Shown: piece by piece, positions 1 to 60,734 of the stretch
Numbering within the stretch: position 1 is the first letter of the stretch
Layout of the letters: each line of letters begins with the position of its first letter
IMG/VR virus record: IMGVR_UViG_3300042350_001432
Location: 1-60,734 of that record
Strand: one strand, 5' to 3'
DNA from: a virus
Taxonomy: Duplodnaviria; Caudoviricetes
Length of the DNA: 60,734 nucleotides
Notes under the pieces: generated by a model
The model's database searches: none
What the model was told of the DNA's origin: nothing
What the model saw: only the letters and a program-made list of their open reading frames with translations
Program-made: the position numbers and the translations under genes

Positions 1-734
1 GCGCTGACGACGCAGCCTGCGTAGGTGTACTTATCGCGGGTGGTAACAGGGGTACAGCCGCTTGTTAGACCCAACGCAAAAATTCCAACAGTGCTATTGC
101 CCGCAGCAGATATTCCACAAGAGGCGGTCGTGGCAGCGCCGCCCGCGCTGACGACGCAACCTGAGTAGGTGTATTTATTGCGGGTGGTGACGCGGCCACC
201 AGCGCATCCCAAGGCAAAGATGCCGACTGTGCCGTTCCCGGCGGCGGAACCAAACACAGATGCCGCAGTAGCCGCGCCACCCGCGCTTACTACACAACCA
301 GAGTAGGTATATTTATCGCGGGTGGTTACGCGGCTGGGAGCATACCCTAACGCAAAGATACCGAGAGTACTGTTGCCCGCAGCAGAGCCTCCGCTTGATG
401 CCGCCGTAGCTGCGCCACCTGCGCTGACTACGCAGCCTGAGTAGGTGTATTTATCGCGGGTGGTAGAGTTGGAGGGGGCGTCACCCAATGCAAAGATACC
501 AGTCGTGCTGTTGCCTGCGGCAGAACCGCTGCTTGACGCAGTCGTGGCCGCGCCACCTGCGCTGACAACACAACCTGAGTAAGTGTATTTATCGCGGGTG
601 GTTGAGGCAGTTGGTACAAGCCCCAGCGCAAAGATTGCAAACGTCCCGTCAGGCACAAAGTTCGGCGGCCACAGGCCCTGACCGACCGCCTGAAACTGCT
701 GGGAGAGTGTCCAGATGCCGCTGTACGAAGGCAT
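1..734 (-). CDS. Repeat (propeller-like) protein B, alternative allele, truncated at window edge
   Basis: Missing from the ORF track; translated by hand from ATG 734: MPSYSGIWTLSQQFQAVGQGLWPPNFVPDGTFAIFALG..., open to position 1 with five IFALG-x(6-8)-TTR[DN]KYTY repeats. First 28 aa are identical to 59396..60355. Confidence 0.85.
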   Translation of the reverse strand, partial: MPSYSGIWTLSQQFQAVGQGLWPPNFVPDGTFAIFALGLVPTASTTRDKYTYSGCVVSAGGAATTASSSGSAAGNSTTGIFALGDAPSNSTTRDKYTYSGCVVSAGGAATAASSGGSAAGNSTLGIFALGYAPSRVTTRDKYTYSGCVVSAGGAATAASVFGSAAGNGTVGIFALGCAGGRVTTRNKYTYSGCVVSAGGAATTASCGISAAGNSTVGIFALGLTSGCTPVTTRDKYTYAGCVVS

Positions 735-766
735 GGATTACATTCCCTGCTCTGATGAAAGGTGTG

Positions 767-1954
767 TCATAGCGTGACACCTGCGATGCCGTTGGATGCG
801 GCGGAGCCTGCGGATGACGCCGCTGTTGCCGCACCTCCTGCGCTAACGGCGCAACTTGAGTAGGTGTATTTGTTGCGCGTAGTAATATTTGCGCTAGACC
901 CTTCGCCAAGGGCGAAGATACCAACCGTACTGTTACCCGCGGCTGAACCAGCAAATGACGCCACAGTCGCTGCGCCGCCTGCGCTGACTACGCAACCGGA
1001 GTAGGTGTATTTATCACGAGTGGTGACGAGCCCGCTAGTTATGCCAAGCGCGAAGATACCCACTGTGCTGTTGCCCGCAGCGGAACCGCTACTTGACGCT
1101 GTCGTGGCTGCGCCCCCTGCGCTGACAACGTCGCCGGAATAAGTATACTTGTCGCGGGTCGCAACGGTTGTTGAGCAATTTATAAACGAAAGCGCAAAGA
1201 TACCTACTGTACTGTTACCCGTAGCAGAACCACTCCGCCCCGGCGATGTAGCCGCACTACCTGCGCTGACGACGCAACCTGAGTAAGTGTATTTGTTGCG
1301 AGTAGCGGAGCCAGAGCCTGTACATCCCAACGCAAAAATGCCAACTGTACTGTTACCGGCGGCTGAGCCATATTGAGATGCCGCCGTTGCTGCACCCCCC
1401 GCGCTCACGACACAGCCTACATAGGTGTATTTATCGCGCGTAGTGGACCGGGAACCCCCTACTTGACCCAACGCAAAAATGCCGACCGTGCCGTTTCCTG
1501 CGGCAGACTGCCGCCGCGAAGCCGCAGTGGCCGCGCCGCCTGCGCTAACAGCGCAACTTGAATAGGTGTATTTATTACGAGTGGAGCACCCGCCACATCC
1601 AAGCGCAAAGATCGCAAACGTACCGTCCAGCACAGCCGTGATGCTATTGCTGAACGCGCTGATGGGCGACGGCCCGTAGCTGTTCAACGCAAAGACGCCA
1701 AACGTGTAGGACGTGCCCGTAGACAGCCCAGACACCGTGATCGGGGAGCCCGCCGCAGCGCCAGCAAACCCATCAGGATTGCTCCGCGCCGTATAACCGG
1801 TGATCGCCGATCCGCCGACATTAGCCGGAGCAGTGAACGTCACAGACGCGCAGTTGTTGCCGCCAGCCGTAGCCGTGCCAATCGTCGGCGCGTTCGGAGC
1901 CTGAAGCGGGTCAAACCCTACGCCGAGGATGCCGCCCTGATACCGTTGCGACAT
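767..1954 (-). CDS. FN3 domain plus six ~46-aa repeats (propeller-like protein A), putative virion adhesin
   Basis: N-terminal APNAPTIGTATAG...VTFTAP...YTFGVFALNSYG is FN3-like, followed by six IFAL[GS]...TR[DN]KYTY...SAAGNSTV repeats; located in the tail module. Confidence 0.8.
   Translation of the reverse strand: MSQRYQGGILGVGFDPLQAPNAPTIGTATAGGNNCASVTFTAPANVGGSAITGYTARSNPDGFAGAAAGSPITVSGLSTGTSYTFGVFALNSYGPSPISAFSNSITAVLDGTFAIFALGCGGCSTRNKYTYSSCAVSAGGAATAASRRQSAAGNGTVGIFALGQVGGSRSTTRDKYTYVGCVVSAGGAATAASQYGSAAGNSTVGIFALGCTGSGSATRNKYTYSGCVVSAGSAATSPGRSGSATGNSTVGIFALSFINCSTTVATRDKYTYSGDVVSAGGAATTASSSGSAAGNSTVGIFALGITSGLVTTRDKYTYSGCVVSAGGAATVASFAGSAAGNSTVGIFALGEGSSANITTRNKYTYSSCAVSAGGAATAASSAGSAASNGIAGVTL
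987..1113. repeat. 127-bp exact repeat, copy 1 (circularisation junction)
   Basis: Identical to 60608-60734 (actacgcaaccggagtagg...gtcgtggctgcgc). Confidence 0.95.
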
Positions 1955-1963
1955 GAGATGTCC

Positions 1964-2338
1964 TTACGAAATGTCTTCCCACGAGCAGGTCACGATAAGG
2001 TCGTTTGCTGTACCAGCAGTTGCGCCAATGCTTTCGTTTTCTTTGAGGTAGATCGACGTGGTCTTGTCAATGACGATCAGCGAAGCGTCCGCCGGCACCG
2101 AGACGGTAGAGGCAATGGCAAAGGCCGTGCCGCCCAGAGCCGCTGCACTGTACTTGTTGATCGTGATGTCGCAGGCGTTGGTGCCATCCACATTCGAGAC
2201 AATGAGCGTGTTGATCTTCAACACCTTGCCGCTCGACGCGGCGTTGCTCACGATAGACGTGGCGCTCGTCGAGGTCAGCGACGTGCTGCTGTTCTCGCCC
2301 AAGATGCTTGTGACGTTGACGATATTCGGGTTGGCCAT
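1964..2338 (-). CDS. Small virion structural protein
   Basis: Ser/Thr/Ala-rich, beta-type sequence; SD ggaag; in the tail operon. Confidence 0.7.
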   Translation of the reverse strand: MANPNIVNVTSILGENSSTSLTSTSATSIVSNAASSGKVLKINTLIVSNVDGTNACDITINKYSAAALGGTAFAIASTVSVPADASLIVIDKTTSIYLKENESIGATAGTANDLIVTCSWEDIS

Positions 2339-2349
2339 GACCTACTTCC

Positions 2350-2619
2350 TCACAGTCCGAAAATTAGGGAGAAGGCAATGGCCTGCCCCTTAGTTGCGCC
2401 CGTAGCCGCTGGCGTCTGCGACACCCAAGTTGTGCCGTTGCTGGTAAGCACATTGCCTGCCGTGCTGGGCGACACAGATGATACCACAGAAGTGCCATTG
2501 CCGACCAGCACAGAACCAGCGGTAAGCGTAGTCGCGCCCGTGCCGCCGTTGCCAACAGGCAGTGTGCCTGAAGCCGTCGATACGTTTACCGGAGGGAGGA
2601 TGCTTGAAAGAGTTGCCAT
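2350..2619 (-). CDS. Short tail-fibre-like protein
   Basis: Contains LPVGNGGTG and [13 protein letters not shown] modules shared with the larger fibres. Confidence 0.7.
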   Translation of the reverse strand: MATLSSILPPVNVSTASGTLPVGNGGTGATTLTAGSVLVGNGTSVVSSVSPSTAGNVLTSNGTTWVSQTPAATGATKGQAIAFSLIFGL

Positions 2620-2631
2620 GTGTCTAGTTCC

Positions 2632-4551
2632 TCAAGCGATGGCCAAGAAGATGTAGGTGGCGGCGTTGACGTTGATGTTGGACGCCGCGACCTGATTGAC
2701 GACGAAGCCGGTGCTGTCGGTATCAACGCTGTCGTTGCTTGTCACCTGCGCCGCCGTGCTGTTCAGCGCCAGATACGGGTCGTTGCCGGCGACGATGCCG
2801 CGTGCGCTATCCCAGACGTACCAGTCGCCCGTGCTGTCCGTGCGCTTGATAAGCACGAACCGTGCGCCCGTCGTGAAGGCGCAGTTGATCGTCTGGCTGC
2901 TGCCGTTGCCGGTGTAGCTGCCGACCTTGCTCACGCCGGGGACGCTGGCAAAGAGATAGGCGACGTAGGTAGAACCAGCCGCGCCTACCGCGCTAGAAGC
3001 GCCGTTGATCGTAAACTGTGTTGCGGTTGGGGCCGTATCGTCCCAAGCACCAGAAAGACCGCGAGCCGCTGTATCTTCCAAGAACAATGCTCTTGTCGCA
3101 TCGCCATAGTACACGGGCCAAACCCCAGTCCCGCTGCGCCGCTTGACAATCATCAACTCAGGTACAACGCCCAAGTTGTGCGCTTGCGTGAGTACAGAAC
3201 CCGTCCCCGTGTAGCAAACCACATCCATGAAGCCGGGGGCGCGGCGGAAGTTCCAATAAATAACGTTTAGCCCATAACCAGACCAGTAGCTATTATCTAC
3301 AACTGCTGTGTTGTTTTGAAACCCAATTCCTATAGAGCTACCAGTAGATTCTGCTAAAGTAGAATTTGTATTGACAAAAGCGTAACTGGTAGTAGTGCCA
3401 CCGCGCAGCCTATCCATTGTATTTTTACTACTGCCAGACACGTCTGTGGAAATAACCAAATCCACTGGAAAGTTTGTCGTGACCGTGTAGGGTGAAGATG
3501 CGCTTGTTGCATACACCGGACTAAACACACTCGTCCCCAGCGTCGGGGTACGCATCGGGCCGCGACGGATGGCCATGTAAATCATGGTGTTGCCGTTGCC
3601 GTTAAAGTCGCTATCGCTAGATATGAGTTGGAAGCCGGTGGCCGTTGGAGCCAAGATCGGCATATTTGAGTAGCCATTCTCATTCGTGGCTGCGTTCGGA
3701 TACAAAGACGCCTGAACGCCGCTAACGGGCATCCCACGCATATTGTCTAAGACATACCAATACGCGCTGTTATTAATGCATTTGAACAGTATCCACTGCG
3801 GCTCCCAGCCAAGTGTGATCACCGGCCCGGTGCTAGAGCCGTTCCCGACATAACTCCCACACTGAATGATCCCGTCAGACGCGGTGACGTGGGCGAAGAG
3901 GTAGGCGACGTAGGTGCCGCCAGAGGCGTTGACGGTCGCGTCAGTGCCGACACTAAACTCAGTCGAAGTTGGCGTTGTGCTGTTCCAGCGGGTCGCGCCT
4001 GTGGCTACAGCAGCCGTGTCATTAAGCACCATATACTGCGTGTTGGCGTTGCTGCGGTGGTAGACCTGCCAGTCGCCTGTCGTGTCGGTGCGTTTAACGA
4101 TTATCATCCCCGGCGCAACGCCAAGGTTATGAGCAATGTTTCTGTTAGCTCCATTCCCCGTATACGTCACCACGTCGAAGAAGTTGGGCGCTTCGCGGAA
4201 TGTCCATGAGGCGTAGGGTGCAGTATTGGTGTTAACAACACCTGATGTGCCAACTGTGAAGCCGTTTGAATTATATGCCGTTACACTATTGAAAATAGTC
4301 GAAGCCGCACCTGTGGTGTCGGAAAACAACGTGTTTGTTGTTCCCCGAAGCGTGTCCATTAGGCCGTGAGACTGCGTTCCGTCTCGACGTTTTACCCAAA
4401 CCAACCCGCCCTCACCGGACAAATTAATGCCATTGGTGATGGTCTGTGCGCTCCCAGTACCCGTGTACAGGTACGTCGAAAACACGTCCTCAACGAACAA
4501 CTGCGCGCTCCCGCCACCCAATCCAACCAACATGTTAAAAATGCCAGTCAC
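2632..4551 (-). CDS. Tail-associated / receptor-binding protein with internally repeated beta domains
   Basis: Probable GTG start at 4551 overlapping the upstream TAG; recurring V..YTG.G...HNLG..P.MIIVKR and GSY.GNGS segments. Confidence 0.75.
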   Translation of the reverse strand: MTGIFNMLVGLGGGSAQLFVEDVFSTYLYTGTGSAQTITNGINLSGEGGLVWVKRRDGTQSHGLMDTLRGTTNTLFSDTTGAASTIFNSVTAYNSNGFTVGTSGVVNTNTAPYASWTFREAPNFFDVVTYTGNGANRNIAHNLGVAPGMIIVKRTDTTGDWQVYHRSNANTQYMVLNDTAAVATGATRWNSTTPTSTEFSVGTDATVNASGGTYVAYLFAHVTASDGIIQCGSYVGNGSSTGPVITLGWEPQWILFKCINNSAYWYVLDNMRGMPVSGVQASLYPNAATNENGYSNMPILAPTATGFQLISSDSDFNGNGNTMIYMAIRRGPMRTPTLGTSVFSPVYATSASSPYTVTTNFPVDLVISTDVSGSSKNTMDRLRGGTTTSYAFVNTNSTLAESTGSSIGIGFQNNTAVVDNSYWSGYGLNVIYWNFRRAPGFMDVVCYTGTGSVLTQAHNLGVVPELMIVKRRSGTGVWPVYYGDATRALFLEDTAARGLSGAWDDTAPTATQFTINGASSAVGAAGSTYVAYLFASVPGVSKVGSYTGNGSSQTINCAFTTGARFVLIKRTDSTGDWYVWDSARGIVAGNDPYLALNSTAAQVTSNDSVDTDSTGFVVNQVAASNINVNAATYIFLAIA

Positions 4552-7457
4552 TAGGTAACCCCTGCGCCGGAGATGGCCCAAGTCGTAGCGGCAACCTTTA
4601 CGCAGGTCGCAAGGCCATATTGAGCCAGTGTGCGTGAGCCGGTTGTGGCGGTACCCGCCAATCGCAGCGTGTCGGTCGTGATGCTGATCGTCTGGTTGCT
4701 GCCGCTATTGTTAAAGATAGATATTGCTGCACCAATAGGAAACGCGACTGATCCGTTTGCGGGGATTACCACACCACCTGTTGTGGTGTTAATCATCTTG
4801 CCCTGATCGGACAGAGCCAATGTGTAGGCTCCCGTCTGGCTGTTTTGCGGCAGACCGCGATAGCCTATGGTGTCAGCAGCAATAGTGCCAGTCGCGGTAA
4901 TTGTTACATCTTGGTCGAGTGCGGTTATATCTGTATTTGCACCTGACGCGGCAGCGCCGAGTGATGTTAGGGCTGCTCCTGCTGTAGTTGCGCCTGTGCC
5001 GCCATTGGCTACGCCAAGCGTACCCGTCAGGTCGCTTGTTGGGATCGTAGCTGAAGCCGTCATGGCGCTTGTGCCGCTACCCTTAACGTAACCAGTTAGC
5101 GTAGTCGCGCCCGTGCCGCCGCGTGAAACATTTAGTGTGCCGGTAGTCTGGGTGTTAATGTCTGCTGCACCGCTTGCGCCGCCGACCTGCGCAAACACGT
5201 TCCAAGTCGTGCCGCTATAGACAAGCTGAACACTGACGTTGGAAATGTCGCAAATCAGGTCACTAGCGGAGCCCTCAATGGTGGATCCGTTACGACCTAC
5301 TGTGAGGTTGGTTGTGGCCCACGAACTTGAGGTATCAATGACAAAGACCTGATCGCCAACAGCCGGAGTGGCAGGAAGCGTAACCGTGAAGGCCCCGCCG
5401 CTAGTGTCGGTCTGGACGCCGTCATTGGCGGCAGCGGTGTAGTTAGCCGTCTTGACCGTAGTGTATGTAATGCCACCGGCTGGTGCAAGCTGTGACACCC
5501 ACGCGGTACCGTTGCTTGTCAAAACATTCCCGGCAGTGCCCGGTGAAGATAGCCCCGTGCCGCCGTTGGCTGGGGCGAGTACGCCAGACGTGATCTGCGT
5601 TGCAGCAATAGCAATAGATGTATCGGTGACGCTCGTAGCCTGCCCCTGCGCGTTGACCGCAATGACAGGCACAGATGACGCGCTGCCGTAGGTATTGGCT
5701 GTGACGCCAGTGTTTGTGATGCTGAAGACCGTACCAGCCAGAGATAGGCCAGTGCCCGCTGAATATGTGATCGGAGCGCCAAATTGCGTGAAGACAATGG
5801 CCGTTGTGCCCACAGTGATCGGCAGTGGCGTCTGCTGCACCCAAGACGTGTTGGCTAGTGTTGAGCCTCCAGTGACAAGGAAGAAGTCGCCTTGGTCAAT
5901 CTGGTCAACGCCAGTACCCGCACTGTCAAAGTCTGTTGCGCGGGTAAGGATATACGGCGTGGATCCGTCGCCGGTCTGCGTAACAACGTAAACGCCGTTG
6001 TTAGCCCCCGCCACCTCGTTCTTGACCAAGATGCGGTTACCCGCAACCACAGCCACGCCGTCAACGCTCAGCGCGCCATTGGCATTGGCCGTAAGCGTTG
6101 CACCGACACCACTGGTGCCGTTGTTGTATGTGTTGGCGGGCAAAGCCGCAACAGTCGCCAAGCGCACGGCTTGGTGGAAGTTAATGCCAGATGCGATGGT
6201 ATCAGCATATGTCTTATTGACGATGTCCGTGCCGCTGGTCGGAGCCGTGCTGACTGTGCCCGTGGTAAGCGCAATCGACGTTATGTCGGTGTTTGCGCCT
6301 GACGCCGCTGCACTAAGGTTTGTGCGCGCATTAGGGGCTGTCGTTGCGCCAGTGCCGCCATTGACCACAGCAACAACGCCAGTGACGTTTGAGGCCGTGC
6401 CAGTCGTATTCTGGTTGAGCGTTGGAACGTCAGCCGCGACAATAGTGCGGAATGTGGGTGTGCCTGACGTGCCGTCTGGTGCCGCTAGGAAGGTGTTAGC
6501 CGTCTGCGCTGCGAAGTTGGCGGCAGTAACGACAAGCGTCCCACCAAGGGTTAGCGATCCTGATGTAGTTACTGTTCCGCTCAGGCTCAGGCCGCTGACA
6601 GAGCCGGTGCCTGATACTGACGTGACCGTCCCCGTAGTCGAACTGGTACCTGCACCAATGGCAGTACGAAACGTAGGCGCATCTAAAGCAGAAACGGTGT
6701 TATCTGCATTAAATTGTGGGAAAGTTATTGCCGATGGATTAGTTAAAGTGAAAATATTGCCGCCGATTGTTGTCGCGCCAAGGTTCACCCGTGCATTAGG
6801 CGCTGTCGTTGCGCCCGTACCGCCGCTGGCCACGGCAAGCGTACCGCCAATCGTAATTGTGCCACCAGCCGTAATTGGCCCACCGCTTGTTGTTAGGCCG
6901 GTTGTTCCACCGCTGACATCAACGCTTGTGACTGTACCAGCCCCAGTTCCGCTTGCACCAGTTGGACCCGTTGGCCCAGCAACAGTTGATGCATCACCTG
7001 TCGGACCTGTAGGACCGCCAGCGCCTGTTGTTCCTGTAGGGCCTGTAGGGCCTGTAGGGCCTGTGTTACCTGTCGGACCAATTGGGCCTGATGAGCCTGT
7101 TGGCCCGGTAATACCTTGTGCGCCCGTTGGACCTGTGGCCCCTGTAATGCCCTGCGCGCCCTGAATACCTGTTGGCCCCGTAGGACCAGCACCGCCGGTT
7201 GGACCGATATCTCCCGTTGGGCCGACAGGCCCTTGGTTACCTGCCGTGCCCTGATTGCCTGTTGGACCAGTCGGGCCTGTAGTGCCCGTGGGGCCAATAC
7301 CGCCCTGAGCGCCAGTTGGGCCCGTTGGGCCGACAGCAATGCCCGCAATGGCAGATGCGGTTGTGCGACGCGAAACGCCAGCCTGCACAATTTCCAACTG
7401 CTCCGTGCCATCCAAAGAGGTGGCGAGTGGAAGCTGAGGGATTGTGGTGTTGGCCAT
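4551..7457 (-). CDS. Tail fibre with collagen-like (G-X-Y) segment
   Basis: About 40 G-X-Y triplets, mostly GPT (~6950-7334), plus multiple L.V..GGTG.T fibre repeats. Confidence 0.85.
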
Positions 7458-7459
7458 TG

Positions 7460-8194
7460 TTAGATCCCCGTCTGCGGTATCTGGGTGAAGCCGTAGGGCA
7501 GGCCAACCAGCGCCGTGACCATGTTTGTCGTCGCAGTGAGCAACGATGCAGCGGGTATAACCTTATTCGTCTGGTAGGTAAATGCCGTCGCAGTTGTCAC
7601 CGTGATGCTGTAAAACCCACATGCATTCACGTTTGCAAGGCCTTCGACCGATATCTGCGCGTCCGTTACAAGGCCGTGAGCCGCCGAAAACGTAACAGAG
7701 ATCTGGTCAGTACCAACGGAAGAAATCGACAGCGGGTTCAATTTGACGCTGAAATGCTCTTTGCCGACGAGCGGCATAATTGCGCCTTGGGTCAAGCCAG
7801 TCGGAGGCCCAACCTGCTGCGTCAGGAGGTTCTGCCCATCCTGCGTGGTGAGCGTTACATTGACGGGGATGGGGATGCCTGTGGTTGGGTCAATGATTGG
7901 CGGCGCTGTAGCCGTCTGGTAGTCGGTTTCAGCTTGCGCAAAATCTTGTGTGCGCGCCTGCATAATCGGCACGGGATCCGCAGGCACCACAATCGCCCTC
8001 AATTGGGTCTGTGGCGTGTCCAAGCAGCTATTGCAGACAAGGATGCGAATGTTCTGCAAGGCTGCGCCGCGCCAGTCATACTGCCATTGCAAATCAGCGT
8101 GGTTATACCGAAACCCGCAGCGGTCGCAGATTGCATGCGCCTGCGGCCCGGATGAGCTTGTTCTGGCCCGACCTGACTGCGAGGCATATGCCAT
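7460..8194 (-). CDS. Conserved virion-module protein with two CxxC motifs
   Basis: [10 protein letters not shown]...LVCNSCLD, plus a C-terminal AHGL...FTY beta module. Confidence 0.7.
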
Positions 8195-8199
8195 TGATG

Positions 8200-9066
8200 C
8201 TACCTAAAATAGCCAGAGATCATGGGGGAGATATACTGCTGGGCAGTTTCAACGTTTTGCATTGCAGCAATCTGGTAGGATTCGTCAGCTAGCGGCTTGA
8301 GCATTTGAACGCGATCTGGTGCCCACATCAGAGCCAAACGCTGCGCCAGACCGTAGGCAAACGCCTCAAGAAAATAGACAGGCGCATTCACCGTTTGCCC
8401 GTTGAAAAAATCTGAATCGTCAATTTGGCAGACCTGATAATAGCTAAGGGCCGTCTGGGACCCGTCCGGCACCGGCCACAGGTTCACGTTGCTGGTGATC
8501 TGGCGGTTCTGCCAATACGTTGTCGGGAAGCCCTGCTGCTCTTTGTTGGGGTAGGACGCATACTCCGTGCGGCCAATCGGCAGGATCAGGCGGTCAATCG
8601 ACTGAGCCGTCTTGCCGATAATGGACCCCAAAGCAACCGTCTGCGAATTGCTAACTGTCCAAGTGCTGCCAGAGCCAGCCGTTATCTGGGTTCCGCTGAT
8701 AATTGCGTTGCCCGAAATCGTCATGCCGATGGAAGGCGTTCCTGAGGTTACGGTCAGCGTTGTCCCGCTGATTGAGCCCGTAAACACCTCAGCGCCCGTG
8801 ACAATGTAGGTGTCCAGCATGACGATGTTGTTGCCCGGAACCGTGTAGGTGGACTGCCCCTGAACAAGCGGGATGCTCTGAAGGTTGACCATCCACAGGT
8901 TGACGCCTTCCGACGACCAGCGGCCAAGCAGCAAATTTGCCGCCATGCGCGCTGACTCCATGTGTTCTTGGAGCAACGCAGTGTTGCGAATTCCACACAG
9001 GTTGAAAGCGTAGAGCGTCAGTTCGCCAAGCGACGGATTGTAGTTGAAGGTGCCGCTTGCGGTCAT
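8200..9066 (-). CDS. Head-tail adaptor / tail tubular-like protein
   Basis: NLLL..W...GVNLW, L.QGQSTY and YASYPNK..QG.P...LWPVPD motifs; position downstream of the capsid genes. Confidence 0.65.
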   Translation of the reverse strand: MTASGTFNYNPSLGELTLYAFNLCGIRNTALLQEHMESARMAANLLLGRWSSEGVNLWMVNLQSIPLVQGQSTYTVPGNNIVMLDTYIVTGAEVFTGSISGTTLTVTSGTPSIGMTISGNAIISGTQITAGSGSTWTVSNSQTVALGSIIGKTAQSIDRLILPIGRTEYASYPNKEQQGFPTTYWQNRQITSNVNLWPVPDGSQTALSYYQVCQIDDSDFFNGQTVNAPVYFLEAFAYGLAQRLALMWAPDRVQMLKPLADESYQIAAMQNVETAQQYISPMISGYFR

Positions 9067-9076
9067 GACCTACCCC

Positions 9077-9871
9077 TTAAAGAGCGCCATCGTTCTTAAT
9101 ATAGACAATCTGCATATTGGCATCGACAGACGTCGATGCTGTTGTGCTGATAGCCCGGATTTCAAAGTCAATTTTTTCCGGGATTTGGATGGGGTATTCA
9201 AACTTGTTTTGAAAGTTGCCGCCATTCGCGCAGATCCATTGCAGGGCGCTGTCGAGCGGGCCGCCTTGCGAAGAGGCGATATACAGACCGAAATTGGTCC
9301 ACTGGCCAGCGGTCGCGTTGCCGGAAGAGGACTGAATTGCGGCAATGTACGCAGTGTAGCCTGCTGGGACGGTCCAAATGGCGGATGTGGCACCAGACTG
9401 GGCCAAATAATTTAAATAAACCACCGCAGGAACCCCTGCGGTCACGGTTCCCGTGCCAACGGAAATTGTGCCAGCCGCCGCCAGCCCGGTGCCGGCAGTC
9501 GCTACATACATGTGCGTGACGCGCAAAAAAGAATTGGTGGTGTTGACGCCGGTCTGGCCGTTCAGCGTCACCGTCTCTTGGATTTGGTTGTAGTTGGCGT
9601 CCAAGCCCTGAACGACCACCGTCCTAGCGCCAGTACCTGCTGCGGCATCATTCGCGCTGGTGCTGGCAACAACCATAACTTGTGCGCTTGCGGGATAGAC
9701 GTAAATGCCGCCCCGGTTCCAAACCGTGGCCTGCGACGTGCCCAGCGTTGGGAACGTGCCAGAAACCAAAATGACTGAGTGACCCGTAATTTGGCCACGG
9801 GCGACCTGAAGCTCAAACGGCTCAGTGACCCCAACGCGGCTGATGGACTGGCAGACGATACCGGAAGCCAT
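9077..9871 (-). CDS. Virion structural protein
   Basis: 264-aa beta-rich ORF in the late operon (GTGARTVVVQGLDANY). Confidence 0.65.
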   Translation of the reverse strand: MASGIVCQSISRVGVTEPFELQVARGQITGHSVILVSGTFPTLGTSQATVWNRGGIYVYPASAQVMVVASTSANDAAAGTGARTVVVQGLDANYNQIQETVTLNGQTGVNTTNSFLRVTHMYVATAGTGLAAAGTISVGTGTVTAGVPAVVYLNYLAQSGATSAIWTVPAGYTAYIAAIQSSSGNATAGQWTNFGLYIASSQGGPLDSALQWICANGGNFQNKFEYPIQIPEKIDFEIRAISTTASTSVDANMQIVYIKNDGAL

Positions 9872-9941
9872 AAAACGAACCCTTCTTATAAGGCCTTGAG
9901 CCTAAAATCCCCGTGACATTACCACCGATCAGGGCGGCAGA

Positions 9942-10211
9942 CTAGCACTTCACATCCCACCTTTTAAGCGCCAAATTGATCCGACTGTTCGGGTCGTGCG
10001 CCGTCTTGGCCGATGTGAGCTTCTCTTTCATCCCGCACATCCGTGAGCGGAAGTTGTCGCGCCTCTCTGCTGCCGCAGGGCTGCGATCCGCTTCGCCTGC
10101 GGTGACCGGGCGCTTGATGTTGTGACCCTCAGCACGAAGCGAGGCGCGGCCCTTATCATTCAGACCGCCGGATTTGGATTGACCTTCTTTACGCTGCCAA
10201 GTGTCAGACAT
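9942..10211 (-). CDS. Small basic conserved phage protein
   Basis: Start ATG 10211 with GGAG SD; GGLN.KGR...F.SRM.G...DPNSRIN.AL..W.C pattern common in aquatic phages. Confidence 0.7.
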   Translation of the reverse strand: MSDTWQRKEGQSKSGGLNDKGRASLRAEGHNIKRPVTAGEADRSPAAAERRDNFRSRMCGMKEKLTSAKTAHDPNSRINLALKRWDVKC

Positions 10212-10226
10212 ATCGCGCTCCATAGT

Positions 10227-10252
10227 AAAACGGGGGCCGCTAAGCCCCCGTT
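10227..10252 (-). terminator. Rho-independent terminator
   Basis: aacgggggc-ttagcg-gcccccgtt hairpin followed by Ts on the minus strand, downstream of 10276..10560. Confidence 0.65.
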
Positions 10253-10275
10253 CTATCTTCACAAGGCCTTAGCGA

Positions 10276-10560
10276 TCAGTTGATCGAACCGCTGACATTG
10301 CGACCCTTTGGGGGGGTGCCCTGACGAGCGGAACTAAACGGGCTGCCGCTATCGCAGGAACCGCCAGACTTGCGGGCCTTGCGGCCAGCATGGTGCATGG
10401 CGTCCATGCCCTTCACCTTACCAACAGCCTTGCCGCCGCTCTTACGCTTTTCAGCCGCTTCGTTGACGTTGCTTTCGTAGGTGTAGCGCATGTTCTTGCG
10501 GCCAAGATCTTCGGCTGCCTGATTGACGCCACCCGATGCGCGAGTTTTACGACCCTTCAT
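10276..10560 (-). CDS. Small basic protein with three R-[AK]-S-G-G motifs
   Basis: SD aaggagg; motifs RASGG, RKSGG, RKSGG. Confidence 0.75.
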   Translation of the reverse strand: MKGRKTRASGGVNQAAEDLGRKNMRYTYESNVNEAAEKRKSGGKAVGKVKGMDAMHHAGRKARKSGGSCDSGSPFSSARQGTPPKGRNVSGSIN

Positions 10561-10571
10561 GACAAGCCTCC

Positions 10572-11066
10572 TTATGCCGTCAGGTTGTTGGACTGGATAT
10601 AAGTGACGGTCAGAACGCCGACACCGCTACCCGTGTTTGTGGATGTGACCAAGACCCGAATATCGGTCGTGCCAACGTCCGTCCAGTTGGCAATGGCGGC
10701 ATCGACAGTGCCGGGGCTGGCGCTGACAAGGCCCTTGGTGCCGCCAGCAACAGCGCCAGCAGCAGTCAGCGCCGTGGCCGAAGCCGTGGTGCCGATGCCC
10801 AGCGTCGTTGCAGCACCCGTCCAAGCAGTCGAAACCGTCAGCGTGATGCTGAGGATCTGACTGTCAGCGGGGATCACGATGTCAGTCGTGTAAACGCCAG
10901 CAGTGGCACCATTGGTTGCCTGCGTGATCGCTTGGGACTGGGCCATGACCGTGAAACCGACGTTGGCTACGCCGCTATCACCGCCAACGCCGGCAAGAAC
11001 GCCAGAGCCGTCGCTGTTAAGGACGTTGCCCGCCTTAATCGGCCCGGTAAAAGTGGTAATACCCAT
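10572..11066 (-). CDS. Virion structural protein (post-capsid)
   Basis: SD aaggagg; TTFTGPIKAG N-terminus; directly follows the major capsid gene. Confidence 0.7.
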   Translation of the reverse strand: MGITTFTGPIKAGNVLNSDGSGVLAGVGGDSGVANVGFTVMAQSQAITQATNGATAGVYTTDIVIPADSQILSITLTVSTAWTGAATTLGIGTTASATALTAAGAVAGGTKGLVSASPGTVDAAIANWTDVGTTDIRVLVTSTNTGSGVGVLTVTYIQSNNLTA

Positions 11067-11121
11067 TTGGGACCTCCTTTAAGGTTACCCCCTCCCCGTT
11101 AAGAGAGGGGGTGCCGATTGA

Positions 11122-12036
11122 TTACGACGTCGGGAACGAACCGAAGATCGAACGCCAGTTGTAATAGCCGAAGCTATAACGCTCGTAGCCCTTGACCAGA
11201 AGGTTGTCGGTCACGAAATCGACCTGCATGTCGGTTTCGAACTTGACGCGCTCCATGTACGACAGACCGTCGATGTTGGTCAGCAGGAACCAAGCATAGG
11301 CCGACGTCAGGAAGTCGTTGACCATGTAGCCTTCCGGCAGACCACCGCTGGTGCTGAGGATAGCGTTGACGTCGTTGTCAGCCGTACCCGGACGGAGTTC
11401 CGTCTTGGTCAGGCGGATCGCGACAGGCTCAAGCTGCGGCGGAACGATGAGCTTACGACCACGGGCGAAGACCTTCAGGCCAGCCTGATCCTTGAAGTTT
11501 GTGCGGATCGAAATCATCGCATTCAGCAAGGTGGCTTCGTTCAGATCGACCTGAGTGGACGGCGTGTTGGCAACCGTTCCACCATCGATGGGGTGAGCGG
11601 TCGAGCAAAGCGCGACACCGTCACCGCCAATGTTGGCGTTGTAGGTTGTGGCCGTGTTCAAGATGTTCGAGCCGTAGATTTCCTTGGTCTGCTGAAATGA
11701 CTCAATCAGACCGAGGTTTGAAGGCTGGAACTGCGTCTTGTACAGGTTGTCATCGATGGCTTTGCGCGTGATGGCATAACCAAGGGCAATTTCATTATGC
11801 TCTTGGTTGTACACATAACGCTCACCAGCGCCGTTGTCGAAGGAGGTCTGGCCACCTTCAGTCTTCAACTGAGCAAGACCGAGGTAACGCATTTCAGCGG
11901 TACGCTCCAGCGCCAGCTTGGAGTCATGCTTGGTGAAGATCTTGTCGTACTGAGACGGGATCATCTCGTACTTGCCTTCAATCCCCCGCAGGCCGGGGAG
12001 CAGAAGGTCCTTAATTGCTGAAAGATTAACAGCCAT
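11122..12036 (-). CDS. Major capsid protein
   Basis: LLPGL...ALGYAIT.AI.DNLY...KLIVPPQL...AWFLLT...ERYSFG HK97-fold capsid pattern; follows scaffold and decoration genes. Confidence 0.88.
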   Translation of the reverse strand: MAVNLSAIKDLLLPGLRGIEGKYEMIPSQYDKIFTKHDSKLALERTAEMRYLGLAQLKTEGGQTSFDNGAGERYVYNQEHNEIALGYAITRKAIDDNLYKTQFQPSNLGLIESFQQTKEIYGSNILNTATTYNANIGGDGVALCSTAHPIDGGTVANTPSTQVDLNEATLLNAMISIRTNFKDQAGLKVFARGRKLIVPPQLEPVAIRLTKTELRPGTADNDVNAILSTSGGLPEGYMVNDFLTSAYAWFLLTNIDGLSYMERVKFETDMQVDFVTDNLLVKGYERYSFGYYNWRSIFGSFPTS

Positions 12037-12050
12037 GGTACCTTACTCCC

Positions 12051-12644
12051 TTAGATGCCGGTCAGGGTCTTGGTGGACACGTTGTTGAACGCAACAATTG
12101 CATAATTGTATGCGCCAGCTTCCGTACCATTCGAACCCGGAGGGTTGACGTCGAGACCGACAACCTTGAACGGCAGCGTGGCCGTGGTGGTCGGGGTGAC
12201 GGTGATGTCGATGTACGCGCCCGACAGGCCGCTCATCGTGTTGGGGGTGCCATAGGCGAACTGCACGTTCGCACCGATGTCCGAAGCGGCAAGACCGGTC
12301 GAGGACGAACCACCGACCTGCGCCAAGAACTTGGCGTTCGGATCGTTGATGATGTACACTTCGACGGTGTTGGTTGAAGCAACGTCAGCAGCGCCCCAGA
12401 AGTTCGACCAAACGGTGCGCTTCTGCGAAACCGACAGATACTTGCAGCCGACAAAGATGCCAGCAAGGATGCCAGCGCCCGGAGTGGTCGGGAAGACCGT
12501 ACCGTTGGCGTTCTGGAAGACCGGGTCACCGAAATACATAGCAGCGGTGTTGTAGGCACAGAAGGCCACATTCTGCTCGTAAGTCGGAGCAGAACCAGTA
12601 CCACTGTACTGGCTAAAACCGAAAGGCGCAAAAACGTTGGCCAT
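12051..12644 (-). CDS. Capsid decoration / minor capsid protein
   Basis: MAN..APFGF...GDPV...GIFVGC.Y...DPNAKF; immediately upstream of the major capsid gene. Confidence 0.65.
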   Translation of the reverse strand: MANVFAPFGFSQYSGTGSAPTYEQNVAFCAYNTAAMYFGDPVFQNANGTVFPTTPGAGILAGIFVGCKYLSVSQKRTVWSNFWGAADVASTNTVEVYIINDPNAKFLAQVGGSSSTGLAASDIGANVQFAYGTPNTMSGLSGAYIDITVTPTTTATLPFKVVGLDVNPPGSNGTEAGAYNYAIVAFNNVSTKTLTGI

Positions 12645-12733
12645 GACGGAACTCCTTTTGGGAAGCCATCATCGCGCACCGGGGCGACTTAGACTGAGGT
12701 TTTTGGACCTCCGCGCCGGGGGAGGCGAACCGA

Positions 12734-12762
12734 TAAATCTGATATTTTTACAAGCTTGTCAA
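12734..12762 (-). promoter_or_regulatory. Putative sigma70-type promoter for the capsid operon
   Basis: TTGACA at 12762-12757 followed by an AT-rich spacer, just after a terminator; -10 element is weak. Confidence 0.45.
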
Positions 12763-12771
12763 TACCGCAAT

Positions 12772-12798
12772 AAAAAAGGCGGCTTGCGCCGCCCTTTT
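12772..12798 (-). terminator. Rho-independent terminator (possibly bidirectional)
   Basis: ggcggc-ttgc-gccgcc hairpin flanked by A6 and T4. Confidence 0.75.
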
Positions 12799-12810
12799 CA
12801 CCCAAATCCC

Positions 12811-13476
12811 TTACTGGGGAATTGGAATTGAGTCGTATGACTTTCGGACCTTGACCAGAGATTGGTCCTTGTTCGAACGCTCAAACTGACCGCCTTCTGC
12901 GGAATTCAGTTGGGCTTCCTTCTGCCTGACCTGATTGCGCGCTTTGCGCAATTCAATGGCGCGGGCTTCGTCGGAAATCTCCGCTGGGCGCTCCATCAAG
13001 ATCATACCCTTACGCTCAATAACGGGGTAATTTCCCTGATTGGGCATGTAGGACGGGTGACGCGACGTCGGGACAGCCTCCCAGCCTGCGCGGGCCAAAG
13101 CGACCTGATACGCGGGATCTTCAGCACCTAGCAGAAGCTTGCGCTTCCATTCGTATTCCCAACCCGGCGGGATGTCGGCCTTGTTGATGTAGAAGTCATC
13201 AGTGCCTTCATCCAGATCACCAAGGTGATCACGAAGTTCAGCGGCACGACGAGCAGCGCGGGTGCGGGGATCTTCTTCACGCATTGGAGCCCGAATGTCT
13301 TCGCGGATCGTCGGCACAAACTCCGTATGCGCTGCCGCTTGCGCGGCGGGAAGCGGCTGATATGCCTCTTCCAGATCCTGCATGTTCACCGCCTCTGCGG
13401 CAGCTTGCTCAGCCCGCTGAAGGGCTTCTTTTACCTTAGGTGGGCGTCCACGCTTTTTGGGTGCAATTGCTTCCAT
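12811..13476 (-). CDS. Conserved head-module protein
   Basis: IPPGWEYEWKR...GWEAV...GMILMERP; lies between scaffold and capsid genes; SD aaggag. Confidence 0.7.
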   Translation of the reverse strand: MEAIAPKKRGRPPKVKEALQRAEQAAAEAVNMQDLEEAYQPLPAAQAAAHTEFVPTIREDIRAPMREEDPRTRAARRAAELRDHLGDLDEGTDDFYINKADIPPGWEYEWKRKLLLGAEDPAYQVALARAGWEAVPTSRHPSYMPNQGNYPVIERKGMILMERPAEISDEARAIELRKARNQVRQKEAQLNSAEGGQFERSNKDQSLVKVRKSYDSIPIPQ

Positions 13477-13492
13477 AACGATACTCCTTAAA

Positions 13493-14383
13493 TTAATTCA
13501 GCTTGCCCTCTTTCTGAAGAACAAGCTTATTACGTCCATACTCATCAATCGTCATACCCATCATGCTAGCCATTTCGCGCTCTGCCGCGCTGAGCGTTAC
13601 ACGGTCTGGCTTGCTCCCACCGCCGCCACCACTGCGGGAGACGGGCGCTGCTGGCGGTGCTGAACGGCGCTGCGTCGGCTTTGCCGCATCAGCCATGGCA
13701 TCGTAATTCCGACTGTTATCCTGACGGCGCATGCGAAGCGTGTCTTCAATTGCGTCAAAATAATCGTCAGAGTCCGCAGGAATATCGTCGGCAATCGCCA
13801 AATTGTGCGCTGCAATCATCTTTTGGTACAGGCGCGGGTCGGTCGCATATTGCGGATTGCGGCGCACCCAGTCGGCAGAGCGTGGCGAAAGCTGGCTTGC
13901 CAAAGCCTCGACAGGGTCAGCTTGATAGGGCTTTGGGGCTGGCTGGCGGGGCTGGTTTTCCAACGCCTGCTTGCCTTGCTCAAGCTGAAGAAGCCTTGCA
14001 GCGTTTGCCGACATCTCCGCCTGAATGTCCGCAGCCGTGTCAAAGTCGCCAAGCGACATTGCTTCACGGTAGTTGGACTTCAGAATGTTGTTGTTCTGAC
14101 GGACGGTGTCGATGGCGTTTGAAACCAGATGCAGGCTTGTGTCCTGCACCTCGCCCTGTGCGGCATAGGCGGACTGCTCAGCCTCGCTGGCGCGGCGCAA
14201 GGCCTCTTGACGGCCTTTGCGTTCCTCTTCCAACTGCTTTTTGAGGGCATCAAGGGTGTCTTCAACCGGGTCGGCGGCAGGGGTTTTCTCCTCCGACTTT
14301 TCGACAATGATGTCTTCTGCCGGCTTGGGGTCTTCCCCCAAATCCAGTTCCAATCGATCTTCTGCGCTATCTTCAATCGACAT
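13493..14383 (-). CDS. Capsid scaffolding protein (putative)
   Basis: Acidic coiled-coil protein ending VTLS..E..MA..MGMT..EY; start 14383 with SD aaggagg. Confidence 0.7.
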   Translation of the reverse strand: MSIEDSAEDRLELDLGEDPKPAEDIIVEKSEEKTPAADPVEDTLDALKKQLEEERKGRQEALRRASEAEQSAYAAQGEVQDTSLHLVSNAIDTVRQNNNILKSNYREAMSLGDFDTAADIQAEMSANAARLLQLEQGKQALENQPRQPAPKPYQADPVEALASQLSPRSADWVRRNPQYATDPRLYQKMIAAHNLAIADDIPADSDDYFDAIEDTLRMRRQDNSRNYDAMADAAKPTQRRSAPPAAPVSRSGGGGGSKPDRVTLSAAEREMASMMGMTIDEYGRNKLVLQKEGKLN

Positions 14384-14393
14384 TTTTACCTCC

Positions 14394-14786
14394 TTACCAG
14401 ACCATATCGGGCTGCGGGACACTGCCCCGGACGTTCGTGTCCTTCAGCGCGCGGCAAAGCACGTTGTTGACGGTGATCGTCCAGCCGTCAGAGGGGCGAT
14501 AGACGACCCAGTCGTGGATCTTCACGTCCATATCCCGGAACCAGTTCCCGTTGGGGTCGTTGAAGGCTTCGGGGCCCATCTTGACCACAAGGCCAACCTT
14601 GCTCTGGTGACGGTCTTCGTCGCGGTGGCTGTCCGTCAGGAAAATGCCGCTCTTGGTCTTTTCCGGGCGCAAGTAAACGGCAACGATCACCTCGTTGTGG
14701 AACACCTTGAGCTTTTCGATGTCGCCCAGTTCCCGAAGGATGACGTCCTTGGGGTCTTCATCGTGTGACATGACCATGTGTGGCAT
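14394..14786 (-). CDS. GroES/Cpn10-like co-chaperonin
   Basis: EKTKSGIFL...GLVVKMGP...VKIHDWVVY matches the Cpn10 pattern. Confidence 0.8.
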   Translation of the reverse strand: MPHMVMSHDEDPKDVILRELGDIEKLKVFHNEVIVAVYLRPEKTKSGIFLTDSHRDEDRHQSKVGLVVKMGPEAFNDPNGNWFRDMDVKIHDWVVYRPSDGWTITVNNVLCRALKDTNVRGSVPQPDMVW

Positions 14787-14804
14787 CTAATCTTTCTCCA
14801 TCGT

Positions 14805-15002
14805 TTATCGTTCAGAAATGATTTTATTAACTTCGTCACGCAGGTCTTGAAACTCACGCAGGCCAGCGATCCTACCCACTTGGTATTTGTAGTCGGAATA
14901 ATCAACGACGGCGTGTGGGTTGGTGACGTTTTCCGTCAGGTTCGCGATGCGCGCCTCAACGAGCTTGCTTAGCTCGATTTCAAACAGATTGTTATAGTTC
15001 AT
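14805..15002 (-). CDS. Hypothetical protein
   Basis: DYSDYKYQVGRIAGL helical motif; directly precedes the GroES-like gene. Confidence 0.7.
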   Translation of the reverse strand: MNYNNLFEIELSKLVEARIANLTENVTNPHAVVDYSDYKYQVGRIAGLREFQDLRDEVNKIISER

Positions 15003-15063
15003 CAATAGGTTCCATAAGATAAGATATTGGGCGGCGTCCTTCCATTAACGCCGCCCAAACTGG

Positions 15064-16545
15064 TTATTTTTTGCGCTTCTGGATCTCCGTCTTTTCCAAG
15101 CGGCCCAGACCGCTGCCAGCACCGGCATCCATGTCCTTATAGGACCGGTAAGTGCGGCCACCAGCCTTGCGCGGCATTGGCATGGGGCCCGGACCCGGAC
15201 CACCAGCGGGCGGCATCGGCATCGGCATCGGTACGGGCATCGGCATGGGAGCGCCAGCCTGAGGCGGAGGAGGCGGCGGCATCTGGACCGGAACACCCTG
15301 CGGACCCGGCATGGGCGGCATGTCAGGCTGACCGCCCTGCTGCCCCTTGCCAGTTGCAATCACGATGTTGATGTTGGTCTTGCCCTTGGTGCGCCCACCG
15401 GACTTGCGTTCAGCGCGGCCACCCTTCTTGTAGTCGCCGCTGGGGACCCGATCCGGCATCGTGTAGGGGGCTGGCGGCATGCGCTTGGCCGGGGGCTTAG
15501 GCATGGGCTTAGGCGGCATCTTCTCCTGCCTGTCCATCCTGTCCATGAATTCCCTTTCAAGGCGCTCCTGCTCCGCCATGCGGGCGGCGCTTTCCGCACT
15601 TGCGGCGGGATCCGGCCCATTGTAGCCGCCACCAGCGCGCTTGGCACGACCGCCCTTTTTCATTTCAAGGCCGGAAAGATTGCCGCCGTAAGCCTTGGCA
15701 ACGCGACCGCTGACCTTTTCCTGCGTCTGCATCTCGCCGTCCAGCGACGTCAAGCCGCCGTGGGCCTTGGCCGTGCGCGCGGACTTCTTGAACGCCTCTT
15801 CGGTCGGCGCGCCCTTGCTGCCAGCCTTGCGCATGCGCTCCTTTGAGCCGTCTGCAATGCGCTCTCGCTTGGCGTGGATGTTGGCGTACAAACCGCCGCC
15901 GTTCTTTTTGCCTGCGACTTCGGGGCCGGATGAAGCGCCGTCCTTCTTCTTGCCAAGGAAGTGAGACGTTAAACCCGACAATCCACCGAGAGCGCCGGCA
16001 GCGGCAGGCGCGGCCACATCCTTCAGGATGCCACCCAAGTTCTTGTGAGCGCGACCGCCCTTTTTCAGGCCCTTCATCGACTGCTGGGTGTCGTGCTTAT
16101 CGTCCATTTTGGACTTTTCCCACGACTCCATCGACATGCCGTACTTCTTGGCAAGCTTCTTGTCCTGCTTTTCGTCCTTGGCGGAGCCTTCAAAGGCCTT
16201 AGCGCGACCGCCCGTCTTCAGGCCGCCAATGTGCTTCTTGCCTTCCCGGTCCTCGTTCGCATCCTTCAAGTTGCGGTTGACGAGGGCATCAACGGTCAGA
16301 TGCTTGTTGCCTGAACGCGGCTTCTTGCCTGCGTTCTGCGGGGCATCAGCGCCAGAAGAGGCGACAACCTTGCCGCCCTTCTTGTAGGCGCGGCGCGAGA
16401 TCGGGCGCATGCCCGTCTTAACTTCGGAATTCAGAACCTGCTCAGGACCGTAGTCAGAAGCGTCAACCTTGCCCGACCCAGCATTGGTCAGGCGGTGGAT
16501 TTTGGCGCGCATTGCACGACGTGCGGTGCGTGACATCTCTGACAT
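15064..16545 (-). CDS. Basic low-complexity head-operon protein with about 11 x-[AK]-x-G-G motifs
   Basis: SD caggag; Lys/Gly/Pro/Met-rich; motifs include YKKGG, LKTGG, LKKGG, KAHGG, KAYGG, MKKGG, RKSGG, RKAGG. Confidence 0.75.
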   Translation of the reverse strand: MSEMSRTARRAMRAKIHRLTNAGSGKVDASDYGPEQVLNSEVKTGMRPISRRAYKKGGKVVASSGADAPQNAGKKPRSGNKHLTVDALVNRNLKDANEDREGKKHIGGLKTGGRAKAFEGSAKDEKQDKKLAKKYGMSMESWEKSKMDDKHDTQQSMKGLKKGGRAHKNLGGILKDVAAPAAAGALGGLSGLTSHFLGKKKDGASSGPEVAGKKNGGGLYANIHAKRERIADGSKERMRKAGSKGAPTEEAFKKSARTAKAHGGLTSLDGEMQTQEKVSGRVAKAYGGNLSGLEMKKGGRAKRAGGGYNGPDPAASAESAARMAEQERLEREFMDRMDRQEKMPPKPMPKPPAKRMPPAPYTMPDRVPSGDYKKGGRAERKSGGRTKGKTNINIVIATGKGQQGGQPDMPPMPGPQGVPVQMPPPPPPQAGAPMPMPVPMPMPMPPAGGPGPGPMPMPRKAGGRTYRSYKDMDAGAGSGLGRLEKTEIQKRKK

Positions 16546-16610
16546 TACAGTCTCCTGTCTTACCGAGTTACCGGCGAACGAAATCCCACGAAAGTGTGGC
16601 GAAACTTACA

Positions 16611-19600
16611 CTAGCTCTTTTTCAGGCCCTTAGCAATCATCAAGGCGCTGCGAACCTTGCCGCCCTTCTTAAAGCCGCGCTCTTCCTTCTGACGCCGGTC
16701 TTCCATGATGCTGTCCAGCCATTCTTGTGTGGCGTCTTGGTACGGAACCTTGGTCATCAAAGACTGCTGGGCTAGCGTCTGACCGGCAGGGGAGTCGTAA
16801 TCAATCGCCTTGCCGCTTTTATCCTTTGCCTTCAGCGTCTTGTAAAAGTCCCTGAACATCAACTTCGACGGGATCAGGTCGCTAGATCCGCCCAAATACC
16901 CTTCGCCCGTCGTGGGGATCAGGGCTGGGTATGTCTTATGCTTAAGGTCTGGCTGGCTTATAACGCGGCCACTGGGCTCAACTTCGGAAAATGCATGACC
17001 GGTGGATAGGCGCGGCGCGCCAAGAAGCTCTGGATTTGACGCGGAAAAACGCACCTCTCCGACGTCCGGGAAGCCTGCTTTTTGCCACTTTGAGCTATCA
17101 ATCTTCTTCACAAAGAACGACGCATGCGTACCGGGACGGTTAGCAAAAAACTGCTCAGCCTCCTTGGTGTTCATGATACCCGGCCACGCAATTGGGTGCT
17201 GCTTTGTCGGCGGAAGCGCTTGGCGCATCATCTCATCAAATTCTTCGATGTGCTTCTGCGCAATTGGCGAGTTGGGGATCATGCGCAGGATCGGCTCGTA
17301 GGCGTGATGCGACGAGTCCACGCTACCAAGGCCCATGGCGACATGGGTGCCAATTGCAGGCGTTCCTTCAGGGGTTTGCGTAGCAATCTTCTTGGCCAGC
17401 GTCTTGGCGGCGGCAATACGGTTGCCATAGGCCGCCGGGTCAGCACCCTTGGCAAACTCCGACCGCATGAATTCAGAGCCGCCCTGCTGTTCGCTGGGGT
17501 CTGTAAGGGCGGTTGAACCCGACTTCAGCAAGATCTTATCCGCCGGGGACAAGTCGCCCAAGAACGGAAAGATGCGCGCCCCACGGCGCTGCATTTCTTC
17601 AAGATCGGCCTCTTTGCGCGGAAGCATCATGCCCTTTGAAAGGGCCGTTGACTCCATTTCGCTGAGCGGCTTGCCAAATTCGCTCATTTTGACGTTCGCT
17701 GCGCCGGGGTTGGCGGCAAGGACGTCGGAGCCCTTGGTCGTGATCTTGCGCGCAAGGGCGTACTGGGCCCTTTTCAGATACTCCTTGAACTTGTCGGGAT
17801 CGACGTTCGTATCCCCCAGACCAGCCATGCCGATTGTCTGGAATATCTTGGCGACCGGGTGGTTCAGTATGCTGTCGTCATCGGCGTTCTGTGCGCCGCC
17901 GCTTGCGGCGTGGTGCATGGCCCGCACGACGTCTTCGTGCGTGGTTTCATCGCCCCCAGCCTTGTCCCACACTGCGTGGTGGGCAAGGTGCTGGTAATAC
18001 GGCTTCAGGCGGTCAGGAAGGGACAGGTCCATGGCGCTCTGACGCGCTGAAAGCCGGTCAACAGCCTCAATGCCACCTGCGCCGCCCTTCTTGGCAATGT
18101 ACTTGGAAGCCTCGCTAGTTGGACGCCCGGTGTGCAGGATGATCTGGCGCGCATCCAGCGTCGGCTGGTCACCGCGACCCATGAGCGATGCCAGAAAACC
18201 AGACTTGCTGGGGCCGACGCCGCGAATGTGCTGCGTAAATGCCCGCCACTCTTCTGGGGTGCTAGCCATCAGGTGACCGCTGTGGACAAGCTCCGAAACC
18301 TGCTTTTCCTTACCCGGCAGGTTGAGCGCGGCCCACGTCAGGGCATCCGGGATGTCCGTCTGGTGGCGGCCAAATGGGGCCATGACCTGAATGGCGTTCT
18401 GGATTGCGGTCTGGTGGACCTTGCCCTTCTCTGCGGCGTCAAGGTAGGCCTGTCCCGCTGGCGTGTGCAACCACTCGCCAAAGGCACCTTCGGGGCGGAT
18501 CTTGCCCGTCATTTCTTCCGGCAGCACAAGGCCAGATGCGCGCAGTTTATCGACGTTCGCAGCCTGACGCTGAATGCTCGACCGCGTAATGGTGTACGCC
18601 TTGATCAAGTCGCGCGCTGTGAGACCACTGCCAGCAGCGCGCTGGGCGACGTTATCCATAAAGTCGCCAAACTTTTGGACGTGCGACGGGATTTCTTTCA
18701 GACCGCCAAGGCTTTCCTGAACGTCTCCAACTGGACGCCAGTTCCAGTCGGAAATATACTGCGTTTCCGGGTCCTGATAGCCGCCAACGTCGCCGCCGTC
18801 AGCGTAACCCTCAACCTCACCGCCCGAAGCGTAGGCAGGGAAGCCCTTCTTCAGGATGCTTTCACGCATGCGCGGCGTGATCTCCAACGCTTGAAGGTCG
18901 GTCTGGGTGTCGCCCTGATCGTAATCGGTGTGGCTTACCGGGTGCTTGACGGTTGCAGTAGAAAACTTGGCTTCAGGGTCATGCTTCTTGGCAAGCTCCA
19001 TCAAGCGCTTAGGCACGATTTCGTCATAAAACTTTTTCATGCCCTCGCCGCCGACCTGAAGATCAAGGCCGGAAAGGGAGCGCCAGTCGCGGTTCGGAGC
19101 GTAGGGCACCTTGTTCATATCGGTTATCGCGCCCATAAAATTGTTACGCAGCGCCTCATGCTCATCTAACATGCCAAGCATGTTGGCAAAAGAGTAAGAA
19201 TCCTCTTCCATTTTATTTTTTAACATTCTTCTTGCATCCTGAGCTTCTTCTTCAGAACTAAGAAAGTCAGGACGTGAACCGCGCCAGTTGTTTAGGTGCG
19301 TTTCAACCATTTTGTCTTTGAAATTTTCATACTCTTTTCTTGCGGCATCGACTTTAGCTTGGGACTCTTTGCGACCAACGCCTTCTCCGGAAGCAATTTT
19401 ACTTGCTATTTCCTTACCAAGGAGTTCTTGCATTTTTTCTTCAGGGACGTCGTTTTCGGCGTAAGACCGCTCTCCATTGTGATCAATTGCGTGGAGGTTG
19501 TACGTCCCGTCTTCGTTTTTTTCGTGGTGGATTGCCGCGATGTATTTGCTGAGCTTGTAGCGGTCGGCAACGACTTGCCCCGGCGTCCACGCAAGCTTGT

Positions 19601-21530
19601 CATGACCGTACTTGGCGGCCTCCAGAAGGGCGCGCTTCAGGCCCAAATTTACCCAGTCGTCGGTGTTTTTAATGTACGGGGCAGTAGAAACGCCATTAAG
19701 CTTTTTATTCATTGCCGCAAGTTCGGCATCCTCTTCCGGAGTGCGTTCATTGGAGTATTTAAGACGCTGATACCTGTCTTCATCGATAGGTCCGTAGAAC
19801 CCCCTCTCGCGACCCTGCTGACCCCAATCACTCTGCAATTCATCAAGGTGCAAGACGCTCTTGCCCTCAGTGTCCGTGCGATCCTTCATCAAAAGGTGCG
19901 TCAGGATATTTGGCTCACCTTCAAAGTGCGCGCCAACTCCGCCAAACAGCACGTCATCGCCGCCATGCTTGAGCAAAACTTCGCGATAGTTTTCACCGCC
20001 CGGAAACATGTAGCTTTCATGGTGAGGCCGCTTGTATTTATTGGAAAGCAGGCCACGGTTTTTCCTAAAGGCTTCGCCCTTTTCCTCGTAGTCGCGGTGC
20101 AAGTTGGTAAATTCTTCAGTGGGATCAACAAATGGACTTGTGCCGGCTCTCCTGCCCTCTTCTAGTGCCCTATTCAAACGGTCGCGCGCCGCGTAATAGG
20201 GCTGCGCGTATGTAGCGTTGAACGCATCCTCCTCTTCCTTGGGCGGCTCTTCGCGAAACGACTTTTCAACAATTGGCGTCCGGTTTTGGTTGAAATGCGC
20301 GGCGACCTGTTCGCGGGTGATCGGCTCAGGGCGGTTCGAGCCAGCGCGGGGCGCAAACGCCTGATCATATCCGGAGGCTTCAAACTCAACCGGCTTGACG
20401 CCGCGATTAGTCAGCATGTTGCGGAATTCAGCCGGTGACGCCTTCGCCTGCGGGAGGCTGGCTGCGGTGGCCGCTGCGTGGCTGTACAGGCCCAGATTGT
20501 CCGGTGCCGTGTAGTCGGTAGGCTGATCAACCTCGCCGCCAGTAGCCCTGCCAATGTGGGCTTCATTCGGATCGTAGCGACCGCTGTTGCCGATGGCAGA
20601 CTTCACCTGATGCGGCTTGAAGACGACCAGTTCATGCGGGTGATATTCGCCGCCAGCAGCTTCTTTGGCGGCGTGATACTCGCGTCGGCTGTTAACAAAT
20701 TCGTCCTTTAACGCTTTAATTTCAGCACTATTGCTAGCGTTCTCATAGGGGGCATCATAAAATGCGTTCTTGGCAGCTTGATGCCTTTCCCAAGCGGCCT
20801 GTTCGCGTTGCTCTGCCGCCCGCTCCTCTTCAGGATCTTTGATGCCGTATTGGTGCATGACAATGACGCCGTCATGCCCTGCATCCATGAGCATTTTGGT
20901 TTGCTCAGAAGGCAGCCTCTCACCCCTACCCTTCCGGATCAATCTTTCGTCTGAAGTTTGCGGAAAGCCAGCAGCGTTCATAGCTTGGTCCATGGCTTCA
21001 CCGCCGCTAGAAGAGCGAGGAAACTTCACAATAAACGGGTTTTTCAAAGACAGATGCACAGGCATTACGTTGGGACCGCCGCCTTCTTCAACGCGGTATC
21101 CAGATGCAAAGTTATTGGCTGCGTTCTTATATGGGGTGAAATAATGGCCCTTACCGTACCATCCAGTGTCGGTGTAATCTGGGTTTATCCCAGCATCGAT
21201 GCGGCGCGGCTTTTCGGTGTCGAACTCTGAAATGTTTCTATCGGTGCCGTGATAGACAACACTGGGAACGAGCGGGTGGTTGCCCTCTAAAAAGGTATCC
21301 AGATTGGCCTGCCGCTCATCATCAGGCATGCCGCCGTCAGCGTAACCACCCGCAGCAAACTGCTGAAGCTGCGGCTGGGGCTGGGGCTGAAGCTGCGGCT
21401 CAGGCATCAGAATATCAGGCGCTGGCTGACCAATGTCAGGCAAAGGCACACTCGCAAAGTGGGGATCAACCATGGCCGCAATGCTCTTTGCGGTCATGAT
21501 CGCCTTGCGGATGGCCTTTGGGTCCCTCAT
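16611..21530 (-). CDS. Large polyvalent protein (ART-like, unknown E-x-QSDW domain, HhH glycosylase-like, unknown domain)
   Basis: VYHGT..F...G.G.YFT...V.L..KNP...GHDGVI...VVF.P.QVKS (polyvalent-protein ADP-ribosyltransferase pattern); DELQSDW; IRGVGPSKSGF...GDQPTLD. ATGA overlap with the portal gene. Confidence 0.8.
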   Translation of the reverse strand: MRDPKAIRKAIMTAKSIAAMVDPHFASVPLPDIGQPAPDILMPEPQLQPQPQPQLQQFAAGGYADGGMPDDERQANLDTFLEGNHPLVPSVVYHGTDRNISEFDTEKPRRIDAGINPDYTDTGWYGKGHYFTPYKNAANNFASGYRVEEGGGPNVMPVHLSLKNPFIVKFPRSSSGGEAMDQAMNAAGFPQTSDERLIRKGRGERLPSEQTKMLMDAGHDGVIVMHQYGIKDPEEERAAEQREQAAWERHQAAKNAFYDAPYENASNSAEIKALKDEFVNSRREYHAAKEAAGGEYHPHELVVFKPHQVKSAIGNSGRYDPNEAHIGRATGGEVDQPTDYTAPDNLGLYSHAAATAASLPQAKASPAEFRNMLTNRGVKPVEFEASGYDQAFAPRAGSNRPEPITREQVAAHFNQNRTPIVEKSFREEPPKEEEDAFNATYAQPYYAARDRLNRALEEGRRAGTSPFVDPTEEFTNLHRDYEEKGEAFRKNRGLLSNKYKRPHHESYMFPGGENYREVLLKHGGDDVLFGGVGAHFEGEPNILTHLLMKDRTDTEGKSVLHLDELQSDWGQQGRERGFYGPIDEDRYQRLKYSNERTPEEDAELAAMNKKLNGVSTAPYIKNTDDWVNLGLKRALLEAAKYGHDKLAWTPGQVVADRYKLSKYIAAIHHEKNEDGTYNLHAIDHNGERSYAENDVPEEKMQELLGKEIASKIASGEGVGRKESQAKVDAARKEYENFKDKMVETHLNNWRGSRPDFLSSEEEAQDARRMLKNKMEEDSYSFANMLGMLDEHEALRNNFMGAITDMNKVPYAPNRDWRSLSGLDLQVGGEGMKKFYDEIVPKRLMELAKKHDPEAKFSTATVKHPVSHTDYDQGDTQTDLQALEITPRMRESILKKGFPAYASGGEVEGYADGGDVGGYQDPETQYISDWNWRPVGDVQESLGGLKEIPSHVQKFGDFMDNVAQRAAGSGLTARDLIKAYTITRSSIQRQAANVDKLRASGLVLPEEMTGKIRPEGAFGEWLHTPAGQAYLDAAEKGKVHQTAIQNAIQVMAPFGRHQTDIPDALTWAALNLPGKEKQVSELVHSGHLMASTPEEWRAFTQHIRGVGPSKSGFLASLMGRGDQPTLDARQIILHTGRPTSEASKYIAKKGGAGGIEAVDRLSARQSAMDLSLPDRLKPYYQHLAHHAVWDKAGGDETTHEDVVRAMHHAASGGAQNADDDSILNHPVAKIFQTIGMAGLGDTNVDPDKFKEYLKRAQYALARKITTKGSDVLAANPGAANVKMSEFGKPLSEMESTALSKGMMLPRKEADLEEMQRRGARIFPFLGDLSPADKILLKSGSTALTDPSEQQGGSEFMRSEFAKGADPAAYGNRIAAAKTLAKKIATQTPEGTPAIGTHVAMGLGSVDSSHHAYEPILRMIPNSPIAQKHIEEFDEMMRQALPPTKQHPIAWPGIMNTKEAEQFFANRPGTHASFFVKKIDSSKWQKAGFPDVGEVRFSASNPELLGAPRLSTGHAFSEVEPSGRVISQPDLKHKTYPALIPTTGEGYLGGSSDLIPSKLMFRDFYKTLKAKDKSGKAIDYDSPAGQTLAQQSLMTKVPYQDATQEWLDSIMEDRRQKEERGFKKGGKVRSALMIAKGLKKS

Positions 21531-23839
21531 TCTTGCTCACCCTCACTGAACTTGCGCTCTGACGGCTTCGACAGAGGCTCAACAGCTTTAGCCTGCTCTG
21601 GATGCATCACAAGGTCACGGGCAAGCTGCAACATGGCAACGCGCTCACGGCTCTGGCGATCCAAATCGCGGTTCTGGTCTTCTACCATGCGTTCTTGGTG
21701 ACGAACACCAATTTCGCTGCGCTTGGTTTGGGCATTGATCAGATCCGCCTGCGCGGCGTTCAGGGCCGCCTGACCCATCTCTGGGGCGTCCTGCTTGGGC
21801 GCAAGGGCACCGGACTGGATCTTTGCCTTCGTCTCTTCCACCCGCGCCTGAGCTTCCATCATGCGCGCTTGGGCGGTCATTTCGTCGTTCTTCATCTTGG
21901 CCTGAGCCTGCAACAGTTCCGGCGGCGGCGATGCTTGAGCGCCCGCAGGTGCCATGAACTGCGACGGGTTCGACCAGCCAATCGCTTGCAACGCGGCAAC
22001 GTCAATGGCAATCGGATCGTACATCGACGGGTTGGCCTGCTGAAGCTGCTTGAGCGCCGTAATCTTCATGATGCGCTGGCCATGCGATGCCGTGTTGGGA
22101 TCGGCTTGAGGCGTCAGGTCGTAATCATCCAACGCCTTGAGAAACATCTGCTGGTCCCACTGCATGGTCGGCTTAAAATTACGCTGCCAGAAGCTTTCCG
22201 GGTTTTCGCGGAAGCAGTCGCACAGCAAGCGGAACTCTTCTGCTTGCGCTGCATGAAGGCGCTTGTGAACGGCGTTCATGACCTTGGTGGCCTGTTCGAT
22301 CATGGCAATGGTCGTGCCCACAGGGGCGTCAGCGCGCCCCTCACCAACCTGCTGCTCAGACGTGCCGCCAATGCGCATGCCGGTCTGGGCCATGTCACTA
22401 ACAAGTTGCATCAGAGCCTGCGACGGCGGCTGGTAGGGCAAGGGCATGACAGCCTGTGAAATCGGCATGCCGCCAGTCTTGATCAGTGCGCCGCCACCGG
22501 GCGGAACGCGGAAGATGTTGGTGTTCTGCCTTGCGCCCGTGTCAGCCATCAGGAAGCCGGGGAAGTTGGAATACATACCTGCATCCAGCAACTCACGCCA
22601 CGCAGCCGTGATGGCGTTGGTGGTGTTGCCCAGAATGTGCAGCAGGCCAATGTCGTAAAAGCCAAGACCCGGCACGAACGTGTATTTGACAAAGTTGCGC
22701 TTAGCGACAGGCAACTCTTGAGTTTCTTCATTGTAGTTGCGGACAATTGACAAGATCTCCTTGGAGGAGACGTCAACGGTCACGCGGTACGGAATCTCAA
22801 GCCCAGACACCTTGCCCTTGTGCTTATGCTCAAAGCCCTTGATGTCCAGTTCGCAGTAGCATTCATAAATTTCGCGGTCACGGTCCAAGGGGTTGGTGGA
22901 CTCAGTTGAAATGCCCTGCTGGTCACGCTCTTCACGCTGCAAGGGGTCAAGGCGGCGCATGCTGGGCGTACCCAGATCAACATCGCGGTAAACGCCAAGG
23001 ATCTGCATGCGCTTCACAATTGACGGACGCATCATGATCCGGTGGGTGATGCGGCGCGCGTTAGACAAGTCGGTCGCGTCGTTGCTGACAATCAAATCGT
23101 CAGCATCTACGGTCTCCGAAACAGGCCGATTGCGCAGCGGGCAGTAGTAAACCTTCTTGAACGCCGTGCCGCCAAAGCCCAGCATAAGCAGCATGCGGTC
23201 GGTGTCGGGATAATATTCCGTCGCCGTCGAAGTCAGATAGTGATTGAGGTCGCGCTCAAGCGCGTTGGCCATCTGATCTTCTTGCAACGTCGCGTTGTTG
23301 TCGTCGTTGCGGATCTTGACGGGACCATCAGTCGGCAAAAGCTCAGAACGGGAGTTGGCCTGAAAGCGCAGCACAGCCTCCAGCAGCAGCGGGTGCCTAA
23401 CGCGCGACATACCCTCAACCGGAGCGCCGTCAGTAGCCCCTGTAAGCCCCGGAATTTCAATCTTCAGGCCAAGAAGCTTGATCCCTTGGGCGCGCGTCTC
23501 AATCCAGTCTTTGCGGGACAGTAGATCGTCATCAATGCCGCGAAACAGGTCGCCTGAAATGCGGTTAAGCTCATCCTTGTCGATATCATCGACCAGATTG
23601 CCAAACCATTCGCCGCCAGCCTTGCCTTCAGCCGCCTCAAGGGGGTTTCCGTCCAAAGAAATGGTGATTGAGCCGTCGTCATGCTCAATAGAGATGACAT
23701 TCCCGTCCTGATCAACTTCCGGGACGTCTCCACCTTCGTTAGCAAAGTCAATTTGCAACGGAGAAGTGTCAATCGCACCCGGCTCTTCAGGCGCAGGCTG
23801 GCGAATGTTCATTGGAGCGAGGCCCGGTTGCGTTGCCAT
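21527..23839 (-). CDS. Portal protein
   Basis: 770 aa after TerL; HPLLLEAV.RFQA, GTAFKKVYY, GLGFY.IGL.H, APVGTT.A.IE motifs. Confidence 0.88.
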   Translation of the reverse strand: MATQPGLAPMNIRQPAPEEPGAIDTSPLQIDFANEGGDVPEVDQDGNVISIEHDDGSITISLDGNPLEAAEGKAGGEWFGNLVDDIDKDELNRISGDLFRGIDDDLLSRKDWIETRAQGIKLLGLKIEIPGLTGATDGAPVEGMSRVRHPLLLEAVLRFQANSRSELLPTDGPVKIRNDDNNATLQEDQMANALERDLNHYLTSTATEYYPDTDRMLLMLGFGGTAFKKVYYCPLRNRPVSETVDADDLIVSNDATDLSNARRITHRIMMRPSIVKRMQILGVYRDVDLGTPSMRRLDPLQREERDQQGISTESTNPLDRDREIYECYCELDIKGFEHKHKGKVSGLEIPYRVTVDVSSKEILSIVRNYNEETQELPVAKRNFVKYTFVPGLGFYDIGLLHILGNTTNAITAAWRELLDAGMYSNFPGFLMADTGARQNTNIFRVPPGGGALIKTGGMPISQAVMPLPYQPPSQALMQLVSDMAQTGMRIGGTSEQQVGEGRADAPVGTTIAMIEQATKVMNAVHKRLHAAQAEEFRLLCDCFRENPESFWQRNFKPTMQWDQQMFLKALDDYDLTPQADPNTASHGQRIMKITALKQLQQANPSMYDPIAIDVAALQAIGWSNPSQFMAPAGAQASPPPELLQAQAKMKNDEMTAQARMMEAQARVEETKAKIQSGALAPKQDAPEMGQAALNAAQADLINAQTKRSEIGVRHQERMVEDQNRDLDRQSRERVAMLQLARDLVMHPEQAKAVEPLSKPSERKFSEGEQE

Positions 23840-24051
23840 CAGTCTTCCTCTGTTTCAGCGCCTCTAAGGCACTCCATCTCGTCGCAAAAGAGACGCAAAC
23901 CCTCTTTGGCGGCAGAATTATCATCTTGGGCGGTCAATGTATAGGTCCGCTCATGGTCAAACGGCGCTTCACCCCAGACCTTCACCTCAAACTGCCTGTG
24001 GCCCAGATCATCGACCATGCAAGATGCGTTGACGCGACCGTTATACCTCAT
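23839..24051 (-). CDS. Hypothetical protein
   Basis: ATG 24051 with GGAGG SD; fills the TerL-portal gap. Confidence 0.6.
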   Translation of the reverse strand: MRYNGRVNASCMVDDLGHRQFEVKVWGEAPFDHERTYTLTAQDDNSAAKEGLRLFCDEMECLRGAETEED

Positions 24052-24061
24052 AAATCCTCCA

Positions 24062-25681
24062 TTATGCCGGGTACAAAGGCTCACTTTGCTTGCCGGGATA
24101 GGTCTTCATGCTCTCAATCTCTTCAATGCGCTCCTGAGACCGCGTCAAAAGCCCAATATCACGCAAGTGGCGGATGCTCATAGACACAGTGTCAACCAAA
24201 TCGTCGTGCTTCCCTTTGGGAAACTGCCCAACTTGCGTGATTACCTGCTCAGCCCAGACCTTGTCGGGCGCATACACCATGCCGTCAGCAAAAAGATGCT
24301 GTACGGAATACAAGCGCGACAGCTTATCCTGACTCTTGGGGTCAGAAAGCTGCACGGCAAAGCCCTCGCTGCCATAAAGACGCCGCAATTCTTGCGAAAC
24401 AGATATGCCAGCGGCCTTATTCTCAACCAAAAGCTTGTCTACTTTCAATGACTTGCACGTTTTAGCTACTTTTTCAACCAAATCGTGGAACTCAAGGCGC
24501 TCCTGCCACGCATGCATCAGCATCAGGCGCGGCGCAGTCTCCGCATAGCCCCGGTCAAAGTACATTGGCCGCCCGTCCTTGTCCAAGATCCGGTTGGCAA
24601 TGGCTGTGGAGTCAGTCGTAAACACGCCCCAGATGGAAATAGCCGAATAGTCGTTGGTGGTTTTGGTTGTGTAAGCCGTATCCAACGACGCAATGATGTA
24701 ATCCATGGGCGGATAGCTGACTTCCTCCCACAGCTTCCACCATTCGCGCTTGATAACGCCGCCACCCGCAGGCTCAGGGCGCTGCTGAAGCTGCCCCGCA
24801 GCCATAAACGGACCAAGAGCGCGCTCAAGATTGAACACCTCCTTGGTCCCAAAGCGATCCGGCCACAGCAACTCACCCTCTTCCGTGCGTGGATCCTCCC
24901 ATCCAATGTTGGTCACAAAGGACCGGTCAGGCTCGTACTTCATGGGCAAACACAAATGCGTCCACTCACCAACGTCCTTCTCAAGGACGTGACCCGTCAA
25001 ATCATTTTCCGCCAGCCGCTGTTGGATAATCACATACGCGCCAGTCTTCTGATCATTCAAACGGGTGGACATCGTCCCATCCCACCACTCAATCGTGCTT
25101 TCAATGTTGGCGTCCGAAAACGCCTCCGACGCGCTGTTAGGGTCATCGATCACGATGATTGAACCACCTTCCCCGGTCACCGCAGCGCCAACGGACGTGA
25201 TCAAACGCTCACCGCCGTGGTCATTGGAAAAGCGCGACTTGGTGTTCTGGTCGGAGTTCAGCTTAAACCGCTCACCCCACATGCTCTGATACCACGGCGA
25301 CTCAATCAACCGGCGGCACTTAACACTATCACGCAGCACAAGCTGGTTGGCATAAGACGCCATCAGGAACTGCACACCGGGCCCAGACGTCGGGGACAGG
25401 GTCTGCTGCGCCCACGTCCACGCAGGGAACGCCACGGACGTAATGGTACTCTTACCCATGCGCGGCGGGATGTTGATAATCAGCCGCTTGATGTCGCCAT
25501 CAACCACTGCCTGCAAATGTTCGGCCACAGCTTCAATCGGCCAGCCATCCTTCCATGTGCTGGCATCAATATACTTCCACGCATTTGTCAAAAAATAATA
25601 CAGGCTCTCTTCGCAATCAGTTCGGTCCAACTCCATCAACTGGCGCTGAATGTCGATCTTCGAAATGTCGAAGTCGATCAT
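24062..25681 (-). CDS. terL: Terminase large subunit
   Basis: Walker A PPRMGKS, Walker B IIVIDDP, nuclease motifs SLDTAY and FPKGKHDDLVD. Confidence 0.95.
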   Translation of the reverse strand: MIDFDISKIDIQRQLMELDRTDCEESLYYFLTNAWKYIDASTWKDGWPIEAVAEHLQAVVDGDIKRLIINIPPRMGKSTITSVAFPAWTWAQQTLSPTSGPGVQFLMASYANQLVLRDSVKCRRLIESPWYQSMWGERFKLNSDQNTKSRFSNDHGGERLITSVGAAVTGEGGSIIVIDDPNSASEAFSDANIESTIEWWDGTMSTRLNDQKTGAYVIIQQRLAENDLTGHVLEKDVGEWTHLCLPMKYEPDRSFVTNIGWEDPRTEEGELLWPDRFGTKEVFNLERALGPFMAAGQLQQRPEPAGGGVIKREWWKLWEEVSYPPMDYIIASLDTAYTTKTTNDYSAISIWGVFTTDSTAIANRILDKDGRPMYFDRGYAETAPRLMLMHAWQERLEFHDLVEKVAKTCKSLKVDKLLVENKAAGISVSQELRRLYGSEGFAVQLSDPKSQDKLSRLYSVQHLFADGMVYAPDKVWAEQVITQVGQFPKGKHDDLVDTVSMSIRHLRDIGLLTRSQERIEEIESMKTYPGKQSEPLYPA

Positions 25682-25866
25682 TATCCCTGCATCCTTCGCA
25701 TTTCCACAAACTGCTCCAGCATGTCAGCGCAGCACTCCTTGGCATCCTCCCACTGATCCTTGGTCACAATCGGGATCTGCCCCCGCATCATCCGAATGAG
25801 ATAATGCGGGTTGATCATTAATTCAGGGTCAAACGTCATCGCGACGAAGTCGTCTTCTTCACTCAT
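25681..25866 (-). CDS. Hypothetical protein
   Basis: Short ORF coupled to both TerS and TerL. Confidence 0.55.
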   Translation of the reverse strand: MSEEDDFVAMTFDPELMINPHYLIRMMRGQIPIVTKDQWEDAKECCADMLEQFVEMRRMQG

Positions 25867-26485
25867 CAGGGACTTCCTCAAATTCGCCATCAGCGACCTG
25901 CTGCGCGCTAGGCGCTGCCAACCGCAAAGCGGAATTCAAAATGTCCCTAAGCGCCTCACGCTGATCAGCGTCAAGCAACCTTGGATCAATGGTCTGCGTC
26001 TTATGGCTAATCTCAAGCGGCTTGCCGTCAGCGCCCGTCATCTCAACGCGCTTCACGTCCCGGAAGCTGTCGCCACCCAGCCGGCTCAGCAAATACATCC
26101 CCGCCTGCACCGTGCCCTTGTGGGTCGGGTCGCGGGCAATGTTATACAAATTAGTCTTTACGTCATCCATCACAACGCTTAGGCCAATGTCCAACTCCTC
26201 ACGGTAATGATTTCTCAAAGCGTTAACGCTGATCCCCATTACCTTGGCAACATTCTCATGGTTCATCCCAAGGCCAACAGCGTGAAGCACACCCTTGCGG
26301 CTCTTCTGCGTCGGAATATGCTCATGGGAGGCTTTCTTCCTTGCCCCCTTGTCCGGCAGCAAGGCCCTGATCGGGGACACAGTATAGCGACCGTCAATGC
26401 CCGTCTTGTCATGGCCATCGACGTCGGTGGGCTCACCGTCTTGAACAACAAGGCTTTTGGAACTTTTGGCCATCGATATGCTCAC
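25859..26485 (-). CDS. Terminase small subunit (putative)
   Basis: HTH (VAKVMGISVNALRNHYREEL) and C-terminal VEMTGADGKPL; upstream of TerL. Confidence 0.75.
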   Translation of the reverse strand: MSISMAKSSKSLVVQDGEPTDVDGHDKTGIDGRYTVSPIRALLPDKGARKKASHEHIPTQKSRKGVLHAVGLGMNHENVAKVMGISVNALRNHYREELDIGLSVVMDDVKTNLYNIARDPTHKGTVQAGMYLLSRLGGDSFRDVKRVEMTGADGKPLEISHKTQTIDPRLLDADQREALRDILNSALRLAAPSAQQVADGEFEEVPDE

Positions 26486-26615
26486 CTAATTGGATAGACC
26501 CCTATTTAATACGGATCAGGTTCCTGAGCAAGGACAGCAAATTTTTTGGGTATACCCCCACCCCCTTTATTTCTTGAAGGGGGTGCCCCCTTTGCGGGGC
26601 AGAAGCACTTCGTCC

Positions 26616-26661
26616 AAAAGAAAGCAGCCGGCTAGCCTTTGGGGTCAAGCTAACCGGCTGC
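26616..26661 (-). terminator. Rho-independent terminator of the putative sRNA
   Basis: GCAGCCGGUUAGC...GCUAGCCGGCUGC stem followed by a U tract; the U-G wobble pairs form only in the minus-strand RNA. Confidence 0.75.
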
Positions 26662-26693
26662 GCACAACCACGAAAGGAGCAAACTATCGTGTC
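26616..26693 (-). ncRNA. Putative small RNA with an anti-Shine-Dalgarno loop
   Basis: Upstream promoter-like TTGCAC-17-TATGCA; 5' hairpin CACGA-[UAGUUUGCUCCUU]-UCGUG; 3' terminator hairpin followed by UUUCUUUU. Confidence 0.65.
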
Positions 26694-26698
26694 CGGGC

Positions 26699-26727
26699 TG
26701 CATACACCAACGTCCGATAGTGTGCAA
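26699..26727 (-). promoter_or_regulatory. Putative promoter of the sRNA
   Basis: TTGCAC (26727-26722), 17-bp spacer, TATGCA (26704-26699). Confidence 0.5.
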
Positions 26728-27007
26728 GATGGTTTGTGTGCGGCTGGTGGGGTGGGGCATATGGACTGTGGGTGTTTTGGGGGTGTGTTGCGGGTCGGCT
26801 GCATGTAACCCCCCATGGTACCTAATTCCTAAAAAAAAGGGGTATACCCCCCCTCAGTCATCCAGACAGTTTGCCAGCATACAAAAAGAACAAAAGCAGA
26901 CTGCCTTTCAGGCAGACGTTGTTTGTTAGTCAGCCTTCGGCTGAGCCGCGCGGCGCGCGGACGCGCGCTTCGCGCACGGGCGGCGCGCAGGCGGGGCGTG
27001 GGCGCAG

Positions 27008-27250
27008 TTACGGCAGGCACACCTCCCAGCGGCCCTTGTCACCGCCAAGCCTCGTGCCGGCTTCGACCCATCGGATGTCGCCGGGGCAGCAATACCCAAA
27101 GTCATAGCCGCGCATCGCCTGTATCTCAGCGTCATGCTGCGCGGCCTTAGATGCGACGTCGGCGTCTTCGCGCTTGTCGTAGTATCGCCAAGAGACCTTG
27201 CATCCCACCTCGTGGGCCTGCGCTTCGGGGTAGGTAGCGTAAGTGGTCAT
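27008..27250 (-). CDS. Early hypothetical protein
   Basis: RBS AAGGAGCAAAC; 80 aa. Confidence 0.75.
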   Translation of the reverse strand: MTTYATYPEAQAHEVGCKVSWRYYDKREDADVASKAAQHDAEIQAMRGYDFGYCCPGDIRWVEAGTRLGGDKGRWEVCLP

Positions 27251-27277
27251 GTCGTTTGCTCCTTGTGGTTGGCTAGG

Positions 27278-27469
27278 TTAGAGGGCTGCCAGCTTGGCGC
27301 TGATGTCGTCGAGGATGCGGCCCTTGATGATGAAGGTTGCGGTGTTGCTGCTGGCAATCCAGCCCTTCCATGTCGACTTCCAGATATGCCAGACATGGCC
27401 GCCGCCATACCCAGTGTATTCCTTGGTGATGCGGTTCTTGCGGCTTTCAATGTTGTGGTAGTTTTTCAT
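27278..27469 (-). CDS. Early hypothetical protein
   Basis: RBS AAGGAGCAAGC; downstream of an operator-bearing promoter. Confidence 0.75.
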   Translation of the reverse strand: MKNYHNIESRKNRITKEYTGYGGGHVWHIWKSTWKGWIASSNTATFIIKGRILDDISAKLAAL

Positions 27470-27495
27470 GTCGCTTGCTCCTTGGTTGGAGCCCT

Positions 27496-27525
27496 ATTAT
27501 TAGGGCGGGCTGCCCTGTCGGTCAA
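27496..27525 (-). promoter_or_regulatory. Early promoter with AGGGC-N5-GCCCT operator
   Basis: TTGACC gac AGGGC agccc GCCCT AATAAT. Confidence 0.75.
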
Positions 27526-27581
27526 CAAAATAAATGATCCGCTTTTGGAACTAACTCATCTCATTCTATGTCGATTGTCGC

Positions 27582-27611
27582 TTGACCAACAGGGCGAGCT
27601 GCCCTAATGAT
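27582..27611 (+). promoter_or_regulatory. Early promoter (ardC) with AGGGC-N5-GCCCT operator
   Basis: TTGACC aac AGGGC gagct GCCCT AATGAT. Confidence 0.75.
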
Positions 27612-27636
27612 GGGGCATCAACCAAGGAGCAAGCCA

Positions 27637-28494
27637 ATGACCACCAAGTTCGACATCTACCAAGACGTTACCGACCGCATCGTCAACGCGCTGGAGCAGG
27701 GCGCAGCCCCGTGGCTCAAGCCGTGGGCCGAAGGCAAGTGCGGCGGCTCAAGCCCCCACAACGCCGCCACTGGCCGCGCGTACAGCGGCATCAACTGGCT
27801 GGTGCTGTCCTGCTCATCCTACACGGCAGACGGCTGGCTGACCTATAAGCAGGCCACTGAGCTTGGCGGCCAAGTGCGCAAGGGCGAGAAGGGCACCCAC
27901 ATCGTGTTCTGGTCCTTCCCCAAGATCCAGCAGGACGACGGCACCTTCAAGGCTGTGCCGTTCGCCAAGGGCTATGTCGTGTTCAACGTGCAGCAGTGCG
28001 ACGGCCTTGACGCCGCCAAGCTCAAGGGCATGGAGCCCGTGGTCGCTGGCGACACGTCGATCAACGCACTGGCAGCGCGCGTGGGCGCGGACGTGCGCCA
28101 CGGCGGCAAAAAAGCGTTCTACACGCCGCAGGGCGACTACGTCGGCATGCCCACCGCCGACAGCTTCGCCAGCCCCGACGCATACGCCGCGACCCTCGCC
28201 CACGAACTGGTCCACTGGACTGGCCACAAATCGCGCTGCGACCGCCAGTTCGGCAAGCGCTTTGGCGACGACGCCTATGCGTTCGAGGAACTGGTCGCTG
28301 AAATCGGCAGCGCCTTCGTCTGCGCGCAGATGGGCATCCCGCTCGAAAACCTCCAGCATTCCAGCTACATCGCTTCGTGGCTCAAGGTGCTGAAAGCGGA
28401 CAAGCGCGCAATCTTCACCGCATCCTCGCAGGCAAAGCGCTCATCGGAATTTTTGATCACAAACGAACCTGTGATCGAAGAAATCGCAGCCTGA
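27637..28494 (+). CDS. ardC: ArdC-family antirestriction protein (ssDNA-binding domain plus zincin metallopeptidase)
   Basis: IYQ.VTDRI...PW.KPW...Y.GIN...W.TY.QA..LGGQVRKGEKG; HELVHWTGH; YAFEELVAE. Confidence 0.92.
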   Translation: MTTKFDIYQDVTDRIVNALEQGAAPWLKPWAEGKCGGSSPHNAATGRAYSGINWLVLSCSSYTADGWLTYKQATELGGQVRKGEKGTHIVFWSFPKIQQDDGTFKAVPFAKGYVVFNVQQCDGLDAAKLKGMEPVVAGDTSINALAARVGADVRHGGKKAFYTPQGDYVGMPTADSFASPDAYAATLAHELVHWTGHKSRCDRQFGKRFGDDAYAFEELVAEIGSAFVCAQMGIPLENLQHSSYIASWLKVLKADKRAIFTASSQAKRSSEFLITNEPVIEEIAA

Positions 28495-28507
28495 CATCAA
28501 ACGGGCC

Positions 28508-28537
28508 TTGCCAAACAGGGCATAATGCCCTACGACA
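28508..28537 (+). promoter_or_regulatory. Early promoter with AGGGC-N5-GCCCT operator
   Basis: TTGCCA aac AGGGC ataat GCCCT. Confidence 0.65.
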
Positions 28538-28601
28538 ATCAGGCGGCAGCAAGTCGCAGTCGCGTAAATCCTATTAAAGCTGATTTTATTGGAGACTTAC
28601 C

Positions 28602-28922
28602 ATGGCAACGATTTTCTCTCGCGCCCACAACCTGACCGACATCGACCAGCTTGGTGAGATCAAGGCTCAGATTGCGGACCTGACTGCGGTGGCTGACAAG
28701 CTGTCCGCGCAGATCAAGGAGCTTGGCGCAGGCAGCCACGACGGCGACATGTTCACCGCCACCGTGTCGGTGATCAACGAGCGCTGGTCCGCTGATCCCA
28801 AGGCTATCGAAGCCAAGCTGCTGGCGGTGCTGGGCGAAAAGTCTTTCGCATCGTTCGTGGCTGCGCACCAGAAGCGCACCGCTGGCTACACCAGCCTCAA
28901 GCTTGCAGCCCGCAAGTCGTGA
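28602..28922 (+). CDS. Early hypothetical protein
   Basis: GGAG SD; IDQLGEIKAQIADL coiled coil. Confidence 0.75.
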   Translation: MATIFSRAHNLTDIDQLGEIKAQIADLTAVADKLSAQIKELGAGSHDGDMFTATVSVINERWSADPKAIEAKLLAVLGEKSFASFVAAHQKRTAGYTSLKLAARKS

Positions 28923-28975
28923 TCATCACCGGGGCGGTCACAGTGCCGCCCCAACACCTGCAAGGAGCAAGACGC

Positions 28976-29131
28976 ATGATCACCCCAATCGAACAAGCCC
29001 GCCAGCACATTGCAGAATTGGCCCGCAAGGACGGTGAAATAATATTTTCCCGTGAGGTTATTGCTGGCTGCTGGGATCATCGCGACGATGTGCAGGCCGC
29101 ACTGTGCCGCTTTCAGGAGCAAGACGCATGA
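28976..29131 (+). CDS. Early hypothetical protein
   Basis: RBS AAGGAGCAAG before ATG 28976. Confidence 0.65.
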   Translation: MITPIEQARQHIAELARKDGEIIFSREVIAGCWDHRDDVQAALCRFQEQDA

Positions 29132-29310
29132 TCACCATGGACACCTACACCGCAGTTGGTTTGGCCGAAGGCTTCATCGAAGCTGACGACGAACAGCAGA
29201 TCATCGATGCGTGGCAGACGCTGCATGACACTGGTCTGGCATACCGCCTGCAAGGCTTTTTTGGGCGCACCGCTCAAGACCTGATCGCCCAAGGCGTGAT
29301 CAGCGAATAA
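29128..29310 (+). CDS. Early hypothetical protein
   Basis: RBS AGGAGCAAG; WQ.L.DTG.A..LQG.FGRTA..LI..G motif. Confidence 0.75.
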   Translation: MITMDTYTAVGLAEGFIEADDEQQIIDAWQTLHDTGLAYRLQGFFGRTAQDLIAQGVISE

Positions 29311-29333
29311 CCGTCAACCAAGGAGCAAAAACA

Positions 29334-29561
29334 ATGACCAAGACACTCGTAAAACTGACTATCGGCATGGAACATTACCTGATCGATTTGAAGGACGCCA
29401 CGGCGATCATGGAAACGCTGGCAGGGTGCAAGCGCCTGTCGCTGGAATGGGACAGCGAAACCGACAAGTATCTCACCGTCATTAAGCAAACGGAAATTTC
29501 GATCCGCATGGCAAACCCGGAAGAGGTTTCCGCCCCGCCTTACAAAGAACAGGGAGATTGA
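29334..29561 (+). CDS. Early hypothetical protein
   Basis: RBS AAGGAGCAAA. Confidence 0.7.
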   Translation: MTKTLVKLTIGMEHYLIDLKDATAIMETLAGCKRLSLEWDSETDKYLTVIKQTEISIRMANPEEVSAPPYKEQGD

Positions 29562-29566
29562 GGCCC

Positions 29567-29662
29567 ATGCACCTGTTCGCAATCCTCATAGCGTTGTGGG
29601 TTCTGGTCGTCCTGATCCCCGACGACCATGATCCGGGTGACGGGCGGGACTGGTGGGACTGA
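29567..29662 (+). CDS. Small membrane peptide (31 aa)
   Basis: MHLFAILIALWVLVVLIPDD...WWD, translated by hand; fills an operon gap. Confidence 0.45.
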   Translation: MHLFAILIALWVLVVLIPDDHDPGDGRDWWD

Positions 29663-29663
29663 C

Positions 29664-29900
29664 ATGACCAAGGACGAATACCGGGCCGCACTGCAACGCA
29701 TGGGGCTCCGTCAGGTGGACGTGTCGTGGATCACAGGGGTGACGCATCGCCATGGCCGCAAGTGGGCTAATGGCGACACCCCGATCCCCCAGTCCGTATC
29801 CCTTTTGCTGACCGCCCTTGAGGAAGGCCGGATCACCCCGCGATGGCTCAAAAAGCACATCCCGATTGACCCGCCATATAATTCCAGTGAGCGCGCCTAA
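29664..29900 (+). CDS. XRE/Cro-like HTH protein
   Basis: MT..EYRAAL.RMGL.Q..V....GV..R....W.NG..PIP pattern. Confidence 0.75.
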   Translation: MTKDEYRAALQRMGLRQVDVSWITGVTHRHGRKWANGDTPIPQSVSLLLTALEEGRITPRWLKKHIPIDPPYNSSERA

Positions 29901-30529
29901 AACGGGATTTCATCGTCAAGGTCGCCTTGGGTGTCGTGAACGTCATCCAAGGCGTCTCCCACGTCCCGCCTTAGCTGGACTACCTCCGCAGCCGGGAACG
30001 CGCTCTTAACGGCCTCTACGGGGCTCAGAGCGTCCAATATCACCGCCATCTCAGCCAGCGTATAGACACAGGCATTCTGGCGGCCCATTTTATAGTCTGT
30101 GGCGTCGTCAATGGTCCTGACGATCACATGCACCAACCCGGACGCCCCGACGACCTCCCAAGCTTCTGTTGGGCACCGCTCCAAGCCTGCATCGCCTGCG
30201 GCCTTGTCGAGCGCCTTCCAGCCATTGATCATGCGCCTGCACTGGGTCTTCACCCCTTCCAAATCGCCATGCCATATAGCTTGATTGGTCAGGTATCGCT
30301 GCCGGTCGAACTTCTCCCGTATCTCTGGGCCGACCATCAGCCGCAGCCTGCCTGCTCCCCACTTATGCTCCATGCCTTCCACGCACAGCGTCAGTTCATC
30401 CACCCACGCCTGTCCGGTGATATACATCCCGTAAGTTTTTTGCCACGGCGCTGCATCAAACCTGCGTTCACGGGGCACCACCTCGCGCCACTGGTTCTGC
30501 CCCGCGTATTTTTTCGTTTCCTTGGCCAT
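29897..30529 (-). CDS. Hypothetical protein
   Basis: 210 aa ending LDDEIPF, an SSB-tail-like acidic terminus. Confidence 0.7.
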   Translation of the reverse strand: MAKETKKYAGQNQWREVVPRERRFDAAPWQKTYGMYITGQAWVDELTLCVEGMEHKWGAGRLRLMVGPEIREKFDRQRYLTNQAIWHGDLEGVKTQCRRMINGWKALDKAAGDAGLERCPTEAWEVVGASGLVHVIVRTIDDATDYKMGRQNACVYTLAEMAVILDALSPVEAVKSAFPAAEVVQLRRDVGDALDDVHDTQGDLDDEIPF

Positions 30530-30923
30530 GTCCTGATCCCTTTAATAAAATAATCCAACGCCGGTTCGCAGCATACACCACAGGCGTACCTGCCTCCTGC
30601 TTCAACACCACCTTGCCATCAGCATAGGCCGCAACCTTTGCCAGCACCCACGCCATAATCGACGGATGATGCTCATTCAGCAGCTTCACGTCGGCCTTGG
30701 TTGCTGCCTTGCCGTTTAGGATACCCACTTCAAAAACATTCTTGGGCGCTGCCTCATCCAAATGCACCTTCACATTGATCCACCCATCCCTGCATTTGTC
30801 CGGGCAAATGACCAGATGCCACTTTCCCCGTTTGGCCATCAGCAGGTGCGGCTGCGTCCGCAAATAATTCCTCCGGCCATATCGCACCCCAACCTCCCCA
30901 ACCTTGGGCATACGTCTCGCCAT
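30468..30923 (-). CDS. Hypothetical protein
   Basis: GGAGG SD before ATG 30923. Confidence 0.6.
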   Translation of the reverse strand: MARRMPKVGEVGVRYGRRNYLRTQPHLLMAKRGKWHLVICPDKCRDGWINVKVHLDEAAPKNVFEVGILNGKAATKADVKLLNEHHPSIMAWVLAKVAAYADGKVVLKQEAGTPVVYAANRRWIILLKGSGHGQGNEKIRGAEPVARGGAP

Positions 30924-31155
30924 GCCATCCCTCCATCAACCGACAATCAAATCAGCCACAAACCTGTTTCCCCATACGCTTCGCGGATGCATCACCCGCG
31001 ACCGAAGGGAGAGCGGATGGGAGCGACAGCGACCTTCCGCGTCGGGTGAAGCTTCCGCATATGCCCAACAGACCTATCCCCAAACCGCTCACCCTTCCCA
31101 CCTACCATCGGCAGGCTGCAAGCCGCCGACCCGCTGTATACGTTTAGTATCAGGG

Positions 31156-31388
31156 TACTTCCGCCAATTACCTCCGCCGGGATTATCCTTTGTTTTCAAC
31201 GCTTGGCGGAAGTAGGCGGAAGTAACTTTGGATTACCTCCGCCATTTACCTCCGCCAATTACCTCCGCCAGATTTATCCTTTGTTTTCAACGCTTGGCGG
31301 AAGTAGGCGGAAGTAGGCGGAAGTAGATTTGGGCTTACCTCCGCCATTTGGCGGAAGTACGGCGGAAGTAGATTTGCTTACCTCCGCC
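31156..31388. repeat. Iteron-like array, putative replication origin
   Basis: 14 copies of TAC[CT]TCCGCC (7 forward, 7 inverted) plus a duplicated ttatcctttgttttcaacgctt spacer; non-coding. Confidence 0.8.
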
Positions 31389-31403
31389 ATCGCTGTTGTT
31401 CCT

Positions 31404-31622
31404 TCATCGCAACTCAAGCACAGTCATTGGCACGTCTAAAGAGAGCAGGAAGTTGTGGCGGGCAGCGCGATATGCGTCCAGAAACTTGCCCTTAAGAAGC
31501 TTTTGGGGTGGCGGTTCAGGAGACCACTCAACAACGAGCGGTAAGACCGACCCTTGGAGATCAAGGATGAACTCAGCGCTGTATTTCTTATTAATTTTAT
31601 ATTCCTTACGGTAAGCCATCAT
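31404..31622 (-). CDS. Hypothetical protein
   Basis: SD aaggag. Confidence 0.6.
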   Translation of the reverse strand: MMAYRKEYKINKKYSAEFILDLQGSVLPLVVEWSPEPPPQKLLKGKFLDAYRAARHNFLLSLDVPMTVLELR

Positions 31623-31633
31623 CGGTTTTCTCC

Positions 31634-31822
31634 TTATTTGTTGGGCAGGAGGGCTTCAAGCTCCCTGATCGCCCACTGGATGCCTTGGATCTCCACACCC
31701 ATGTCATGCAGACCATGGGCGTCGTGTGACTGTAGGAACACGTCTGCCATAGCCCAGCATGTAGCCTCGCGCTCCCGCAGCGACGTGATGCGTTCTGATG
31801 GGCTGTTGCGTAAAGCGCTCAT
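31634..31822 (-). CDS. Hypothetical protein
   Basis: ATGA overlap with the upstream gene. Confidence 0.6.
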   Translation of the reverse strand: MSALRNSPSERITSLREREATCWAMADVFLQSHDAHGLHDMGVEIQGIQWAIRELEALLPNK

Positions 31823-31995
31823 GGCTCCCGCCGCCGAAACTTCCCCAGCACATCCCTATCCGGCGTCAACTGGCGCATCTTGGCCAGTTCCTCATTCAGC
31901 GCAGCCACCTGCCCTTGCAGGGTGCCATTGATAACCAGCAACGCCGCTATAGCTATGCACAGCAGCGTGGCACCAAAGATAACTGACATTGACAT
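31819..31995 (-). CDS. Small protein with N-terminal TM helix (58 aa)
   Basis: Hand translation MSMSVIFGATLLCIAIAALLVING...RDVLGKFRRREP; purine-rich SD. Confidence 0.6.
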   Translation of the reverse strand: MSMSVIFGATLLCIAIAALLVINGTLQGQVAALNEELAKMRQLTPDRDVLGKFRRREP

Positions 31996-32008
31996 TACCC
32001 TCTCTCCT

Positions 32009-32419
32009 TCAATTGCTGACTTCGCGCGTAGCCTTTGGCCTCAACAGATTAGCGCGACCCCTCGCCACGCCATTAACCCGCGCCCTTTCATAAACGCCGG
32101 GGCGGTTTTCGCGCAGCGCTTCCGTATAACGGGACACTGAACCCCACCCATAATCATGCGCTAATTCGGTCAGGGTTTTTTCGCCAATGTCGCGCCCAGC
32201 AGGCGGCAGCATCGGCGAAGTGCCGGGTGGCCGGGGCGGGTTGTTGGCGCGGCGCTTAGGGGCCTCCTCTTTGGCCATACGCGCTTCCGTTGATTTGGTT
32301 TGGGACAGGTGGGCCCTAGCGCGCTCAGACAAGCTCACCTGCTCCATGCGCCCATCGGAATAAAGATACCAAAACCGTTTGCTGCGGATGATGACACGGC
32401 GGCCAAGCTTACTTGCCAT
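32009..32419 (-). CDS. Hypothetical basic protein
   Basis: Start 32419 overlapping the upstream gene. Confidence 0.6.
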   Translation of the reverse strand: MASKLGRRVIIRSKRFWYLYSDGRMEQVSLSERARAHLSQTKSTEARMAKEEAPKRRANNPPRPPGTSPMLPPAGRDIGEKTLTELAHDYGWGSVSRYTEALRENRPGVYERARVNGVARGRANLLRPKATREVSN

Positions 32420-32735
32420 TGATCGCCCCTTCCGCCTTGTGAATGGCCTGCTGCACATCAGACATCAACCGCAGTGCCGCGTTGGGCTCCGTGCCTCCCG
32501 CGCCGTCGTCCTCATAGTCCGCATATCTATCCAGATATTCCGCACACTCAGACAGCACATATAATAATTCATTAATCATGTTCTGCTCCGCTTTTAATTC
32601 CTGAGACCATTTCGCCAGCGCATCACGCGCCACCCTCAAGGCCTCTTCACTTACGCGGCAAGCCCGCGCCTGACGCGCTTGCTCCTGCGCGGCAATCAAC
32701 GTGTCCAGCACGTTCAATGCTTCTTGGCCCGTCAT
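32409..32735 (-). CDS. Hypothetical protein
   Basis: ATGA overlap; helical sequence. Confidence 0.65.
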   Translation of the reverse strand: MTGQEALNVLDTLIAAQEQARQARACRVSEEALRVARDALAKWSQELKAEQNMINELLYVLSECAEYLDRYADYEDDGAGGTEPNAALRLMSDVQQAIHKAEGAINGK

Positions 32736-32941
32736 GACAAAAGGCCACTTGCTTTTGCAGCATTACGCAGATGGTGCGGGGCATAGGCCCAGCGACGGGT
32801 CACAACCCCGTATTCGCTGCACAGGGCCTGAAGACGATCCTCAGCCTCCCGCAGGGCCCCGGCCAGTTCGTCATGCACGGCAAACACAGCGGCTGCGTCA
32901 GTCAGTATGTCGCGCTCTTGGCGCGGTTGCTCATTTTTCAT
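32732..32941 (-). CDS. Hypothetical protein
   Basis: RBS AAGGAGCAAAC. Confidence 0.7.
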   Translation of the reverse strand: MKNEQPRQERDILTDAAAVFAVHDELAGALREAEDRLQALCSEYGVVTRRWAYAPHHLRNAAKASGLLS

Positions 32942-32963
32942 CGGTTTGCTCCTTAGTGATTAA

Positions 32964-33380
32964 TCAGAAATTAAAATCGCGGAAAGCACTGCGACCGGGG
33001 CGGACATTGCCGCCAATCTCAAAGGTCTTAACGCCAGACTTCTTCCACCTGCGGCGTTCGTTGTCTTCCTCATCGTTCCAGTGGCGCAAGCTGATCTTGA
33101 TCTTAACGCCATCCGGGTTTGGCGTGTATTCGTAGCGCTGCACCTCCTGATTTTCGCAGTGCGCTGCAAAGCCACCGGCAACGAAGCGAAGCTCGTCGCG
33201 GTTGAGCAGTTCAGCGCGGTCAGCGCGCAGCGTCATGGTGGTCGCGGTCTTCTTGATGATGGTATAGGCGTGGACGTCGCTCCACACCGAAACACTGACG
33301 CCGTCACCAACCTTCAAGGCGGAAATGGCGTCTGCTTCTTCGTTGATTTCAGCGGTGCGTTCTGCGGTATAAGTCATCAT
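32964..33380 (-). CDS. Hypothetical protein
   Basis: First gene after an operator-bearing promoter; GGAG SD. Confidence 0.75.
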   Translation of the reverse strand: MMTYTAERTAEINEEADAISALKVGDGVSVSVWSDVHAYTIIKKTATTMTLRADRAELLNRDELRFVAGGFAAHCENQEVQRYEYTPNPDGVKIKISLRHWNDEEDNERRRWKKSGVKTFEIGGNVRPGRSAFRDFNF

Positions 33381-33421
33381 GATAGCATCTCCCTATGGGG
33401 CGCTGCCCCTGTTGGAGTCCC

Positions 33422-33452
33422 ATCATTAGGGCAAACCGCCCTGCCATGTCAA
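33422..33452 (-). promoter_or_regulatory. Promoter with AGGGC-N5-GCCCT operator
   Basis: TTGACA tggc AGGGC ggttt GCCCT AATGAT. Confidence 0.75.
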
Positions 33453-33455
33453 CAT

Positions 33456-35579
33456 TTAATCGTCATACCACCGCGTTTTGACCGGCTCCGGGCTGCCGTC
33501 CTGCAAGCCGCGCAGAACCCTCAGGCCGCGCGTCTTAGCCTTGTGATCAGCGATGCTCACTTCGATCACCTCATTTATCAGCCACGCCCCCAGCATGCGC
33601 TCAGCCAGATCCTGATCAAGGCCCCAGCGGTTGGCCATGATTGCCGCAGCGTATCGACCGTCGCGCTTGGCGTGGTAATGGTTCGACCACGGGCGCTTGG
33701 CTGTCCACGCCTCGCTCATCACATCCAATATCTGCTGGCACACCACCTTGCTGGGCCAGCCTGCCTTGTTGTCTTTAGCCTCGTCTGCTGCCGGCTCAGC
33801 GTACAGGCTGGTGCTTCCCTTGATGTCGCCAAGCTCCACCTTCTTCAGGCGGAAGCCTTGCTTCCACCCGTCTGGTGCCGATTTGATCTTCTTGGCAAAC
33901 ATCTCGCCAACTTCGGATCCCTCTTCGCGGGTGATCGACAGCAGGGCGTCACCAGCCCCGTCAAAGACTGTGGACCCGCGCAAATTGCCATTGCGGCTGG
34001 TGTGATGGACGCCGGCCACCGTTGACCCAAAGACCTCCCGGACACGGTCGCAGGCGGAAATGAACAGCGTCATGTCCTTTTGCAAATTTTCATCCGCACC
34101 CGGCAGCACCCTGCTGACCGTGTCCACGGTGATCAGCACTGGGGGCTCACCCAATTTGTTGGTGATGTCCAGCACCGTGCGCAATAGCTTATCGACGTCG
34201 GCCTCAGCCATGAAATTGATGGTCTGGCGGATCAGGTAGAACGGGATGTCGTCCACGTTGATCCCGGTTTCTTTTTCCCACGCCATGATGCGAAACTTCA
34301 GATCGGCCACGCCTTCGCTCGACAGCAGCACCACAGGTCCATGCTTGTTGATCTTACGACCCCACCACTCAGGCAGGCCAGCGGCGATGGACAGGGCCAT
34401 GCTCAGGGTGATGAACGTCTTGCCGCAGCCCGGAGGCCCGTAGGCAAACAGCAGGGAATTTTCGATCACGATGCCTTCAATCAGGTATCGCGGATCGGGC
34501 AAGGCCTTGATGTCGCCAATACTCAGCGTCTCATACACGTCGATATCAGATTGCGTCAGCGTCAGAGCCCCACCGCCGCCATCACCGGTTGCCTCACCCA
34601 CAACCAGTTCAAGTTTTTTTTCGGGCGCAGGTACGGCTGCCGCCTCCTTTACGCGATCAGTCCACTGCTCCATGGCAGCGTTCCACTTTTGGAAAAACAG
34701 AGACGCGCCGCGACCTTCCCGCTCCAGCAGGATGTGGTTGGGGGTGCCCGGTTCAAACAGCCGGCTCTTGACGCTATGGTCGTATTTGGTGAACGCCTCG
34801 CGCATCTCCCTTTCGGCGTCGGCATCGCTGATGAACGGGCTGACGCGATACAGATGCACGACCCTCGCCCAGATCAGGCGCGTCATGTAATCCTCGCGGC
34901 CATCCACAATCTGGCCAAAGGCGTCTGTGGCCGTCGCAGGGCTGTCTGTGCGCTCTCCGCGCTCGACCTTTGTAAACTGAGACAGAAGCTCGTCGATGGC
35001 CTCTATAAGCCACATAGGGGCTTCTGGGATGGCAATCGTCCACGGCTCATAGCCTTTCAGCCATTCGTAGGACTGGCCGCTCTCATGCTTGCTGGGCGGC
35101 AGCATGGCGAACCCGCCTTGGCCGCGAATGTCCACGCCCATGCTGGTCTTGTTGGTGGGGGATACCCAGCCGTCCGGGGCTTTAAGCAGCAACTGCAAGC
35201 CGCCGCCGCCAGTGCGCTGTGTCGGCGCATTGATCGGGACGCCACGGTTGTGGCAGTCGATCAGGTCATCCAGCCACGTCTTGGCAGCAGGATGGTTATG
35301 GCAGTCCACGTCAAGGACGAACACGCCGCCAGACGCATTGCCGGTAATGATGCCCATGTTGGGGCGGGAACGGAATTCACCGCTCCCGCCAAACCAGCCG
35401 TTGAACGTCTCATCGTCGGCAATGTGATCTTCATAGTCGCGCCACTTGATGACGGGGCGCTTCCACGCCTTATCCTCGCGCGGCATCTTTGCCGGCACGA
35501 CCTGAATGCCAATACCCCGGTACATTTTAGCAAAGTCAGCAGGACCCGCAAAATCGTAATCGAATTGAATATTTTCCAC
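33456..35579 (-). CDS. Bifunctional primase-polymerase fused to a RecA-like (RepA/AAA_25) helicase
   Basis: NMGIITG...VLDVD...TGGGG...DIRGQGG..MLPPS.H (Prim-Pol); GPPGCGKT, ITVDT, VHHTSR..RGS (helicase). Confidence 0.92.
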   Translation of the reverse strand: MENIQFDYDFAGPADFAKMYRGIGIQVVPAKMPREDKAWKRPVIKWRDYEDHIADDETFNGWFGGSGEFRSRPNMGIITGNASGGVFVLDVDCHNHPAAKTWLDDLIDCHNRGVPINAPTQRTGGGGLQLLLKAPDGWVSPTNKTSMGVDIRGQGGFAMLPPSKHESGQSYEWLKGYEPWTIAIPEAPMWLIEAIDELLSQFTKVERGERTDSPATATDAFGQIVDGREDYMTRLIWARVVHLYRVSPFISDADAEREMREAFTKYDHSVKSRLFEPGTPNHILLEREGRGASLFFQKWNAAMEQWTDRVKEAAAVPAPEKKLELVVGEATGDGGGGALTLTQSDIDVYETLSIGDIKALPDPRYLIEGIVIENSLLFAYGPPGCGKTFITLSMALSIAAGLPEWWGRKINKHGPVVLLSSEGVADLKFRIMAWEKETGINVDDIPFYLIRQTINFMAEADVDKLLRTVLDITNKLGEPPVLITVDTVSRVLPGADENLQKDMTLFISACDRVREVFGSTVAGVHHTSRNGNLRGSTVFDGAGDALLSITREEGSEVGEMFAKKIKSAPDGWKQGFRLKKVELGDIKGSTSLYAEPAADEAKDNKAGWPSKVVCQQILDVMSEAWTAKRPWSNHYHAKRDGRYAAAIMANRWGLDQDLAERMLGAWLINEVIEVSIADHKAKTRGLRVLRGLQDGSPEPVKTRWYDD

Positions 35580-35603
35580 GGTAAGCCTCTGATCGATGGG
35601 TAT

Positions 35604-36074
35604 TTAGAAGGGCTTCGCCCCATAATATGCGATGAGGGCAGCGTCAGATCGACCGTCGTCCTTTTTGCGCTGGAACAGATCCGCTTGCGCAGGAAAAAGC
35701 TGCATCGCCCTCTCCCGGCTTCCGTCCTTGCCTGCGCGCTGGCCAACGGCCTTCTGCCACGCCTGAGGCGTCACAAGGGTCGTGGGGATATCATATGCAG
35801 CTAAGATGCCCTCCACAATCCCCGTTGACCGACCGAAGCTGAAAACAGACGTCACGCCCTGACCGGGCATGGCGTTGACCCGCTCAACGAAGGCCGCCTT
35901 GATCGTCGTGCTTGCAAGAAGGTTGGCCAGCGCCTGAGCGCTGACCTCCCTCTTCGTCTTGCCGTTGCGGACAAGCTCCAGCACCGGCATGTCGAACACC
36001 TCAACGGTCTGCTCCGACGTGTCGTAGAGCGCCAGCGCCCCACTCAGGCCGGGATCGATGCCAAGAATGATCAC
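35604..36074 (-). CDS. RuvC-like Holliday junction resolvase
   Basis: ILGIDPGLSGA...FVERV..MPGQGV.S.FSFG...P..WQK...DGRSDAALIA. Confidence 0.88.
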   Translation of the reverse strand: MIILGIDPGLSGALALYDTSEQTVEVFDMPVLELVRNGKTKREVSAQALANLLASTTIKAAFVERVNAMPGQGVTSVFSFGRSTGIVEGILAAYDIPTTLVTPQAWQKAVGQRAGKDGSRERAMQLFPAQADLFQRKKDDGRSDAALIAYYGAKPF

Positions 36075-36307
36075 AGACCCAAAGCCGTCTTATACAAATC
36101 GACCATGGCCTCTTCGGCCTCACGCTCTGCCTTCTCCTTCTTACGAAGGCGGACAATCTGCTTCATGGCCTTAATGTCAAAGCCGGCAGACTTGGCTTCG
36201 GTGTAAACGTCTTTGATGTCGTCAGCGAAGCCCCTCTTTTCCACTTCAAGGGACTCAATGCGTTCGATCAACAGACGCAGGCGTTCGTTTGCTACTTGCT
36301 CAGTCAT
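36071..36307 (-). CDS. gapR: GapR-like (DUF2312/UPF0335) DNA-binding protein
   Basis: RL..LIERIE.LE.EK....DDIKDVY.EAK..GFD.K....IVRLRK...LY..ALG. Confidence 0.9.
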   Translation of the reverse strand: MTEQVANERLRLLIERIESLEVEKRGFADDIKDVYTEAKSAGFDIKAMKQIVRLRKKEKAEREAEEAMVDLYKTALGL

Positions 36308-36495
36308 TTCGTTTGCTCCTCGTTGCGCGCTTCCATCATCGCGTCGGCATATTCATATGCCAAGCGGGCAGCGTCAAACCGCCCATTCTCCTGACAGGAT
36401 GCCTGCAAAACCATGCCGGCAAACCAGTCGCGAAGCTCCATCCCCGGCGTGTGGCCCAGATCCGTCTGACGCGGGTAAACGTAATTGTCCTTCAT
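36304..36495 (-). CDS. Conserved small phage protein
   Basis: GM.LRDWFAG...AY.YADAM..AR motif; SD aaggagg. Confidence 0.75.
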   Translation of the reverse strand: MKDNYVYPRQTDLGHTPGMELRDWFAGMVLQASCQENGRFDAARLAYEYADAMMEARNEEQTK

Positions 36496-36505
36496 CAATG
36501 CCTCC

Positions 36506-36781
36506 TTATTGAATTGTTTGTTTTGCGGCTTCTTCTGCAAGCCCAAGGTTGATGGATTTAACGCTGTCATCAACGCTTTCGCGGATCGCGGTCATCATCT
36601 TGTCAACGAATTCCTCGTTAAAAAGGCCGCACACTATTCCAGACGCGAGGAAATTAGTCAGCATCATGCCCACAACGCCAACAGCAGCAGTAGCGTCTGG
36701 CACAATGGCAGACACAACTGTCTGAGCCGTGTCCGTCGCGCTCACAAGGTCCTGAAATTCAATATGTATGGCGCTTGCCAT
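36506..36781 (-). CDS. Hypothetical protein
   Basis: SD gaggagg. Confidence 0.6.
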   Translation of the reverse strand: MASAIHIEFQDLVSATDTAQTVVSAIVPDATAAVGVVGMMLTNFLASGIVCGLFNEEFVDKMMTAIRESVDDSVKSINLGLAEEAAKQTIQ

Positions 36782-36791
36782 CAAAGCCTCC

Positions 36792-37034
36792 TCAAAAAAT
36801 TTCGTTCAAACGCATGATGTTTGAAGCGATTTCCTTATTGTCGCCGGCAAGAGCCGCAGCCTCACGCACGATCACTGGCGCAACAACCGACAAAGCCCTC
36901 TGAGCCGCTAAGCGACAGAAATGCCTATCCTTTTCGCTTGCCTTCGTCGTGAAGGCGGCGGGGTTGATTGCCTTTGCTATCGCGTCAACCAGATCTTCAA
37001 TCGTTTCAATCTGGTCGTCTGAGATCACGGTCAT
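36792..37034 (-). CDS. Hypothetical protein
   Basis: TAATG coupling with the upstream gene. Confidence 0.6.
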   Translation of the reverse strand: MTVISDDQIETIEDLVDAIAKAINPAAFTTKASEKDRHFCRLAAQRALSVVAPVIVREAAALAGDNKEIASNIMRLNEIF

Positions 37035-37405
37035 TACAGATCTTGCAAAGCCAAAACCTGAACCGACTTTCCCTTTTGATCTGTCAGGCAGGACACAGCT
37101 TTAGGCCCCATACGGTTGGCAAAATACGACCCAATGTCGCGGGAAACCACGCGGGGATCGTATTGACCGCAGTCAATAACCTTTACATCGCCAGCCTTCA
37201 TGTTTTTCATACACGGCAGGAAAACGTCGCGCGTTTCCAAACGATGATACTGAGGCAATTTGCGCACATATTTCGCATCGCGCCGCTCCTTTACCTCAAG
37301 GTCGCCATATTCAAGGCCGCACGATGTGATCACTTTGTATTTTGCGCCAAGCAAATTCAGCACCCTGACTGCTTCGTCAAGCTTCCTCTTTTGAATTTCC
37401 AACAT
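37034..37405 (-). CDS. Hypothetical protein
   Basis: RBS CGAAAGGAGCAAA. Confidence 0.7.
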   Translation of the reverse strand: MLEIQKRKLDEAVRVLNLLGAKYKVITSCGLEYGDLEVKERRDAKYVRKLPQYHRLETRDVFLPCMKNMKAGDVKVIDCGQYDPRVVSRDIGSYFANRMGPKAVSCLTDQKGKSVQVLALQDL

Positions 37406-37426
37406 GTTTTGCTCCTTTCGATAAGA

Positions 37427-37639
37427 TTAATTGTCTTCGTCAAACCCCTTTGGCCTAAACCCCGTAAGCAACGCCTCAACTGCAACCGACGTCGGACCCG
37501 GCACGGGGCACTCCCCGCTTTCGTAGCGCCGGATCGTCCGGTCTGAGCCCTTACCCATACGCAAGGCTCTAGCCATCTGCGGGGCTGTCATGCCCAACGC
37601 ACCACGCGCTGATGCGAAATCCTCTTTTGTCTGCTTCAT
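37427..37639 (-). CDS. XRE/Cro-like HTH regulator
   Basis: F..AR..LGMT..QMA.AL....RTIRRYESG..PVP; ATG 37639 with GGAG SD. Confidence 0.8.
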   Translation of the reverse strand: MKQTKEDFASARGALGMTAPQMARALRMGKGSDRTIRRYESGECPVPGPTSVAVEALLTGFRPKGFDEDN

Positions 37640-37734
37640 TCTGGCTCCAATCGTTGCTGACTTACCACATGTCGAAATGTTGGGTATTTTCCTCATGTCG
37701 AAAACACGCAGCCGTTGTGGCGGCTAGCCGCAAT

Positions 37735-37810
37735 TGGGTACGGGCACCTCGCCCTGCGTGTCAACAGCATTTTTTTGGCTTGACGGAAAAATCTCAGGGC
37801 GTATTGTCCT
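37735..37810. promoter_or_regulatory. Divergent promoters, each with an operator variant
   Basis: Minus strand: TTGACA cgc AGGGC gaggt GCCCG. Plus strand: TTGACG-16-TATTGT overlapped by AGGGC gtatt GTCCT. Confidence 0.7.
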
Positions 37811-37869
37811 GTCACTTTGCATCTACGGTGACGGTGCCAGATAGTATCGTATTGTTATTAAGGGAAAAT

Positions 37870-38625
37870 ATGACAAACCCATTCCAAAAGCACGGGATAG
37901 AGCATCTGTCTCCATCAACGTGCAACCTGTTCACGTCGTCACCGGCTACCTTTGTCATGAAGAAGTGCCTTAAGATGTCGTCTCCTGTCGGCCCCGCCGC
38001 CTATCGCGGCACGGCGGTTGAGGATGGCGTTGCGCACGGCCTGTTTGATTTGTCAGCGCCGTTGGCTGAATGCACAAAGATTGCGCTCGACAAGTTCAAC
38101 GCGCTGGCGTCGTTTATCAGTGGGGAGAAGGTCGATAAGGAACGCAAGGCGATCCCTGACATGGTGGAGATGGGCCTGCGCGAACTGCGCAGCTACGGAA
38201 CGCCTTCGTCTGCTCAGGGCGCTATTACGTTGAACTTTGACGGTCTGCTGGTTCCCATGATCGGCTTCTATGACTTTGAGTGGGAGCAGCATGGCATGCT
38301 AACTGACTTGAAGACGAGCCATGCGCTGCCAAGCAAGATCAGCCACCCGCATGCTCGTCAGGTGGCCCTCTACCGCGCTGCAAGGGGCGACAACCTGTCG
38401 GCGCGCGTTACCTACATCACGCCCAAGAAACACGCCACATATGCCCTTGAGAACGCCCGTGAGCATGTCGAGGCGCTTGGCAAGATTGGTATGACGATCC
38501 AGCGCTTTCTGTCCCTGAGCGACGACCCTAAGGAGCTTGCCTCTTTCGTCGCCCCTGACACTGAGAGCTTTTATTTTAATGACCCGGTTTCGCGCCAACA
38601 GGCGTTTGAGATCTGGGGCATTTAA
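37870..38625 (+). CDS. PD-(D/E)XK family exonuclease
   Basis: HLSPS...RGTAV...G.YD...DLKT...RQVALY motifs; likely start ATG 37870. Confidence 0.8.
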   Translation: MTNPFQKHGIEHLSPSTCNLFTSSPATFVMKKCLKMSSPVGPAAYRGTAVEDGVAHGLFDLSAPLAECTKIALDKFNALASFISGEKVDKERKAIPDMVEMGLRELRSYGTPSSAQGAITLNFDGLLVPMIGFYDFEWEQHGMLTDLKTSHALPSKISHPHARQVALYRAARGDNLSARVTYITPKKHATYALENAREHVEALGKIGMTIQRFLSLSDDPKELASFVAPDTESFYFNDPVSRQQAFEIWGI

Positions 38626-38691
38626 CCAGTTTCCGCACAATGCGGGAAAGCAAGGTGACTGGCTAAACAGCACCATAAGAGGAAAACGAAA

Positions 38692-39363
38692 ATGGCTTTT
38701 GGCTTCAACTACGAATCGTCTGCTGGCGACATCATTCCCATCGTCAAGTTTGACGCACGGGCTGGGCGGTTCTTCCGCATCGACCGCAGCGATGGGGTGA
38801 ACAACCCCGTGGACATCACTTCGTCCTTCAAGGCCGTCATGGACTTTGAGAACATCGAAGTGGGCTTCATCCACTTCCCTGCCGGATCAGCGCCCGAATT
38901 CAAGGTTGCGCCGATTGGCCAGCCCATGCCCGAAAACCCCGGCGGTAAGTTCCGTCAGGGCATCCGCATGATGCTGAAGCTGGGCAAGGATTGCGGCGGC
39001 GACGTCCGCGAAATTGCTTCAACGGCAAAGGCCGTGCTGGGCGCTTTCGACACCTGCCACACAGAGTATATGGCCGGCGTTAAGGCCAATCCGGGCAAGC
39101 TCCCAGTCGTCTCTCTTTCAACCACGGTTCCGATTGTCACGCAGGGCCGTGACGAAAAGGGCAACGCCGTGAAGACGACTAACTACGCCCCGGTGTTCAA
39201 GATCACTGGCTGGGTTGATCGTCCTGCGGATCTTGTGTTCACGCCCAAGAACGGCAGCGCCGCTCCTGCGCCTGCTCCGGCGGCTCCGGTGTCGGCTCCT
39301 TCGACGGGTTCAACGCTGGTGACCGCGCCTGCTTTGACGTTGTTGGACGACGACTTCGGCTAA
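38692..39363 (+). CDS. Putative ssDNA-binding protein
   Basis: Follows the exonuclease; Pro/Ala linker and acidic DDDFG tail. Confidence 0.6.
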   Translation: MAFGFNYESSAGDIIPIVKFDARAGRFFRIDRSDGVNNPVDITSSFKAVMDFENIEVGFIHFPAGSAPEFKVAPIGQPMPENPGGKFRQGIRMMLKLGKDCGGDVREIASTAKAVLGAFDTCHTEYMAGVKANPGKLPVVSLSTTVPIVTQGRDEKGNAVKTTNYAPVFKITGWVDRPADLVFTPKNGSAAPAPAPAAPVSAPSTGSTLVTAPALTLLDDDFG

Positions 39364-39419
39364 TGGACAGAGCGGTGGGCGGGGTGCTATGCCTCGCCCA
39401 CCACTTTGAAGGTATCGCT

Positions 39420-39665
39420 ATGAGATTTCAGATTACAATGAACATGCCGTCGCGAAGCGGGAACTCGGTCCACCAGATCATTGGCGAACACCCAGCCAAA
39501 AGCTTGGAAGAGTTGACAGCGGCCTTGGCCCACTCCGACTTCATCATTGTCGATGAGATCTACAAGGACAATGAGGCGATGAGGGGTGCGGGTAATTTCT
39601 ACAGCGTCGGCAAGATTGCCATCAACCCATTGTTCATTGGCAAGGTGAAGGTCCTTCAGCAATGA
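39420..39665 (+). CDS. Hypothetical protein
   Basis: MRFQITMNMPSR..., in operon context. Confidence 0.65.
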   Translation: MRFQITMNMPSRSGNSVHQIIGEHPAKSLEELTAALAHSDFIIVDEIYKDNEAMRGAGNFYSVGKIAINPLFIGKVKVLQQ

Positions 39666-39946
39666 CGCCGCCAAAAAACATACCGCCAAACGCTTATTGG
39701 CAGTGCATGCCGGAAGAAGCGTTTGAGGATCCTATTAAGCCCGACATAATCAACCCTGACCATTATAAGGTCGGCGGCATTGAGACGATTGACTACCTGC
39801 GGGCCAAATTGACTCAGCAAGAGTTTGCCGGCTACTGCCGTGGCAACGCGCTAAAGTATCTGAGCCGCACCGGCCACAAGGACGATGCCGCGCAGGAGAT
39901 TGGCAAGGCTATTTGGTATCTAGAGCGTTTGCGGGACGTGCTGTGA
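39662..39946 (+). CDS. DUF3310 (SaV-like) protein
   Basis: INPDHY..GGIETID...GNALKY..R...K...KA.WYL. Confidence 0.88.
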   Translation: MTPPKNIPPNAYWQCMPEEAFEDPIKPDIINPDHYKVGGIETIDYLRAKLTQQEFAGYCRGNALKYLSRTGHKDDAAQEIGKAIWYLERLRDVL

Positions 39947-40023
39947 TGCCTGACCCGCTTCTGTTCTGGACGGTAATCGCGCTGATTGTGGTGACCATCT
40001 ACATACTAGTCACTGGCAAGTAG
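39946..40023 (+). CDS. Small membrane peptide (25 aa)
   Basis: MPDPLLFWTVIALIVVTIYILVTGK; TGATG coupling. Confidence 0.4.
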   Translation: MPDPLLFWTVIALIVVTIYILVTGK

Positions 40024-40030
40024 CCAAGCC

Positions 40031-40234
40031 TTACATCAATTCGGCGACTGCCGCGATCAGGGCGGCAACCGCTGCAAATGCAACGACGCCCTTGTTTTTT
40101 ACGTTCATCAGCTTTTCCATCAGTGAGCGCTGAGGCGGGTGGGGGTCGCCGATCACACCCTTGGTGACCTTGTTGACGACAATCTTCTCGGCCTCTTTCT
40201 TGGCAGCGTTGAGCGCCGTTTTCTTCAGGTCCAT
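40031..40234 (-). CDS. Lysis-region protein with C-terminal TM helix
   Basis: SD aaggag; GVVAFAAVAALIAAV terminus. Confidence 0.65.
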   Translation of the reverse strand: MDLKKTALNAAKKEAEKIVVNKVTKGVIGDPHPPQRSLMEKLMNVKNKGVVAFAAVAALIAAVAELM

Positions 40235-40244
40235 GATAATCTCC

Positions 40245-40508
40245 TTACTTAGATTTGCTTTCGATGACGCCAACGCGCACCTTCAAGTCGTTGATCTCGC
40301 CCGTCAGATGCTCACGTAAATCCGCTCTGGCCCTTGCCGAAAGCGGGCTGTCCGTGGGTACGCCGTCTGGCGTGATAAGGACAGGCATCGACGCTTCGAT
40401 CTTGGTCAGCCGGGTTTCAAACGTATTCACCTGCCCCAGCAGCCACGCAATGCAGGCAATCAGGATGGGCACAGCGCCCTTCAGGATGTCGCCCCAGTTG
40501 ACGTTCAT
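40245..40508 (-). CDS. Lysis-region membrane protein (holin-like)
   Basis: N-terminal TM plus coiled coil; ATGA overlap with the endolysin. Confidence 0.6.
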   Translation of the reverse strand: MNVNWGDILKGAVPILIACIAWLLGQVNTFETRLTKIEASMPVLITPDGVPTDSPLSARARADLREHLTGEINDLKVRVGVIESKSK

Positions 40509-41119
40509 GGCAGCCACCCAGCGAACTTCTTGGTCTTCATCTTGCGGTCATCCAGACCATGGGTGCCACCATTGATGCGCTTTGTGAGGGCAAGGATGGC
40601 AGCGTCGTTGATACCTTGGTCGCAGATGCTCCAGAGCTTGTTCTTGTCGAAGAACCAAAGGGCGCTTTCGAAGCAAAGTTCAGTGGCCACAAGGTTCGGA
40701 TTATCCACCACATCCGGGCGGTCGATGTAGTCCGCAAACGCTTCGTAGTTCGACTTGCCCGTCAACTGGAGCGCCCCGCGACCGCGATACTTCCACCCGT
40801 CGCCAGACGCCTCGACGCTGTTACCCATGCGGCTGGCATAGACGCGGTTGGCGATCTTCTGCGGCTGGCGCTCATACGCCTTGGCCATAGCGTCGGTCGG
40901 GAAATATTTGCCAAAGATACCGCGCAACCCCTTAGCGCCATAGTTCAAGTTCTCACTGAACGCCGTGAAGTTGCCGCTCTCGTGCGCCGTCTGGGCAAAG
41001 AAGTGGGCGGCGCGGTTCTTGTTCAGCTTGTAGTAGGCAGCGGCGGCTTTGAGTGTACCGGGGCCGAACGCGCCATCAGCGGTGACGCCGATCTTCTGTT
41101 GAAGGTTTACGAGGCTCAT
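40505..41119 (-). CDS. Endolysin, glycoside hydrolase family 19, with N-terminal PG-binding stub
   Basis: ADG.FGPGT; HFFAQTAHESG; DGWKYRGRG.LQLTGK.NY; INGG..GL. Confidence 0.92.
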   Translation of the reverse strand: MSLVNLQQKIGVTADGAFGPGTLKAAAAYYKLNKNRAAHFFAQTAHESGNFTAFSENLNYGAKGLRGIFGKYFPTDAMAKAYERQPQKIANRVYASRMGNSVEASGDGWKYRGRGALQLTGKSNYEAFADYIDRPDVVDNPNLVATELCFESALWFFDKNKLWSICDQGINDAAILALTKRINGGTHGLDDRKMKTKKFAGWLP

Positions 41120-41274
41120 TTCTTGTTCCACAGATCAAAGAGCGCCTTGACCTTCTCCTCAACCACGGCGAGGCGAACGTCCATCTTGGCAAGAATAATC
41201 ACCAGCGAAATGAACGCCAGAACAATCGGCCAAAGCTGACCGATCAGTTCAACGGTGGAGAGATTGCCAGCCAT
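41116..41274 (-). CDS. Small membrane protein (holin-like, 52 aa)
   Basis: Hand translation MAGNLSTVELIGQLWPIVLAFISLVIILAKMDVRLAVVEEKVK...; overlapping start/stop on both sides. Confidence 0.7.
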   Translation of the reverse strand: MAGNLSTVELIGQLWPIVLAFISLVIILAKMDVRLAVVEEKVKALFDLWNKK

Positions 41275-41741
41275 TACCGCCCCGCGCTTCGCCAATCTGG
41301 GAAGTCGTTTTCGTCAACCACGCCGTCGCCGTTGGCGTCATAGCGCAGATCGTTGCGGTACTTCTCCCACGGGGCCATGTCATCGTCTTCGTCGGCCTCA
41401 GGCTCCGGCGCAGCAGCCATAGGCTCAGGCTCAGGTGCTGGCAGCGGCTCAGGCTCGACCGGAGTGGGCTCCGCCGGCTTCGCGTCACGCGCATTAGCAT
41501 TGAGGCTCAGGCCACCCAGAAGGCCGACGAAGGCACCGATGACCATGTTGAACGCAGGGCCGACGATCTCGAACACCTTGTCGCTGTCTACCACGTCATT
41601 GGACGCGAACAGGCCGGCGACCAGTGCGGCCACGACGACCAGCACGACGCAGGCCAGTGTGATTACCGCCACGCGGATCGTGAACTCGACCGTGTCTTCA
41701 ATGCCTTCGCGGCTGCTTTCAAAGCGATCCCAGAAGCTCAT
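41274..41741 (-). CDS. Two-TM membrane protein with Pro/Glu linker and EF-hand-like tail
   Basis: Two hydrophobic helices; DANGDGVVDENDF. Confidence 0.7.
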   Translation of the reverse strand: MSFWDRFESSREGIEDTVEFTIRVAVITLACVVLVVVAALVAGLFASNDVVDSDKVFEIVGPAFNMVIGAFVGLLGGLSLNANARDAKPAEPTPVEPEPLPAPEPEPMAAAPEPEADEDDDMAPWEKYRNDLRYDANGDGVVDENDFPDWRSAGR

Positions 41742-41742
41742 G

Positions 41743-41910
41743 TCAGTTAACCTTCAACAAGATGCCAACAAGCAGCATGATGATTGTGCCAACAGCGCCA
41801 ATACCAATATTTTCAAGACGTTTCAAACGAGCGCAGATGCCATCGTAGCGCAAGGCGCAGACGGCCTCATGCGTGGTCAGGCGGGCTTCGGTTTGGTCGA
41901 TTTCGGCCAT
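41743..41910 (-). CDS. Small coiled-coil plus TM protein (55 aa)
   Basis: Hand translation MAEIDQTEARLTTHEAVCALRYDGICARLKRLENIGIGAVGTIIMLLVGILLKVN. Confidence 0.7.
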   Translation of the reverse strand: MAEIDQTEARLTTHEAVCALRYDGICARLKRLENIGIGAVGTIIMLLVGILLKVN

Positions 41911-41923
41911 TTAAGAGCTTACC

Positions 41924-43345
41924 TTACCACGTGGAGAGTGCTACCCGCTTCCATGTGTTAGTAGCGGTACACACATAAATATAGTTGCTGTCCCAAGTAA
42001 TCGTTCCTGCGGCCCCGGTAGCTGACGCACTGGCCGGCGTGGAAGAGGTGCTAAATATTACAGTCCCAGACAAGCTTGACCCAGTGCCGTCGCATAGAAT
42101 ACGTTGCGTATTGTTGGCTGAAATTTGAGTTTGACTACTCGTAGCAGCAAATACGTTTACTCCACCAGCGGCAAAATTAATTGCGGTTCCGGACCGGTAC
42201 ATGCCCATATTTGTTGCGCCGGTAAAGAAGATTGACGGGGCAGAAACTGAGCCGTCGTTGGCCGAGAACGTGCCGGAAGCGCTGGTGGCGTTGATGGTAA
42301 CTGCGCCCGTAGAACCTGAGATGGTTACGTTTGTACCAGCGACGATGCTGGTGACGCCTGTGTTGCTAACGACCACTGCGCCGGTTGTGGGGCTGACCGA
42401 AATACCAGCGCCAGAACCCGATACGCTGGATACCGCGCCGCCACCTGACGGGGCCTGAGAAACCCAAGCAGATCCGTTGGACGTAAGCACATTGCCTGCG
42501 GTGCTGGGAGACACTGACGTAACAGCCGACGTGCCAGCGCCAATCAGGACGGCACCTGAAGTAAGCGATGTGGTGCCAGTGCCCCCGCCTTGAACGCCAA
42601 GGGTGCCACTAAGGGTCAGAGTGCCGGAAGTAGTGATTGGGCCGCCAGTAAAGGAAAGCCCGCTGATAGCCGTGCTTGCGTTGACGCTGGTTACCGTGCC
42701 ACCGCCACCGGCAGTGGCGTCGATAGTGATGCTGCCAGCGCCGTTGGTGATGGTAATACCTGAGCCAGCGGTTAGCGTGGTCTTGGACAGTGTATTGCCG
42801 GTGCTGTTGCCAATCAGCAGTTGCCCATCGGTGTAGCTGGTCTGGCCTGTGCCGCCATTAACGACAGCAACGGCACCTGTAAGCTTCGAGGCGGCCAACG
42901 ACGTGATCCACGACGGGTTGGCGTAAGTAGAGCTAATCAGAGCGGCATTGGTTGTGCCAAAGCCAATATTGGTGCCGTCTGAAATAACACCGACCGTGTA
43001 ACCCTGCGGAAGAGTGGCGGTGCTTCCGCCGCTTGCCGAAGAAAAGATAATTGAAAACGCACCTGAGGTGTTATTAAAAATATACCAAAATCCACCTACA
43101 CTCGCTGGTAATTGATAATTGACGTTTGCGGTTAGTGTCCCTGTGATAACAATAATGGGCGCTTGATATTGCGATACTGTAAGCGTTACAGTTCCAGAAG
43201 CACCAACGGCGTTTATAGCTGTTGTACCGCCAAAAGCCTTATCGATGATGTCCCAGTCGCTGTTGACCGGCGTTGACCATGTATTGTTGTAGTCGCCGTT
43301 GGCTGGCTTTTCGATATTCTTGTTGGGGGTATACGAACTGACCAT
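41924..43345 (-). CDS. Tail fibre / tail accessory protein
   Basis: GGTG fibre repeats; C-terminal WDSNYIYVCTATNTWKR motif. Confidence 0.8.
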   Translation of the reverse strand: MVSSYTPNKNIEKPANGDYNNTWSTPVNSDWDIIDKAFGGTTAINAVGASGTVTLTVSQYQAPIIVITGTLTANVNYQLPASVGGFWYIFNNTSGAFSIIFSSASGGSTATLPQGYTVGVISDGTNIGFGTTNAALISSTYANPSWITSLAASKLTGAVAVVNGGTGQTSYTDGQLLIGNSTGNTLSKTTLTAGSGITITNGAGSITIDATAGGGGTVTSVNASTAISGLSFTGGPITTSGTLTLSGTLGVQGGGTGTTSLTSGAVLIGAGTSAVTSVSPSTAGNVLTSNGSAWVSQAPSGGGAVSSVSGSGAGISVSPTTGAVVVSNTGVTSIVAGTNVTISGSTGAVTINATSASGTFSANDGSVSAPSIFFTGATNMGMYRSGTAINFAAGGVNVFAATSSQTQISANNTQRILCDGTGSSLSGTVIFSTSSTPASASATGAAGTITWDSNYIYVCTATNTWKRVALSTW

Positions 43346-43355
43346 TTAAGCCTCC

Positions 43356-45773
43356 TCAGATAGCTTTTTGCGCGACAGCCAGAGCGTTCGCTATGGCGTC
43401 GTCGCGTTCATTCAGCAGAGGCTCCGTAGCCTTGTTCGACGTCTTTTTAGCCATTTTCGCCTTGTTCATCAAGGCCGCTACCAGCGGCTCAATGCCATTG
43501 ACCTTGCCGCCAGCCTTGTAGGCGGTGCGCCCGCCGTAAGCTTGGGGTTTCGGGCGCAGAGAGGCTTCATATTCTTCGGGCGAAACCACTTCAGGCAGGG
43601 CGGGTCCATTAGCCTGTGGCTGTTGGCGCAGGGACGCCTCGTACTCTTCGGGCGAAACCACTTCAGGCAGGGCGGGGGTCTGGGGCACCGTCTTTGGCGC
43701 TGGCGCTGCGGCGACAGGCGTCTGGTAATTGGTCTGGGCTGCGGTTGCGATGCCGCCGGCAACGGTAGCCGGGTTCCGCACGTCTGGCGCTTGAAAGAGA
43801 GGTGTGCGCGGCGCACCCGCAAATTCAGCCTGAGCAGCGCGGGTGGCAGCCATACGATCAAGGCCAGAGCGGACAGCGCCTGTAGCAGCGCCGCCGACCG
43901 CGCCGCCGACCAACCCCATTCCGGGCAGCCCGGTCGCGGCACCTATTGAATAGCCAGCAAGGTTGCCCACGCCAACCGATGGGATGTAGCGCTTGATGTT
44001 TTCTGCCATCGTTGGGACGGCGCTGTTGGGCGTGGCAGCAGGGGTTTGGACAATATTACGCGCCGCCTCCGTGCGCGCAATGGCGTCTGGGTCATATGGC
44101 GCTGGGGGCCTTGGGGGAGCATTTGGGCTTGCATCAGGAAGCCTTGGATACTGCGCACCAAGCCGGCTTGCGTTGCGCGCGTTAGCCCAATCTTTGGCCA
44201 TTGCAGCCCCATCGCCCGTGAAGTTAGGAGCGTTTTGGATCGTGTAGTTGTCGATGCCGCGATTGATAGCCGCAAGAACGGCTGCGTCGTCGCCTTGGGC
44301 ATTGGGGAAGTAGTTGTTGACGTTGCGGCGAACGGAGTCGATCCCCTCAGGGCTCAGGCGATTAGGCGAGGGCGGAATGTTTGCGCGATTGGAAACAGCG
44401 TTAAGATATTGAATTTTTGCAGGTGCCGTTACAGGCGTCCCGGCAGCATCAACCCATTGGCTCTTGCCATAATCAAAACTGTGCCTTGCCCCTGAAGCGT
44501 CGGCAGCGGTCAGTGGCTTTGCCCCGGCAAGATTGTCGAACTGATCAAAAACGCCGGGGAAGCCCTTTTCTCCCCGAAGGGCCTTTTGAGACTGCGAAAA
44601 GCGCACATTCCCCTGCACGTCAGCAAGGCTCAGGCCCATGGCAGACAGTTCATCTTCAATCGAACTTTTGACGCCAGTCGAAAAATCAGACGTGTTTGTA
44701 AAAACGCCGCGATGGCTTTTTGCTTGCTGATACGCGCCCTCTATGTTGTCTTGCATATTCTGTGCAAGGTTTTGGCCAGACCGACTACGAATATTCCCTT
44801 CGGCATCGACGTTGCCGGCCATCGCTCTTTCGCCGGTTGTCATGGACCGCGTTGCATCAATGCCTTGAGACTTTAATGCGGCCTCCCTGATCGCGGCTGG
44901 GCTGATGCCTTTCTCATTGATGACGCCCTGAACAACTTTGCGCATTTCAGGGCTGCTAAACAGCGCAGGATCTACACCGGCTTCCTTAAACGCCCGCTGC
45001 ATTTTAGGACTATAGTCGCCTGACTTGGTGAAGACAGTCGGCTTTACGCCAGCGGCCCTGAGGCCTGCACTGACGGCAGGCGCTACGGCCTTGACGCTTT
45101 TTGCAATGGCATAGGGCGCGATGTTTGTCGCAATGTTACCAGCCTTGGAAACACCCTCAATTACCTTGCCCGCCGCCGATATGGGCGCAAAAGCCGACGC
45201 TGCCATCTTTGCCCCTGCAAATTCGGGGAAAGGGGTAAGGATGGACATGGTTTCCATAGGGTGTTGCGTCAGGTTTCGCATAAGGGCGGCGCTGTCGGGC
45301 CGACGCACTCCGTCCTTATCGACGTAGCTGTAATGAGAGGCGAGCTTACCGTAATTTGCCTCTGCTTCTTGCCGCCACTTAGCAAGCTGGGACGGGCTCA
45401 TTCCCTTTTTCTCAGGCCACTTGCCGGTCTGCTCCTTTGTGCGGGCGTCGTAAATGCCGGCAAGCATGTCGCCAAGTTTGACAGCGCCTTTGTACGTCCC
45501 AACCGGATCCGTGACGACAGCCTTGCCGGCCCCGTACATGCCCTTGAGCATATCTCGCGTAAAATCCAAGGGGCGCGTGTTCTTCGCTACGTTGGAAATC
45601 CCTTCACTGAAGGAAAGATACGGAGCTGGAGCGTTGCGATTGAAAGTGCGCCTATCCGCAGGCTGGTTGACAACAGGGACGCCGTTAATCGTGTACGGAA
45701 CAGGGGCCTGAGGGGCTGCGTTCCACCAGTCGGAGACTATGTCACTTGTGCTGCGGTCTTTCTTTTCAGCCAC
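43356..45773 (-). CDS. Putative DNA ejection (internal virion) protein
   Basis: Follows the large ejection protein; Ala/Gly-rich hydrophobic stretch; duplicated PALPEVVSPEEYEASLR; AYGG and YKAGG near the C-terminus. Confidence 0.65.
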   Translation of the reverse strand: MAEKKDRSTSDIVSDWWNAAPQAPVPYTINGVPVVNQPADRRTFNRNAPAPYLSFSEGISNVAKNTRPLDFTRDMLKGMYGAGKAVVTDPVGTYKGAVKLGDMLAGIYDARTKEQTGKWPEKKGMSPSQLAKWRQEAEANYGKLASHYSYVDKDGVRRPDSAALMRNLTQHPMETMSILTPFPEFAGAKMAASAFAPISAAGKVIEGVSKAGNIATNIAPYAIAKSVKAVAPAVSAGLRAAGVKPTVFTKSGDYSPKMQRAFKEAGVDPALFSSPEMRKVVQGVINEKGISPAAIREAALKSQGIDATRSMTTGERAMAGNVDAEGNIRSRSGQNLAQNMQDNIEGAYQQAKSHRGVFTNTSDFSTGVKSSIEDELSAMGLSLADVQGNVRFSQSQKALRGEKGFPGVFDQFDNLAGAKPLTAADASGARHSFDYGKSQWVDAAGTPVTAPAKIQYLNAVSNRANIPPSPNRLSPEGIDSVRRNVNNYFPNAQGDDAAVLAAINRGIDNYTIQNAPNFTGDGAAMAKDWANARNASRLGAQYPRLPDASPNAPPRPPAPYDPDAIARTEAARNIVQTPAATPNSAVPTMAENIKRYIPSVGVGNLAGYSIGAATGLPGMGLVGGAVGGAATGAVRSGLDRMAATRAAQAEFAGAPRTPLFQAPDVRNPATVAGGIATAAQTNYQTPVAAAPAPKTVPQTPALPEVVSPEEYEASLRQQPQANGPALPEVVSPEEYEASLRPKPQAYGGRTAYKAGGKVNGIEPLVAALMNKAKMAKKTSNKATEPLLNERDDAIANALAVAQKAI

Positions 45774-45782
45774 AGGAGCCTC

Positions 45783-48700
45783 CTACTTGGCGTAATGCAA
45801 TGTGGGATCGCCAACAACCTTGTAGGGCGTCCCGGCCTTCAGGGCACCCTTAGCGGGGTGGGACCTGTATATTGCGGCATTTGACGCCTTATACGACTCA
45901 GTCTGACCCGTGAAGCCTTCCTGCGAGACATTGCTCGTCAACGGATTGTCGTAAAATGCCTTGTTAGCCTTTTGGAAGGCTGAGATCTTGGCGTCTGCCT
46001 GATTTCCGGCATGCCGCAACAAAGCCCTCACGGCGGCAGCGGAGAATTGCGGACTGCCATATAATTTCAAAGCGGCTGCGGCTTCGGGGTCGCCCCCGTA
46101 AGATCTTAGCTGCGTAGCCAGAGCGGCCTGTGCTTGTGTCGAGTCTGGTGCATTAATGAAGTTTTCAATAAGGTTTTTGTCTACGCCAGAACTGATAAGG
46201 GCTTGCCCGATCTTAGTTGCAAACGGGGTGATGGGGCTGCCGTCCTTAATGTTAGGCAGCATCTCGTTAATCGTCTGCTTTACCTCAGTAGCCGTCCGCG
46301 CATCTTCAATCAGTGGCGCAAGCGATTGAGCATTCGTGCTGATTTTTATAGCGTTGCTTCCTTGAAGGGCTGCCATAGGAACTTCCACAACCTTACCAAG
46401 CGTTTCCTTCCACTTGGCATCTGCGCGCTCGTAATCACCTTTGGCCAACGTATAAAGATTTTGAAGCTGGGTGTAGCGCCCAGAACCGACGCCGGGAGCG
46501 CTCAATGCCTTATAAAGATCGTTCATTTTAAACTCAGATTGGTCGCGGTTAGCCCGCGCCTCCATGACGCCGGGGGTAAATTCGGCTCCGGCCAAAATGG
46601 TCTCGCTAGGGTTGTTAGGGTTGGCTCTGTAAGATTGCTTGGGCGAAAGCTTTGGCACAACGGTGCCGGCTGTCGGGTTTTTATTAAGGTAATCTTCCCG
46701 GCTCATGGCCCCCGGCGTTGTGCCGGAAACAGCATCCATAGGCCCGGCTTTGAACGCCCTAGCCTTGGCAACTGTCGCCAATTCAGCGGGCAGGAATGTG
46801 TCCGTGTAGGTGTCGTAGACCTGACCGTTTTCAAGGAACTCGTATCGTTTTTCCAGAATTCCCCTTGTGACTTCTGCCGTGCGGGCGTCAGCAAGTTGCT
46901 GAGCGACCTTCAATTCGCCTTGCTTGATGCCAAATGCGCGCTGCCCCTGAGCGGCCTGCGCGCCAGCGCCAAGGCCTGCGGCAATTGCAACGCCGGGACT
47001 GACCGTTCGGGCCGTGCCCATGGCTCCGATCCCAGCCAAGAGCGGAATGATTGACGTTGCCTTGCCCTTGGCGATGCCCCGGAAGAAGTTGTTGTCCTCA
47101 GGCGCGGCCTGAGCGGGCGCAGGTGCCGCAGCAACGCCAGCGGGAGGCGCGGCGACAGACGGTGCGGGCACAGCTTTAGCCGCCGGGGCCGGCGCGAGAC
47201 CAGTCGGCGCTGCCTGTTCAACCGGAGCTTCGGCTGTTTCAAGCAACCGGCGGGCGACCATATCCGGATCTTCGTCTACAGCGCCGTCAACAGCGTAACC
47301 ATTACGACCAGCAAGGCCGCCAGAGGAGCGGCTCAGGCGTGACGCCTGCTTGGCCATGGATCCACGCGCCCAATTAATGACGCCGCCAACGGTGGGGTTT
47401 TCTTGCAGTGGCCTGTTGGCCATGATTGCCTCTTCGCTCACATAGTTTGCGATAGGGGCGTTGGGGTTGGCGCGGAGGACCTTCACAGCGGTGTCCGGGC
47501 CCAAGAAGTGAGCAAGGTACACGTTGCCGGCGTCGGGCTCAAAGCCACCTCGTTCAATGATGCGGGCGTTGCCTTCGATCAGCTTGGGACCTATCGCCTC
47601 GCTAAGGGCGGCCCCTTCCGGGCTGCGCTTTAGCGCAATAATGTCCCGATCTGACATGCCCCTTGCGCGGTCAGGGTACTGCTGCCGGAATTGTCCAGCA
47701 AACGTCTTGTCGAGCATCTGGTACGGGCCAATGGCCGTAGACTTGGGGTTTTGACCAGTGCCTTCGCCAGCGTAGATCAGGCGGGCGATCTGGGAGATGT
47801 TCTTCGGAAGCGCGCTTGCCATAGGGGCAAGGCCAGCCGGCTTGGAAGCCGCTTGCGACTTCTTCACCTTAAGCAACTCAGGCAAGCCTTCCTTGGCCGC
47901 TGCGGCAAGGCCGGCAGGCTCTGGCATATTGGCAGGCGCAGCCCGCTGCGGAGCCTCAGCAGCTTCCGCCGGAAGCTCTTCACCGCTCATCAAGTCAATG
48001 TTCTTGTTGCCGGATGCGGTGGCCTTGAAAAGGTTGCGGATGAGCTTGTTGTCGCCGTGATAGAGGCCAGTCGGCTCATAGGACGGAATGTTGTCCATTT
48101 CCTCTTCAGGCATGCCGCCTTCTGCAAAATGGCCACGGCGCGCAGCCCCAGACGTCGCCTTGCGGTAGTCAACAGTCTTCATGCCGCCAGCAAGGCCAAC
48201 GGCATGCGGCTTGTGATCTTCCACCTCTTGGGCGATCAAGCCAATCTGAGTGCGCGGGTCGCCCTTGTAATTGAAGCTGTGGACGATCTGGCCATCAAAG
48301 AGCTTACCAATCGCCTTGATGTTTTCCTTCATGCGCTTGTCAGACATAGCAGCCACAGTGCTTGCAATTTGAGCAATTTTCCCAACTTTGCTAAGGCCGC
48401 TTTCGGGCTTGTCGGGCATTTCCCCCGCAGTCATCAGTTCGTATTTATTGGAAGACCCTTCCTCTTCTGGGATGTCCAATCCCTTGCCCGACATGTTTGA
48501 CTCGTAAGGGACTTCGCCGCCCAAAGCCTTTTTCTTGACTGCGCCGTAGATGGACGCCGCGTCCCCCGCAGCACCAAGGAGCTTGGAAAACCCAGACTGC
48601 TTCTGCGCAAGAGGGGAAGCGGTCATCAGTTGAGGAGCGGCGGCCAAACCTCCGGTGGGAATGTCCAACCCCATACCCGGCACCTGATTTGAATACGGCA

Positions 48701-51335
48701 TCCCGCCGTCAGCATATTGCTTACGGCGACGGCGGCTGGGGTAAAAGTCCTCAGCCTTCGGTGGCGTGGTATCAACAGGCGGCGGGGGCGGAGCAACGCC
48801 GGTCGCGGCAGGCTTAGTTGGCGCGGCCTTTGTAGGCACTGGCGTTTTCTTGTCGTCCTCTTTGCCGTCCCAATCCCAAGCGCCAAATTTATCGCCAACT
48901 TCGCCAACGGTATTGCCAATGCTGGCAACCTTCGCAACGTCATCAAGGCCAGATGAGGCGGCGGGAAGTTCTCCCGGCATCATTAGTTGGCGCGCAACAA
49001 ATTCGGATTGTGGCACAAGGCCACCGCCAGCGTTAGGACCTCCAGCGTACATGTTGCCTTTCATAATAGGGTCGTACATGGCCTGCTGGGCAGCAAGAAG
49101 CTGCTGCATCGTGGCCGGATCGAACCCGGCAAGACCACCGGCAGCAAAGCCACGACCTGCATCCTGCGGCAATACGCTGCCGCCAGCGCTTGCAAGGCCG
49201 CCATAGGCCATGTGGCCACGGTCGGCGGCGTCTTCGGTCGCCTTGTCGTAGTTGACGGTTTTGTAGCCGCCAGCAAGACCCACAGCGTCCGGGTGATGCT
49301 TCTGGACCTCTTGGGCGATCAGGCCGATCTGGGTGCGCGGGTCACCCTTATAGTTGAAGCTGTGGATCGTCTGACCATCGAAGGTCTTACCAACTGCCTT
49401 GATGTTCTCTTTCAGACGCTCGTCAGAGAAGAAACCACCCGGCTGCGTGGTTGTCGTCGTGGAGCCTTGCGCCGTGCCAGTGCCAAGGGCGATGTCGGAC
49501 GCCAACTTAAGCTGCTGGTACGGCAGCGACTGCTCCTGAAGGAACTGGTTGTACCGGGCAGTGTTTTCAGCCTGCCTAGTGGCTTGATCGACCTGACCGG
49601 CGGTCATCTGAGCCGCAGCGCCCGAAAGTGCTGCGTCCTGAGCGCCTGTGCCAAGGGCGGCAAGGGCTGCGGACGTGTTTGCACCCATACCGTAAATGCC
49701 TTGGCCCAAGGCCGCCCCTTGCTGCGATGCCGCAACGCCCTGACCAAACTGCTGTTGGCCCAGAGCGGCCTGCTGTGCTGCCGTAGTGGCACCCTGACCA
49801 AACTGTTGTTGGCCCAGAGCGGCAAGCTGGCCCGCCGCAGTGGCACCCTGACCAAACTGCTGCTGACCCAGTGAAGCAAGCTGACCCGCCGCAGTGGCAC
49901 CCTGACCAAACTGCTGCTGACCCAGAGCGGCTTGTTGCGCTGCTGCGGTAGCGCCCTGACCAAACTGCTGTTCGCCCAGAGCAGCCTGCTGCGCTGCTGT
50001 CGTTGCACCCTGACCAAACTGCTGCTGGGCCAAGGCTGCCTGCGCCTGCGCAGTGCCGGTGCCTTGACCGTAAATCTGCTGGCCAAGAGCAGCAAGATTT
50101 TGACCAGTTGTGGATCCCATACCAAAAAACTGTTGGCCCAGATTGCCCTGCTGCTGAGCGGCGGCAAGACCCTGACCGAAGCCCTGCTGGCCAATGCTAA
50201 GCGCCTGCTGCGCGGCCTGCTGCTGCGCGGCGCGATTTGCCTGTGAAGCGCCAAGACCAAGCTGCTGCTGTTGCTGAGCGGTGCCAAGCGCTTGGCCAAA
50301 GCCTTGGTTAAGAATGTCAGAAAAGATCTTGGAGTTTGCCAAATTTTGCTGTTGGCTCAAGTTAGCCGCAGCGATACCAGCCCGGTCACCGCCGAAAGCC
50401 CCAGAGCGAATGGCGTTGCCCATTTGGCCAGACTGCTGTTGCTGGTTCTGCTGATTTAAAAGGCCAGCGGTGCCCTGCAAAACAGTGCCGAGATAGGGAG
50501 ACAGATACCTGTTGATTTGCTCAGCACCTAGCTCATTAGGGTTTACGGCCTGCGCGCCGCTGCCCATGAACTGAGTTGCTATTTGCTGAAAAGGCTGCGC
50601 GCCCGTCAAAGCCTGCTGCGTCCCGTAAGATGATGCTCCCGTTAGATCTTGGCCTTGACCAAGCCCTTGCGCGTATTGCCCGGCAGCCATCTGGTTGAAG
50701 GGCTGCGCCCCCGCATAAGCAGCGCCAAGGTTACCAAGAACGCCCTGCTGGATCCGGTCGGCCCGGTTCTGCGCCGCGTTGATTGTTCCAAGCGACTGAC
50801 CGGCAAGTTGACTGCCAACGTCTTGGGCCTGATTCAGTGTGCCGTAAGACTGCGCTGCAAGCTCATTGCCAATTCCCTGCGCCTGACCCAGCGCGCCGTA
50901 AGACTGCGCTGCAAGCTCATTGCCGATCCCTTGGGCCTGACCCAGCGCGTTGTAAGACTGCCCCGCAAGCCGGTTCCCAACCCCTTGAGCTTGATATAGC
51001 GACCCGGAGGATCGATCCGCAAAATAGTTTCCTTGGTTTATGCCCTGATTAAGCTGATCTGTGGCATTCCGGTAGTAAGGCGACGCCTCCGCCTGCGCGA
51101 CAAAAAGCTGGCTTGTTGCATCGTTAAAATATGGCTGGGCCATGTTGGCAGCGCGGTTAGTGCCGGCGATGCCAAGCTGCTGCGTCCCTGACAATGGGGC
51201 GACAAATTCGCCGCCGTATTGCACGAAAGGCCTGTTGGTAACTTGGTCGGCACGGGCGTTGACTGCATTGTACCGCGCCAACACCTCCGGAGGGATAGTG
51301 ATCGCCTGCGTTGACTTGGCGGTTTTGCTGCCCAT
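45783..51335 (-). CDS. Large DNA ejection/pilot protein: Gln-rich 18-aa repeats, two S74-like domains, lysozyme/transglycosylase-like domain
   Basis: GAFGGDR; SDERLKENI and SDKRMKENI...G.IAQEV; AGE...STAIGPYQM..TF...YLAHFLG. Confidence 0.8.
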   Translation of the reverse strand: MGSKTAKSTQAITIPPEVLARYNAVNARADQVTNRPFVQYGGEFVAPLSGTQQLGIAGTNRAANMAQPYFNDATSQLFVAQAEASPYYRNATDQLNQGINQGNYFADRSSGSLYQAQGVGNRLAGQSYNALGQAQGIGNELAAQSYGALGQAQGIGNELAAQSYGTLNQAQDVGSQLAGQSLGTINAAQNRADRIQQGVLGNLGAAYAGAQPFNQMAAGQYAQGLGQGQDLTGASSYGTQQALTGAQPFQQIATQFMGSGAQAVNPNELGAEQINRYLSPYLGTVLQGTAGLLNQQNQQQQSGQMGNAIRSGAFGGDRAGIAAANLSQQQNLANSKIFSDILNQGFGQALGTAQQQQQLGLGASQANRAAQQQAAQQALSIGQQGFGQGLAAAQQQGNLGQQFFGMGSTTGQNLAALGQQIYGQGTGTAQAQAALAQQQFGQGATTAAQQAALGEQQFGQGATAAAQQAALGQQQFGQGATAAGQLASLGQQQFGQGATAAGQLAALGQQQFGQGATTAAQQAALGQQQFGQGVAASQQGAALGQGIYGMGANTSAALAALGTGAQDAALSGAAAQMTAGQVDQATRQAENTARYNQFLQEQSLPYQQLKLASDIALGTGTAQGSTTTTTQPGGFFSDERLKENIKAVGKTFDGQTIHSFNYKGDPRTQIGLIAQEVQKHHPDAVGLAGGYKTVNYDKATEDAADRGHMAYGGLASAGGSVLPQDAGRGFAAGGLAGFDPATMQQLLAAQQAMYDPIMKGNMYAGGPNAGGGLVPQSEFVARQLMMPGELPAASSGLDDVAKVASIGNTVGEVGDKFGAWDWDGKEDDKKTPVPTKAAPTKPAATGVAPPPPPVDTTPPKAEDFYPSRRRRKQYADGGMPYSNQVPGMGLDIPTGGLAAAPQLMTASPLAQKQSGFSKLLGAAGDAASIYGAVKKKALGGEVPYESNMSGKGLDIPEEEGSSNKYELMTAGEMPDKPESGLSKVGKIAQIASTVAAMSDKRMKENIKAIGKLFDGQIVHSFNYKGDPRTQIGLIAQEVEDHKPHAVGLAGGMKTVDYRKATSGAARRGHFAEGGMPEEEMDNIPSYEPTGLYHGDNKLIRNLFKATASGNKNIDLMSGEELPAEAAEAPQRAAPANMPEPAGLAAAAKEGLPELLKVKKSQAASKPAGLAPMASALPKNISQIARLIYAGEGTGQNPKSTAIGPYQMLDKTFAGQFRQQYPDRARGMSDRDIIALKRSPEGAALSEAIGPKLIEGNARIIERGGFEPDAGNVYLAHFLGPDTAVKVLRANPNAPIANYVSEEAIMANRPLQENPTVGGVINWARGSMAKQASRLSRSSGGLAGRNGYAVDGAVDEDPDMVARRLLETAEAPVEQAAPTGLAPAPAAKAVPAPSVAAPPAGVAAAPAPAQAAPEDNNFFRGIAKGKATSIIPLLAGIGAMGTARTVSPGVAIAAGLGAGAQAAQGQRAFGIKQGELKVAQQLADARTAEVTRGILEKRYEFLENGQVYDTYTDTFLPAELATVAKARAFKAGPMDAVSGTTPGAMSREDYLNKNPTAGTVVPKLSPKQSYRANPNNPSETILAGAEFTPGVMEARANRDQSEFKMNDLYKALSAPGVGSGRYTQLQNLYTLAKGDYERADAKWKETLGKVVEVPMAALQGSNAIKISTNAQSLAPLIEDARTATEVKQTINEMLPNIKDGSPITPFATKIGQALISSGVDKNLIENFINAPDSTQAQAALATQLRSYGGDPEAAAALKLYGSPQFSAAAVRALLRHAGNQADAKISAFQKANKAFYDNPLTSNVSQEGFTGQTESYKASNAAIYRSHPAKGALKAGTPYKVVGDPTLHYAK
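49650..50190 (-). repeat. 54-bp (18-aa) coding tandem repeat, about 10 copies
   Basis: QQQFGQGATxAxQxAALG units. Confidence 0.85.
50770..51025 (-). repeat. 54-bp (18-aa) coding tandem repeat, about 5 copies
   Basis: AAQSYGALGQAQGIGNEL units. Confidence 0.8.
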
Positions 51336-51842
51336 TTAATGCTCCGTTCTGGAGTGATCCCCAGTTCTTGCGCCGTATAGGAAGAAAGCGCCGCTTGGCT
51401 TCCCAAACTGACGCTCGTACATCCGCACCTTAGCTTCCGTCCTATTATTGGACAATACACCAATTATCAGGGGAATTCCAAGGGTATCAGACACCTTCTT
51501 GCTGAACTCGCACAGGCGGGTTGCCCGACCGCCCTTGGCGCTGCGATAATCAGGGTGAATAAAGATAGCCTTTTCTTCGACCACGGGCGTGTCTGAATAC
51601 CACATCGTGCCAATTCTAAGGACCACAATACCCTCAATGGCTTCACCTTTGCGGCCAATAAGCCCAACAATTCCATGATCTTGGCACAGCGCCGGATAGA
51701 TCTCTTCAGCAAGCTTGCGGGGATTGGCCTCAAGGAACCCGTTCTCTTCAGCCGCTTGAACGGCGATAACCATAATCTCATCAATGTCTTCAGGCACTCC
51801 AACGCGAATATGAAGGTCGTTTGAGCTTGCCTTATCAGTCAT
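51336..51842 (-). CDS. GNAT-like protein preceding the ejection proteins
   Basis: IR....EDIDEI; FIHPDYR...G.A..L, similar to GNAT motif A. Confidence 0.7.
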   Translation of the reverse strand: MTDKASSNDLHIRVGVPEDIDEIMVIAVQAAEENGFLEANPRKLAEEIYPALCQDHGIVGLIGRKGEAIEGIVVLRIGTMWYSDTPVVEEKAIFIHPDYRSAKGGRATRLCEFSKKVSDTLGIPLIIGVLSNNRTEAKVRMYERQFGKPSGAFFLYGARTGDHSRTEH

Positions 51843-51844
51843 AA

Positions 51845-52420
51845 TCAATCCTTTTTAGGTCCGGGTAGATTTTTCAATGTCTTAACGGTTTCAGCGCGCA
51901 TGCGCTTAACGAATTCGTCCAATACGCGGTGGCCAGTGTCGAGGTCCCCACCGCCGGCTTGCATCACCTCATCAGGCGTTACAACATATTCCCCACCCGC
52001 TGCAATAATCGGGACGGTAGCAACGCCGCCCTCAGCCTTACCGGGCAGCGGTTCGCCGTAGGGACCGCCCTCAACGCCGTAGGGTGCTTCCTGACCGGTG
52101 TAGGGGACGCCGCCAAAGATGGTACGCATGTGCTTGAAGCCAGCCATGGTGTTGCCCTCGCCCATGGCGCTGATGATGTCGGCGGGGATGACGTAGGACC
52201 CTGACGCCACATGCATTGGAAGATGGTCTGTGCGGCCTGCTACGGCACTGTGGATAGGGCCGCTATGCACCTTGGTCACCACCTGACCGCCAGTCGCGCG
52301 GGTCTTGCGCGCCGTGGACAGCGCAGCCGCAATTGCCTGATCGCGAGGGTGCCCAGCCTTGATCATTTCAGCGATGTTGCCGCTGATGACCTTCTGCGAT
52401 TTACCGTGCTTCAGTGGCAT
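51845..52420 (-). CDS. Conserved virion-module protein with AxGG motifs
   Basis: QAIAAALS.A; RATGG; GRTDHLP...GSYVIPAD; KAEGG; AAGGEYVV. Confidence 0.7.
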   Translation of the reverse strand: MPLKHGKSQKVISGNIAEMIKAGHPRDQAIAAALSTARKTRATGGQVVTKVHSGPIHSAVAGRTDHLPMHVASGSYVIPADIISAMGEGNTMAGFKHMRTIFGGVPYTGQEAPYGVEGGPYGEPLPGKAEGGVATVPIIAAGGEYVVTPDEVMQAGGGDLDTGHRVLDEFVKRMRAETVKTLKNLPGPKKD

Positions 52421-52427
52421 GCGAACC

Positions 52428-52769
52428 TCACGAATAACTGACTGTCACAGCCTGACCTGTGCCGGGAACCACGACAATACCATAAACCACCGGAAGGTTG
52501 ACGAACGTAACACCAACCGTGTTTGGGATAGTGTAAATGGGCCGTGTGGTGATACCCGTTGTAGGGGCGTCATAGATAATGCCAGTGGTGGTGCCTGCGG
52601 TTGTAACGCTAATTGTAGCTACACGACCGGCGGCGCTACTCACAATATCGGTTGCCGTTATGTTCTGACGGGTTTGAGCCCCCTGCACGAAGACGTAGGT
52701 TTGCGCCACGCCGTTGATGGCGGAGGCAATGTTCTTTGCGGTAGTGAGAAGGTCGCTTAGTGATGCCAT
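52428..52769 (-). CDS. Small virion structural protein
   Basis: Thr/Val-rich, ending GIVVVPGTGQAVTVSYS. Confidence 0.65.
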   Translation of the reverse strand: MASLSDLLTTAKNIASAINGVAQTYVFVQGAQTRQNITATDIVSSAAGRVATISVTTAGTTTGIIYDAPTTGITTRPIYTIPNTVGVTFVNLPVVYGIVVVPGTGQAVTVSYS

Positions 52770-52782
52770 GTCTCAATCCAAT

Positions 52783-54879
52783 TCAGAACTTGCCGTCAGG
52801 CTGTATGCGATAGCGCATGTTCCCAATGCGCCAAAAAGAGTCAATGTCGTTGCTGCCAAGTTCGATTGACATCAATCGTCCCCGGAAGCGCGGGCTGATG
52901 AATGTTGTGGCTTGCGTCAGTGGGTAGGGGCCAAATGTGACGGGGGTCTGGCCGGCGTAGTCCGCAACATGAAACGTAAGGTTGACCGTGGCATTTTGAG
53001 CGCCTTCGTAATACCCCCACTTCATATCGGGCCAGACCTGATCAACAAAGACCTTCACATCGGCCTCTGCCATGGCAAAGTAGCCCGTCTGGAAGCTGGA
53101 CAGCATGGGCTGATCGTCAGCGTTTTGAGACGTCTCATGCTGATAAATATATTGACTGCTTGGGTCCGCGCCAACCGGAGGGCCAATGACCGACTGATCC
53201 ACCCAAGCGGTTCTGCCCAGCGTTCCAAAGTCCCAAACCCTTAGAAACACGTTGTATTTGGCGTATGCGTTGACTTCCCCGCCGTTGCTCATGGTGGGAT
53301 AGAACCAAGAGATTTCACCAAAGCGCGAGTTTACCGCAACGCGGATCTTGTTCAGATTGCTTTGATCAAGGTCTTGGAAGATCACGTCCCAAATCGGACA
53401 CGAAACCGGCTGGACGCCTTCTCCGGTCAACGAAAAGAATTGTGAAGGCCCCATCCAGAAGACGGAGCCGTTGATTGATGCCGCAGCGTTTCTGGCAATC
53501 AAGCCGCAGCCAGAGCCGACTTCGTTGAAAGAATAAACAAATGGCTGGCCGATATACTGCATTGAGAACACGCCAATATCGGTCCAAAGCAACGCCTGCT
53601 GCGCCGCCTGAATTGCGCCGACAATCTTGGAGCCCTTAGGAATGCGATAAGAGCCAGCCTGATTGATGACGGTGCCAATCCAGTCGTTGTAGTTGTTGAC
53701 ATCGCACCAGCGGATAAGCAGCGGATCTTGAATGCCGGTAAAGGTTGATCCCCAAGCGATGATTTGGCGCTGCGGCATGGCAACGAAGAACCCGCCGTTG
53801 ACTGGTGGGGCTTGTGGAATAACAGTTGCCTGAGGGGCAGAGTCAGTTGGATCCCATTCGTAAATAGGCTGGAATGGCGGAGTCTGATCGTAGGTTGGGC
53901 ACGATAAAAGGATCTCTCCCCAGTTATCAAGCATCCAATCGTCCGCATTGATTGCGTTGCCATTGGTGGGGGCAACGGCGGTTCCGGTCCCGTAGCCACC
54001 GCCCCCGTAGGTTCCGACGCCATAGCCAGTACCGGAGGAGATAGCCCCAACCCCAAAGTTGTAAATAAAATGGGCTTGATTGCCGTTTAGATAGCCCGTC
54101 GTTGTCGATGTTGGCAGCGTCAGCGCATTGATCGTAAACTGGCTGCTGCTGATGACAGTCTCAACCGTGAAGTCGCCATAGAACGTGGTTCCACCAACCG
54201 TTGTCGGCATAAGGACAGGGAACGTGCCGCCCTGCGCGTAACCGTGATTGGCCAGCGTAACGGTGACGGTTGCCGCTCCCGAAATTACGGAAAAAAGTGG
54301 CAGCGTCGTCGTGGTTGTCGTTGAGGTGGCAGGAAGCGGTGCCCCAAGAATATCCAAAGCCTGCACAGAATAGGATGTGGCCGCAAGGTAGCCGTCAGGA
54401 TCGCACTGATACAGTCCAAAAAGAACAAGGCCGCCAACCGAAATTTGCGTTGCAATGTAGACTGAGTTGTACTGGGTTATGCCTGTGTTTACAGTGTCCG
54501 TTATGATAACAAAGCTGCTTCCAGACGTGGCAGAGGCCGCTGCTGCAACGTCATCTGAAATCTGTCGCGGTGTGATGTTGGAAAGAGAGCCATTTGTAAT
54601 GACGCCAAGCTGAGCAGCCCCTGTGATGCCAATTTCCTCAGTGCCGAAGGCAAGGTGCTTGTTTGCCAGTGTGTCCTGCCAAGCCCACAAGGCGCGGGCG
54701 ATAGCTGGCGTGGTGTTTGGGTAATATTTGGTCCACCCGCCAAGCTTTTGAACCAAAGCGCCCTGCTGCCGATCCGGGATAAAGCGGACAAGGTTGCTTG
54801 TCGAAATACCGGCTTCGTTAAGGGCCGGTGTTTCGTTTTGATCAACGCCGGGGCGTAGCTTCAAACTGGCGTGGGGCAT
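52783..54879 (-). CDS. Tail nozzle / head-closure protein (P22 gp10 / T7 gp12-like position)
   Basis: L.PGV..N.T...VRF...KLGGW; DNWGE; LIRWCD; CGLI; WD.IF..L; RTAW; PRFRGR. Confidence 0.7.
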   Translation of the reverse strand: MPHASLKLRPGVDQNETPALNEAGISTSNLVRFIPDRQQGALVQKLGGWTKYYPNTTPAIARALWAWQDTLANKHLAFGTEEIGITGAAQLGVITNGSLSNITPRQISDDVAAAASATSGSSFVIITDTVNTGITQYNSVYIATQISVGGLVLFGLYQCDPDGYLAATSYSVQALDILGAPLPATSTTTTTTLPLFSVISGAATVTVTLANHGYAQGGTFPVLMPTTVGGTTFYGDFTVETVISSSQFTINALTLPTSTTTGYLNGNQAHFIYNFGVGAISSGTGYGVGTYGGGGYGTGTAVAPTNGNAINADDWMLDNWGEILLSCPTYDQTPPFQPIYEWDPTDSAPQATVIPQAPPVNGGFFVAMPQRQIIAWGSTFTGIQDPLLIRWCDVNNYNDWIGTVINQAGSYRIPKGSKIVGAIQAAQQALLWTDIGVFSMQYIGQPFVYSFNEVGSGCGLIARNAAASINGSVFWMGPSQFFSLTGEGVQPVSCPIWDVIFQDLDQSNLNKIRVAVNSRFGEISWFYPTMSNGGEVNAYAKYNVFLRVWDFGTLGRTAWVDQSVIGPPVGADPSSQYIYQHETSQNADDQPMLSSFQTGYFAMAEADVKVFVDQVWPDMKWGYYEGAQNATVNLTFHVADYAGQTPVTFGPYPLTQATTFISPRFRGRLMSIELGSNDIDSFWRIGNMRYRIQPDGKF

Positions 54880-54885
54880 GAAGCG

Positions 54886-55668
54886 CTACCTTGTTGGAGT
54901 GGCCGCAACCGGAGGCGACATGGACGACCAAGCAGACGCGCTGAACTTCTTGCGCCCCTCCTCAACCGCAGCCCCTCTCAGCAGGTTTTGGTACTGCAAT
55001 TCATAGGTGGGCCCCATGGCCGGATCGTTAGAAGCCTGACCAAAGTTGCGTTGGAACTGAGAAATGTAGATCAGCGATGCTTGGACTAGCAGGTCTGGGA
55101 AATAGGTGCTGATGAAGGTTGTGCCAGTGGCAGCTAGAGGCGTTGTCGCGTTTTCGTACAGCGTCGGCAAGCGCACGGTGCCGATCACCTCAACGTTGTA
55201 GGCAACGTCGGGGTAAGGCCCCAAAAGGATGTTATTGTAAGTTTCCCCGCCAGTGGCAAGGTCGCCGCCGTACATGGCAAAGACCTTTGGCTGCCCCCTG
55301 CTGCCAGAGGCGGAAGATCCGTAAACGTTTTGCAAATACTCTTTTGTGGATGGCAAAAGCGGGTATGTGACGCCGGCCACGCTCAGCGTAACCGTTTGCA
55401 CAGTGACGAAATCATATGCGCCAAGCTGCAACTGATTGTTCCCAATCGTCAGGGTGTAAGGCCGTGACGTCTGGGACGGAAGCAGGTCCAAATCGCGCTG
55501 GATGCGGAGTTCCGCATAATTGAGCATCTGGGGAATGATGGCATTGAATTCGGCATCAACCCCAACGACGACGCCAGAGGTAGTCTGCACGTTGACAACG
55601 GCCATGGTGGCGACCTGCGTCACATAACCGTTGTATGTAAGCGGTGTTGTCTGAGGAGTTGCTGGCAT
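54886..55668 (-). CDS. Head-tail connector / adaptor protein
   Basis: I.YAELRIQRDLD...LGPYPD.AY...T.IS..FPDLL; precedes the nozzle gene. Confidence 0.65.
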   Translation of the reverse strand: MPATPQTTPLTYNGYVTQVATMAVVNVQTTSGVVVGVDAEFNAIIPQMLNYAELRIQRDLDLLPSQTSRPYTLTIGNNQLQLGAYDFVTVQTVTLSVAGVTYPLLPSTKEYLQNVYGSSASGSRGQPKVFAMYGGDLATGGETYNNILLGPYPDVAYNVEVIGTVRLPTLYENATTPLAATGTTFISTYFPDLLVQASLIYISQFQRNFGQASNDPAMGPTYELQYQNLLRGAAVEEGRKKFSASAWSSMSPPVAATPTR

Positions 55669-55737
55669 GGCGTCCTACTGCAATAAAGTGACCGCTGCGT
55701 TCTACCAAATACGGAAGCAATGTTCTAGTGCTGGTGA

Positions 55738-56793
55738 TTAATCAGCTTTTTCGCTCATAAGCCTGAGGTTTTCAATCAACCTTCCATCGTCAGGGGCGTG
55801 GTTAAGGGCCAGCTTGCACTGCTCAATCGCGGCCTCCTTCATGCCAAGGTTCCAAGCCGCAATGCTGGCGTAATCGTGGGGCTTTGACCCCCACACCTCT
55901 GGGTCAACCGTGTACACCAGTTCGCGGTCTTTGATTGCCAATGCCGATAGCGCAGCGCCATAGCACTCAGCCCATAGGTGTCTATCATATGCCAGCTTGG
56001 CAATCTCGACCCAAGGTTCGCGAGTGTTGGGCGCTTCCACCATGCCCATGCGCGCAGCCCTCATAGCGCCATCCCAATCGCCAAGTTCTGAATGGCAACG
56101 CGACATCACCCTGTACGCATAGCAGCGCTCATTTATCCAATTGGCACCGGGCAGGGCAAGGTACCGGTTGCATTCGTCTATGGCCTTTTGCCACTGCCCA
56201 TGGAACGACAGTTCGCGGGCGTAGTAGAATGCGTTACGCGGATCGTGAGGATCCTCTTGGACCGACATCTCCAGCAAGGGCAGATATTGCCCACGGCTTT
56301 TTGTCGGGTCTGGTTTATGGATTACCAGCAGCATGTCTGTCTGGGCGTACTTTTCATCAATCAGGTACGGGACGGGGTATTCGTGGCACGGGTGAACCCA
56401 GCGATAGCCGTGGCGGGCGTGGATCTTCTCATAGAAGAACGCGATCCCAGCGCCCCAATCAAACTTGTAGCGCAGGCGGGTGGTGCCCTCTTCCCAGACG
56501 CGCTCTATCTCTTCACGCCATCCCGGCTGAAGCTCTTCGTCCAAGTCCAAGCTGACGCAGACGTCAATGTCCTTAGGGATCAAAGCCAAGGCGGCATTGC
56601 GGGCGTTGTCAAAGCGCCAAGGAGTGATGTTAATCTCGACCACCTTGGCCTTGTGCTTTTTGGCAAGCTTAACGGTATTGTCTGTCGATCCGGTGTCCGC
56701 AATCAGGATTAGATCAGCATCCTTAGCCGAATCGCAAAACCGTTTGACAAACATTTCCTCATTTTTGGAAATGGCATAAACGCATATTTTCAT
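55738..56793 (-). CDS. GT2-family glycosyltransferase with C-terminal TPR repeats
   Basis: ICVYAISKNEE...DTGSTDNT...F..ARN.AL...SLDLDE (DxD), followed by TPR-like helices. Confidence 0.9.
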   Translation of the reverse strand: MKICVYAISKNEEMFVKRFCDSAKDADLILIADTGSTDNTVKLAKKHKAKVVEINITPWRFDNARNAALALIPKDIDVCVSLDLDEELQPGWREEIERVWEEGTTRLRYKFDWGAGIAFFYEKIHARHGYRWVHPCHEYPVPYLIDEKYAQTDMLLVIHKPDPTKSRGQYLPLLEMSVQEDPHDPRNAFYYARELSFHGQWQKAIDECNRYLALPGANWINERCYAYRVMSRCHSELGDWDGAMRAARMGMVEAPNTREPWVEIAKLAYDRHLWAECYGAALSALAIKDRELVYTVDPEVWGSKPHDYASIAAWNLGMKEAAIEQCKLALNHAPDDGRLIENLRLMSEKAD

Positions 56794-56867
56794 TGAATAT
56801 GTATCCTATAAAATAATGATTACCTCGGCTAGACCCGGCTGATGAGTTGCTTGATCATGCGGTCTCC

Positions 56868-57896
56868 TTACGTGTTCACGCCGAGGGTGCCGTTGGAGGC
56901 TGCTGAGCCTTGTCGCGATGCCACAGTAGCTGAGCCGCCTGAACTGACTACGCAACCTGCGTATGTATACCTGTCGCGGGTGGTGACGCGGCCACTAGCG
57001 CAACCCAGCGCAAAAATGCCTACCGTGCTGTTGCCTGCGGCAGAGCCGAAGTAAGACGACGCAGTCGCTGCGCCACCCGCGCTGACGACATCGCCGGAGT
57101 AGGTATACTTGTTACGAGTGGCGTTCGGATTGCAAGACACAAACCCAAGTGCAAAGATGCCTACGGTGCTGTTACCCGCTGCCGAACCGTAGCTCGACGC
57201 CACAGTGGCCGCGCCGCCTGCGCTGACTACGTCACCGGAGTAAGTGTACTTATTGCGAGTGGTGGAGGCACCGCAATTCGTAGACCCTAGCGCAAAAATG
57301 CCTACCGTGCTGTTACCGGCAGCAGAACCAAGCTGAGAAGACACTGTAGATGCTGTACCTGCGCTAACAACATCACCGGAATAAGTGTATTTGTTGCGAG
57401 TGACCGTAGGAGACCCACCGCTGTTAGCCCCCAACGCAAAGATGCCTACCGTACTGTTTCCTACGGCTGAGCCATTGTATGACGCCGCAGTGGCAGCGCC
57501 ACCTGCGCTGACAACACAGCCAGAGTAAGTGTATTTGTCGCGGGTGGTAGAGGCAGCCCCAGTAAACCCAAGCGCAAATATGCCAACCGTGCTGTTACCC
57601 GTGGCAGAACTAAATCGCGAGCATGCTCTAGCGGCACCGCCTGCGCTAACGGCGCAACTTGAGTAGGTGTATTTGTTACGGGTGGTGGTCCCGCACGGGG
57701 AAGCGGCAGTAGATCCAAGTGCAAAGATCGCAAATGTCCCGTCCGCCACGTTACCCGCTATCGGCCACAACCCCTGCTTCGTCCAGAAGGCCGCCTCGGC
57801 AAGCGTCCACACGCCGGGAGCCGCGCCGTTCTGGAACGGGCCAGCGGGCGTGACGGGCGTCTTGCGGATCAGGCCGCCGGGCCAACGGTTACTCAT
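56868..57896 (-). CDS. Six-repeat propeller-like protein C
   Basis: GVWTL.E......G.WP leader, then six IFALG...TR[ND][KR]YTY repeats. Confidence 0.8.
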   Translation of the reverse strand: MSNRWPGGLIRKTPVTPAGPFQNGAAPGVWTLAEAAFWTKQGLWPIAGNVADGTFAIFALGSTAASPCGTTTRNKYTYSSCAVSAGGAARACSRFSSATGNSTVGIFALGFTGAASTTRDKYTYSGCVVSAGGAATAASYNGSAVGNSTVGIFALGANSGGSPTVTRNKYTYSGDVVSAGTASTVSSQLGSAAGNSTVGIFALGSTNCGASTTRNKYTYSGDVVSAGGAATVASSYGSAAGNSTVGIFALGFVSCNPNATRNKYTYSGDVVSAGGAATASSYFGSAAGNSTVGIFALGCASGRVTTRDRYTYAGCVVSSGGSATVASRQGSAASNGTLGVNT

Positions 57897-57906
57897 GAGC
57901 GGTTCC

Positions 57907-58131
57907 TTACGGGTCGATTATAGCAGTAGACGTGTCCCGATCCAAGCGCAGTGTCCCCTCGCAGACCATGCTCCAGTCTGGCCCGGTCTTCTCCCCACGG
58001 CACGGCACGTTGATCTGGACGTGCTTCGTCAGATACTCCTTGCCGTCCTCGAACACGCGCCACGCATGATCGACCGTGCCGCGCCCCGGCTGACCCTTCG
58101 TCTGATTGTAGCGGACGTGAAAGAGCGCCAT
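57907..58131 (-). CDS. Small conserved hypothetical protein (74 aa)
   Basis: TGATG coupling to the oxygenase; RYNQ..GQPGRG...H.WRVFE. Confidence 0.7.
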   Translation of the reverse strand: MALFHVRYNQTKGQPGRGTVDHAWRVFEDGKEYLTKHVQINVPCRGEKTGPDWSMVCEGTLRLDRDTSTAIIDP

Positions 58132-58754
58132 CAGATCACCTCCGCCGCTTGGGCCGCCGCGTACTCGACGTTGATGTTGAAGTGTACGAACTTGATCGGC
58201 TTGTCGGAGCCGTGGCGCGTGAAGCCGTGCGGCAGCCACGCATTGGCGAAGATCATCGTGCCGGGCTGCGCCTCGAAGCCGATGGTGTTGCTGGCCGGCG
58301 TGATCTCAGCCATGTTGGCTTCGGGCAGGTTGGCCTGCACCTTGCCGGCGCGGGGGTCGTAGAACAGTGCCTTGGAGCAGTTTTCCGGCGTCTCAAGGAA
58401 GTAGAAGCCGACAAGCTGCGCGCCGTTGCCGTGGACGTGCTGCTCCATCGCGCTGTGTTTGTGATGCTCCTGCGCCCACATCTCCGTGAAGAAGGTGGTG
58501 GCGTTTTGCATGTCGCTGCCCTGATTGCGTAGGATTTCCCACGCGCTCTTGCCGATGAACTCACAGAAGCCGCGCAGGCGCGGGTCTTGCGAGAAGTCAC
58601 CCGACATCTTGGCCGGATATATCTCGTTCAGGTCGTCAGACTGCTGCGCCAGATACTCGTCAGACACCGCGTTCACGGCGTCGAGGAACTCCGGCTTCAG
58701 GGCGGTGACGACGACGGACGGGAAGCAGAAGATCGGCTGGAGGTCGCCGCTCAC
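58131..58754 (-). CDS. 2OG-Fe(II) oxygenase-like protein (TIGR02466-type)
   Basis: W.Q......HVH.....GFYFL......LF.DPR...PG......WLPH.......FNI (HxH...H). Confidence 0.85.
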   Translation of the reverse strand: MSGDLQPIFCFPSVVVTALKPEFLDAVNAVSDEYLAQQSDDLNEIYPAKMSGDFSQDPRLRGFCEFIGKSAWEILRNQGSDMQNATTFFTEMWAQEHHKHSAMEQHVHGNGAQLVGFYFLETPENCSKALFYDPRAGKVQANLPEANMAEITPASNTIGFEAQPGTMIFANAWLPHGFTRHGSDKPIKFVHFNINVEYAAAQAAEVI

Positions 58755-59368
58755 GACTTATCTTCCAAGAACAGCGGCTGCATGTTCTTCAGCACCTTGG
58801 TGCGGTCGCCTTGGCTGTTGATCACCTTCATGGTGATGGCCTCGATGTGCGGCACGATCTGCGTCTCAAAGTCGGGGTGGCAGCGCATGGTGTTGAGGTG
58901 ATCGTGCGGGATGGTGCCAGCCGTGAGCAGGAAGTTCTCCGCGCGCGTCTTAAGTTCGCCCAGCCACTCTTCGCGCTGCATCGCCTCATTGGCCTCAAGG
59001 AACGGCAGGTGCCGGTATTTGCGGTTCGGCTCCAGCTCGTCCATCAGGCTGCAGATGTAGGCGTACTCATTGAGCGCGGCTTGGTGGTTCAGCGCCCAGC
59101 CCTCGTTGACGGAGTTGCACTCCAGCAGGTCGGCCTCGGCGTTGAGGCGCTGCACTTCGGTTGAGGTGGCGTCGGCCAGCACGGCCTCTGCCGCCATGAC
59201 CTTGGCCTTGCGGCGCAACCCTTGAGCCTTGGAGTGCTCAATCTTGACGCCGATGTCGATCTTCTGGTCGTGCAGCAGTGCCCACGCGCCGTCTACGGTG
59301 TGGCAGCTTCCTGCCATGAAGTGCTTCAGTTGGAAATCGCAGTTATTGCGATGCGGCTTGCTGTTCAT
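58751..59368 (-). CDS. Conserved helical hypothetical protein
   Basis: NCDFQL..F......T.D.A...GTIP.D.L.TMR.HPDF; coupled to the oxygenase. Confidence 0.75.
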   Translation of the reverse strand: MNSKPHRNNCDFQLKHFMAGSCHTVDGAWALLHDQKIDIGVKIEHSKAQGLRRKAKVMAAEAVLADATSTEVQRLNAEADLLECNSVNEGWALNHQAALNEYAYICSLMDELEPNRKYRHLPFLEANEAMQREEWLGELKTRAENFLLTAGTIPHDHLNTMRCHPDFETQIVPHIEAITMKVINSQGDRTKVLKNMQPLFLEDKS

Positions 59369-59395
59369 CGTGTGCTCCTTACGATGAGGTGGAAA

Positions 59396-60355
59396 TTACA
59401 TGTTGACGCCAGATGTGCCGTTCGAGGCGGCAGAGCCGGCAAACGACACCGCTGTAGCCGCTCCGCCAGCCGCGACAACGCAGCCTGAGTATGTATATTT
59501 ATTACGGGTGGTGGCGAAGCAGCCGCCCACAATGCCCAGCGCAAAGATACCAACGGTGCTATTACCGGCGGCTGAGCCGTAGCGCGACGCTGCCGTAGCT
59601 GCGCCACCTGCGGCAACAACGCAGCCTGAGTAGGTGTACTTATCACGGGTGGTGGAGATGCAGCCGGGAGCTTTAAACCCCAGCGCAAAAATGCCAACAG
59701 TGCCATTACCGGCGGCTGAGCCTTGCCACGATGCCGCTGTTGCAGCGCCACCTGCGCTAACGGTATCGCCGGAATAGGTGTACTTATTACGGGTGGTGAG
59801 GCCTCCACTCGAACAACCTAACGCAAAGATACCGACAGTGCTATTACCTGCGGCAGAGCTGCAACGCGTAGCTGCCGTAGCTGCACCGCCTGCGCTGACT
59901 ACGCAGCCGGAATAGGTATACTTGTTACGAGTGGTGAGGGGGCAAAAGCCAGCGTTACCACCCAGCGCAAAAATACCGACTGTACTGTTACCCGCAGCAG
60001 AGCCTAGCTGTGAAGCTACCGTAGCTGCACCACCGCCACCGACAACACAACTTGAGTAGGTGTATTTGTCGCGAGTGGTGACAGCAGAAGGCGCTTGACC
60101 TAATGCAAAAATGCCAACGGTGCTGTTTCCAGCGGCAGAGCCATAACGTGATGCCGCAGTAGCCGCGCCGCCTGCGCTGACAACGTCACCAGAGTAGGTG
60201 TACTTATTGCGGGTGGTTAGCCTAACACAACCGCTAGTACCCCCCAACGCAAAGATCGCAAACGTCTCAGGCGGCACAAAGTTCGGCGGCCACAGGCCCT
60301 GACCGACCGCCTGAAACTGCTGGGAGAGTGTCCAGATGCCGCTGTACGAAGGCAT
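59396..60355 (-). CDS. Six-repeat propeller-like protein B
   Basis: SGIWTL......G.WP leader plus six repeats. Confidence 0.85.
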   Translation of the reverse strand: MPSYSGIWTLSQQFQAVGQGLWPPNFVPPETFAIFALGGTSGCVRLTTRNKYTYSGDVVSAGGAATAASRYGSAAGNSTVGIFALGQAPSAVTTRDKYTYSSCVVGGGGAATVASQLGSAAGNSTVGIFALGGNAGFCPLTTRNKYTYSGCVVSAGGAATAATRCSSAAGNSTVGIFALGCSSGGLTTRNKYTYSGDTVSAGGAATAASWQGSAAGNGTVGIFALGFKAPGCISTTRDKYTYSGCVVAAGGAATAASRYGSAAGNSTVGIFALGIVGGCFATTRNKYTYSGCVVAAGGAATAVSFAGSAASNGTSGVNM

Positions 60356-60387
60356 GGATTACACTCCCTGCTTTGATGAAAGGTGTG

Positions 60388-60734
60388 TCATAGCGTAATG
60401 CCCGCGATGCCGTTGGAGGCGGCGGAGCCTGCGGATGACGCCGCTGTTGCCGCGCCTCCTGCGCTAACGGCGCAACTTGAGTAGGTGTATTTATTGCGGG
60501 TGGTGACATTTCCGCTAGACGCTTCGCCGAGCGCAAAGATGCCGGTTGTGCTGTTACCTGCGGCTGAGCCAGTGAATGAAGCGGCTGTTGCCGCACCGCC
60601 TGCGCTCACTACGCAACCGGAGTAGGTGTATTTATCACGAGTGGTGACGAGCCCGCTAGTTATGCCAAGCGCGAAGATACCCACTGTGCTGTTGCCCGCA
60701 GCGGAACCGCTACTTGACGCTGTCGTGGCTGCGC
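60388..60734 (-). CDS. 3' end of propeller-like protein A (second allele; continues at 1114 through the circular junction)
   Basis: Aligns to 767-1113 with offset 59621. Confidence 0.8.
   Translation of the reverse strand, partial: AATTASSSGSAAGNSTVGIFALGITSGLVTTRDKYTYSGCVVSAGGAATAASFTGSAAGNSTTGIFALGEASSGNVTTRNKYTYSSCAVSAGGAATAASSAGSAASNGIAGITL
60608..60734. repeat. 127-bp exact repeat, copy 2
   Basis: Identical to 987-1113. Confidence 0.95.

What the first reader, a model, noticed from the sequence alone, without database searches (positions are those of the whole stretch)
26616..26727. Hidden sRNA gene whose loop is antisense to the RBS of nine early genes
Seen on the minus strand: promoter-like TTGCAC-17-TATGCA, then hairpin CACGA-[UAGUUUGCUCCUU]-UCGUG, then a long terminator stem whose G-U pairs work only on this strand, then UUUCUUUU (about 78 nt, no ORF). 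The loop is complementary to the RBS of genes starting at 37405 (CGAAAGGAGCAAA, 13 nt perfect using the adjacent stem), 27250 (AAGGAGCAAAC plus AACCAC after a 2-nt bulge), 32941 (11 nt), 36307 gapR (10), 29334 (10), 27469 and 27637 ardC (11 with one G-U), 28976 and 29128. Late-gene RBSs mostly lack the CAA extension (aaggagg, aaggagt, caggaga); 59368 has a partial AAGGAGCA. Inference: a single trans-acting anti-SD sRNA silences a whole early regulon, an RNA-based early-to-late switch or superinfection control.
Basis: partly seen in the sequence, partly recalled or inferred. Interest (0 to 1): 0.88.

Follow-up and report, generated by a model that had tools for sequence, protein, structure and literature searches.

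The report
Candidate phage small RNA mirroring early-gene ribosome sites
Just upstream of the packaging and structural genes of an uncultured lake phage lies a conserved promoter, hairpin and terminator unit that probably makes a small RNA of about 78 nt, and its loop mirrors a ribosome-binding motif shared by many early genes, though whether it silences those genes is unproven.

Summary
On the minus strand at 26616-26727 there is a promoter-like pair (TTGCAC-17-TATGCA), a small hairpin and the strongest intrinsic terminator in the genome.

The unit sits in a 520-nt gap between the early genes and TerS/TerL. It is conserved in every close relative that holds the region:
- The promoter spacing is fixed in 23 of 23 distinct sequences.
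- The terminator shows compensatory changes.
- GCUCCU in the loop is invariant in 21 aligned sequences.
- No ORF is conserved on either strand.

The early-gene motif is real: GGAGCAA occurs in 8 of 26 early start regions and 0 of 45 late ones.

The proposed loop/RBS co-evolution fails. Two relatives changed the loop but kept the RBS motif, so 0 of 41 and 0 of 32 of their start regions pair with their own RNA over 8 nt or more.

What is conserved is a short anti-Shine-Dalgarno-like core plus C/U-rich loops. This resembles the anti-SD small RNAs of alphaproteobacteria.

My best reading is a real small RNA that pairs with ribosome-binding sites (0.4). The main rival is a leader and terminator checkpoint for the late operon (0.25). 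No RNA data were available. A similar inverted start motif in a hairpin loop exists in Cluster K mycobacteriophages.

The parts
26722..26727 (-). P1 -35-like hexamer TTGCAC
   Evidence: Read directly. TTGCNN is present in 23 of 23 distinct relatives that hold the region.
26699..26704 (-). P1 -10-like hexamer TATGCA. It is closer to consensus in relatives (TATACA, TATATA, TATAAG).
   Evidence: The spacer is exactly 17 nt in 23 of 23 distinct sequences although its sequence varies. The consensus scan did not flag it in the window.
26669..26691 (-). Hairpin 1: stem CACGA/UCGUG and a 13-nt loop holding the invariant GCUCCU (loop 26674-26686)
   Evidence: Fold results. GCTCCT is invariant in 21 aligned sequences. 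The stem is replaced by UCAG/CUGA in the L009-L012 type. Helix 1 is 86% paired and has 1 pair with a change on both sides.
26624..26661 (-). Terminator hairpin T3: 15 bp, with loop GACCCCAA
   Evidence: Detected. 8 of 16 pairs show changes on both sides. It is the strongest of 20 terminator candidates on the minus strand, at -28.9 kcal/mol.
26616..26623 (-). U-tract UUUCUUUU, the predicted 3' end of an RNA of about 77-80 nt
   Evidence: A T-run is present in all aligned relatives.
26828..26915 (-). Two upstream terminator-like hairpins: T1 at 26901-26915 and T2 at 26836-26855 (GGGGGGGTATACCCC plus T8). They probably end early transcription before P1.
   Evidence: T2 is conserved with changes that keep the palindrome.
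26503..26532 (-). P2: CTTGCTC-17-TAAATA, a second conserved promoter-like site about 30 nt upstream of the TerS start, at a fixed distance from it
   Evidence: Insertions of 100-200 nt in some relatives fall between T3 and P2, not between P2 and TerS.
25859..26485 (-). Small terminase gene, the first gene of the late operon (TerL is 24062-25681)
   Evidence: PHROG phrog_309 at 2.2e-05 and phrog_12540 at 5.2e-13; TerL matches phrog_38 at 1.5e-85.
26674..26691 (+). Plus-strand reading of the loop: AAGGAGCAAAC, an 'orphan' copy of the start motif, followed by GTG at 26689. This GTG starts the non-conserved 39-aa ORF 26689-26808.
27255..27264 (-). Start motif AAGGAGCAAA at the RBS of gene 27008-27250. 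With the upstream CAACCAC, 18 of 20 nt can pair with the RNA.
   Evidence: It gives the best duplex of all 71 start regions, -24.8 kcal/mol.
37408..37417 (-). Start motif at the RBS of gene 37034-37405, with 13 nt of perfect complementarity
32945..32954 (-). Start motif at the RBS of gene 32732-32941 (69 aa)
36312..36321 (-). Start motif (GAGGAGCAAA) at the RBS of gapR, 36071-36307
29320..29329 (+). Start motif at the RBS of gene 29334-29561
27474..27483 (-). Start motif (AAGGAGCAAG) at the RBS of gene 27278-27469
27624..27633 (+). Start motif (AAGGAGCAAG) at the RBS of ardC, 27637-28494
28962..28971 (+). Start motif (AAGGAGCAAG) at the RBS of the 51-aa ORF that starts at 28976
29114..29123 (+). 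Weaker start motif (CAGGAGCAAG) at the RBS of gene 29128-29310

Best explanation
The element is most likely a real, independently transcribed small RNA gene of the phage.

Proposed mechanism:
- Promoter P1, probably read by the host sigma-70 polymerase, starts an RNA of about 78 nt.
- The RNA has a 5' hairpin and ends at the strongest intrinsic terminator of the genome.
- The late operon that follows appears to have its own promoter, P2.
- The RNA exposes an anti-Shine-Dalgarno-like core (GCUCCU) in loop 1. In most relatives it has a second C/U-rich loop on the terminator hairpin.
- I infer that it works like the anti-SD small RNAs of alphaproteobacteria. It pairs with ribosome-binding sites and lowers translation.
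- In this phage the pairing extends to 9-13 nt, and to 18 of 20 nt for gene 27250. The sites are the AAGGAGCAA(A/G)C start motif shared by about nine early genes, among them ardC and gapR. Those genes are the likeliest targets.

Shown from sequence: the anatomy, the conservation, the lack of coding capacity and the complementarity.

Inferred only: that the RNA is made, that it acts in trans, the direction of its effect and its timing.

Likely origin: an inverted copy of an early-gene RBS region. In distant relatives a divergently transcribed gene block with such RBSs directly abuts the late operon.
For: Promoter:
- TTGCNN and TANNNN lie exactly 17 nt apart in 23 of 23 distinct sequences while the spacer sequence varies. 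Indels are common just upstream.

Terminator:
- 96% of cells are paired and 8 of 16 pairs change on both sides.
- The covariation score is 0.374 against 0.242 in shuffles, and 0 of 500 shuffles reach it. Versions with the partners slid fall to 20-54% paired.
- G-U pairs exist only on the minus strand.

Loops:
- GCTCCT is the longest invariant run in 21 aligned sequences. Its mean unpaired probability is 0.55-0.88.
- The terminator loop is unusually large and C-rich (CCCC or CCUCC) in 22 of 25 unique sequences, although the loop sequence itself turns over.
- One relative, L143, carries the exact CCUCCUCCC motif of the cuckoo anti-SD RNAs (motif from passages of PMC4615179).

No conserved ORF:
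- Plus-strand ORF 16-112 aa; minus-strand ORF 24-104 aa.

Independence from the late operon:
- P2 sits at a fixed distance from TerS, and insertions fall between T3 and P2.

Targets:
- All 9 best duplexes of 71 start regions are early genes.
- GGAGCAA is in 8 of 26 early against 0 of 45 late start regions.

Host context fits anti-SD RNAs:
- The phage has a GapR domain.
- 3 of 4 genome-bin contigs holding a TerL relative are labelled as alphaproteobacteria.

Parallel:
- In the mycobacteriophage Anaya, the one inverted copy of the start-associated sequence lies in the apical loop of a conserved, structured, unannotated intergenic element.
Against: - No loop/RBS covariation. In L043 and L046 the loop changed but the RBS motif did not, so 0 of 41 and 0 of 32 start regions pair over 8 nt or more with their own RNA. 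In L063 only 2 of 23 do.
- In the energy swap test, a genome's own RNA is not better than a swapped one.
- Only 6 nt are invariant, and in L143 even that reads GUUCCU.
- With CUCC fixed and its flanks shuffled, 23 of 300 shuffles reach the observed top-9 energy.
- P1 matches only 6 of 12 consensus positions in this window and the scan did not flag it.
- Distant relatives (primase 50-65% identical) have their own repeated start motif but no such RNA in the DNA held.
- The hairpin-1 stem has only one independent compensatory replacement.
- There is no expression evidence of any kind.
- The position, directly ahead of a late operon of about 47 kb on the same strand, suits a cis-acting leader equally well.
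Confidence: 0.4

Rival explanations
1. Cis-acting leader and checkpoint of the late operon. P1 would be the late promoter. Its transcripts would stop at T3, leaving a short by-product RNA like the lambda 6S RNA. A phage factor would then make the polymerase read through T3. Hairpin 1, with its invariant loop, would be the RNA site that this factor recognises, in the manner of a nut or put site.
For: - The unit lies on the same strand as TerS/TerL and about 130 nt upstream of it. TerS/TerL heads a block of about 47 kb of late genes, all on one strand.
- T3 is the strongest terminator in the genome.
- At least one further clean intrinsic terminator lies inside the late block, at about 12777, so processive antitermination would be useful.
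- An invariant loop in a small hairpin suits a protein-binding site.
- No phage RNA polymerase or sigma factor was found among the proteins scanned.
- The lambda PR'/6S/tR'/Q layout is recalled, not looked up.
Against: - A second conserved promoter-like site, P2, lies at a fixed distance from TerS, and insertions of 100-200 nt are tolerated between T3 and P2.
- No antiterminator family was detected. The adjacent 80-aa and 63-aa proteins have no Pfam or PHROG hit.
- This reading does not explain the large C/U-rich terminator loops.
- It does not explain the 9-18 nt complementarity to early RBSs, except as a relic of an ancestral RBS.
Confidence: 0.25
2. The plus strand is the functional one. 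AAGGAGCAAAC would be an ordinary start motif and RBS for a short plus-strand ORF starting at GTG 26689. Alternatively it is the still-constrained remnant of the first gene of an ancestral divergent early block.
For: - The sequence CAACCACGAAAGGAGCAAACTATCGTG is nearly the same as the true RBS regions of 27250, 27469 and ardC.
- In all four hairpin-1 types a start codon follows the SD-like core by 5-9 nt on the plus strand. It is GTG in most, ATG in L009-L012 and ATG in L143.
- In most of the 11 distant relatives examined, a divergently transcribed block abuts the late operon, so that an RBS stands at this position and in this orientation. Some of those RBSs carry that clade's own motif.
- Only the SD core is invariant, as expected for an RBS.
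Against: - The peptide is not conserved in length (16-112 aa) or in sequence beyond the part that overlaps the P1 hexamers.
- I saw no plausible plus-strand promoter upstream (my reading).
- G-U pairs and the U-tract fit only the minus strand.
- Two extra start codons at the right spacing would arise by chance about 8% of the time, by my estimate.
- A decaying relic should not be the most conserved stretch of the region.
Confidence: 0.1
3. There is no dedicated RNA function. T1, T2 and T3 would simply insulate the late operon from early transcription. The conserved blocks would be DNA sites, for example for packaging, replication or a late activator. The resemblance to early RBSs would be inherited from a rearranged RBS.
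For: - Three terminators in tandem lie within 300 nt.
- The gap holds several conserved G/C palindromes and the nearly invariant block GGTACCATGGGGGGTTAC next to the terminase genes.
- The rest of this phage family manages without the element.
Against: - The fixed 17-nt spacing of the P1 hexamers in 23 of 23 sequences is hard to explain without a promoter.
- An insulating terminator does not need a large C-rich loop, nor a small hairpin with an invariant loop just upstream of it.
Confidence: 0.12

Closest known systems
Cuckoo / ar15 / CcsR anti-Shine-Dalgarno small RNAs of alphaproteobacteria (Rfam RF02345, RF02791; passages of PMC4615179 read)
   Same: - Adjacent hairpins whose stems vary freely, while C/U-rich anti-SD-like loop motifs are the only conserved sequence.
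- The host group is probably the same.
- Relative L143 carries the exact CCUCCUCCC motif in its terminator loop.
   Different: - The window's loops are UUUGCUC(CUU) and GACCCCAA, not CCUCCUCCC.
- There is no Rfam match for the window, even at E up to 10.
- L143 reaches only 18.9 of 40 bits (ar15) and 17.5 of 65.3 bits (CcsR1).
- The element is phage-borne and sits at the early/late junction.
Start-associated sequences (SAS) of Cluster K mycobacteriophages (passages of PMC3203893, PMC11373665 and PMC12699233 read)
   Same: - An extended motif around the SD core lies a few nt upstream of start codons.
- It is restricted to non-structural genes.
[quoted passage not shown]
- The function is still called unknown, and 'RNA or protein' binders have been proposed.
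- In Anaya that inverted copy lies in a hairpin loop, as it does here.
   Different: - The motif sequence, the phage lineage and the host are all unrelated.
- The motif here is shorter and less uniform: 5 exact 10-mers.
- In both systems some clades have the motif without the inverted copy, so the motif does not depend on it.
Lambda late promoter PR' with 6S RNA, terminator tR' and Q antitermination (recalled, not looked up)
   Same: A promoter, a short terminated transcript and a strong terminator stand directly ahead of a long late operon on the same strand.
   Different: - No Q-family protein was found.
- A further promoter-like site lies between the terminator and the late genes.
- The RNA is shorter.
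Phage antisense and small RNAs that block ribosome-binding sites: P1/P7 c4 RNA (passage of PMC12197685 read) and P22 sar (recalled)
   Same: A small phage RNA whose loop sequences pair around a ribosome-binding site of a phage mRNA.
   Different: - Those RNAs act on one target in an immunity circuit.
- Here about nine dispersed genes share the site.
- There is no Rfam C4 match.
T4 RegB endoribonuclease and RegA translational repressor (recalled)
   Same: The logic is the same: many early mRNAs are shut off together through a signal at or near their ribosome-binding sites.
   Different: Those are proteins. Here the proposed effector is an RNA, and the effect is untested.

Membership tests
Independently transcribed small RNA gene with an intrinsic terminator | Its own promoter at the right distance upstream | tested here: met
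   TTGCNN-17-TANNNN is present in 23 of 23 distinct sequences, with a variable spacer sequence and no indels. This is sequence-level evidence only, and the promoter is weak in the window (6 of 12 positions).
Independently transcribed small RNA gene with an intrinsic terminator | Intrinsic terminator supported by covariation, followed by a U-tract | tested here: met
   8 of 16 pairs change on both sides, 96% of cells are paired, and 0 of 500 shuffles reach the covariation score. A T-run is present in all 21 aligned sequences.
Independently transcribed small RNA gene with an intrinsic terminator | No conserved reading frame on either strand | tested here: met
   The plus-strand ORF is 16-112 aa and the minus-strand ORF is 24-104 aa. 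Neither sequence is conserved.
Independently transcribed small RNA gene with an intrinsic terminator | A discrete transcript is detected | not testable with these tools
   No RNA run was listed for this DNA. This says nothing either way about expression.
   L043 and L046 have 0 of 41 and 0 of 32 start regions with 8 nt or more of pairing to their own RNA, against 8 and 6 with the window-type RNA. Their RBS motif is unchanged.
   The top 9 of 71 are all early and Mann-Whitney gives p = 0.007. A generic anti-SD control gives p = 0.46. With flanks shuffled, 23 of 300 shuffles reach the observed value.
Cuckoo / ar15 / CcsR anti-SD RNA family | 2-4 adjacent hairpins, each with CCUCCUCCC in the loop (PMC4615179) | tested here: not met
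   The window loops are UUUGCUC and GACCCCAA. The exact motif was noted only in L143, of the 25 unique sequences whose terminator loops were listed. 22 of 25 have C-rich terminator loops.
Cuckoo / ar15 / CcsR anti-SD RNA family | Reaches the Rfam gathering score | tested here: not met
   There is no hit for the window. L143 scores 18.9 against 40 bits (ar15) and 17.5 against 65.3 bits (CcsR1).
Lambda-type late antitermination leader | Promoter-proximal terminator ahead of the late operon on the same strand | tested here: met
Lambda-type late antitermination leader | An antiterminator gene (Q or N family) in the phage | tested here: inconclusive
   None of about 40 proteins scanned against Pfam or PHROGs gave such a hit. 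Small antiterminators are often missed by these profiles.
Lambda-type late antitermination leader | No other promoter between the terminator and the late genes | tested here: inconclusive
   A conserved P2-like site exists at a fixed distance from TerS. Whether it is active is unknown.
Start-associated sequence (SAS)-type motif | An extended conserved motif around the SD core, a few nt upstream of start codons, limited to non-structural genes | tested here: met
   15 matches against 4.05 expected. The motif lies 5-8 nt upstream of ATG. It is in 8 of 26 early against 0 of 45 late start regions.
Start-associated sequence (SAS)-type motif | Same sequence as the Cluster K 13-mer, meaning homology rather than analogy | tested here: not met
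   The motif here is (C)AAGGAGCAA(A/G)C. The Cluster K motif is GGGATAGGAGCCC. They share only the SD core.
Protein-coding gene on the plus strand (39-aa ORF 26689-26808) | A conserved reading frame and peptide | tested here: not met
   There is also no Pfam hit.

The most novel reading that the evidence does not exclude
Shared start motifs may serve as handles for a phage-made antisense RNA. A single small RNA, encoded beside the late operon and born from an inverted copy of an early-gene RBS, would bind the common RBS handle of the immediate-early genes, including anti-restriction ardC and gapR, and shut them off together. The same design would have arisen independently in Cluster K mycobacteriophages. 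There the one inverted start-associated sequence sits in the apical loop of a conserved structured element. If so, the role of that inverted copy, unexplained in the 2011 description and unmentioned in the 2024-2025 passages read, would have an explanation.
Probability: 0.15. Interest if true: 0.85.

Novelty: new variant of a known kind. Interest (0 to 1): 0.6.

Why it matters
Few phage-encoded small RNAs are understood, and those I could name act on one target. This element would differ: a phage RNA with anti-SD-like loops that could reach a whole set of the phage's own early genes through a shared ribosome-binding motif. That would be an RNA counterpart of the protein-based early shut-off known from T4.

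The element is small, sharply bounded and conserved. A Northern blot and a few reporter fusions could therefore test the idea directly.

The element also connects to a question that the 2024-2025 passages I read still call unresolved: what start-associated sequences in phage genomes are for. It gives a concrete lead, namely that the inverted copy sits in a hairpin loop, which can be checked in cultivable mycobacteriophages.

If the rival reading is right, the element instead marks the late-gene checkpoint of a widespread family of lake phages.

Tried and rejected
Searches that found nothing useful:
- Rfam gave nothing at gathering score for the window or for five relatives. It gave only chance-level hits at E up to 10 for 26450-27050 and for L017.
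- ARAGORN found no tRNA or tmRNA in the window. It also found none in nine relatives that carry an insertion with ends resembling a tRNA acceptor stem.
- blastn of 26300-27300 against the phage collection found no match.
- The look-up of sequencing runs listed no RNA holder. All 20 holders are lake-water DNA runs, so expression could not be tested and read laying was not used.
- TerS has no relative in genome contigs.
- TerL has 4 relatives there, all in genome bins. The covariance model finds nothing significant in them, and L133 has no comparable intergenic gap.

Comparisons that led nowhere:
- The distant TerS relatives L028-L041 belong to unrelated phages with a methylase gene upstream, so they were dropped.
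- Distant primase relatives (50-65% identity) lack the element. I scanned 11 of them for terminators, called their genes and read the junction sequences of 10. I found no analogous unit.
- Their own start motif has no orphan copy in a hairpin.

Ideas tested and rejected:
- The whole-domain duplex energies are too permissive, with medians of -14 to -19 kcal/mol. I therefore also counted contiguous pairs.
- Pairing of the loop with the TerS RBS is rejected: the longest run is 5 nt Watson-Crick or 7 nt with G-U, and TerS ranks 16th of 71.
- The minus-strand 104-aa ORF is rejected as a gene.
- CTTGCNC-N16-18-TA...W occurs only 3 times in the genome, about what chance gives. That count alone is therefore no evidence for a promoter class.
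- The region 37300-37720 has no consensus promoter hit. Gene 37405 is not the first gene of its operon, because a 70-aa ORF whose sequence looks to me like a helix-turn-helix regulator (not searched) lies upstream at 37427-37639.

Literature:
- The passages read in the Adephagia paper do not mention a non-coding RNA at the inverted-SAS site.
- A search for ZoeJ, SAS and non-coding RNA found nothing relevant.
- Supplementary files were not opened. They may hold SAS site lists and RNA-seq tracks that bear on the Cluster K parallel.

Limits:
- My gene starts are heuristic calls (codon log-odds plus an SD rule).
- The early and late classes are defined by coordinates, with early set as 27000-39950.
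Full report
**Context**

The window is a complete virus record of 60,734 bp, rated 100% complete. It was found in lake-water DNA runs. Almost all genes lie on the minus strand.

- The small and large terminase genes are 25859-26485 and 24062-25681.
- They head a block of late genes that runs leftwards and continues from the other end of the record down to the endolysin at 40505-41131.
- The early and replication region spans about 27.0-39.9 kb. It holds a primase-helicase, a resolvase, GapR and ArdC.
- The finding lies in the 520-nt gap between the last early gene (27008-27250) and TerS.

**Observation**

Every feature is at the stated coordinates.
- TTGCAC-17-TATGCA is at 26727-26699.
- Hairpin CACGA[13-nt loop]UCGUG is at 26691-26669.
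- A 15-bp terminator is at 26661-26624, followed by UUUCUUUU.

The minus-strand RNA folds at -36.3 kcal/mol (z -3.6). The plus strand folds worse because two U-G pairs become mismatches there. T3 is the strongest of 20 minus-strand terminator candidates. Two weaker terminators, T1 and T2, lie upstream of P1.

The motif AAGGAGCAAA with up to 1 mismatch occurs 15 times against 4.05 expected. GGAGCAA is found in 8 of 26 early start regions and 0 of 45 late ones.

**Conservation**

TerS relatives at 76-98% identity were found in 26 viral contigs and 11 metagenome contigs. Every one that reaches far enough upstream carries the unit.

- In 23 of 23 distinct sequences the two promoter hexamers are exactly 17 nt apart while the spacer sequence varies. 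Indels are frequent just upstream. This is what a real promoter looks like.
- The terminator has 8 of 16 pairs with changes on both sides, and 0 of 500 shuffles reach its covariation score.
- GCTCCT in loop 1 is the longest invariant run in 21 aligned sequences.
- The hairpin-1 stem is replaced once, CACG/CGUG by UCAG/CUGA.

Neither strand carries a conserved ORF.

A covariance model built from these sequences finds the unit only in the close clade: 5 of 80 primase-anchored loci plus the window. Relatives with primase 50-65% identical lack it. In those relatives the late operon mostly abuts a divergently transcribed gene block.

**What the loop matches**

About nine early genes share (C)AAGGAGCAA(A/G)C 5-8 nt upstream of ATG. 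With the loop and its flanks as bait, the 9 best duplexes of 71 start regions are all early. A generic anti-SD control shows no early bias.

This ranking is largely a restatement of the motif enrichment. With CUCC fixed and its flanks shuffled, 23 of 300 shuffles do as well.

**The covariation test**

The clade has three main loop types:
- AUAGUUUGCUCCUUU
- UUUGGUUGCUCCUUG
- CAGUGGCUCCUCCUCUG

The RBS motif AAGGAGCAA is the same in all genomes. The table gives the number of start regions that pair with the genome's own RNA over 8 nt or more.

| Genome | Pairing with own RNA (8 nt or more) | Pairing with window-type RNA |
|---|---|---|
| Window | 9 of 71 | same RNA |
| L050 | 5 of 23 | 6 of 23 |
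| L053 | 4 of 39 | 3 of 39 |
| L063 | 2 of 23 | 1 of 23 |
| L043 | 0 of 41 | 8 of 41 |
| L046 | 0 of 32 | 6 of 32 |

So the long complementarity is not maintained. Only a 6-nt anti-SD-like core is conserved. Distant clades have a different repeated start motif, TGGAGAT(T/C)GA, with up to 8 copies per locus and no antisense element. The motif therefore does not need the RNA.

**What else is conserved**

The terminator loop is unusually large and C-rich (CCCC or CCUCC) in 22 of 25 unique sequences, although its sequence turns over.

The variant L143 has TTGCAA-17-TATAAG and GUUCCU in place of GCUCCU. That change still allows a G-U pair with AGGAGC. L143 also has the exact CCUCCUCCC motif in its terminator loop. 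This is the loop motif of the cuckoo anti-SD RNAs of alphaproteobacteria (PMC4615179, passages). L143 gives sub-threshold Rfam hits to ar15 and CcsR1. The window gives none.

An alphaproteobacterial host is plausible. The phage has a GapR domain, and 3 of 4 genome bins with TerL relatives are labelled as alphaproteobacteria. Binning is weak evidence.

**Weighing the readings**

Four features fit an anti-SD-type small RNA (0.4):
- a conserved promoter;
- a strong terminator;
- two exposed C/U-rich loops;
- a separate, fixed-distance promoter-like site (P2) for TerS, with insertions tolerated between T3 and P2.

The position, directly ahead of the late operon on the same strand, fits a lambda-like leader and terminator checkpoint about as well (0.25). 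No antiterminator was recognised.

The plus-strand RBS reading (0.1) is kept alive by a start codon 5-9 nt after the SD-like core in all four hairpin types. It is also supported by the ancestral gene layout. Against it, the peptide is not conserved, no plus-strand promoter is evident, and the RNA features fit only the minus strand.

The inverted RBS copy is a plausible evolutionary origin of the loop under any of these readings.

**A parallel**

Cluster K mycobacteriophages carry a 13-nt start-associated sequence upstream of non-structural genes. [quoted passage not shown] The function of the start-associated sequences is still unknown (PMC3203893, PMC11373665 and PMC12699233, passages).

In Anaya I found 16 forward copies and one inverted copy. 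The inverted copy forms the 10-nt apical loop of a hairpin in a 385-nt unannotated gap, and the region folds with z -4.3. The region is conserved in 150 phage records.

In 8 aligned phages the stems show compensatory and G-U changes. The loop is identical in 5, altered in 2 and deleted in 1. This is a lead, not proof. There too, some subclusters have the motif without the inverted copy.

**Verdict**

A conserved small RNA gene is likely. Its action on early ribosome-binding sites is plausible in this phage but is not a conserved, co-evolving feature of the clade. Expression and function remain untested.

Noticed in passing
L122:39790-39960 (Mycobacterium phage Anaya, JF704106, about 59789-59959): The single inverted copy of the Cluster K start-associated sequence forms the apical loop (CCUCCUAUCC) of a long hairpin in an unannotated 385-nt gap. 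The region folds with z -4.3 and is conserved in 150 mycobacteriophage records. In 8 aligned phages the stems show compensatory and G-U changes.
   Followed up: partly
window 39662-39946 (+): This gene encodes a DUF3310 protein (Pfam 3.4e-20). The Adephagia paper speculates that its DUF3310 protein might act on translation of genes that carry a start-associated sequence (passage). That makes a protein, rather than an RNA, a candidate reader of the start motif here too.
   Followed up: no
L085, L093, L094, L111, L115, L121 and others: Distant relatives (primase about 50-55% identical) have a different repeated start motif, TGGAGAT(T/C)GA followed by ATG. It occurs up to 8 times per locus, mostly on the strand opposite the primase gene. 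Extended start motifs therefore seem to be a trait of the family that changes between clades.
   Followed up: partly
L094:20380-20570, L104:10640-10900, L115:17190-17510: The divergent promoter region next to the late operon in distant relatives holds a conserved CCTGTGGATAAC followed by a T-run. From recall, this resembles a DnaA box. It was not tested.
   Followed up: no
window 26811-26828 (-) and 26541-26600 (-): The block GGTACCATGGGGGGTTAC is nearly invariant, and several G/C palindromes (GGGGTATACCCC, GGGGGCACCCCC) flank the unit next to the terminase genes. They could be sites for packaging or for a late regulator.
   Followed up: no
L005, L009-L015 and L027, between T3 and P2: An insertion of 100-200 nt is present only in some relatives. 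In L013-L015 and L027 its ends look like a tRNA acceptor stem with CCA. ARAGORN and Rfam find nothing there.
   Followed up: partly
window about 172, 867, 1569 and 60488 (+): A sequence of about 45 nt ending in a hairpin and a T-rich tail recurs four times on the plus strand, three of them inside minus-strand ORFs near both ends of the record and the fourth (about 172) not assigned to a gene by my calls. This suggests repeated gene modules, possibly tail-fibre-like.
   Followed up: no
window 27496-27611: Back-to-back near-consensus promoters (TTGACC-18-AATAAT and TTGACC-18-AATGAT) lie between gene 27469 and ardC. They probably drive the genes that carry the start motif.
   Followed up: no
window 37427-37639 (-): A 70-aa ORF whose sequence looks to me like a helix-turn-helix regulator (not searched against any library) lies upstream of gene 37405. 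It overlaps the long plus-strand ORF 37612-38625, so my gene calls in this region are uncertain.
   Followed up: no
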